Source of the DNA: Podarcis pityusensis | Lineage: Eukaryota | NCBI GenBank assembly: GCA_964106645.2 | Contig: OZ067050.1 | Direction: 5' to 3' (one strand) | DNA length: 64,000 nt | Shown: one piece after another, positions 1 through 64,000 of the stretch | How the letters are laid out: each line of letters opens with the position of its first letter | How positions within the stretch are numbered: position 1 is the first letter of the stretch | Made by a program: the position numbers and the translations under genes | Notes under the pieces: generated by a model | Told to the model about the DNA's origin: nothing | Seen by the model: the letters and a program-made list of their open reading frames with translations, nothing else | Database searches by the model: none

Positions 1-1719
1 CTTACACCAGGGGACAGCAAACTTTTTCAGCAGTTTTTTTTAATTTGTTTTTGTGTGTGTTATATTTTGGAAATGTACATCCAGGTGTTTTTTTTTTCCT
101 TTAATTTTTGGGGGGGGGGGCCAAGAGAGTGGGGCCCTAAGCTATAGCTTGTTTAGCTTATACATAAATCCGGCACTGAGTCCAGGAACACCTGGAAGGT
201 AATTTCCCCCATCTTTGGAGTAGTCAGTACCGGTGATGGGAAACATGCCCTCAGGCTAGCATCCTATGAAGGCATAACCTGGGGAGAGCTGTGGTTATTT
301 AGCAGCGGCAGAGCAAATAACTCGCATACCCCACCTCTACATATTAAATGGCTCTTGGGCTTTCATCCAATTAAGCTCTGGCTGTTCATATGCACCAAGT
401 GGAGGGTATACCAAGTACTGGACTTGCCTGCTGGTTGTAGCAGCTCTTTGGCAGGCAGACATCCCCACCCCCACCTTGTCCTCTTTCACTGGGGAATTCC
501 TGGATTGCACAACCATCTCGCCAGAGTCTCCTGCCTATTGAAATCCAGGGCATTTCTGCACTGTGGAAGTGAGATGTCGTATGGCAACCTAAAATGTACA
601 CTTTTAGGACACCTAAAGCATAGATGTGTCTTTCCTGGGGGGTGTTGGGAGAAACCGTGTATGGCAAAGTCAGGATTTCAAACATGAGTTGGTGGGGGCA
701 CCTTTGGCACTAGTAGAACAGCCAGGGAAACGGCTTCCACTTTATTTAAAAAAAAAAAGAAATTTGCTTAATGTAAAACACATGTACCAGTTATTTCCTT
801 TGGAATGCGGAGGGGCAAATATGCATTTCTGAACCCAGAAATGTGAGAGTTTCAAAGTTACATACATACTCTCCTACTTTATTATTTTTAATTTTGAAAA
901 AACTGATACAAACGTGTAATGAAAAAAGGAAAACTTTTGAGTGTTGAAAGCCAGGATGTTCTAACCAAGTGGGTTCTTTTTCCCGATTTCCAGAGAATTT
1001 AGGAAGGCTGGAAACCACACACACACACCCGAACCTGTTCAGAGTTCCCAGAATCCAGCAGAGGAAAGTCTGGATGAATGAAGATGAGGGTGCCTCTTAA
1101 GCATGTACAGAATGTCTTTTCATATCCACTCAGTAACCACAAGGCTCCTCTAGGGTGGCTTCTCTAAAATATCTCCTTCAATTTGTTTCCACTTGCGTTG
1201 GGGTAAAAACAAGAAGCAGCAGTCGTGCTTCTAACGAGAGTGGTTCCATTCGTTTAGCGACTGACTAAACCTCTCAGACCAGACAGTCCCGGAGACGGAG
1301 TTTTCCAAAGAACTCAGAAGCCCCAGTTATTTCCTTTAACCCAATACCATCCCCTCCCAAACTCCTTTCCCCTGCCGTTTCCTACAGGAGCTCTTTGTAT
1401 TCATTCATTCTCTATGCACCGCTCCCCCCCCCCCCTTTTAAAAGTAACCTTATTAAAACAAACAACCGCCTAGAGCAGCGGTCATTTCAGAGCAGCTTTC
1501 GGCTTCTGACATATCCCCTTTGATCTAACGTCTATTTATTAGAAATATTTTTATACCGCCCTTCGATCATATTCCCCGGGCGGTTTCCAAAAGGAAAGAA
1601 AACCCCTAAGCATAATAAACTTAAAAAGCCACAAAATCAAGGAGCAGCATGAAACAGGCTGTAGGGCTTGTTTTTGTGGGTTAAAGGAAAAACCAAAAAC
1701 CTCAGCGGGACCCTCTATT

Positions 1720-3400
1720 TGGGGAACCCAGGCGTCCTGGCACCCAGCTCTCCCGCCTCCCAGTCCCCGGTTAAATCCAGGCGACTCGTTGCCCTGCCCA
1801 GAAAATCCACAATTTCTCGCTCTGAGCTTTTCCTGCTTTAACTTGCTAGACACCCCCCCCCCGCCTCCCTCGCCCCCTTCCCAGATCAAAGGATGGAACC
1901 CAGGAGTCCTGGCTCCTTGCCCGCCAATCCTGGCCTTCCGGATCTGCGTGGGCGTCTCTATAGTGAGCCGAGGAAAGTCTTTGGAGCTGAGTCACAGACA
2001 GACCAGCGGTTCAGTCGCTCCTTTTTCTCATCCTCGGAGGCAGGGAGAGCGGTCGAGAGATGCTGCTGCCTTTGGGAGCCGTCCTGGTGGGGCTTTTCCC
2101 CTTCCTGTGCAGGATAGCCTCGGGAGAGCCGGTTCCAGGTAAAGGGGTCTCCGGAAGCGGCGGGGTGGGATGGTTTGGAGTGGGGTCGTCTCACCCAGCC
2201 GCCTTCACAGCTATAAAGCCAAGGTGGGTAGGAGGCAAGGAGGTGAAACTTCGTCTCCCGGGCATGGAGATGGGGAGGCTGTACCGGTTGAACTTCCTCT
2301 GCCGGCTGCTAGTCCGTCGAGCTTATTACTGTCTACACTGACAGTGTAGCGGCTCTCCGTTGTCCCAGCTCCACCTGAGAATACTGGATCTTTGACGACG
2401 GGGTGGGCTAGGGATGGGGGCTGTTGGGCTGTCCCCCCGAGAACGCGAAGTGGCAAAGCAACCCAGATACGAAGGGGCCAAGCGAGTATGTCAGCTTTCG
2501 AATCACACAGAACTCCGTTCAACAGCCCTGTGTCTAGACGTAGCGGCGTTTCCATCCATTCCTCTGCGTGGGTGTAAAGCCCTCTCTTGTGCTGCTCTAA
2601 CAGTTGCTCTCCAGGCAGAAGTTCAACAGGTGCAACCTTTTAAACCATTCGCGTCTGAGAGAGGGCTCGACCTGTTGAATCTTTTCCTGTAGCGGAGCTG
2701 CCAACGACACATAGCTGCGGGGACAGGGAAAGTGACGAGTCCAATGTTTGGAACGGATCCCCCCCAGCCCGGCTTAATCCACAGCAGAGGCGAAGGGGAG
2801 AGGGGGCGGGGTTCTAGCCCGCCTAGGAAAGGGAAGGCCGTCTGCCCATGCCCAGAGGCGCTTTCGACACTCACGATTTCCGCGAGTTAATGGCGCGGAG
2901 CCCCGCCCCCCGCGAAAAGAAGATCAATGGCAGAAACGAGACTGGTCCGCGTTGGAATTTCCATGAGTTCGGTGCCACGCCCCCTCGGCCACCGCCGCCT
3001 CCCCATTGGCTGCCTTGCGGGTGAAAGTTTCCTTTTTCTCCGCAAGTCACAAGTGAGGAAACTGGGACAGGAGAGCAGGATCCGGGCAGCGGACAATTGG
3101 GGGGTGGGGAGAGAGAAATCTGACGCCCGCTGCATCAGGCGACCCACATGGTGACTCACCCACCGGCTCCGCCCCACCGTCTATTTCGTCCCACTTCTGG
3201 GCCCGGCGCCATCTGTTTGCTCGCTTGCACGGGGCATATTTTATCAATGAAGTCACTTGAAAGGGGGGGAGGGGGTCCTTGTCCTCCCCCGCGCCACAAC
3301 TTCGCCACGTGATGCTCTCAGTCTTGACCCCCCGATGCTCTCCTGCTGCTGCTCGGGGCTGGTTCAGGTTTCGGGGCGAAACACGACACCCCTTTCCCTA
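1720..3400. promoter_or_regulatory. CpG-rich promoter and first-intron regulatory region of TNFRSF12A
   Basis: High CpG density; GC boxes; AP-1 sites TGAGTCA 1988-1994 and TGACTCA 3152-3158; kB-like GGAATTTCC 2954-2962; CACGTG near 3306. Confidence 0.65.
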
Positions 3401-5792
3401 CTGACGTTACCCCTCTGGAAATAGACCCTCATGTCATGGGAGGGAGGGAGGGAGGGACAGGAGAGCCTCGTGTATGGATCTTTTTCTTCTTTTTCATTCA
3501 GCTGTTAAGCGTCTTCATGTTCTGACTTGTCGCTTGATTGCTTTCATTCATTCAGCTTCTTCCTAATCGTCTTTCTCTCTCTCCCACCCCGGCTCGTTTT
3601 ACAGCGCGCTCCTCCTGAGCCGCGATTTGCTCGGGAGTCCAGAGGCTGCAATGAGCCCAGCGGGCCTGGCTTCCAAAGAAGCCTGCTTGCGAATCCCAGC
3701 CCCCCCCCAACCCCTTCATCTCTCCCTGAATTATAGCCTTTCCAAGCTGGTTTTGGAGGGCAGCAGAGCCAGCCAACACGGATGTCACATTCATACCACC
3801 CATGGCTTCCCCCCACGGAACATAGAGCCAACTCCTAGGGGCCGAGGTCCTTTCACCCCCCCCCCTAAAATATTTGAGGGGGTCATTCCCCCCCCGAAGA
3901 AAGTTGATGGGCATTTCCATTCAAATTGGGGGGGGTGTCGCATCATGTGATCAATTATGTGGGGCAGGGCTTACCTCCCCCCCCCCCATATTTTATTCAA
4001 GTTGTCACCTTTGCTGGGAACCATAGCTAAGGCTGTTTGGAATTGTAGCTCTCTGTCTGTGGTTAAACTACAGTTCCCAGGATTCTTGTGCTGGGGGGAG
4101 TCATGACTCTTACAGAGGTATAAACCTGCTGGATGTGACTTACCAAAACACCTGTATGTACTAGCAACATTCATTTTTTTTCAAGTTTGATGTTTCATTA
4201 TGTTTTTATATATGCTGTAAGCCGCCCAGAGTGGCTGGGAAACCCAGCCATAATAATAATACAATAATAATAGTAATAATAATAGCAATAATAATAATAA
4301 CAACAATAACAGCCACCTTTCAACAACAACCACCTTTTCCTCCAAGTAGCTCAAGGTGGTATATGTAACTCTCCCCATTTTATCCTGACAACAACCCTGT
4401 GAGGAAGGTTAGGCTGATACAGATGTCAGTGCTTCCACAGCCAAGAGACTCCTGCCTAAATTTTCCTTTTCTCTCCCCCCCCCCCTCCAGCTTCCGTGTG
4501 CCCCGGAGGCCAGTCTTGGAGCCCAGACCTGGAGAAATGCATGGACTGCTCTGTCTGCCAGCGTCAAAACAAGAATGACTTTTGCACCACATGTGAGTGG
4601 CCGGCACCAACCCTTACCCACCATGCACTGGGGCAGGAACCTTGGGTTGCTCCAGCTGCATTGACTTCTTATATCGACAAGCCATTTGTGAGAGTAGAAC
4701 TGGGATTTGGGGGGGGGGGATTGAGGGCAGGAAACCAGGAATGGTATCTTTCCACCTGCAAGGGTGATCTGCACCGAACCCCTCTCTATTTCACGCCCCT
4801 CCTTCCATTGCCTTCACAACAGCCCTTTAAGCCAGGCTATGAGACAGTGATGGGCCTGGGTGTCACCCCTCCACCCGGCAAGCTTTATGGCTGAACGGAA
4901 ATTCGAACCCGGGCCCTAATCTAACATTCTCTACCCACTATACCGCACTGACACTGAAGGGTGCAGGACTCTGTGCACGGCAGGTGTAGAAAAACTGGCA
5001 TGAATCCAGGGAGAGGAGGACCAAATATCAAATGTACATAGAAAGAGATCTTCATCACATTAAACAGAATTTGAAAAACATTATTTTTTTTGTTTGGGGT
5101 TTTGTTTTGCTTCTCTTCTCCCTGCACCCCTGCTCCTCCCAGCTGGCATAAGTATGTGCTGAAATCTGGTCCCCAAAAAGCCTGCGGCTTGAAAAGAAAA
5201 AGATCAGCGACATTCCCCAGCCTGAATTCGAAGCTGAGATTTGCAACTTTTTATTTTTGGCACCGTTTCATTCCTCTTCCAGCCGTGGGTCAAGCGACTG
5301 GCCTTGTGGGAAATGGTTTAGCAGGAAGGAAAAGGGGATGTTGTTGAAGACAAGTCTGGTTCAAATTGTGAAGAGACTCTCCTCTGAGGGGAGCCCCAGG
5401 AAGAAGTGCTGGGATCAGAAGCGGATCAGGCTTTCGGGAAACTCGGCTAAGTTTAACCCTTCCCTCTCTCTTCTCTCTGGCAGGCGGAGACCCTCAACTC
5501 CCAGACAACTTCAATATGTGGCTTATGGTGGGAGCATCTCTGGGCGCCTTAACTCTGGCGGTTTTGATAGGTGGCATCATAATCTACGCCCGCTGCCGAC
5601 GGCGGGAGAAATTCACCAGTAAGTCACTTCTTTCCCGTTATCTAACCCTAAACTCGAGTCTTTCCTGGGAGCATCTCGACAACAGAGCCCTCCCCGCCCC
5701 CCTGCACTTATGGCTAAACTTTGCCTTCTCTATTTCCAGCACCAATTGAAGAGACTGGAGGCCATTCAGCTCAGGAATCGCTGATACACTGA
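2060..5792 (+). CDS. TNFRSF12A: TNF receptor superfamily member 12A (Fn14/TWEAK receptor), 122 aa, 4 coding exons
   Basis: Exons 2060-2138, 4491-4592, 5484-5618, 5740-5792; all GT-AG and phase 1; total 369 nt. Signal peptide MLLPLGAVLVGLFPFLCRIASG, single cysteine-rich domain CPGGQSWSPDLEKCMDCSVC...DFCTTC, transmembrane segment, then RCRRREKFTTPIEETGG containing the TRAF-binding PIEET motif typical of Fn14. Confidence 0.96.
4200..4312 (+). mobile_element. L2-type LINE 3' end with (ATA)n tail
   Basis: GTAAGCCGCCCAGAGTGGCTGGGAAACCCAGCC followed by ATA repeats; same terminus as the L2 copy at 39360-39720. Confidence 0.6.
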
Positions 5793-6531
5793 AGGTAAGA
5801 ACGGATGCTTCCAATCTGTAACCACAGCTCCATCCTACCCCGCTCGCTTCTGCCAGTTGCATTAACTTAGCATCTTTCACTTAAGCATCTTTCAAGAGCT
5901 GTAGGGGGAAAGCTGGGTAATGTGTCCAGGCTTTTCCTCTTCCTCCATTCCCATAATCCCAAAACTGGGTTTGAGAAAACGACAACGTGCGTTTGCAGGA
6001 GTATTTATTAAATTAGCAGGACAGATGGTTGCAAATAGGGTTTTCTTTAACAAGGCATAGATTCAGTTGTGCGGATCATAGAATTGTAGAATTGGAAGGG
6101 ATTCTGACTGTGATCTAGTTCAACGCTCTGCCATGCAGGAATATGAACTGAAGCATCTATGACAGATGGCCACCCAGCCTCTCAGCGTCCAGCTCTCCTG
6201 GGTGGTTGTTTCTCAAATCTCAACCCTTGGTGGGGTGTATTTTTATCTGAGAAGTAAATAAATCCTGCCCTTTCTCAGGGCAGCGTAAACGGAACTCTCT
6301 GCTCTGTAACCCTCACAACAGCTCTGGGAAATAGGATACCCTGAAAGATGGTGTCTGACCCAAAATTACCCAGTATGCTTTGGACCTGGGTCACTCTTAA
6401 GCCCACCTTCCCCAACCTGGATATGATGGGAGTCTTATAGCCAGGATGGCTGAGGGGCCTAAGGCGCTAGGCTCAAGTTGCAGCCTCTCGCCTGGAGGCA
6501 CGTTTTTGAATCCCGCTTCTGACAATACATA

Positions 6532-6927
6532 TCGTATTTTTTGCTCTATAAGACGCACTTTTTCCCCTCCAAAAATTAAGGGGAAATGTGTGTGTGTCCT
6601 ATGGAGCGAATGCAGGCTCCTTGGCTTCAGCGAAATCAACGCAAAGCCTCTGGAGTGCAGAGGGAGCACTCCCTCCGTGCTCCGGAGGCTTCGCGTTGCT
6701 TTCGCTGAAGCCTGGAGAGCAAGACTCTCCTGGCTTCAGCAGAGAGGGAGAGCTGCACAGCACCCCTTCAGCGAAGCGGGAGGAGAAATGGAAGGGGCTC
6801 CGTTTCTCCTGCCGCTTCGCTGAAGGGGCACTGAGCAGAGAGGGGGAGAATTATTTTTTCTTGTTCTCCCCCTCTAAAACTGGGTGCGTCCTATGGTCAG
6901 GTGCGTCTTATAGAGCGAAAAATGAGG
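6532..6927. mobile_element. Non-autonomous Tc1/mariner-pogo-type DNA element
   Basis: Terminal inverted repeats TCGTATTTTTTGCTCTATAAGACGCAC ... GTGCGTCTTATAGAGCGAAAAATGAGG, flanked by TA; internal hairpins. Confidence 0.75.
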
Positions 6928-7148
6928 TATTTTTACATGGAAGCAGCGCTCTGCCTCCTTGGTCTTGCTTGCAAGCATCTGGGTGGCCACTTTAAGAACA
7001 AGATGCTGAACTAGATGAGCCCCTGACTTGATCCTGCAAGGGCTCGTCTTGCATTCTTACTTGAATAACACCTGGAGGTCAACAAATTTGTCTCCAGGCC
7101 TTTGACAATCCATTTTTTACATTCATTCTTTTCTCTCCCGCCCCACAG

Positions 7149-8000
7149 ATCATCTTGGTCGACATTTCAAGTGCAAGAGAAGAGATACATCCAGCCTCTT
7201 CATTACCTCTGACTTTTCCTGAAGAATCCGGACAGGACGTTTTCCTTTGACCCTGCAGGGGCCTTACACTTTTGCACACATGCCAACTGACTCACTCACT
7301 CACTCACACTTGGGGGGGGGGAACGTGGTGTGTGGGGAGGTCTTCCGCCTTCTTAACCTTCTGTACATTTCGGGAAAGGAAAAGAAAAGTATTTGTTTTC
7401 CCCCTTTGGAACGGCGCATCCGTCTCCCTCTAAATTTTTCAGTGTTAGGGGAGGAGCAAAAGGGGTGGGGTGGGAAATGCCTCTCTTTTTCCCTCCGGTG
7501 CCCCACGATCTTAATGCCCCATATTGGGGAGATGAAATTTCATGCTGGGGAGTCAGCTGCAGAGAGAGCTTTTCAGCTGCCAAGTCTTCCCAGCTAGGTC
7601 ACTTTTTGCTAGGAAGGTCACGGCATCGCCTGTGCCGTTTCCCACTGCGGAGCATCTTAGGGCTAACAATGAATGTGATTCTTAGATTATCTGTATATAG
7701 AGAAGTCTTATTTGGGTGCTAAGGCTCTCCAGGAGAGCAGCAGGGACTGTCTTTTCAACTGAGCCTCTTGTGCGGTGGCTGGGCCACGACGCAAGGAGCC
7801 ACAAGACCCCCAACTACCCTCAGTTCTTCCTGTTTCTCCTCTGCCCTTGGTGCTTGAGCAGAGAGACACTGCTATTTATATCTCTAACGTTTAATTTTAT
7901 GGGTGTGATTTTCAGGCACGGGGAGGGGGGTGGGGAACAGCATGTCATTTCATGAACCAGAGTTTGTGGATTTAAATAAAAAATAGAATTAATTATCGAT
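7149..8000 (+). other. TNFRSF12A: Probable terminal non-coding (3' UTR) exon of TNFRSF12A
   Basis: Donor AG|GTAAGA at 5795, 2 nt after the stop codon; pyrimidine tract plus CAG acceptor ending at 7148; AATAAA at 7975-7980. Confidence 0.55.
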
Positions 8001-8969
8001 GAAACGAGGGGTGCTTTATTTTGGTTACGAAAGTGTGGCGGCAGGACTGAATACTCGACAGCGTTTTATGTGGGCAACTCCCCATTTACACGTGTGTCAC
8101 CCAAACCCAGAATTGGCACTTAAGGTGGCAAACAAAAATGGCGCAGAAACAGCGTCTAGCAATCCCACGAGCCTTTGCAAGTCCAATCCCAAGAGTGCTG
8201 CTGGTTTCTCAAAGGGTTTCCTTTAAGAAGGGTTTCCAGAGGCTGAGAAGGTGTTTGCAGGATTTTTCAATGGTGTCCGCCATATACACGATTTCACTTA
8301 AACGTGTGATACCTTGGAACGTAACCCCTGCATAAATGGGAAGCTGCCTGAATTATTCTTATTTTGAGTGCTCAGAGCATTATGTATATAATGAATGAGG
8401 AATCCTTACAGCAGAAGTGGGCGGTCTATGGGCCCCCCAACTCCCATCAGTCCCAGCCAGTGAGGCCAATGGGTCAGGGATGACAAGAGATGTCATCTAG
8501 GAACACCTGGAGGGCCATTGGGTTCCCTGTCCCTTGCCGTATAACAACACTGTCAGGTGGATGAGAATGAGGAGGACGTTGCAGCCAGGGGGGCTGCAGG
8601 TCTGACTTGCCTGAATCGTCCCCATTCCTTGGACTAGGAGGGGAACCAGGAGGCAGCACAGCTCAACTGGCAAAGCCAGTTTTTGGGTCCTGAAGCTTGA
8701 ACTGCTATGGGGGCCCCTTCGCAACCAACAATGAGGTCTGGGTAACCCTTGTTACCTTCTTCAAGGGGGTTGTTCCATGGCAGATCACCACTACTGACTC
8801 CCAAACTTTGGGGTTGTTGAATTAGAGACAACAACAAAAACAATCCGTTTGAGTTGTGTGACTCAAATTGGGTCTACTAGAAACATCATTTTATGTCGCT
8901 TTTGGGGTTCCCTCTGGGATTAGGGGCCCTGATCATGGACACTCCTGTAAAAAAAAGGGAAAATACTTG

Positions 8970-9399
8970 CCCAGTAGTGATGTATGGAAGTGAGAGCTGG
9001 ACCATTAAGAAGGCTGATCGCCGAAGAATTGATGCTTTTGAATTATGGTGCTGGAGAAGACTCTTGAGAGTCCCATGGACTGCAAGAAGATCAAACCTAT
9101 CCATTCTGAAGGAAATCAGTCCTGAGTGCTCACTGGAAGGACAGAACCTGAAGCTGAGGCTCCAATACTTTGGCCACCTCATGAGAAGAGAAGATTCCCT
9201 GGAAAAGACCCTGATGTTGGGAAAGATGGAGGGCACAAGGAGAAGGGGACAACAGAGGATGAGATGGTTGGACAGTGTTCTCGAAGCTACCAGCATGAGT
9301 TTGACCAAACTGTGGGAGGCAGTGGAAGACAGGAGTGCCTGGCGTGCTCTGGTCCATGGGGTCACAAAGAGCTGGAGATGACTAAACAACTAAACAACA
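8970..9399 (+). mobile_element. BovB (RTE-clade) LINE, 5'-truncated 3' end
   Basis: Translation MYGSESWTIKKADRRRIDAFELWCWRRLLRVPWTARRSN...QYFGHLMRR...LEKTLMLGK...WRALVHGVTKS matches the BovB ORF C-terminus; ACTAAACAAC repeat tail. Confidence 0.92.
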
Positions 9400-10342
9400 T
9401 CATTCTCATTTCCCCCAAAGAGTCCCTTCTTCCCTGCCATTCCCTGGCTGCCTCAAGCTGAGCTCTGGCCCTTTTCAAGCCTTGAGTGGTCCCAGATACA
9501 CAGTGCAGAATCAAATCACTTGAAATGACTGGAGCTTCCTTCCCTTTGGATGGGGAGGGAGGGCATGGTTGGGAATGCAGCTGTTTGGGTGGTTTCCTGT
9601 CTTCCTTTAAATCCAGAGCGTAGCCTGAAGGCACCTTGATGTAGCTCTCTCCTTAGGAACGGAGCAGGCCTGAACTTGGCTGCTGCTCAGATGGGAGACG
9701 GCGTGAGCTGCTGTCGGCACTTTGAAAGGCTGGGGCTGGATGTTGTAATTGCCTTTAATTAGCTTCCTCCGCAGACAAAGCACAGCGTCTAATGGATGAC
9801 TACCTGCACTCATGGAAATTGTGCTTGCACCCCATTACCTTTCTGGGGTGTATCTCATTCAGTGGCTTCTTAGATGTGGCTGGGCCGCCTCCCAGCTCCC
9901 CAGCTCTCATCATAGGACTTCTTCTAGGTTTCCCATCCCCCCCTTGTGTACCTGGAAGGCTACAGTCTCCCAGGTGTACCTGCCTGTTCTTTTCAAAGGT
10001 CAACAGAGGCCCTGCTCTGCGTAGCTGCACCTTCAAATGACAGGCAGGTAATGGCGGCCAGCGGGGCCTTAGTAGTGGTGGCACCTCATCTTTGGTGGTG
10101 CTTTCTTGCCCGGTAACATTGGCTCAGCAGCACCCGCAAGAGTAGCATTTGCACACCAGGCAGCAACTTGTTCTGATTCCCTGAGCAGTGATGTCTTTGC
10201 TACGGTTGCTTCTTATTACAGCTTCTCCAATTATTACTATTATTATGAGGGTCTGTACACATGGTGGCTATCATACATACAAACCCTGCTTGCATATATA
10301 GGACTGCAGCCACGGTTTAATTTTCTCCCGATGCTCATCTCT

Positions 10343-10471
10343 CAGCTCGGTTGGTTAGAGCGTAGTGCTGATAACGCCAAGCTTGCAGGTTCGATCTCCG
10401 TATGGGACAGCTGCATTGCAGGGGGTTGGACTAGATGACCCTCAGGGTCCCTTCCAACCATACAATTCTAT
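10343..10471 (+). mobile_element. tRNA-Ile-derived SINE with CR1-like 3' tail
   Basis: Head GCTCGGTTGGTTAGAGCGTAGTGCTGATAACGCCAAG...GGTTCGATC resembles tRNA-Ile (A and B boxes); tail GGGGGTTGGACTAGATGACCCTCAGGGTCCCTTCCAAC...ATTCTA is CR1 3' UTR-like. Confidence 0.75.
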
Positions 10472-11829
10472 TTTTTTTATTTTTTTTAACCACGCTGTGT
10501 CTCCTAACGCTCTGCTTTCACTTGTTCTTCCTTTATTCTGACGTTGGGATCCCTTGGAAGACGGCCAAGTTGCGGCAGGGGGAGGCCCTGTAGGTAAGGA
10601 AATGCTTATTAACCAAGCCACATAACCATTAAATGCTTCTGCAATCTCCCGGCTCTCCCCCGGCTCTTCTTTTCTTTAATTTTCTTCTTCACTTCCCGAT
10701 TTCTGTCCTTTAAAAGCCTTTGGCTGGGTCCTCCCCTCCTCCCCCATAATTTCCTTTCTCCTCTTCTCCCCCCCCCCCACCTCTCCCTGTGACTCACCCT
10801 CTCCCTCTCTTTTCCTTGCACTTGCCCTTATGGCCTTGCTGGCTGAACATTCCTGTCCCCTTAGTTCATACCAGCCTGTCCGCTGACACCACCCAGTGAG
10901 TCATCTGAAGGTGTGGGGCAGCTTGAGCCAGAGAGGGAGGGAGAACATGACTTGGGAGGGGGGGGCAGAGAAAGCTCTCAACACCTGAGCCTCCCTCCAA
11001 CTCCAGAGATCAGTCCAAAGTCTGCTACAAAAACCCCTTCGATCAGTCTAGTCCCGCCCCCCCAGAGATGTTGTCTGTGAAGCAGATCAAACCAACTCTA
11101 TTTAAATTCTAAGGTGTGTGAGATTTTTAAAAACAAAATAAAAATGAGGTGATGTTGATCCACTGAGAGAACGTCTGTTCTGTATTGTAAGAGAGCTTAA
11201 TATAGCTCAGGGATCGACAAGTGTAACTTCATAGCAGCGGAGCTCAGAACTTCAGCAGCAAAGAACTTGAAGAGGCAAGAACAATTTAAAAAAGCAAAAT
11301 CTTAAGAGTGTCTTAAAAAAGAAAATGAAGCTACAACTGGCCCTAGCTAGCCCTGGTCTCTCTGGGAATAAGAAGGGGGGTGGGATGTTGGTCACCGGTT
11401 GCTTTAAAGCATCATGGGGTTCAAGCAGCTGAAATAGATGACACTCTTTTCTGTGGACCGAAGAAAAAAGATTGCTTAATTGTCAGTTCTTGTCTGCTTC
11501 CAGATGGCCTGCTTATTGAGCATACATGATCCTGAGATGTTTACAGGTTGGTGAGGCTACACTGGCTATTTTCATCCTGATTTGTTTGTGGGGAGGTTAA
11601 ATGTCATTACTGTATCCCACATTTTCCAGTCTCTTTCCCCATCTCTTTCCTTATTGCAAACTGTCAGGTCACTGCTGGGTAAATATTCTCCATTGTAATG
11701 GTGCAACCTGAATTTGCCAGTATGTGGTTGAATCTCACCCCAAAATAGCAGCAGTCTGAAAGTGCCCTTAGTAATGTGGGTAAAGGACCACTTTGATCAG
11801 GTTGAATTGTGGAAGGGATCAAATAAGAT

Positions 11830-12159
11830 AGGTAAAAGTAAAGGACCCCTGGACGGTTAAGTCCAGTCAAAGGTGACCATGGGGTTGCTTTCAGGCCAAG
11901 GGAGCCGGCGTTCGTCCACAGGCAGCTTTCCGGGTCATGTGGCTGGGACACCGTGAGTGCACAGAAACACCATTTACCTTCCTGCCGCAGCAGTACCTAT
12001 TTATCTACTTGCACTGGTGTGCTTTTGAACTGCTAGGTTGGCAGGAGCTGGGACAGAGCGACGGGAGCTCACCTCGTCATGGGGATTTGAACTGCTGACC
12101 TTCCAATCGGCAAGCCCAAGAGGCTCAGTGGTTTAGACCACAGCTCCACCTGCATCCCC
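11830..12159 (-). mobile_element. Sauria SINE
   Basis: Reverse-complemented (ACCTTT)n tail, body CAGCTTTCCGGGTCATGTGGC...TACCTATTTATCTACTTGCAC...CTGCTAGGTTGGCAGGAGCTGG, tRNA-like head; paralogous to 18569-18968. Confidence 0.85.
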
Positions 12160-12378
12160 ACTGAAGGATACAGAGTTGAACAATCACTCTTGTGTTCATG
12201 AGGAACTTTAGGAATTGTAGCTCTGTGAGGGGAATACTGGTCTCCTCAAATCTCTCAGCACCCCTAGCAAACTACAGTTGCCAGAATAGTTTAATGAGTG
12301 TTGAAAGTCGTATCTCAGTGTTATAAATGTATGGTGTGAATACGGCCTAAGAGAGATGGTTCAGCATTCTCCAACATA

Positions 12379-12601
12379 CAGTGGTACCTCGGCTTAAGTA
12401 CCGTACTTAATTCGTTCTGGAGGTCCGTTCTTAACCTGAAACTGTTCTTAACCTCAGGTACCATTTTAGCTAATGGGGCCTCCCGCTGCCGCTGCTGCGT
12501 GATTTCTGTTCTCATCCTGAAGCAAGGTTCTTAACCCGAGGTACTATTTCTGGGTTAGCGGAGTCTGTAACCTGAAGCGTATGTAACCTGAGGTACCACT
12601 G
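12379..12601. mobile_element. pogo/Tigger-like MITE (~230-bp family)
   Basis: TIR CAGTGGTACCTC...GAGGTACCACTG with TA TSD; five copies in the window. Confidence 0.85.
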
Positions 12602-12603
12602 TA

Positions 12604-12848
12604 CAGTCATACCTCGGGTTACAGACGCTTCAGGTTGCATTTTTTTGGGTTATGGATGCGCCAAAACCCGGAAGTACCAGAATGGGTTGTTTCCAGGTTT
12701 CAGCGATCGCGAATGTGCAGAAGCGCTAAATCACGCTTTGCATATGCGCAGAAGTGCCGAATCACAACCATCGCGTACGCAGATGCGGCGCTGTGGGATG
12801 TGAACGCGCCTCCCACATGGATCACCTTCGCAACCCAAGCGTCCACTG
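12604..12848. mobile_element. Related pogo/Tigger-like MITE abutting the previous copy
   Basis: CAGTCATACCTCGGGTT...AACCCAAGCGTCCACTG, TA on both sides; shares the TA at 12602-12603 with the preceding element. Confidence 0.7.
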
Positions 12849-14882
12849 TACATCCAACTCCCAAAATTTCTGGGTTGAAGTGTCAAGTGTTCTGCTGCCC
12901 TCTGCCTGGGAAGCAAACCCTTTTCATGCATTATTTTGGCCAAGGCAAAAATGTGGGGCCAATCACCCCACAAGTGACATCCCTATCCAAATAGGGACAG
13001 ATTGCTCCCAGTATTCAAGAAGATACTGTCCAACATCTAACCCCACTGTGTTTACAGATACGGGGATAATTCCCATGACTGGCTGATTACTAAAGGCGCT
13101 TCCAGACTGTCGCTATTTTTGGATGAGATTCAATCACATACCATAAATTCAGGACAGGAGAGGGTTGTGAAATACCAAACACAAGTCTAACATGCAGCAA
13201 CCATTGCAAGGAAGCATATACTATGCTAAAACATGGAAAGAGAGCACTACTACGAATAGGATTAATCAGGAAAACCTGGGAGCAATTGGAGAAAATAAAA
13301 TTAACCATTGCGATGCACCTCTATAAAATTATCAGAGAAGAAATGTTGAAACAGGTGCCTGCAGTAAATTGCATTGAAAAATAACTGGGCATAATAGACA
13401 CAGGGTTAAATCAAATACTGTCATTAAGAGTTTGCGTGTGGCAGGGCAAAGAAGATGGGTTTTTTAGAAGTGGTTTATGCATATTTATACATGCGCCTAT
13501 GGTGGGAAGGTTTTGTAGCTGTGTTTTGTCACATCGATAAAAGTTAAATAAATTTAAAAAATCAGGTTGATTTGGAGGCCTTGCATAACAAACCTGCTTC
13601 CCTCCCCGCCAAATTTGACTTTTAGTGGTAAAGAAATTGTTGGGGAAATGGACTGGAAATTGTGGGGGGAATTTGCTCCCAGCCTCTCTCCCAATAAATC
13701 AGAAGGAATTCTCAACAAACAGCCGGTGCGATCTAGTCTCTGTGCAAACAGCTCAGGATAAACACTCAATAAACAGACTGTCTGGAACAGGTTGAATCAT
13801 CATAACTGTGAACTTACTCATCACCTTAAGCCAGCTGTCTTCCGCCTTTGCACCTCTTACCTCAACCAGCAAAATTGGTACTCCACTTTTTAAAAAAGTA
13901 TTTATTTCCATTTTAACTGTTTTTTTCTTCTCTCCCATTCCTTCTCTGCCCACCCCCAAGTGGTGCAGTTGGTGCAACCCATCATAGAATCATAGAATCA
14001 TAGAATCATAGAATCATAGAGCTGGAAGAGACCACAAGGGCCATCGAGTCCAACCCCCTGCCAAGCAGGAAACACCATCAGAGCACTCCTGACGTATGGT
14101 TGTCAAGCCTCTGCTTAAAGACCTCCAAAGAAGGAGACTCCACCACACTCCTTGGCAGCAAATTCCATTGTTGAACAGCTCTTACTGTCAGGAAGTTCTT
14201 CCTAATGTTTAGGTGGAATCTTCTTTCTTGTAGTTTGGGTCCATTGCTCCGTGTCCGCTTCTCTGGAGCAGCAGAAAACAACCTTTCTCCCTCCTCTATG
14301 TGACATCCTTTTATATATTTGAACATGGCTATCATATCACCCCTTAACCTCCTCTTCTCCAGGCTAAACATGCCCAGCTCCCTTAGCCGTTCCTCATAAG
14401 GCATCGTTTCCAGGCCTTTGACCATTTTGGTTGCCCTACTCTGGACACGTTCCAGTTTGTCAGTGTCCTTCTTGAACTGTGGTGCCCAGAACTGGACACA
14501 GTACTCCAGGTGAGGTCTGACCAGAGCAGAATACAGTGGCACTATTACTTCCCTTGATCTAGATGCTATACTCCTATTGATGCAGCCCAGAATTGCATTG
14601 GCTTTTTTAGCTGCCTTTCTAGGTGCTCACAGACTGTTTGCTTAATGATCTGCTCCAGAATCTTCCCTGGTATTGATGTCAGACTGACGGGGCGGTAATT
14701 ATTTGGGTCCTCTCTTTTCCCCTTTTTGAGAATAGGGACAACATTTGCCCTCCTCCAGTCTGCCGGGACTTCGCCTGTTCTCCAGAAATTCTCAAAGATG
14801 ACTGCCAGTGGTTCTGAGATCACATCTGCCAGTTCTTTTAATACTCTTGGATGCAGTTCATCTGGCCCTGGAGACTTGAATA

Positions 14883-15847
14883 CAGTGGTACCCCGCAAGA
14901 CGAACGCCTCGCAAGACGGAAAACCCGCTAGACGAAAGGGTTTTCCGTTTTGGAGGCGCTTCGCAAAACGAATTTCCCTATGGGCTTGCTTCGCAAGACG
15001 ACAGCCCATAGGGAAATCTCCGGGACAGTGGGGAAGCGCAGCGCGTCTTCCCCACTGTCCTCGGACCTCCTCCCGCCGGCCGGCTTCGGAACGAATCTCC
15101 GATGCCGGGCGGGGGGGGGAACGCCTCCTCCCGCCGCCCGGCATCGGAATGAATCTCCGATGCCGGGGGGGGGGGGAACGCCTCCTCCCGCCGCCCGGCA
15201 TCGGAACGAAGCTCCGATGCCGGGCGGGGGGGGGAACGCCTCCTCCCGCCGCCCGGCATCGGAACGAAGCTCCGATGCCGGGCGGGGGGGGAACGCCTCC
15301 TCCCGCCGCCCGGCATCGGAACGAAGCTCCGATGCCGGGCGGGGGGGGGAACGCCTCCTCCCGCCGCCCGGCATCGGAACGAAGCTCCGATGCCGGGCGG
15401 GGGGGGGGACGCCTCCTCCCGCCGCCCGGCATCGGAACGAAGCTCCGATGCCGGGCGGGGGGGCAGGGACACCTTCTCCCGCCGCCCAGCTTCGGATGGC
15501 TTTCCTGAAGACTTGGGGTGGGAGGAGGGTTTTCCTTCCCACTGCCAACATTCAGAATGCTGTTCTGAATGTTGGCGGTGGGGAGGAAAAACCCTCCTCC
15601 CACGCAAGCCCCGGGAACAGAGGGAAAGCGCTGCGCGCCTTCCCCTCTGTTCCCGTACCTGTCCTGAAGGCTTGCGGTGGGGAGAAAAGCCCTTCTCCGC
15701 ACCGCCAGCCTGGCAAGCGGTTTCCCTAGGAACGCATTAATTGATTTTCAATGCATTCCTATGGGAAACCGTGCTTCGCAAGACGAAAAACTCGCAAGAA
15801 GAAAAAACTTGCGGAACGAATTAATTTCGTCTTGCGAGGCACCACTG
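14883..15847. mobile_element. pogo-like non-autonomous element with an internal palindromic 58-bp minisatellite
   Basis: TIR CAGTGGTACCCCGCAAGACGAA / TTCGTCTTGCGAGGCACCACTG, TA TSD, subterminal CGCAAGACGAA repeats; removing it restores the CR1 frame LASLDVFKSP. Confidence 0.9.
15075..15495. repeat. Tandem array of ~7 x 58-bp self-complementary GC-rich units
   Basis: Unit CCGCCCGGCATCGGA-ACGAAGC-TCCGATGCCGGGCGG-G(n)-AACGCCTCCTCCCG. Confidence 0.9.
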
Positions 15848-16403
15848 TACATCTAAACTAGCCAAGTATTCTTGTACTATCTCCTTAGTTATTCTGGGCT
15901 GTGTTTCCTTTGCTGAATCATTTGCTCCAAATTCTTCAGGTCGCGCATTGTTTTCTTTATCGGAGAAGACTGAGGCAAAGAAGGCATTGAAGAGTTCAGC
16001 CCTTTCTGTGTCCCCTGTTTGCATTTCACCATCTTCTCCTCTGAGTGACCCCACTGTTTCTTTGTTCTTCCTTTTGCTACGAACATACCCATAAAAGCCT
16101 TTTTTGTTGCTTTTAACCTCTCTAGCAAGCCTGAGTTCATTCTGTGCTTTAGCTTTTCTGACTTTGTGTCTACACGTGCTGGCTATTTGTTTGAATTCCT
16201 CTTTGGTGGTTTCCCCCCTTTTCCATTTTTTGTACACATCCTTTTTTAATCTTAACTCAGTTAAAAGTTCTTTAGATAGCCACCCTGGCTTCTTTAGGCA
16301 CCTTCCATGTTTCCGTCTCATTGGTATTGCCTGACGTTGTGCTTTTACTATCTCCCTCTTAACAAACTCCCAGCCACTTAAAGATCAAGAAACCATCCTG
16401 TTA

Positions 16404-16635
16404 CAGTGGTACATACGCTTCAGGTTACATATGCTTCAGGTTACAGACTCCGCTAACCCAGAAATAGTACCTCAGGTTAAGAACTTTGCTTCAGGATGAG
16501 AACAGAAATCGTGCTCCGGCGGCACAGCATCAGCAGGAGGCCCCATTAGCTAAAGTGGTGCTTCAGGTTAAGAACAGTTGCAGGTTAAGAACAGACCTCC
16601 GGAACGAATTAAGTACTTAACCTGAGGTACCACTG
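16404..16635. mobile_element. pogo/Tigger-like MITE (~230-bp family)
   Basis: CAGTGGTAC...GTACCACTG, TA flanks; body in opposite orientation to the 12379 copy. Confidence 0.85.
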
Positions 16636-17149
16636 TATTCGTACCAGAGGATGAGTCAAAGCATCAAGTTTGCAAACTTTTCCCAACCTTGTTTGCCTGG
16701 AGTCAGCTCCTACCTGCCAGCGACGAGTGGCCACTCTCAAGCCTGGATGAGTCTTTGGTCAACCTGCCCATGGTCCCTAACCATTGGTCATGCTTTCCCA
16801 GGCTGATGAGTCCAAACATCAGGATGGTACTAGAATGGAGGAAAACTAGCCTTGATTATTCATGTGCTGACCTTCCAGATTTTGTTGAACTCCAGCTCCC
16901 ATTAGCCTCAGCTCAGGTGATCAGTGGTGATGGATGATGGGAGTTGTAGTCCATCAACATCTAAATGGCCACTGTATTTGAGGAGACTGGTTTTGTCTCT
17001 GGCCACTTCCTGCACTGCTAGATGTGTGTGCATGCATCTGTCTGTCTGTCCGTCTCTCTAATAGGATATATAATCTGTAGAAAGTGGGTTAAAAAAACCC
17101 CAAAAACTTATAAGGAAGCATCAACAAAAGAAAATCACCCCCCCCCCAA

Positions 17150-17372
17150 TGAGACTATCCATTCTGCCAGTTTAATGGTGAATTTTGGACGCAGTGAAGA
17201 GGTAAAAGATTTGGATTATTATAAAAGATACAGGAGGAAATGATTAACAATAGGACCCACAAAGGGGAGGAGGGAAGTCCAGGAGGTTCTTTGGAATCTT
17301 GTTTCTATGTTGTATATTGGATATGTGACTACAAATTTTTAATCTGAAAAACCAAATAATTATATATATATA
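17150..17372 (+). mobile_element. Possible L1/Tx1-like LINE 3' end fragment
   Basis: A-rich segment, GGAGGAGGGAAGTC, T-rich stretch and AAACCAAATAA(TA)n terminus resembling squamate L1 3' UTRs. Confidence 0.35.
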
Positions 17373-17454
17373 TGAGAGACTATCCCTTCTGCCGCCTCAG
17401 AACTCTGATCCCCTCATTCTGCTGGGGAAGCCCAGCCAGATGGGTGGGGTATAA

Positions 17455-17490
<36 letters not shown>

Positions 17491-18568
17491 TAGACCAAGG
17501 CTTAATATAGACTTAATAAGGTGGCAACAGAAAGTAAGACCCCACTGATCATTACAATGGGCCTCACTTCCGAATAAACACACACACACTCAGGGACTGG
17601 TGTGTAAGGGTTGCTATCCTCAAAGAACCATAGAACGGTAGAGTTGGAAGGGACACCCTGGGGGTCATCTAGTCCAACCCCCTGAGATGCAGGAATCTCA
17701 ACTAAAGCATCCGTGGCAGATGGCCAGCCAGCCTCTGCTTTCGAAACCTCCAAGGAAGGAGAAGAAACACGTGCATCAAATATGGGAAATCCTCTTCTTT
17801 TTCTTCTTTCTTTTTTGCTATTTTTTTTAAAGGACCATAATTTTAAATTGCATTTAAAAATCGGGAGAGGCAACCGCGAGAAGATTAAAGAGATGGAAAT
17901 TGCAGAAGAGGAGGAGAAAGCTCAGACGGGATAAACTCATGGGGAAGGAATGTGTGGGGCTGTGTATGTGTGTGCGCTGGGAGATGGAGCTAGCCAGCCG
18001 GAACAACAGAATGAATCACAGATTGAAAGGAGGAGAGTCGGCAGGGAGTTGGAGAGAACAAATGACTCTCCCTCCCTCTCTCTCACACACACAGAGGGAA
18101 CCCAGGAGATCGGGCTGGGAGTCCGCGTGTTCTGGTGTGGGACCCTCCCTGCCTAGCCTATCGCCCCTTTTTGGGTAGGGGGGGCTGGTCCACTTTCCCC
18201 TCCCAGGCTGTCTCAGGAGTGCTCATGGTCCCCTCTCACTCAAGCCAGTCCCCCCCCCCCGTGCCACTTGCTAGTCAAAATAATTAATTTCAGACATTCC
18301 AGAGGAACTTGAGCCAAAAAAGAAAGAAAAGGGAGCGAGGCTCCTTTGAAGAGGCGGATGAGTCAGGCAGTCCAGTTCCGGAGCGGAAGCAGGGTGGGGA
18401 GGTGGGCTTTTAATCCTGCAGTGCTCCTGTGGCCTTAACTGTTGCGCTGCAGGCAGAAATTCAACAGGTGAAGCTCCCCCCTCCTTACAGCTTGGTTCGG
18501 CCGTGCTTTTGCCAACAAGCAAGCCTGTGTGCGTCTCTCAACTTCACCGTGCCCCAGCCGGCAGCAAC

Positions 18569-18968
18569 AAGGTAAAGGTAAAAAGGTAAAGGACCCCTGG
18601 ACGGTTACCGTAAGTCCAGTCAAAGGCAACTCTGGGGTTGCGGCGCTCATCTCGCTTTTCAGGCCAAGGGAGCCGGCATTTGTCCGCAGACAGCTTTCCG
18701 GGTCATGTGGCCAGCATGACTAAATCGCTTCTGGCGCAACAGAACACCATGACGGAAGCCAGAGCGCACAGAAACGCTGTTTACCTTCCCGCCAGAGCGG
18801 TACCTATTTATCTACTTGCACTTTGACATGCTTTCGAACTGCTAGGTTGGCAGAAGCTGGGACAGAACAACAGGAGCTCACTCCGTCGCGGGGATTCGAA
18901 CTGCCAACCTTCCAATCAGCAACCCCAAGAGGCTTGGTGGTTTTAGACCACAGCGCCACCCGCATCCC
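18569..18968 (-). mobile_element. Sauria SINE
   Basis: Same body as 11830-12159; reverse-complemented ACCTTT tail at 18569-18592; flanking direct repeat AGCAACA(A). Confidence 0.88.
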
Positions 18969-21289
18969 TTTTTACCTTTACCTAGCAACAAAGACCTACT
19001 TTGCAGGGCTGTTGTGAGAATCTGCTTGATAATACGACAAGCAGTGCCTAAAGGAAAAAAACTAATAACAAGTGTTTCGTTGCTCTGATTTCATTTCTTG
19101 GAAGTTCAGAAAGTTACAAAGATGGCCCCTTTTATTTCCTGGCAGGGCACTTGAACCCTCAGGGAACTGCTTGAAAAAGGGAAATATTCAGCTAGTTAAG
19201 AGTTTCTTAGCTTTGTGTCTCCATGCCAGGAAGAAAATATGCACATTTTGTTTTGTGTTTTGCCTGCTGCACAAAGGCTGGAGGCATGGGAGTCCCAGCC
19301 GAAAAAGTGGTGGCAAGGATACTTTTCAGCAACTCCACTTTCACAAAAAAATAACCACACTTTTAAAAGCGCAGTTCTACTTCACAGGTAAAGAGGCAAA
19401 GGGAGAAGACACAGAAGGGATGGTCTCCTATTTTAAAAAAACACAGACTGCTACTCCCTGATGGCTTTTTCCCGTAAGAGCATTAGCACCAGGTTGCCAA
19501 CTTTTTTACTTCACCCTGCTCCTGTGCCGTATCATATTCACCTGCAGGTTAGCAGGTGACTGTTATGCAGCACAAAAAAAGCTTGATCTGCTTTTTTCCT
19601 GTATTGAAAAGCAAATCTAAATTCCAAGCCATAGGTCAGTTGGCAACCTTAACTGCTACAGTCGTGCTCCTTTTCTTTCACTGGTTCCCAAACTTTTGTC
19701 CCACACAGATTTTAAAATTGCTGAGGGTCACGACAGACCACTTATTTTTTTCTGCTTACTGTAGCAATTGTAACGTGCTGGATTATTTTTATTTGCATTT
19801 TTGCAAACATGCCACAGACCGCCTGGATGAAGCTAGGTTTGGGAATCCCTATACCACACACTGGTCAAAACCACCTGCAGGGGATGGGAGAGGTCAGGAT
19901 CCGGCCCACTGACCAGATTTTGTTTCATAACTCCCTCTCTGTGGCAGAGACTCTATTATTTCACAGGGGACCTCCGTTCAAAGCCAAAACACTCTGTGAT
20001 TCCCCTCTCCCTGTCCTCCAGCGACGTCACAAAACATGCTTCTCTGTGTGGTTTAAAATGAGGAAATGCACATAAATAGTGTGCATGAGGTTGGCATTTT
20101 TTTTCTTACAGACAACAGCTACAGATCAAGTCACATTTCCTTCCGGCAAGATGCCGGTATTGGTGCTTAAGAGGCAGAAATTCAACCCGTGAAATTATTT
20201 CCTTCACAACCTCTGAGAATGATTCTCCTGGGGCAAAGCAGCTCAAGGTGACAACCCACATGGTGCAGCCCAGATGACACCACATGTCGGACCCGAGTTC
20301 AGATTCTTGTTCCCTGACCAGCTCTAGATTTGAGGAGTCCCTGGGCAAAGCATCCTCTGGTGGTCCACCTCCTCTCTTGGTGGGGCCTAGCAGACTCATA
20401 CATTTAAAGCTAATTTAAGGCATATTTCCTCCACCTCTTCCCAAAGAATTCTGGGCAATGTAGTTAGCAACAGTTCCCAGCGCCCTTCATAAACTACAGT
20501 TCCCAGGATTCTTTGTGCTTTAACTTTATGGTGTGTTTCCACCTTGCAGGCTCCTTGTGAGGATAAAAGGGCCTTGAGTTTCTTAAAGGAATGACAGGAT
20601 AAAAATATTTCCAAATATTACCTGTTAACGTTCCAGTCTGGAGGGAATTGTTATCATTTCTACAGCAGAAGATGACTTAACTGTAAATCAACCCAGGTGA
20701 TGTAAATCAGCTTGGGGGTTGTGGTGGTGGTAAAGTCACCATAAGGTAGTTTCAAGTTCTTAAAAGGCTGCAATTCAGGTATTATGTCTATGAAGTAGCT
20801 AATATAACTAATATAGACACAGGCTCTGCCATCCAGGTTATATAGCAGCTCTGCAGTGTCTGCTGCCACCTTGTGGCATTTCTGTGCCTCTGCAGAAAAG
20901 TGTCACTGAGATCTGTGTTGGGTTTAATGCTGTATATACTGTCTTCTAGGCCAGGGAGGGATGGTTACTAGACTGCAAATTCCACCTGCCTGAAGAGAGG
21001 CTAAGGTGCTGCTTCAGCTTCTCACACTGCAAACCTGGGTGAGGCTTGGCCCCTCCCTGATGGGTAGATGAGGGAGACCAATCATCCCTGATCCACACTC
21101 ATTGAAGTCGCTATGTTTTTATAACTGGAAAACCACTGCCACTCAAATATTGTTAATTGATGTATCTAAGAAATGCTGTACAGCTTTCAAAAAACACATC
21201 CCCTTCCCCATTCCCCCACTATTTTCTCCCCCCCCCCCTTTTAGGTTTTATTTTCTTGTTGATACTTAAATTTCTATAGTATTATAATA

Positions 21290-21507
21290 CAATGGTACCT
21301 CGGGTTAAGTACTTAATTCGTTCCGGAGGTCTGTTCTTAACCTGAAACTGTTCTTAACCTGAAGCACCACTTTAGCTAATGGGGCCTCCTGCTGCCGCTG
21401 GAGCACAATTTCTGTTCTCATCCTGAAGCAAAGTTCTTAACCCGAGGTACTATTTCTGGGTTAGCAGAGTCTGTAACCTGAAATGTATGTAACCCGAGGT
21501 ACCACTG
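21290..21507. mobile_element. pogo/Tigger-like MITE (~230-bp family)
   Basis: CAATGGTACCTCGGGTT...AACCCGAGGTACCACTG, TA flanks. Confidence 0.85.
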
Positions 21508-21562
21508 TATCTCAATCAGAAATGTTTAATTGTTTCTGTATTATATAGGTAAGAATGTATAA

Positions 21563-21867
21563 GTGTTATGCGTTGTTATATATTGTTAAAAACTGAATAA
21601 TTATTTCTTTTTATTTTTTTAAAGGACCAAATATTGCCATATTTGCGGAGGAGTTGCTAAGTAGTAGAAAGGCTCTGGCTGTGAATGTTGATGTAAATGT
21701 ACATGTGTCAGTTTATATGTAGAGATGCAAATTCAAGCCAACTCCCATACTCAGAACTATGGTGTTATGCATTGTTATATATTGTTAAAAACTGAATAAT
21801 AATATATTTTTTTAAAGGACCAAATATTGCCATATTTGCGGAGGAGTTGCTAAAGTAGTAGAAAGGC
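21563..21867. repeat. Local ~110-bp direct duplication (21563-21673 and 21762-21867)
   Basis: GTGTTATG...TATTGTTAAAAACTGAATAA...AAAGGACCAAATATTGCCATATTTGCGGAGGAGTTGCTAA(A)GTAGTAGAAAGGC occurs twice. Confidence 0.85.
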
Positions 21868-23643
21868 AGGAACACAATCCATCCTGTAGATTTAAGTATC
21901 TCTCCATAATCGCCTACTTGTTACCAGAGGCCCAGAATCCACATTCCTTTGTAAGAAAATATGAAATAATGTAACACCAATTTTTGCAGGCAAAAAAATA
22001 ATAAAAAAAATCAATGTGGGGTGGGGGTGACAAGAAATTTTCCGCACCAGGTACCACCTGACCTTCCTACGCCTCTGAACCAGACCTAGAGACATTTCAC
22101 GGATGAAGACTGTGCTTGTTTTGTCTTTATAGATTTGGAGGAGAGGTGCCAGATGTTGGTGCCAGTTTTCAAATCCCTGTCTTTTGGCTCTCTGGAAAAG
22201 GACCTGCTCAGTAGTTAAGAAGGGCTTAAGTGCATTTCTGCATGCCTTGAAAAACTCCCAGCGGCTGGTTTTGTGCTGCCCCAAACTGCTGTTAAAAGCA
22301 CACGAACAGGCCAGACCACTTTGTTCTTCTTGATAAATTGGTAACCTTAGATTTGGCAAATTTCATTGCAAATTATTCCTTCTGTTTCCATAGTTCAGAG
22401 ACGAGTGCCATTATTTATGTTGCCTTTATTGCTATTTAAGTTGCATGCATCTTAAGACTCTTTATTTTCTAATATGTCACGGCAATAGATTTTGTTTTTA
22501 ACCCTAGGCAGCAAGGAGATGCCCATATCTTTATTTGTTGCAGGAGTTTTTAAAATGAATGTTGAAGCCTTTGATTACATTTCTGTTCTGATTTCTGGAA
22601 TCCAGCTTCGCTCTCTGAGCATCGAACAGGTAGGAGGAAATATTAGATCACAATAGAGGATCTGTTTGGTAGCCCAGGTGCCTACAAGCAGGTAAAATGA
22701 AACTCCCAGAGTAAGTTAACCTGGTGCCAAACCAATAGGAACCACTTTTCTCAAAGAGAAGGTTGTGTTTTCTGCAGGAATGACAGTTTCAAGAACTTGT
22801 AATGCCTACTTGGCATTAATGTAGCAGAGGCACAAGGAGGGGTCCACCCCACTTACGCTTGCCTGAACAAGGTAATTTGCTGGAGTTTTGCTGGAGAAAC
22901 AAGTATTGCTGTAAGTAGGCTCACCAAAGCGACAAATTGTAAGGCTGAAGCTACAGTATATATAATGCAGCATCTCTCAATATTTTTCGAGGGGAAAAAA
23001 TATGGGATAAATAAATATCTCTTTTTTAATGGCTATGGAAGCAAGGGTAACAGCGAAAGCCAATACAGCTCTACTCAAAAGTAAGCCCCATTAACATCAG
23101 TGGGACTTGCTCCCAGGTAAGGATTGCAGCCTAAAGACCCTAGAGTGCTTTTTTTAAAAAGTGGGTTTTAATACATTGTTGTTAACATGGTGTTTTATTC
23201 TTTAGCTTCAGGTGATTTTTTTCTTTGAAAACTCTGACATTTGCATCTAAAATAGAAGTTAAATACACCCAAGGCTGTATTCAGAGCTTAGTCATCCGAA
23301 AGCAGAGAATTTGATTCTAAAAGAATAGTGTGGCTTGAGAGCATTTAAAAAAAAACAAAAAAACACCTTGGAGGATTGTATTTGCTATTTTCAATACTAT
23401 TCTTGGAGCGAATGATTCCCTCCTTCAATGGCTTCCGCCTCGTCCCCTCCCCTAAAATAAAAAATCTGGATTTGACTTGCATAAATTCTATATTCCCTGC
23501 CACAGATTCTCACAGGCTACCATTGCCATGAGAAGAGGTGACAGCCGAGTCATTTTGCTATCTGGTTAAAAATTGATAAGCCTATGTGAGCTGTAACCTT
23601 GTCTCTTTTAAACCTCCAGACCTTCCCCTTTTCAGCTTCCAAG

Positions 23644-25767
23644 ATGCCAGTATTCATTCTCCTGAGCCTCCTCCTCCGTGATGTTGTATCTGGTAGTCCA
23701 GGTAAGGTCACAAAAGGGGCTAGCTGTTACTGCATTTTGCATCTGGAGAATTAAAAGAAATGTTGTGATAATTTGCAAGGAGGAGGAGCAGAGAGATAGA
23801 GAGAGAGTGTGAGTGAGTGTGTGTGTGTGTGTGTGTGTGTGAGTGTGTGTGTGTGTGTGAGTGAGTGAGTGTGTGTGTGTGTGTTGGCTGCAAGGCTGGA
23901 CTAAGGCTGTGCGTATGCCTTTAAATCTCATTTGAAGCCCATTCTTTCCTTCAAAGAATTCTGGGCCCTGTAGTTTATCCCTCACAGCAATGCAATTCCA
24001 AGCAACCCTTAACAAACTACAGGACCCAGAATTCTTTGAGGCAAAGAATGGGCTTCCAAGGGATAGCATGCACACAGCTTAAAAGAAGCAACAGCCTGTG
24101 CCGCTAGGTTGGAAAAGATTCAGAAAACAGCAAGCAAATTTATCCAGGGGATGAAGTGAAAGGTTGTAGCTTCTGGGACTTTTGAGTTTAGAGAAAAGGG
24201 TTGATAATGGATTAAATCAACCTGCCTTTTAATTCGTGAACCTGTTGCTCATCCCCCTTTGTGGATCCAGCCCAGGCAAGTTCCTCGTCTTATTCCGGAG
24301 AATATGGCGGCAGCAGTGGGGAACATTTTGACCAGTCCAGGAATCAGCTGGATGGTCCCATAACAGCTCTGAGGATACAGGCAAACAACAAGTATATACT
24401 GAGGTTTGTATGTCTTTTGGGGTGCTACCTGTGTGTGGCAGATTCAGCAAGGTTAGCAGAGGGGATCTTCAGTGACTGGGGAGCCACAATGTCACTGAAA
24501 ACAGTGGCGCACATGTCTGAGTAGATAGCATGGGTAGGATCAGGGCTCACAAGTAATGCCTCATCTGTATATACAGTGGTGCCCCGCAAGACGAATGCCT
24601 CGCAAGACGGAAAACCCGCAAGACGAAAGGGTTTTCTGTTTTGGAGGCGCTTCGCAAGACGAATTTCCCTATGGGCTTGCATCGCAAGACGAAAGCCCAT
24701 AGGGAAATGCTGGCGGTCGGGAGCAAAGACTTTCGCCCACAGCCGGCCTTCAGAAGAGGACCTCTTCTGAAGGCCGGCGGGGGGCAAAAGTCTTTGCTCC
24801 CCCCCCGCCTGCCTTCCCCCCCGCCTGCCCCGGGCGATCTTAAAATGCTGGCGGGCGGGAGCGAAGCACTCGCTGCCGACCCCCAGCATTTTAAAATCTC
24901 CCCGGGACAGCAGAGAAGTCTCTGCTGTCCCGGGGAGATTTTAAAATGCTGGGGGTCGGGAGCGAAGCGTTCACTGCCGACCCCCAGCATTTTAAAATCT
25001 CCCCCTGTCCCGGGGAGATTTTAAAATGCTGGGGGTCGGGAGCGAAGCGTTCACTGCCGACCCCCAGCATTTTAAAATCTCCCCCTGTCCCGGGGAGATT
25101 TTAAAATGCTGGGGGTCGGGAGCGAAGCGTTCACTGCCGACCCCCAGCATTTAAAAATCTCCCCGGGACAGCAGAGAAGTCTCTGCTGTCCCGGGGAGAT
25201 TTTTAAATGCTGGGGGTCGGCAGCGAACGCTTCGCTCCCGACCCCCCAGCATTTTAAAACGCTGTTCCGAAGCGGGGCGGGGGGGGCGGGAACACCTGCC
25301 CCAGCCGCCCCACTTTGGAACGCTGCTCCGAAGCGGGGCGGGGGGCGGGAACACCTTCTGAAGGCGGGCGGGGGGCGAAAGTCTTTGTCCCCCCTGCCTG
25401 CCTTCCCAGGGGCTTTTAAATCGCCCCGGACAGCGGAGAAGTCCTCCGCTGTCCGGGGCGATTTTAAAATGCCGCCCGCCAGCATTTTAATATCGCCCGG
25501 ACAGCGGAGAAGTCCTCCGCTGTCCTGGGGTTTTTTAAAATGCTGGGGGTGGGAAGAAAAGCCCTTGTCCCCCCCCCCAGCCTTCAGAAGAGGTCCGGGG
25601 ACAGACTGTCCCCGGACCTGGTCTGAAGGCGGTTTCCCTAGGAACGCATTGATTGATTTTCAATGCATTCCTATGGGAAACCGTGCATCGCAAGACGAAA
25701 AACTCGCAAGACGAAGAGACTTGCGGAACGAATTAATTTCGTCTTGCGAGGCACCACTGTACAGCAA

Positions 25768-25806
<39 letters not shown>

Positions 25807-26896
25807 GCTGGATAAGGGTGGATAAACCCACATGTGGATAAACCCACAGGATATACAGCAGCTTTTGGCAAATATTTATATCTGACCCAGGCTCAGTTCT
25901 TTGGGTTGTTGGGTGGTGATAGGGCAAAGGCTGTACGGGAAGAGGAGTAGTTCTTGCCACTAGATTTGGGTTGAGCAGAGAACCCAAGCCATAAACAGCA
26001 GGAATGGGGAATTTGATCCAGCCAAGTTTTACAGGGAGGTGGGGGCTACCGACTTGTCAATCGCTTGATATCACAATGATGTCAGGGGACCTGTTTCTAC
26101 TCACCTAGAAGATCAGTTGATTATCAGGATTCTCATAACTCCCTGAAGCGCAGGGGGTACTGCATCCGGCCGGTGGGCGGGACACTTATCTCCCCCACCT
26201 CCTTGTGGGGGGCCACTGAGCTGTCAGTCACCTGACTTCAGATCACAGTGACATCAGGTGACCCATTCACCTGGTTGTCAGGATTTGCGAAGTTCCACAC
26301 ACAGACCTATGCAAGCCCCTGGCTCTCATCTAGTGGAACTGGGCCCAGAAATTCCTGTGCGATTTCCCTGCTGACTGAGAACTGATGATGTACAAATTGC
26401 CTGATATGGTGGTGAAACCTGGGTGGTAATTAAAAGTGGTTGTCCGTTGGTTTCTATCTGAGATGCAGCTGTTAAACACTGTCCCTCAGAAGGTGGCAGC
26501 CTTCACTAACCACAATCCATCCCTTGTCACTGCAGCATCCAGGTTCGCTACGGCGGCATGTGGTCCAGGATTGAAGGGAACCCCTCAGGGAGCCAATCTG
26601 TGATGCCGCTGTTTCCTGGAGAAGGCATCGTGCAAGTCATGGGCCGCTTCGGAAGCTTTGTGGAGTATATTGCCTTCCGCACCAACCTCGGCCGTGTCTT
26701 TGACTACGGGGCTGGCTCTGGTTTGGGGGTCGCCTTCGACGCTGAGCCTTTGTTCCCAAACACCATCCTGCGCTACATCAGCGGCCGCTCAGGGCCTTTG
26801 GTCAGCGCTGTCGGGTTCCACTGGGACAAAGAAGAAGGAATTGGAGGGTGGGATCAATCCACTGGCTCTCCACACACCAAGAATAACAGCCCATAG
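23644..26896 (+). CDS. ZG16-like secreted jacalin-related lectin, 183 aa, 3 coding exons
   Basis: Exons 23644-23701, 24271-24403, 26536-26896; total 552 nt. Signal peptide followed by SSSYSGEYGG...NQLDGPITALRI...IQVRYG...PGEGIVQVMG...PLFPNTILRYISGRSG...VGFHWD, closely resembling ZG16. AATAAA at 26941-26946. Ortholog versus paralog status unresolved. Confidence 0.92.
23795..23885. repeat. (GA)n/(GT)n microsatellite
   Basis: Directly visible in intron 1 of the lectin gene. Confidence 0.9.
24574..25759. mobile_element. pogo-like non-autonomous element (same TIR family as 14883) with a different internal hairpin array
   Basis: TIR CAGTGGTGCCCCGCAAGACGAA / TTCGTCTTGCGAGGCACCACTG, TA TSD; repeated internal TTTTAAAATGCTGGGGGTCGG...CCGACCCCCAGCATTTTAAAA hairpins. 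Confidence 0.9.
25768..25806. repeat. (GAT)n microsatellite
   Basis: Directly visible. Confidence 0.9.
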
Positions 26897-27111
26897 GACA
26901 GAACTCTGATCCATCTGCTTTCAACATCTCCTTGGGTATCAATAAAAGCAGCTGAGTTTTCTTGCCTTCCTCGGGGGGATTATGGGAGAAGGTAAAGCTG
27001 GAAGTCAAGAGAATTGGAAGTGAAGTGGCAGGCAGGTTCATGCTATATCTATCTATATAAATGTGTAGAACACATCAACCAAAAAGGAAGAAGGAAAGAG
27101 GCACCACAATA

Positions 27112-27322
27112 CAGTGGTACCTCCGGTTAAGAATTTAATTCATTCTGGAGGTCCGTTCTTAACCTGAAACTGTTCTTAACCTGAAGCACCAGCTAATGGG
27201 GCCTCTCACTGCCGCTGGGCCGCCGGAGCACGATTTCTGTTCTCATCCTGAAGCAAAGTTCTTAACCCGAGGTACTATTTCTGGATTAGCGGAGTCTGTA
27301 ACCTGAAGCGTATGTACCACTG
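27112..27322. mobile_element. pogo/Tigger-like MITE (~230-bp family)
   Basis: CAGTGGTACCTC...TACCACTG, TA flanks. Confidence 0.85.
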
Positions 27323-27569
27323 TACATACGGTATTTCTCCCTTCTTATAATAGGACCATAATATTCAACATTAGTATCCTATCCATTATGGAACATATTG
27401 TGGTAAATAACGGTCCCTGTTTTTCGTTTCATCCCATTGTGTCCAGCATTGATAGCAGTTGCCAGTCATGTTCCTTATCAGCTACGTACACAATAAAACA
27501 TTGCCAACTCTTATAAAATGTGTCGTTTTAATGGTTTTTCTTAAAGTCTGGTGTTGGTGTTGACCTTTG

Positions 27570-27930
27570 AAGCCCTAAACAGCCCTGGCCCTGTATACCT
27601 GAAGGAGCATCTCCAAGCTCATTGTTTGAGGGGGGGGGGAGGTAACTGAACATGATTGACAGAGACCACCAGAGCCCAGGTGGCATGAGGGCAAGGGGCA
27701 AAAAAAGTGTCTCACTTGCCAGGCAGCCATGGGTGGGTTTCTCCTCCCATTTTGTGAGGGGGTGCAGTATTCCATGCCTGCAGTAGGAACACCCCCTGCC
27801 CCCCACTTCCAGATCTTTGACTTCTGCTGGGAAGGCGTCCCACAGGGCAGGAGCAACTACCGAGAAGGCCCTCTGCCTGGTTCCCTGCGACTTCACATCT
27901 TGCCATGAGGGAACCACCAGAAGGCCCTAA
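27570..27930. mobile_element. L2 LINE fragments in opposite orientations
   Basis: TACCTGAAGGAGCATCTCC (+) and GAGAAGGCCCTCTGCCTGGTTCCCTG (-) match the L2 copies at 39360 and 54145. Confidence 0.55.
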
Positions 27931-28329
27931 GGGTCTGGGCTGGGTGATATGGGTGGGGGGCAGAATGATGATGGAGCTGTTGTGTGCCACAAAACCTGCC
28001 CTCTGCCCCCTAAGCGGAGCCTGCTACCCTCAGGCATGCTGTCCCCTTGCCAGTCTGGAATGGGTCAGGAAGATGGAAGAGGGAACGAATCAAGTAATCT
28101 GTCACCTCAGGCAGCAAAATAGGTAGAAACTCCACTGGCATGATGCCTGGTTCCTATGTTAGAGAATCGCTTCCAGACAGGAAATTTTGGTGTGGCTTCT
28201 AACTCTTCCCACTTGTCATTTCCCCTCCCAGGAAGGAAAATGAGGGGGAGCGCCCAGCACAGTTTATGGGTTGGCTCGGCTAATAATATCTGCGTAAAAT
28301 GTTTATCAGGGGAAGAGGAGGGGAGATCT

Positions 28330-28462
28330 CTGTTCACTTTCACTTTGCAGGAAAGTTTAAAAGCTGGTTTTTGCGTCCCACCCCCTTCCCATCTCTGACA
28401 CAGCCAGGAGCAAAAGTCTCTGTGAATGAACAGACCTCGGCAGGAAGGGAAAGTGAAAGCTG
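28330..28462 (+). promoter_or_regulatory. IRF-E/ISRE-like elements upstream of the Mab-21 gene
   Basis: TTCACTTTCACTTT at 28333-28346 (reverse complement AAAGTGAAAGTGAA) and GAAAGTGAAAG at 28449-28459, 65-190 bp before the ATG. Confidence 0.6.
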
Positions 28463-28523
28463 AGAAGGGAGGGGAGGCAGGCGAAACAACAGCAGCAGGA
28501 GGAGGATTTCAGAGGGATCCACC

Positions 28524-31500
28524 ATGGCAATGAGCGGGGAGGGGGATCCTCCCGGCCAGCGAGAGGGGATCCTGCAGCAGTTCTACGCCGACAGGGTCTT
28601 CCTGTGCGGGGACAAAGGCTGGAGGGTCGGGAAGAATTTCTTCGTGGTAAAAAGCACGGTGGAGAAGATGGTAAAATGGGCCTATGAATCCAGCACCGGG
28701 CTCTACCCCAACGACCCCATCCCGGTCGGCAGCCACAGGGAAGGGCTGCACCTTCAAGTGGAGGGGAGTTCCAACGGTTTCGACTTCCTCATCCCCGCGA
28801 GGTATAACCCCAAGCTGGCGCTCGTAAGTGGGGGCATCGCCAAGGAGCCTGGCAGCTATGAAAAGAAGCTGCCCACCTACATTTTCCGCGAGCAAGGGCT
28901 GCCCGTGTTTCGCTGGGGCACCAAAGTCCTTGTGGACCTCGAGGCTTTCGGGGAGATGTACGTGGAAGTCCACTGCCACCGGCAAGCGGAGCGACTGGCG
29001 GACGAGGACGACGAGGAAGACCTGGATTTCTTAGATGAGTGCAAGGTAGATTTCGACAGAGCGGCATCATCACCATGGTTATTTTGATGATGATGATTAA
29101 GTAGTTTATATACTACTTCTACTTCAAAAAAGACTTTAAAGCAGTTTAGGACATTAGAAAAGTATCACACATAAGTACAAAAAAAAAGTGAACTAAAAAT
29201 AAGCATTTTGATGTGGTACAAAACAATTAAGTAAAATCCTCATGAAAATCAATATGAACTAGAACTACTATCATACATTATCATTAACTTGGTGGAACTT
29301 CTGAGACCTGAATGTTCAGTGCACATTTTAAGTCAGTTTTCTGATTTGATTGTTTAACTTGATTTATTGGTATTGTGCCTTTTATACTGTGAAGCCACCT
29401 AGAGACGGGCAGAACAATCCAAGCTATGGGAAGCTGGTAAAATTTCCACTGTCTTAACTGATGCCATCTTAAGTTAGGCTGGTGTAGTCTGAGGTTGTGC
29501 TTTATGCTGGCGTGAGCACAGCCAGGGAGTGTGGGTTTTACACTGGTGTAGCCCCCAGCTCAGCTAAGACCCGCTGAATCCACACCTCATCCTCCTGGTG
29601 GATCTGGGGTTTCCATTCTCCAACTCAAGAGGATGCAAAATCCAGTGACCCGCTTTGTTTTCTCTTTGTCCAGGAGAGCCTCAGCCACCACCACCTGGAC
29701 CCTGTCCAAATCTTGGAGGACTTTCACCGACATATAGAAATCGCTTTGGACCCAGGTACAGCCATGGCAGCGCAGGTGGTGTGCTAACATTTCCTTTGGT
29801 CCGAGGGTTGCTTGAGAGAGGGGCAAATTGAACTCCCAAACCTGTAGTTAGTTAGTTAGTTAGTTAGTTAGTCACACACACACACACACACCCTCCCCCC
29901 GTTATAGCATGCTATTCTGTAAACCTCATAATCCGATTCCTCAGATACCTGGACTTACAGGTGCTTTTCCTCTAAGGAGACCTGGCAGCCATCCTAAAGA
30001 AATTCAGGTTGCCGCCTTTGTTCTGAACACGTACCCTATATTTATGCAACAGGCTTAATATCATATCACCACACTGAGATAAGCTGCACCTGTTATAATG
30101 AATTTCCACTTGTCATGTAATTAAAAGCAGAGCAATCCTTTTTAGGAAACAATGATTGAGTAGGGGTTTGGGAGCCTGAATGTCAGGCCATTCGCAATTC
30201 TCCATTAACTTATTTTCTCGAACTTTTCTTTCCTGCCTTCCCAGAGTGCACCCATCCCCGGCAAAATGGTAAGTCCAAAAACATGTAGAAATTATTTTCC
30301 CATTGGAGAAGCCATTTGCAAGGGGGGCTGGATTTGGCCTACGGTTGTTTATTTCCAAATATATAATTGAACTTAGCAGCATTCCTTGAATTTCCCCCTT
30401 GACCATTAGATCCTGTTTTCCGGCAAAAACTCTTCCGTTCCCGTGTACCCAAGATAGACAACTGGATGAGACGTGAGTCTATTTTTGAGACGTATGTTTA
30501 TTGCCGATTCCCTCAAATGTAAAAACATCAGAGTGAGTTCTGTCCTTGCCAACACCTTCCTTCAATAATTGACCGGTCAGATATGAATATATTTTAAAAT
30601 TCCATTGCAAGAGCTCTGTGGACAGAATATGACCTCTTCTGGAGTGGAGGCAGGTAACCAGATCGCAGATCTGCCACCTATCCTTCTGTATAAGGGACAG
30701 ACTTTATACTTAAATAAAAATATTTCTGATCACCTAGCCTTTTAGATTCATGGGAGAGTAACAGGACTGCCTTGCTATTATTTATGTTTGCTTGTGTTTC
30801 TATTACTGTTGTAATGCCATGACTGGTTTACCATTAAGATTTATAGGCTGCACACTGCTGTAGGTATTCCCAAAACCATCAAGAAAGGCACTGAAGAAAT
30901 GAAAAATGCAATAACTTTATTGTTCCTTCCCCTTGATTCCTGGGGGCAATCATGCTTTGTCTGTGCCCTATGCAGAGAACATCACACTGGAGGCCCTGAA
31001 TTTGGAGAGTCCTGCCATCCAGCTGGTTTTCCTTGAAGGGACGGAAACTGTCCCAGTGAAGCTGGTGCCTGCCATCCAGGGAGCCTTCAAGCTCTCCAAC
31101 CAGTGGCTGAGAGAAGACCTGGCCCACCTTTCCGAATGGTGGGATGGGGACCTGGCCAACGAAAAGAAAAGCTTTCTCCGCAAAGCAGCCGTCGTTCAGG
31201 AAGTTGGACCAGAGCTGATAGCCAAGGGAGGATTTTGGAGGTAAAAAAAAGTAAACAAACTTAGCAGCCGAGAAGGAGCAAAGGAACAGTTACCCTCTAG
31301 TGGGAAAGCAGAGTTTGGCATGAATTCAGAAAAGGGGTTTCCCCCCGCAAAAGGCCTCTTGTCTTAAGGCAAGATATGTTAAGCTTCCACTGAAATATCA
31401 AACCTTTCTTTTTAATATAAACCTTTCTTTTTAATACCATCTTATTTCTGTCTCCTGCAGTAACAATAGGAGCTAAGAGGGCTATTAAGAGTTCATCCAA

Positions 31501-32440
31501 CTAAGGAACTGTTTGCTTTCCCATAAACACGGTGTTCTAATGGAGCCATTCTCTCTCTGGGCCCAGACTCTCTTTCAGCCATGCCGAGACTGTGATTCTT
31601 GAGGACGTTGACGCTGATGGCGGGCAGAGGGCGGCAGCTTTGAGACTGCTTAAGTTTGTCAACGTGACAAAATGGACACCAGAGTACGGCAAAATCTTGA
31701 CTTCCTACCATCTCAAGGTGAACCTCCCTATTAAATTCTGCACTGACTGGTGAGATAAAATAACCGAAATGCAATCAGTGCTATCTATTGCCAGGCCAGT
31801 GCTTACCATCCCCTCAGGGGCCTCTTTCACACACTTGGAACCTGATATCAAGGCCCTTATATTTGCTTCTAGTCAAAATGGAGGAAAATGTAGCCAAGGA
31901 GTCAGCAATATGATGCCCTCCACATTCCTTTTTCCCAATCTCCTGAAGCACACCAGAACTGCCCATACTGTTGAACCTCTAAGAGCCACAAAGACCTAAC
32001 ATTTCCCTCCTCTCTTCCTCTTGCAGACCGTTTTGCTGTGGTGCTGTGAAATCTACCCGCAGAAGGAACAGTGGGAGACTCTACTGTCCTGCCTGGAAGC
32101 CCTCCTGAGGCTCCTACGCCATACCCTTGCCAAGAGAAACCTCCCACACTACTTCCTGCAGTCCGTCAACCTCTTCAGCAGGCGCTACAAATCCAGCAGC
32201 TCCACCTATGGCCCCTTGGCCTTGGAGGTCCTGTGCCGTGAGTTCGAAGCAATGCTGGCTGACCCCATGGGATACCTTCTGCCAGATCCTGAACGGCAGG
32301 ACCACTGCGCCAGCAGAGAGTTTGAGGAGAAGATGGCGGACCTCCGGGAGTTTAAAGAAAGTCACCGGGAAGATCTGAAGGAGCTGAAGAGAATGCAGGA
32401 TGAGCATATGTATGAGGAGGTGGAAATATCTGAAGCGTAA
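28524..32440 (+). CDS. Uncharacterised Mab-21/cGAS-like receptor-family protein (C-lobe MAB21L3-like), ~506 aa, 7 coding exons
   Basis: Kozak CCACCATGG. Exons 28524-29045, 29674-29755, 30245-30268, 30410-30472, 30976-31240, 31567-31717, 32027-32440; total 1521 nt in frame, all GT-AG. Motifs GSHREGL...GFDFLIP, SPAIQL, VKLVPAI, WRLSFSHAE, DADGG, LTSYHLKTVLLW, LPHYFLQSVNLF. The two short phase-1 exons are less certain. Confidence 0.9.
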
Positions 32441-33368
32441 AGGCCAAGTCCTGTGTGAAGGACTAGAAATCCAGAAAAGCGTTGTTCCACGCAGCATAGA
32501 ACTGGCCATTCTGCTATAGCTTTCCCACAATACCAGATTCCAGACCTCATGACCACAGAGGTAAAAAACTGAATAGCATTTGGGCAAAGTCAGACGAAAG
32601 ATCACAGAAGGGTGCCATACAGGGAGGACATCTGAACCGCTCCTTGACATTTTTGCCCACCTGCTCCCATCAGCTCCATATGAGTCATTGCGGTGTGATG
32701 GCTTGCCAGGATGAGGAACCTATAGCCTTCCATATGCTGTGGGACTAAAACTTCCAGCACTGCCAATGGTCAGGGATGATGGGAGTTGTAGTCCACCTGC
32801 CTGGAGGGCCCTTGAATCCCTGTCCCCAGGCTTGAGTGCTGGACTGGAGAGACCCAAGTTCAAGTTCTGCCACAAAGCTGAACATTGTGTCAGCCATCGC
32901 CTCTTGGATTCACCCACCTTACACAAGATTTTTGAGAGAAGAAGGGAACTCTGTATGCTTCCTCAAATGAAGGACAGGACAAAGACATAGCAACAAACAT
33001 TCCGAGGGCATCCATATTTCAGTCTTTAAAAAATTGTTTTAATGCATTTAACTCGAAATAGATTTAACAGCTTCTTGCCTGTGATGTAAGGTTTATCCTG
33101 ACTGTGGAATTGGGGGTTGCTAGTTACAATAAACACAGTTCCCAATTCCTTTCATTTTTTACCACAACTTTAAAACCCATGAAGTTCATGCCCAAGCAGG
33201 TCCAGGGGTTTCTTTTTCCTTCGTGAAGAGCCTCCTTTTCCCAACTGACGGTCCAGCTAGCTGTGGCTCAGGCATCCCTGAACGTAGCAGCCTGTCAAGT
33301 GGGGCTGCCTGTCCTGCCCAGGCACTCCTTGAACAGCACCAGTTTATGGAAACGGAATCGTCCGAGCC

Positions 33369-36300
33369 TTAAGAGAAGGTGAGGGAAAAGGCCCGGTAAC
33401 CAAAGTTGGTGAAGACGTCGATGCGGTGGCTGCTTCCGGCAGCTGTCAGCACCTGATGGCGAAGAGGAAGGGAAGATGAGAGGGAAGAGGTTTATCAGGT
33501 ATGGGGCGGCGGAAGGCCCACCCACTGCCCCACCCGCTCTGCTTCTAACCTTGCCCACCCCGTCTTTCTTGCTTTGCTCTCTACCACCACCAGTCACGGA
33601 AACAAAACCATTGTTCTGTCCAGCAGAAAACAGCAAGTACTCAAGCCCAGGGATGAGGAACCTCAGGGCCAGGGACCACATCCAGTCCTCCAGGTCTCTG
33701 ATCCTTGGGATTCTCCCTGGGCCACATTCCTTCTCCAGCCACACACCTCCTTCCCAGGCCAGGCCCTCAGTGGGTCCTGCTTTGCACCCTTCCCTGAGTG
33801 ATTTGTTTTATTTTATTTTATTGCCTGGCTGGGAATTCTGACAAAGCCTCGTTTGCCTGGAGGGGAGTGTGAGTGCGTGTAGGAATTAGCCTAGGGTACT
33901 AAGGTAAGGTTTACATTCCTTGCCCCCACCCCAACTTTTTGTCTCTAGTCCTGCCCCTGCATATGACCCTCAGAATGTTGCTTAGAAGGGACCCCTGGAT
34001 TGCAAAAGGTTCCCACCCCAGTCCTAATAAAAGAACATCTTCTCCCACATGCCTCTGCCTACCCCCAGTCAGATCTCTGACGGAGGCCGAAGAACGCAGA
34101 ACTGGCAAGTATGCAGGGCAAGGCCTTCTGGGTTGTGGCACCCAGACTGGAGAACTCCCTCTCTTATGGAGCACATATGGCTCCCTTTCTGCTGCTATTG
34201 CAACACCTCCGTTCAACCTCTTAGGTTCAATAGGCCTATGGCCCACCCCCTTATTATTGTCTGGTTCTCCAGTGCGGTTTTGGTTTCTGTGCCACTTCAG
34301 GTTTGGGGGTTTGTTTTTTAACATACTTTTCCCAAGATAATTTGCCGTTTACTCATAGCTGTGTTTTAAATTTGGTTTGTCAGCTGCCTTGAGAGATTTC
34401 CACTTTATAGGGATATAGTTGTTTTCATTTGCCGGGGGCGAGGGTCCCACAAACTCGCCATTTGGTGGTCCAGACCTCTGGGTTTCTACAAACTGAAGCC
34501 CAAATTCACTACTTCTGCAGGTCCAACCCCAAGTGACAACCCACCTCTCATTCACCAAGCCCCCCTTGCTCCTTGGAAGCTTGGCACATTCTTATTTCAG
34601 CCCCCTCCCCCACGTCCACAGTCCTACTTGCCAAAGCTAAGCCCTGCCCCTTCCAAGCAGAATTCCAGCCGCCTCCCTCTGCAGGCCAGACACCCTCCTA
34701 CCTCCCTCCTGCCGCCCAGGAGCTTACCTTGTGCTCTGGCGAGTGTTCATTGATGGAAAGAGAGTGGATGCAACGTGGGATGCAAGGGATTTGAGCCTTC
34801 ACTTCCCCACTGATCTGTAAATGGTTAATGGTGGGGCTGTGGCCAGCCGAGAGAATCTGCGGAAGACAGATCGTCAGGGCGGGGAAAGAGGGTGCTGAGT
34901 GAAAGGGCGGGTTGAATAGCTGTCAACCTTCCCTTTTTTTGCAGGAAATTCCCTTATTCCAGAGCCATTTCCCGCTGCTTCCCGCTGCTATCCCGGATTG
35001 TTAGATATCCCGTAGACTGTCCCCGGGACAGCTGAGGCTGCTGGTCCCTTATTTTCGAGGATGCTGATCCCTTATTTTCAAATCTGAAAGTTGACAGCTA
35101 TGGCGGGTGGCAATGAAACCATTTTTATGAAGAATAAAAAATTTGGCGCAAAAGGGAAGAGCAAAGGAAGGGGAAATAAGACTGGTTGGATGAAGGAATA
35201 ACAACAAAGGAGCAGGGGGAAGAAATACAGGAATCAAGGGAATGAGGAAGCCAGTGAGATGGGAGGCTATGTGGCCCTCAACCCCCGGGGGGGATGACTC
35301 ACCAAGTCCTGGTAGAACATGACTTGTTGCTGACACTGGGGCACGGGGAATATCGTGGTAGGTGTGACGGACCGCAGGTGCCACAGAGTGAGCGCTGGGC
35401 CTCCACCACACACCTGTGGAAGGAGAAACAGGAAAAGGGTTGGAGAGATCTTAAACCAGGAAGTCAGGGCGCTCCATACTAGGGCCAGGGCCTGGTCTAA
35501 GGTGAGTCACAACAGCAGCCACCATGCAAACCTAAGGGAAACATTAAGAAATGGGTCCCTCAAATTCACGTTAAAGGGACATCCCAGATCTGAAAAAGTG
35601 GAAGACTGCCTTAGGGAACCCACAACCTGCCGATGACAAAAGCTCTCTGCAAGAGCCCTTTTGCTTACCCGGTGCACCAAACACTTGTCCATTGCAAATG
35701 TCAGCAGCCCCCCTTGCTTCCAAGGCCAGTTTCAGAAAATAGGGGCAGAACAGGGAGCTCCAAAGAAAGGGGAAGCCAACGTCTCTGGACGTCCCATGCG
35801 ACATCCGAGAACAGCAAGGCTCAGTGAACAACCTCCTCCTTCCCTCCCAGACTGCTGCACTCCAGCTCAATACATTTTGGGATATTTAAGCTGTTCTCTT
35901 TCTGCAGCCAAGAGTCAATGAACTCACCATCCAGTCGGACTCGGTTGCCAGGCAACGGATCCACTTCCCGTTCTGTGGCCTGTTGCATTCCTAAGGGAGT
36001 TGAGGGGAGCATTAGGGGAAGGTGGCCGAAGGAAGCAATGGTTAAGTGGTGAAGCTGGTTATCGAAAATGAGTAAGGGCTCCATTTCCTCAAAGGTTTTT
36101 CTTCAATAAAATATGAGATCGCAAGTGTGAGGTTGTCTCCCGTTAATATAGGTTCCTAGTTTTTATTAGGGGTTCTTGTTTTGAGGAGTTGCAAACACTT
36201 TGATAATAACAGCAGCTTAGTTTGCATATTTTTCTCTACTTTGTAAATTATTTTTAAAATTTCTGGATAGATGGAGAATGGAAGAATGGGGAGGGATAGG

Positions 36301-39300
36301 AAGGCACTGTGTTCCCTGGGGCAGAGGGAAATGGGATAAAACTGCAATACCTCATAAGGTTATCTAAAAGGGTTTAATCCTGGATGGTGATTTGGAAATG
36401 GGCTATTAATCTTTCTCATTGCTGCTAAGATCAGTATAGTGGTCAATTAGACCACTATTTATCTGAGTGGTTTCATAAAACGTGGAATATAATAGCTCCA
36501 TTATCTAAACTGACATATTACAGGAGAATGCATAAATAACAACAGTCAACCTAATCTATGGAACAACAGTTTGTTTATGATGTTTTGGAATGACAAACCT
36601 CAGGAAAATATCCAGTCATATACTTAATTTTGCTTTATTATAACTAATCTTTTATTGTTTGTTTTCCTTTATGATTATTGTTTGATGCCTTCTTACATTA
36701 AAAATAAAGTTGTTGATGATGATGATTACATTACCTCATATTTATGTACTTCAATTGATTGAACCTGACCTCCAGTACGTAAATCTGCAAAGAGAGAGAA
36801 ATAAAGTCCATGGTTTGTCTAGTCAACTGTAGCTCAGTGGCAGATCATCTGTTTGCATTCAGAAAGACCCTGGTTCAATCCTCAGCATCTCTACTAAGGG
36901 GTGGGAGGGACCCCACCTGAAACCCCTGCCATTAACCATAGACAACATGTTGCTAGATGGACCACAGGCCTCAGTATAGGCAGCTTACTATGTTGCATAT
37001 ACACCATCCCAGTCCTAGAAAACAAGCCAAAGGGGGTGTCAGCAACTGATCATCTAAAGAGATTGGAAGAAAATGGAGCAGTGGGATCCCTGTGGCATTG
37101 GCTCGTCCCCAAACATTCTGAAGATATTCCCTGAATCACCTTTAAGTAAGTGACATCCGCCCTGCTTTTCAAGAAACTGCTAAGAGCAAACAAATATGGA
37201 ATCTAAGATAAAATCCAAGAGTTAAAACAAACCTTACGACCATTAGCCATATAACAGAGAACAGAAGTTTAAAAGGCACAGATTGATACCCAAAGATGGC
37301 TTACATCCACAGCATACATTTAAAGCAGGATGATACCACTTTTAACAGTCACGGAGAATCCTGCGAACTGTGGTTTGCTCAGAGTGCTGACTTCACATAG
37401 CTACAGTTTCCTGCACTGTTGACCAACTACAGTTCACAGGGTTTTTTATATCTGTTAAAGGTATCATAGCGCTTTAAATGTATGGTGTGGATGTTGCCCG
37501 AGTCATATTCAAATCAGCGAACATAAGTAACCAAGACGCCTGTTTCAGGACTGCGGGGTCACCACCACTGAGAAGGCCCTACCCTGACAGGGTTCAGATT
37601 TGGCTTCCTTCAGAGATGGGACATGCAGATGGGATCTGCCCAACTGATTTTAAAGCACGGGGCAGGGATTATATGGGGAGACGATCTCTCAGAGAAACAG
37701 CAGGCGGCAAGGAGGCTGCAGATCCTCACCCCAAAGGCGCACGGTGCCATCCTCACTCCCTGACAGGCACTCTCTGAGCTGGTCTCGAAGGGCCAGGCAG
37801 TGGATATAATCGGTGTGGCCTTGATATTCATGCTGTGACAGAGAGAGACGAAACAGAGTATGACTTGCGGTGGATGGAGGTAGGACACATTCTGGAGGCT
37901 GCAGAGATATGCTACGGAATAACTGAGAAATTATATTATGATACTCTATTGCTGTTGCAGAACAACACAGAATCCTGAAAAGCTATTTTTATTAAGTTTT
38001 CAATAACCATAAACAAGGGGGAAAGCCTTGGAGTTTGGAAATTGAGAATCTGACAGATTAAGAGGATTTATTTCCAGTTTATAATAACAATTTTGGGATA
38101 CTCTAATGCAGAGAAGCCCCTGTAGGAGATGAGAAGGAGTTGCCTTAAATAAACCTCCTCTCTCCCTGCATTTCATCAGCCCCATGATGCTAGAGGCACG
38201 ACTCACCATGAAGGCGCCAGATTCCAGATCCATCATGTGAATGGAACAGTCTCCCCCAGCCATTAGAAGACTATTATCCTGAAGGAGGAAGGGGGAGAAG
38301 CAGCAAGAATGAGGCCGAGGCAGATGAGTGAACCATGCCAAACCCTCCCCATATTGCGCTGCGCCTGTACCTTGAGGTTCAGCTGAAGGCTGTTGATTTC
38401 TGGCACCTCCAAGCTGCTCCTGAGCAGAAAAGCAAAGAGAGAATTTTTGCCATCTGTACATGCATAAAGAGGAAGAAAAGATGGCAATGGTGAAAGGGGG
38501 AAATCAAAGTTATACCCATAAGGCGGCCTCCTGCTCCAGGCTTCTTTGCAACCCTGCGGCAGAAGGCAGAAGAAGGTTAAGAGGAACACAGTCAAAAGGA
38601 AGTCGGGAGAAACATGGGAGGGGAACCGATGAGCCAGCCGCCCTTACCTTCTTCACAATCTCACTCCAGTTCCAGGCCTTGACTTCCCCATTGCCAGCAC
38701 TGAGCAGCTGCCGGTCTGTGGAAACCAGGGCATAGACGGGACCTTCGTGAGCTGTGGGAAGAAGAAGCACCTGAAATGGATGGATTTTGGCATGGCAGTG
38801 GTGAAGTGCATTCTGGGAAATCCCCAGCTTGCCACCCTGAAGTTCCGGAGTTTAACCTTGCCAGGAATGCATTTTATTTCCATCTCATTTGCAGAGGGCT
38901 TGCAAGCCCGTGGCCAGATTCAAGGGGGCCTTGGGGGCAAGGACAGTCCTGGGAGAGCCCCCTCCCTTGGTTAGCTTACCAATCAGCAGGGGCAGGACTG
39001 TGAGAAGGAGAAGCCACTGTGACCACTCGGCCCACTGCTCCCCTCAGTGAAGGGCCCTTAAAATTAAAGGAGTCGTGTTAGGTATGTCAACACGGCAAAT
39101 CATCACACAGGCACCCAGCTAAGGTGGGGAGAGGGTCTCCAAATTGGCACTTTAGAGAGATGGCAGGGGCAGGCGGTGGCACTGAATAATGGCACTGATG
39201 CACAGGCCCCTCCAGACTGAGGTGTTGGGTTTTTTCCAGGTGTATCCTGCAATGCATCATTGGCACAATAATAGCATGTTGGTGGTGGATTTATACGATC

Positions 39301-40484
39301 ATCCACACATCATTCTGCTTTATTAGTTCTTCTGTGATGCCTCCCCAATGATATTGTATAAAAGGCCTCAGCCCAGAATACCTGAAGGAGCGTCTCCACC
39401 CCCATCGTTCAGCCTGGACACTGAGGTCCAGCTCCGAGGGCCTTCTGGCAGTTCCCTCCCTGCGAGAAGTGAGGTTACAGGGAACCAGGCAGAGGGCCTT
39501 CTTGGTAATGGCGCCTGCCCTGTGGAATGTCCTCCCTTCAGATGTCAAGGAAATAAACTATCTGACTTTTAGAAAAAATCTGAAGGCAGCCTTGTTTAGG
39601 AAAAATTTTAATGTTTGATGGTTTATTGTGTTTTTTAATATTCTGTTGGAAGCCACCCAGAGTGGCTGGGGAAACCTAGCCAGATGGGTGGGGTATAAAT
39701 AATAAATTATTATTATTATTGAAAGCAGGACTGCGAATAACTGTCCTGATACCATCATAAGCACAAATAATCATGAATGTACAATAAATACGACACATGG
39801 AGAGGCCTCATGTAAGGGCCCAAAGGCTGGGGGCTTTTTTTGGGTGGAAGGTGGAGCCACCCAGCCCAGTGCTTCTCATCTCAGGGCCAGGCCCTTAATT
39901 TATTTATTTATTTATTAAACGATGCCAGCATTAGCCACACAGGCTCTCCTGGAGCCCAGCCAATGCTGCATGCTGACGCTGGGCTTGGGGATCTGCTTTA
40001 TGGGAACTCCTGGCATTGCCACAAACGGCCAACCGTAATAAACAAGCAGGTTGGCATGGGAATGGATGCTCAATGCATCTTGGGAGTTCCTGGACTCCTT
40101 GCAGTTGTTGTTATTTGTTTATATCCCATTAGCCTTCCCGAAAGAGCCCAGGGCAGCAACAACAGGCAACATAACGATAAAAGCGTCTTAAAAACAATTC
40201 CAGTAGAGGCTGTATTTTTCACCTACCTACAAAGGACACCACTGGCTTCTTGCTCTCCTCCTTAGCCTCTGAACTCAGTGCTGCAGAAAGGCTGGAGAGG
40301 AAGAAACACAGAGGTGTGAGGAAATGCAGAGATAATTCCTCCCTCCCTCAAAAGAGGCACCCAATTACCTGAAGATGGCAATCTCTCCATAGTTGTTCCC
40401 GGCTGCCAAGTACTTGCCACATGGCGAGACGCTCTGGGAGTAGACAGTCATGTGCAAGAGTTCCAGGGATCGCTGAATATCCAT
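33369..40484 (-). CDS. THOC6: THO complex subunit 6 (WD40 repeat protein)
   Basis: Exons (-): 40484-40369, 40291-40227, 38751-38648, 38553-38516, 38419-38371, 38278-38207, 37832-37730, 36784-36735, 35990-35928, 35413-35303, 34856-34728, 33452-33369; total 984 nt. [72 protein letters not shown] short upstream coding exon may exist but was not confidently located. Confidence 0.96.
34915..35102. mobile_element. hAT-type MITE
   Basis: TIR ATAGCTGTCAAC...GTTGACAGCTATG; near-perfect 8-bp TSD GCGGGTTG/GCGGGTGG. Confidence 0.75.
36828..36992 (+). mobile_element. tRNA-Ala-like SINE
   Basis: TGTAGCTCAGTGG...TTTGCA...CTGGTTCAATCC...GCATCTC head and CTAGATGGACC...GGCAGCTT tail; a similar degenerate head lies at ~48945-49010. 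Confidence 0.6.
39360..39720 (+). mobile_element. L2 LINE 3' fragment
   Basis: Encodes YLKERL...RAF...APALWN.LP.DVK and ends AGCCACCCAGAGTGGCTGGGGAAACC...TATAAATAATAAATTATTATT. Confidence 0.75.
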
Positions 40485-41559
40485 CTGGCAAGAGGAACAA
40501 GCAGGAGAAGTCAAGGAAGCAAGTGCTGCCTGGATGGATGCTGGTTTTTGCTTTCCTAAGAAATACTGTTTTATTTGCCCAGGCATGTCCCACCCCAAGC
40601 CCTGATTGCACTACAGTATAAGCAGATTCCATCCTTGGCAAAAGAAAATCCCACCTATGTAGTTGATTTACCTGCTGCGGAGCTTGACCAAGCTCAATTT
40701 TTTGTAAAGCCCAATTCTGCTAATTCCTGCAATATACCAAAGTGTAGATCTAAGCAGCCTGGCCTTGGATGTCAATAGGTAAGATGGGAGCAAGATCTCC
40801 CCAGTATGGCACACTGGTCTCACCAGCATCCCAGTGCAGTACATGGAACCACAGAACAGGCTGCCATGCTACATGCTCCCCATGTCCAATGAGCCTCACA
40901 CAGGGGTGCGACAAATGATCCCAAAGCATGTGGGGTTTCCAGCAAGGCAAAATAGGGTACATCAGGAGTAGGGAGCCTGTGGCTCACCAGATATAATTTT
41001 TTTTTTTGGGGGGGGGATTCCAGCTCCCATCAGCTCCAGTGAGTATGGCCAATGATCAGAGGTGATGGGAGTTGTAGTCCAGAAATATCAGCACGGCCAC
41101 CAGTTCCCTACCCCCACTACACGCTGCAAATCATATGGTTCCCTCGACAAAAGGAGATGTAAACACTGCATCTAATGTGAGTTTTTAAAATGCCCCATGG
41201 GTCAACATAACGCTTTTGTTTTGCTACTGCTTGTTTAATTTGGTCACGATTTATATTTTGATGGTTAGCTGCCTTGGTTTTGAGTTTTAATTTTGGCTGC
41301 GATACTTATACTGTATGTTTTTTGTATCAGGCTACCTTGAGTTCGATTTTATAAGAAAAGCAGCTTAACAGAAATGCAGAGTTCCCTTTAAAATAAAATT
41401 AAAAAAAAAAAACTTGATAATGCTGAGCGCGGAGCAAAAAGAGGAGCCGCATTGCAGCAAACGTTGGTCCAGGCAAAGCGCACACTCTATGCACACTGCC
41501 CGAGGAGTAAGCCCATTGAACACAGTGGGACTTACTTCTGAGTAAGCACGCAAACGACC

Positions 41560-42300
41560 GCGATGTTAAATTGCTCATGCAAACCCGCCCCGGTCAATGG
41601 GAGCCAGACGCGCTTTCATTCGGTGCAGAAGCGACGCGCTTTCCTTTATCCTTCACTTAACGAGGCCAATGCCAAAGTCGGACACTAGGGGGCGCGCGCA
41701 CGAGCCCTTGAGACTTTGTCTCGTCTCTATGATTACAAAGAGCCGGAGCGACGAGAAAGCGCAAGGCACGACGGGATTCGGAGGCTGCGCGGTCAAAGCA
41801 ACATGGACCGAGAGTGTAAAAAGGAACTACGTTTCCCGGCACACTTCGCGCGAGTATCGGAGGTTTCCCCCCCCTCCTCGCTCGTCACGTGAAAACGAAA
41901 TTTGGTGGCTGGTTTACACCCTGCTGGTTCCCCAGGCTGCTGTAGAAGCGCCGCCATTGTGAAGAGCAGCGTGAGGAACACACTCCGACCGGTAAGAGAG
42001 ATATATTTTTGAATCCCCTGCCGCTATATTAACGGCGCATGCGCAGACGCTATCTCTAGACCCGCATTCTAACCCGCCTCCCCCTCGCGCGTGCCTGTCT
42101 GCACCGACCGTTACTGGCGTCACGTTCCTTCCACCGCACAGCGTTAGCCGCACGTGCCTCAGAGAATCAAGGGGCGCCCTGCCCCACCTTGAATATAACC
42201 ACGCCCTTTCCTGTGGAGTGGACACGCCCACCAGGTTGTGGCAAAGCTCCGCGAGCGCAAAGCATCTTGGGATTCCGTTATTTCGGTTAGCCCTGTAGCA
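41560..42300. promoter_or_regulatory. Bidirectional CpG-island promoter of THOC6 and HCFC1R1
   Basis: CpG-rich; ZNF143/THAP11-like AACTACGTTTCCCGGCACAC 41825-41844; YY1-like GCCGCCATT 41950-41958; NRF1 GCGCATGCGC 42035-42044; CACGTG at 41886 and 42151; CCAAT at 41666; + strand 5' UTR donor GTAAGA at 41992. Confidence 0.8.
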
Positions 42301-42591
42301 AGGCATCATGGGAGCGCCTTTAAATGGCTGCCTGTGAGCGCAAAGGCTGCTGGGATTCCCAAACCTTGGCAGGCAGAGCTAAGCGCTAGTCGGGTCAAGG
42401 CAAACTTCCTTTATCCTGAAGTGGCCTTAAGGATCACGGGAGAGCGACCTGCTGTCCTTTTTATATCATGAGCCTTTAGGACAAAAAGGGGCAGTTTCAG
42501 ATTTATCACTAACACATTAGCAACCTCAAAATCAAAACCACACATAACACTTTTAAGGATGGTAGAACTGAATCCTACACAGCCATCAGGT

Positions 42592-42725
42592 TAAGGTTAC
42601 CAGATTTTTTTTCAATGAATCCAGGGACACTTTTCAACTTCCTACTAAATAGATGGAATTTGTCAGGGGACTGATTTGTAAATGCAGGGACTGTCCCCCG
42701 GAAACAGGGACATCTGGTAACCTTA
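42592..42725. mobile_element. hAT-type MITE
   Basis: TIR TAAGGTTACCAGAT/ATCTGGTAACCTTA; perfect 8-bp TSD CATCAGGT. Confidence 0.88.
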
Positions 42726-43491
42726 CATCAGGTATTACTTTGAATAGACACACTGTGTTCTAGATTTATGCACAACTTCCAAGAGTTATCCAATGTAAAG
42801 ACCACCACTATCTGATGGAAACACTTTGCTTAATTAAGGTGTTGGAAACCTAACGAGCATCTGCAGAGACCCCTCTGATAAAGACCTTACCTGATAAGAA
42901 ACAGGAAGGAGCTTTGTATGTGGGACTCAGCCTTACGTCTCAAAATGAGCAGCTGGAAAAGCGCCTGAAGACAACAGGTGCAATATCTAATGCAGTGGCT
43001 TTTCAAAGGAATTTATACATGCATGCACCACCCCTTTTCCCCGGCAGAGACTTGAGGCGGCTTACAGACAAAATAGGAACAAATAGAATTAAACAGTATG
43101 CAAAGGGCCCACTTAATAAAAAGATCACGTGAGACCAGCTTCCTTGCTCATATCAATTGCCCCCTAAAGTGCACAGCTTCAGAGGATCATCGGCCATGCT
43201 CAGTCATATGCAGGGTAATGGGAAGGCTCTTCAGGCCTGGTCAGTGTTCTGCCTGAACCAAGTATAAACCCTAAGATGCTCTCTCAAATCCTTTTCAGCG
43301 ACCCACTTCCATCAATATACTAGCTCCACTTTGCATTGGGCTGAAGGCTCCAGAACAATCCTTTAAAAATAGACAGCTTTTTCACAGGTTAGTGTGATTC
43401 AGGAGCTCCCTTGCACTAACAGTGTTTCAGGGCAGGATTAGCGCTACAGAGGAGAGTCTCAGTTTAACCCCCTTTATGTTTTACCTCACAG

Positions 43492-45846
43492 ATGGATCAG
43501 ACAACTGGCCAGCAATCGCCAACAATTATTCCATCCAGCCCATCCACGTGCTGCTCCTTCTTGGCTGGGAGCAGGGGTTGGAGCCACACCATGCCCTCCA
43601 GCAGGCAGCGGCACACAGCACGCAGAATGCCATGGATAAGGCAAAGCCAGGGCTTGGTGAACTTCAGTAAAATACAGCAGTCCCGGTAAGCATGTGCACA
43701 ATGAGGCTTTTTGCTTGGGTGAAGAGGAAAGGATACATTTTGAGGATGGGCTGAGGGAGAGAAAAGTGGATTTTGATAGCACCCACCTCTCTGGCATTTA
43801 TTCACAGGCAAAAAGGTGACCGACCTGCTGGAAGCTTTAAAAAACATGCCAGAGAAGGAAAATGCAGTCATTTTGTTGGGCTTTTTATTTTGCAGCTTAG
43901 TTCTGAAGGAAAGAGGCAAAAGGGCGGACAGTGGGCTACAGTCATAAACTTTCAGGGAGCTTAATTGATTACAGGACTTTATATATTCTGAAGGCACTTT
44001 ACAATACAGTTCACACACAATTTAGGTAAAATAACTGTAACAAGACAGTGAAACTCAGCAGTGTAAAACATTTTAAATGTATTTACTTCCCAGCAAAATA
44101 ACAAAGTAGGCACTAGGCAAGCCTCTCTGGGGGAGGTATTTCACTCCTGCTGTCTCATACCTTGTCTCAGATGGCAGGTACACTTGTAGAAGATTATTGG
44201 CTAAATATCTTAAGGTATAAATAGAAGTACGCAGTCCTTCAAGCATTCTGGTTCTGTAAAGGGCCTTAAAGCTGTAGCTAGGTGATCTTGCGCCCCTGGC
44301 AGAACCGTCCAGATTGCGCCCCCTAGCCATGGACAAATTAGCTCCTCTTTCCGCCTCTCCTCCAACCCCGCCCCCAACCAATTCAATTCACACTCCTATT
44401 TAAAACCTTTTATTTATAGACCTATTTATGTACATATTTTTAGCCAATTTTGCTCCCCTCCTTGCCTGCGCCCCTGGCTGGGCCCCACCTCACCACTCCC
44501 TAGCTATGGCCCTGGGTGGGTTTGGGTGGGGAGAAGAGAAAAAACCTAATTCAGTGCTGTGAGGAAGGAAGGAGGGGTCCTGCAAATCCATGGACTTTGG
44601 GGTCTGCAAAGAGGAAGAAGCACAGCTTTTATAATTATGGTAAAAGAGTAGGCCAGTGGGAGAAGAGCAACTAGTGTGGGGGGATCTTTGGGTCTCGAGT
44701 ACAACTGTAGCTTTTTGTTTTAGGTGCCGGTCAACATCCTTCGCTTTCAAACGCCATCTGGAGCATAGAGATCAGTAAGTGTGACATAAGATGAGGAGTT
44801 ATGGCTGGTGCATGAAGCGATTGGGGCTAGAAACTTCCATATTCATAATCCACTTTCTTCTTCCATATACAGGTTACAATTGCATCATGTTTTTTTCTTA
44901 AAAGCTTTTTTTTTTTTTTTTTTGCTGATTAAATATATTCCATTGTAGTTTTCTGAGAACAATGAATAAACTATTGACCATGCAATTTTCATTTAAGTAA
45001 GTGTGTGCTTTTTGTATCCGACACTAAAAATGCCAAATGAACTTTTAATGTGCTACAGTGCATGATGGGCCATGCTGAAGGGCAGAGTGGGGAAAGTGAG
45101 CTTGGCATGAATTGGTACAGGACAGGATTGGTGTCACTGGACCCTGGACTCCTTGCCATTGCTCTCTGTGCCCCAACAGGGAACCCAGTTCCAAACACTT
45201 CCTCTCAGAGGACAAGATGGCTGCCCGCTTCAACTCTCTTAGCCTGGACAATGACCATGTCTACAGCTCCAATGGTTTCCCTCTCTACGATGAAGATCCC
45301 AAGTGGCAGGAGGCATATGCACGCTTGAAAGAACTGCAGCAGAGGTACTGGGGACCACTGCTTTGTGAGGGGGGCAGTCAGAGAAGCAGAATAACAAGGC
45401 TTCATTGTGTGAGATTTTCTCTCTCTTAGGCTGTCCCAAGATGGAGCAAGTGAAGAAGCTAGTTCAGATGAGGATGAGCACAACAGTGTGCTTGTGGATG
45501 GGGAATTCATTATGGCAGATTGCCCCATACTGGCACATCCTTCCTTCCTACAAGAGCCCGTTGGAGGAGTCAGCCTTGTGCCTGAAGAGGTATTTCTTTC
45601 TCTGTAAGTATAGCACAAGACTTGGGAAGAAAAGAGGAACACTGGAAAGCAAAATCATTTGCATCAGTAACTAGCATCCTCCCTCATTCTTACAGGAATC
45701 CTTGTACAGAAGTGGTCCTTTGGAGCCCTCCTAGTAACTCAGGCTTTCACAGTATCCGGACATTGATGGCTATCCCATCTGCCCTCAGCTCTCCTGCACA
45801 GCCTCAGCAAGCAGCAGCAACAATACAAGAGGAAATGGAAATATGA
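43492..45846 (+). CDS. HCFC1R1: Host cell factor C1 regulator 1 (HPIP), ~244 aa
   Basis: Exons 43492-43685, 44724-44774, 45180-45344, 45430-45603, 45696-45846; total 735 nt. KRHLE..QEPSSKHFLSEDKMAARFNSLSLDNDHVY contains the leucine-rich export signal and the DHxY HCF-binding motif; PCTEVVLW; terminal EEMEI. Head-to-head with THOC6 as in mammals. Start codon uncertain. Confidence 0.88.
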
Positions 45847-47713
45847 GCTTTCACCCATCTTGGTCTAAAGCCAAAACTCTCTTTTTCCGGTTGGCCTGTC
45901 AGACTTTCAACAAACGACATCATTATCCAGCATAAACACATTTGATTGCAATTTTTTTTACAGCAACATAGGAACACCCATCATTTTTCAACCAACTGCA
46001 ATGATCTGATCCTCTCCCCTCTACTAGATGTAAAAATGTGTGAGTGGTCATTTCTGGTGTGTGTGCATATTACTATTTTCTTTTCCAATAGGAAAGATGC
46101 CAGTACTTAGGAAAAAGTGCAACTGTGGTGTCTCAAGGTGCTATGACTTAGAATGTTAATATTGCTATTTAGAAGCAATTTCAAAATGAGCTTTCTGAAC
46201 TTCTCCTTTTTATTTTATCAGAGAGCTGATACCCCACCCTACAAAAAAAAAATGTTTGTGTGAAGATCAACTATCATTTTCTCTTTCCTTGCGGGAGCAG
46301 CATCTTGACCTTTTACTTCCAGAGAGCTGAAAACAAGATGTTACTCCAGAGGGTACCAACAGATGGAAATATGACAAAAAAAATCCCTCTTGGCACCAAA
46401 GGATGGGTAGCCACGCTTTGGAGAAATAAAAGAATAAGAGGTGGTTTCATATCTAAATTTCTTTATTGAACAGTGGTGTCTCCTTGACAGGTTTAATGCC
46501 ATTAGCAGTGGGTTAACACAAGATGTTTTAATTATGTACATAATTCATTTTTGTGTATATAAAATAATTCATGAAGCAGACGTATTGCACAGTCAGAAGG
46601 TCCCCATATTTAAAGACAGAGGTGGGAGGGCAGATACAATTTCAACCCTGTTGTACCCACCATTTTGGAGTTGCGGGGTGGAGACCCACCTCCCAGATCC
46701 AAAGAGTGTTTCATATTCCAAGTTTGGCATATACACACCTTCTGATTAGTTCCTCGGTTTCAGGAGGGAGGCTGGGCTGACAGGATGGTACCCCAATTGC
46801 TAATACAAGGCAGGGAGGTTTCAAAGAGACCTTTCCAACCCCAGCCTTGTTTTGAATATGAATATACATGACAAATTGCTCTGAGACTGGAGAAGGGGTT
46901 ATGGGGAAGAGATGAACAATCCTATTCCAGACCCAGTGGGAGAGGTTTGCACCCTGGTTTTTAACCCAGGCCTCAGGACAGTATTCTGACCACATTTCTT
47001 AGCAAACGCAAGCCAAGAAGAAAATTGGGGCAATCCCCACTATTGCTAGGTGAAGTATTGTGAATTGAGGCACTGGATTCCCCCAGTTTCATCCTACCCC
47101 TCATTAGTCACAGGTACAGCTGTATTGTCCTCCCCCCTTAAAAAGAAATACACATCTTTCTCCCGCGACACACACACACGTATCACAGTGACCCAACAAT
47201 GGATACTCGAGCTGCACTGCGCCATGGCAACACAGGGTGGGAATGGAGGGCAGAGGAAGACGAGAAGTAAAATACATGAGAAGAGAGTTTATAGGCAACA
47301 CTGCAGAGGTTATTTTTGTTTTCTGGAAGTAGAAAATGCCCCTCATCCTCCTATTCATCACCTTTATGCAATTTGTTTCAGCACTGTTTGTTTTTAATGC
47401 TCTTCAATGTTCCCCTGCCTCTATCCCCAACGCAAGAAGGGATTTCAGCGCCAGTATATAGATTTTTCCATTCCAGCAACTCAACCTCTCCAAGGGTTGT
47501 GGGGAGGGGAGTGCCATTCCAGTGCTGTGGGCATTATTTCACACAGACTCCCGTGCCCTCCTGCCAGGATTCCAGGCCCCCCCCCTTCCCCCACCACACA
47601 TGCACACATAACGGCAGCTACTTTTACCCACCCAACCAGCCCTTCCACAGTCCGGTCAGTCATTCTCAGGATTTTGGGGCGGGGAGGAAGAGGAGAACAC
47701 AGGGGCTGTCCCT

Positions 47714-59436
<11,723 letters not shown>

Positions 59437-60593
59437 TCATGTGCTGGGTCAGCTCCTCCTCCTGTGTCTTTCACGCTCCCTGCAGGGATTCTCCACTCAC
59501 TCCCACACTTTCCAGTGGGAAATTTGTTCTGCCTCAATGCCCCATTGCAGTTAATCAGGACAGGGTGTTGAGCATGCCAGTCTCTCTTCCTCCCGTGTCC
59601 AGAAGATCCTGAAAAACTTCCAAATGCAAGATCAGGTCGATTTGACAACGCAGTTGTTTCCTCAGAAATGAGAAAGTTTAAGGCTGTCTTTCTGCCAAAA
59701 GTCCCTCCAGGGTTGTTTTTTTCTGGAGCGCAGATGTTACAAACTTCTCTTTCCAGATCTTTGCTTCCTTAAAATCAAATGACAAAAAGGAACCCGCTGG
59801 AGCCTGCCAAGAGAGTTTCTTCCTATGTCAACAATCTGTAGAATGCAGTGTCGAAAGCGTATCCGCCGTTTTTGGATTTTTAAAAGAGAGGGCAGTCCAC
59901 AGATGTAGCACAGATCCACAGTTTATTCAGACCTCAGGCTTCCTCTGATGGGATGGGACAGAGCAAAAAGATTAGGAAGGTGAAAAAAGCACCAGGAAAT
60001 GACAGAATATTTTTTTTCCCCAAAGGAGCTGTTTTCCCCACATTCAGAAGCGGGGTGCCAAAGGGTGTTGCAGTTTACAAAGAGCTTGACGCTGAGGTCT
60101 CCAAAGGAAATAAGTAATTCAGAACTTTCCAAAAAAATAATAATACAGGACAGAAGATTTATTCCAAAAGGTGGCTTTTAAAATTAAAAAAAAGGAAACC
60201 CAGAGGGGAAAATACAAATCCTCAGACCAAAATTTGTGGTTCTGCCAAAAAAAGGAAAAAGGAATGAACTGATTAAGGACCAGAGAAATTATTTTAAAAT
60301 ATATATATCCAGAAAAGGGGAATTTAGGTCCTTCCAAAAGCCTTCCTGTATCAAAAAATAAATGGTAAAACAGAGGGGTGACAACCAGACATTGACCAAT
60401 ACTTTCAATTGGGGTGGGAAGAAGAGAGAGGTGGTTAGTGAAATAAGAGAAAGGGGTGGGGGGGAGAACGAGGGTCAAATAAAGCAGGGAGTTTCGCCCC
60501 CACCTAAGGGATCTAAGCCAATCGGAAGGACCTTAAAGTTTCTCTCCAAATGACCTGGCAGCCTTTTCTTTTCCTAACATTCGCTGGGGCGGG

Positions 60594-60594
<1 letters not shown>

Positions 60595-60636
<42 letters not shown>
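60595..60636. repeat. (GA)n microsatellite
   Basis: Directly visible. Confidence 0.9.
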
Positions 60637-60640
<4 letters not shown>

Positions 60641-60759
60641 GAGAGCCACGAAAACAGGCGAGAAAGGGAAGGAGGGAGAGATGTGCCGGGTCTGGAAGCA
60701 CGAGGAAACCCTGGATCTCGGGAATCAATGAAGGATCGGGGGAAGGGGAGGCTCAGGCT

Positions 60760-61150
60760 GGGGAAGGGGCGCAGGGCGCATCTGCAAGGGGAGGGAGGCC
60801 AGGCGGGTCTCGCGGCTGTGCGGCTGTCGCCCTCCGTCCCTCTCCCGGCCGGACGCTGGGCTGCGATCAGATGACCGCGGAGCTCGCAGGCGGCCGCTTC
60901 CTTCCTGCCTCTCCCCTCCTGCTGCTCCTGCTGCTGCCGCTTCCTCCGCCTCCTTCCCAGGCGCAGCAGCCGCCGCCTCTCGCGCCCGCTCGGGCCGATG
61001 GAACGCCAGGGCGAGATTGGAATCAGCCGGGAGGGGGCGGGGCCGGGGGCGGGGCCCGGTTTATAATGGGCGGTGCCGGGCGGGTGGGCGGGGCTTCCAA
61101 GTGGGGAGAGGCGGCAATAAAGAATGGGCGGGGCTTAAACGCGACAGGGC
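60760..61150 (-). promoter_or_regulatory. CpG-island promoter of the RAB35-like gene
   Basis: Clustered GGGGCGGGG boxes, CCAAT on the - strand at 61016-61020, high CpG density upstream of the first coding exon. Confidence 0.7.
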
Positions 61151-62689
61151 TGGGCTGGGGATTTGAGTTCCGTTGAAGCCAATTTAAGCAATCTTTATTA
61201 TTATTTTTATTTATTCTCATTATTATATTAGAATTTAACTCAGTCCTCGGGGTTAAGGACATTTATGCTGAAATGCGGCTAGACGTAAAGCAAAAATGTA
61301 AATATACGTGGGTGGGTCAGTGCAGCAGCCCGAGAGCCTTCAGCAGGTATACTCGGGAGTAAGCCGGGCATAATTTAATTAGGGCCCGTTTCTGCGGAGG
61401 CGAGTGCCCCAACAGGATTACAGCCTGAAAATAGTCCGTGAAGGCTGCAGCCCGGTGTACTCGGGGAAGCAAATCCCGCGGAATGCATATTTATTTCTAG
61501 CAATCGCCGATCGGGCATAGGATCGGCTTGCCAGGGAATGGGCACGTTCAACTCCACTCCCCCCCCCCCGGGAAATAAAGACCTAACGAAGCAGGGGGGC
61601 TAAATTCCGAGCAGAAAAGTGCCAAGAGCTGTGCTGCATTTAGCACTACGGATCAAAGGAGACGGGGGAAGGCGATTACTAAGTTAATGATAATTAACTC
61701 AGTGATTTAAATTAATTTCAATTCATGATTCAATTCACGACGACGACTTGGTAATATGCAGCTGGGAGACCTCCGTGCAACAAGCAACGAACAAGTCTAA
61801 TAAATTTAATGTTCACACCAGCAACACCCCTGTGCATATAAATAAAGCCAGTCCGATACAGATAATATATGGCTTAAATAATGCCGGCACTGATGGGAAA
61901 CAAAGCACAGTGAGGCGGATAAAGGATGTGTGTGTGTGGAGGGTTTGAAGTCCAGTAGGAGGGGCATCAGGTAGGAATGGAAAAGTAGGATTGGAATTGG
62001 GGTGGTGCTTCTGTTTGCTTGTTGTGGTTTCTCTTTTTCTTACAAGGCCCCTATGTTTAAAAGCAGCTACACAGCAGGCAGAAATTCAACAGGTGCAGCT
62101 TTTCCTTGCATGGTGATGCAGTGATGCAACTCTCTCCACTTCCTTGGGAGAAGTGACTGGGAGATTGGTGCTCTGCTCTTTTGGAGTAATGGTCTTGGGA
62201 GGACTCTTAAGCTTCCAGCCACTTCTTCTTGCCCACTAGTTAACCACACCGCCCCTCAGAGGGCCCAGGACTCCATTGCAAACTGCTGTTCCACCACTGG
62301 GGAGGGGGGAGGCTGGAAGATTGGCAGCTGCGTCCTCTGTTTACTTTGTCCATCTGCCTCATCTGTCTGTTCTGCATTCCTCTCTGCAGGGTTGAGATGC
62401 CAACTGCAGCCACCCCCTCAGCACTGCAAGAAATGCTCATATTGTTCTCTTGTTAGGCCCACTTGCGAGTAGAAAAATGCCACCCAGATGGGCACGGCTG
62501 GTGTGCAGTGGGGAGGGCATGAACGGAAAAGGCCCAGGGATCCTCTTTGCTAGAACAAGGGGCGCCATCTCTCCCTGGCAGAATAAAAAAACACAACTTT
62601 GCTCATTTTAGTTTAAGTGAATGCAAATTAAAATAGTCCATGACCCAGGGTTCAAGTCCTGTTAAAATGAAAGTATACTCTGATCAAAG

Positions 62690-63495
62690 CAACCACTCTA
62701 CAGTGCCACAAATCCAACTCAATGCTGCAACGTTGGAAAGTGTCAATGACTTCTCCTACCTGGGCAGTTATCTTTCCACAAAGGCAACATTGATGCTGAA
62801 ATCCAGCATCGCCTGAGCTCTGCGAGTGCAGCCTTTTCCCGATTGAAGTGCAGAGTGTTTGAAGACCGGGACATTTTAATTTAAAAAATGCTTGTTTACA
62901 AAGTTTACTACCAACCTTACTGTATGCTTGTGGAACACGGACCACTTATAAATGCCACCTCCAACTCTTCGAAACATTCCACCAAAAGTTTCTCCAAAAA
63001 TTTTTACACATCCCCTGGGAAGATAGGCAAACTAATGCCAGTGTACTGGAAGAAGCAAAGACCTCCATTTTCGAAGCAATGATTCTTCAACATCAACTTT
63101 GTTGGACTGGTCATGTTGTTCAGATGCCTGATTACCGTCTTCCAAAGCAACTACTCTATTCCAAACTTTAAAATGGAAAGTGTAATGCTGGTGGTCAACA
63201 AAAGAGGTTTAAAGACACTCTCAAGGCAAATGTAGTATAAACATCGACAATTGGGAAACCCTGGCATGCGAGCGCTCCAGTTGGAGAATAGCCTTTGGAC
63301 ACTCAAACTCAGGATGAGAGGGAGAAATGTGCTAAGAGGGAGGTACGTTTGGCAAACCCTCACCATGATCAACTCCCATCCAGAAACCTATGTCCCCACT
63401 GTGGAAGGACATGTAGATCCACTTACAGATTCACTGTTAAGACCGTGTTCATGGAAGACAATTTTTCTTGGCTTCAAGTGACCGCCAAAGAATAA
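62690..63495 (+). mobile_element. Degenerate RTE-clade LINE 3' fragment
   Basis: Frameshifted ORF pieces LESVNDFSYLGS, DAEIQHRLSSASAAFSRL, PTLLYAC, WEDRQTNASVLEEA, QLCWTGHVVQMPDYRLPKQLLY, GGQQKRFKDTLK and C-terminal CPHCGRTC. Confidence 0.85.
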
Positions 63496-64000
63496 TACTC
63501 TGATCAGATTGGTTTAAATTTTGATCTGATGGTAACAGGAAATATAGTTATTCCCCACCACCACTGCTGAGGGGTGATGGAAAAAGCAGTCTGCCTATTA
63601 AAACAGAAACAGCATTTTTGTTAATCTCTCCAGATTGGCTTTCAGAAGGTACAAGTGAGGGCTCTCCCCCCCCAATAACAAAATGTTGCAGCGTGTCACC
63701 AGCTCACAACTTTGAGCATGTGCAGCTTCTAGGCAACATCCAAGGCCCCGATTACAAGTTGGCTGAGACAAAGTTTTGCAAACTTAAGCACTGTTTCCTT
63801 AGAATTTCCTAGAATTATTGGTTCCACTAAGAGGTGCCCAACCTTCCCAGCATTCCCTGCTCTGTGTGAGTAGGCCGCAACCTCCCTCCCAAAGAACCTG
63901 CTTCCCTAGATCAGACAGTGAGGGAGGCGTGAGGTTTAAGAACCATACTTCTTTATTTAATAAACAGAATAGTATTAAATCTGTATTAACAAAATATACA

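What the first reader, a model, noticed from the sequence alone, without database searches (positions are those of the whole stretch)
28524..32440. Intact, uncharacterised cGAS-like (Mab-21) gene with a degraded catalytic triad: candidate pseudo-cGLR
Seen: a 7-exon ~506-aa ORF with a strong Kozak context and the Mab-21/cGAS structural motifs (GS at 28728, SPAIQL, WRLSFSHAE, SYHLK, LPHYF..NLF). Known: active cGAS/cGLR nucleotidyltransferases need hG[SG]...[DE]h[DE] plus a third acidic residue (human cGAS E225/D227/D319). Here the positions read N-G-F-D (GGT 28776-28778) and V-K-L (AAG 31059-31061), i.e. G/D/K. The cGAS zinc thumb after WRLSFSH is replaced by DADGG, as in MAB21L3. From recall, no Mab-21 gene lies between TNFRSF12A and THOC6/HCFC1R1 in human. 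Inference: a non-mammalian, catalytically dead cGLR acting as a nucleotide or nucleic-acid-binding scaffold or decoy in innate immunity.
Basis: partly seen in the sequence, partly recalled or inferred. Interest (0 to 1): 0.85.

Follow-up and report, generated by a model that had tools for sequence, protein, structure and literature searches.

The report
Reptile interferon-linked disabled cGAS-like protein
Lizards and snakes keep, under selection and behind a conserved interferon-type promoter element, a relative of the immune sensor cGAS that has lost its catalytic residues, while the turtle copies of this apparently undescribed gene family mostly keep them, which offers a natural enzyme and non-enzyme pair to test.

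Summary
Observation confirmed: a 7-exon, 506-codon gene of a lacertid lizard. All six splice joints appear in probable RNA contigs of a relative. The model of the Lacerta ortholog has the cGAS fold (Z 25); the triad reads G85/D87/K259.

Searches found relatives only in squamates and turtles, beside THOC6 in both. None of 20 squamates has an acidic third residue (17 K, 2 N, 1 R), whereas 13 of 15 turtle sequences keep D/D/D. dN/dS is 0.22-0.30. The nucleotide-pocket residues are conserved. An IRF/ISRE-type element lies 56-75 bases upstream in 7 of 7 squamate loci (lead from this scan's note s1-722650, same window; not found on other DNA).

Best reading: an interferon-inducible pseudo-cGLR acting by nucleotide or protein binding. 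Its pI of about 5.4 argues against nucleic-acid binding. The missing zinc thumb is the cGLR default, not a MAB21L3 mark. Inactivity, induction and ligand are inferred, not tested. No tree with vertebrate paralogs could be built. No paper on the family was found. Dead Mab-21 proteins are a known kind; this family and its live-to-dead switch look new.

The parts
28333..28348 (-). Distal IRF-type element (tandem GAAAGT repeats on the minus strand); lacertids only
   Evidence: present in the window and L. agilis, not found in other squamates
28449..28462 (+). Proximal IRF/ISRE-type element, about 75 bases before the ATG
   Evidence: at -56 to -75 in 7 of 7 squamate loci; a similar site at -87 in the turtle Natator
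28524..29045 (+). Exon 1 (aa 1-174): spine helix, GS (28728-28733), G85 (28776-28778), D87 (28782-28784), inserted beta segment, acidic loop
29674..29755 (+). Exon 2
30245..30268 (+). Exon 3 (24 nt)
30410..30472 (+). Exon 4 (63 nt)
   Evidence: joints and piece; orthologous exon in 8 loci
30976..31240 (+). Exon 5: SPAIQL strand, K259 (31059-31061) at the third catalytic position, family-specific LSDWW insert
31567..31717 (+). Exon 6: LSFS, short DADGG linker in place of a zinc thumb, K348 (31652-31654), SYHLK (31703-31717)
32027..32440 (+). Exon 7: Mab-21_C helical lobe, extra C-terminal helices, conserved acidic YEEV tail (32411-32422), stop

Best explanation
A functional, probably interferon/IRF-inducible gene for a cGAS-fold pseudoenzyme. 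Shown: intact spliced gene, cGAS fold in a model of the ortholog, purifying selection, conserved IRF element, third catalytic acid replaced in all squamates sampled while most turtle relatives keep it. Inferred: (1) the ancestral reptile gene was a triad-complete cGLR; (2) the squamate ancestor replaced the third Asp by Lys, which should end two-metal catalysis, after which the first Asp drifted repeatedly to Gly or Asn; (3) the conserved pocket (G69, S70, D87, R319, K348, Y366, K369, plus K259, which could stand in for a metal charge) still binds a nucleotide or cyclic dinucleotide; (4) when induced by infection the protein acts as a ligand-tuned adaptor or buffer in antiviral signalling, through protein contacts (inserts, acidic YEEV tail) and not through nucleic-acid sensing.
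For: Triad table: 0 of 20 squamates acidic at site 3; site 1 is D 11, G 7, N 2; 13 of 15 turtle sequences D/D/D. Loss of any one triad carboxylate inactivates cGAS (PMC4897736). Pocket residues K348, Y366, K369 and R319 are invariant in the 20 squamates. dN/dS 0.22-0.30 against six squamates. IRF element in 8 of 9 loci against 0.0007 expected per 60-nt window. Fold matches cGAS, Z 25.1, rmsd 3.2 over 317 residues. pI 5.1-5.8.
Against: No activity, binding or induction data. The IRF pattern was chosen after seeing the sites and the loci are related, so the chance figure is only a guide. The element is missing upstream of the annotated ATG in Dermochelys and in the turtle B genes. Conserved pocket residues may be kept for folding. 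MAB21L1 binds CTP outside its active site (PMC4897736). No positive-selection test was run.
Confidence: 0.5

Rival explanations
1. A non-immune Mab-21 pseudoenzyme: a developmental regulator or adaptor like MAB21L3, MAB21L1/2, TMEM102 or MiD49/51, possibly a diverged duplicate of one of them.
For: The nearest predicted structure in the ESM Atlas is a MAB21L3 cluster (TM 0.55/0.73), then MiD51 and MiD49. Feature search lists TMEM102, MB21D2 and ITPRIP clusters. Some databases auto-name members 'mab-21-like 3'.
Against: Conserved IRF element; three to four times faster evolution than THOC6; tandem duplication in turtles; solved cGAS and cGLR1 structures score above MAB21L1, MiD49 and MB21D2.
Confidence: 0.2
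2. An OASL-like decoy that binds dsRNA or dsDNA and boosts or dampens RIG-I or cGAS signalling.
For: Same logic as human OASL, a dead NTase that binds dsRNA (PMC4446440). The spine helix has net charge +3 in lacertids.
Against: Whole protein net charge about -20, pI about 5.4; spine charge varies from -4 to +4 across squamates; nucleic-acid-sensing cGLRs have pI >8.5 (PMC9980059). Surface electrostatics could not be computed.
Confidence: 0.13
3. Still an enzyme, with changed chemistry (one metal held by D87 with lysine assistance, or a hydrolase of nucleotide messengers).
For: D87 is invariant in all 35 family sequences; K259 is kept in 17 of 20 squamates; 11 of 20 keep two of the three acids.
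Against: Site 1 changed to Gly or Asn in at least five lineages and site 3 varies among K, N and R, which looks like released constraint.
Confidence: 0.13
4. A decaying gene or annotation artefact.
For: Degenerate active site; several database models are split or truncated.
Against: Open frame in about 20 squamates, spliced contigs, dN/dS far below 1.
Confidence: 0.02

Closest known systems
cGAS and cGAS-like receptors (mouse cGAS 7uyz; Cv-cGLR1 8gjw; Sp-cGLR1 8gjy)
   Same: Whole two-lobed fold (Z 25.1, 22.1, 21.9), GS motif, WRxSFS, SYHLK, phosphate-binding lysines.
   Different: About 20% identity; triad G/D/K; 171 residues between sites 2 and 3 (motif allows 50-90); no zinc thumb; acidic; extra C-terminal helices.
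MAB21L1/L2 and MAB21L3
   Same: Fold (5eog Z 19.4; MAB21L3 cluster TM 0.55/0.73); third triad residue altered (Q169 in MAB21L1); short linker in place of the zinc thumb.
   Different: About 140 residues longer; fast-evolving; never retrieved in four homolog searches; Dermochelys has a separate MAB21L3 protein (XP_038228246.1); IRF element.
MiD49/MiD51
   Same: Dead cGAS-fold proteins (4woy Z 19.8); MiD51 uses bound ADP as cofactor (reference title), a model for step 3 of the mechanism.
   Different: The N-terminal mitochondrial anchor of MiD proteins (own knowledge) has no counterpart here; profile E-value only 2e-5.
Human OASL
   Same: Interferon-linked, catalytically dead NTase-fold protein with active relatives in other lineages.
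   Different: OAS family, not Mab-21; binds dsRNA and carries ubiquitin-like domains; this protein is acidic and has none.
Shrimp LvMab21-1/2/3 (PMC12928593)
   Same: Mab-21 proteins acting in antiviral signalling by protein contact (IKKepsilon) without nucleic-acid binding or cGAMP synthesis.
   Different: Invertebrate; no orthology shown; their triad state was not checked here.

Membership tests
Mab-21/cGAS structural family | Mab-21 NTase and Mab-21_C domains | tested here: met
   Exon 7 hits PF20266, E 3e-12; ortholog P0001 hits PF03281 (27.7 bits, cut-off 24.1) and PF20266
Mab-21/cGAS structural family | Caged two-lobe cGAS fold | tested here: met
   Model of P0001, pLDDT 80, pTM 0.82; Z 25.1 to cGAS
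Active cGLR (criteria of PMC9980059) | GS motif | tested here: met
   G69-S70, preceded by V where the motif has Q/T
Active cGLR (criteria of PMC9980059) | Three acidic residues [DE]h[DE]...h[DE]h | tested here: not met
   G85/D87/K259 here; 0 of 20 squamates complete; 13 of 15 turtle sequences complete
Active cGLR (criteria of PMC9980059) | 50-90 residues between sites 2 and 3 | tested here: not met
   171 here, 137-183 across the family
Active cGLR (criteria of PMC9980059) | Ligand-activated nucleotide messenger synthesis | not testable with these tools
   needs biochemistry
Nucleic-acid-sensing cGLR | Basic protein, pI above 8.5 | tested here: not met
   pI 5.1-5.8 in 19 of 20 squamates
Vertebrate cGAS | Zinc thumb | tested here: not met
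   gap against mouse cGAS after LSFS
MAB21L3 or another human member (1:1 ortholog) | Groups with it in a tree | not testable with these tools
   no vertebrate paralog was returned with a usable id
MAB21L3 or another human member (1:1 ortholog) | Retrieved as a close homolog | tested here: not met
   four searches gave only squamate and turtle members plus weak outgroups; Dermochelys holds a distinct MAB21L3
Interferon-stimulated gene | Conserved ISRE/IRF element near the start | tested here: met
Interferon-stimulated gene | Induction by interferon or virus | not testable with these tools
   only unlabelled contig runs were available

The most novel reading that the evidence does not exclude
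Reptiles have a second, interferon-inducible cGLR branch beside cGAS. The triad-complete turtle members make a nucleotide messenger on sensing a non-nucleic-acid ligand through their large inserts, and the squamate ortholog became a metal-free receptor or sink for such messengers by an Asp-to-Lys switch.
Probability: 0.2. Interest if true: 0.85.

Novelty: new variant of a known kind. Interest (0 to 1): 0.62.

Why it matters
Vertebrate cGLRs with complete active sites were listed as cGAS, MB21D2 and MAB21L1/2 (PMC9980059). This family adds turtle proteins with a complete triad that I could not find in the held part of that survey's table, probably because their inserts break its spacing rule (inference). 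It also gives a dated, lineage-wide switch from putative enzyme to pseudoenzyme with selection kept, so the question of what dead cGAS-fold proteins do in immunity can be tested on orthologs. It bears on the poorly known reptile interferon response.

Tried and rejected
The joined-exon search was left out. The window was searched exon by exon, and the database protein P0001 (L. agilis, 88-98% identical per exon) stood in for full-length searches, fold and tree. A first 6-exon model (486 codons) was corrected. Exon 1 alone gave no Pfam or PDB hit. A tree with cGAS, MAB21L1-4, MB21D2, TMEM102 and ITPRIP was not built: no such protein came back with an id, and typing sequences is barred. The careful tree did not finish, so the quick tree is quoted. 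The model of turtle paralog P0021 failed (pLDDT 38) and was not searched. Viral structures gave one weak hit at 9% identity. Paper searches for six gene ids gave nothing; other paper searches found no description of the family.

Full report
Source and gene. The window is from a lacertid lizard: the best full-length matches to the ortholog are Lacerta agilis, Zootoca vivipara and Podarcis muralis proteins, all named 'uncharacterized'. Reading the DNA gave six exons with GT..AG introns and fitting phases. Probable RNA contigs of a related species added a 63-nt exon at 30410-30472 and showed all six joints, one contig running from exon 1 to exon 7. The runs are guessed to be RNA and come from another species, so expression in this species is inferred.

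Fold and active site. Exon 7 matches Mab-21_C, and P0001 matches both Mab-21 domains. Its AlphaFold model (pLDDT 80, pTM 0.82) aligns with mouse cGAS at Z 25.1 over residues 16-455. Among 48,161 representative chains the order is Cv-cGLR1 22.1, Sp-cGLR1 21.9, cGAS 21.5, MiD49 19.8, MAB21L1 19.4, MB21D2 17.7. The ESM Atlas quick search ranks a MAB21L3 cluster first, so the nearest named relative is not settled. Sequence alignments to mouse cGAS place G85, D87 and K259 on the three catalytic acids. In cGAS, alanine at any one of them abolishes activity (PMC4897736). The zinc thumb is absent, but a similar short linker is in the two closest triad-intact outgroup proteins, and non-human homologs in PMC12928593 lack the zinc ribbon too, so this is not a MAB21L3 trait.

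Family and range. One unindexed search with exon 1 and three indexed searches found about 20 squamate orthologs (55-93% identical to each other) and two turtle groups: A (38-49% to squamates) and B (28-34%). No bird, crocodilian, mammal, amphibian or fish protein appeared. The indexed searches score only 8000 candidates and exon 1 is divergent, so absence is not proven. The quick tree gives squamates (100), turtle A (98) and turtle B (100) as groups, with squamates and turtle A as sisters at 90. The order jacalin-domain gene, this gene, THOC6-like WD40 gene on the minus strand holds in python, gecko, Lacerta, Anolis and Hemicordylus. In the turtle Pelodiscus two family genes lie next to the same WD40 gene, and Malaclemys has tandem copies. 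The exon 6 boundaries are the same in turtles. Dermochelys has its own, different MAB21L3 protein, which argues against 1:1 orthology.

The switch. Site 3 is K in 17, N in 2 and R in 1 of 20 squamates, never acidic. Site 1 is D in 11, G in 7 and N in 2, scattered over the tree. Site 2 is always D. Thirteen of 15 turtle sequences have D/D/D, 11 of them with the GS serine too; both Pelusios domains have lost sites 1 and 3. A triad-complete group A member exists as intron-free contigs in three public runs. The simplest reading is a complete site in the ancestor, loss of site 3 in the squamate ancestor and later drift at site 1. The window's glycine is therefore recent (Zootoca still has D); the lysine is the old change.

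Selection. Exon-by-exon dN/dS against six squamates is 0.22-0.30, against 0.03-0.10 for THOC6. The gene is constrained but evolves faster than its neighbour. The segment 309-380, which carries R319, K348, Y366 and K369, is the most conserved part. By alignment these match cGAS nucleotide-contacting residues (own knowledge of cGAS).

Promoter. Following this scan's note s1-722650 I checked the IRF-type sites. The proximal one (28449-28462) recurs at -56 to -75 in all seven squamate loci, in a region that is otherwise about 41% alike, and a similar site lies at -87 in Natator. The background is 0.0007 per 60-nt window, but the pattern was chosen after seeing the sites and the loci are related. 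The distal site is lacertid only. Dermochelys and the turtle B genes show none near their annotated start. This suggests, and does not show, interferon induction.

Mechanism. The protein is acidic (pI 5.1-5.8 in 19 of 20 squamates), unlike nucleic-acid-sensing cGLRs (pI above 8.5, PMC9980059). Squamates also carry an acidic loop at 140-180 (net -7 to -14, against +1 to -5 in turtles) and a conserved acidic tyrosine tail, mostly YEEV, which resembles a kinase/SH2 docking motif (own knowledge; it may instead be a packed strand). I favour an inducible, catalytically dead protein that holds a nucleotide in its pocket and acts through partners, as MiD51 does with ADP or shrimp Mab21 proteins do with IKKepsilon (0.5). 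Rivals: non-immune adaptor (0.2), OASL-like nucleic-acid decoy (0.13), altered enzyme (0.13), decaying gene (0.02).

Novelty. Dead cGAS-fold proteins are known (MAB21L, MiD49/51, OASL). I found no paper on this family. Neither the family's LSDWW motif nor two turtle accessions occur in the held, truncated part of the 3,020-cGLR table. The 137-183 residues between sites 2 and 3 fall outside that survey's 50-90 rule, which may be why. Verdict: a real gene, a new variant of a known kind, interest 0.62. It fails membership of the active cGLRs, and its turtle relatives are the best candidates for new active ones.

Noticed in passing
window 24258-26896 (+): Jacalin-domain (ZG16-like) gene directly upstream; the same neighbour in python, gecko, Lacerta, Anolis and Hemicordylus.
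   Followed up: partly
L002 10001-22250, L006 418-18039, proteins P0005/P0019: Turtles carry tandem copies. The Pelusios two-domain models (A then B) may be fused annotations of adjacent genes, and both domains have lost triad sites 1 and 3 independently of squamates.
   Followed up: partly
proteins P0053, P0054: Two turtle B paralogs keep D/D/D but have C or G in place of the GS serine.
   Followed up: no
window 32411-32422: Conserved acidic tyrosine motif at the C-terminus; Y498 and E502 are invariant in 20 squamates.
   Followed up: partly
window 33370-40505 (-), 45119-45830 (+), 48443-48808 (-), 4496-4594 (+): Neighbours: THOC6-like WD40 gene, HCFC1R1 (HPIP domain), a Rab-family GTPase exon, TNFRSF12A.
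   Followed up: partly
window 15066-15496 and 24925-25164: GC-rich tandem arrays with 58-bp and 80-bp units; the first sits among CR1-like retroelement fragments (14078-16321).
   Followed up: no
window 32750-32800: High-copy repeat just past the 3' end, resembling a Sauria SINE (own recall); very deep in all runs laid.
   Followed up: no
window 31717-32031: One run of the related species shows four other letters at the start of exon 7; probably allelic, not a different splice site.
   Followed up: no
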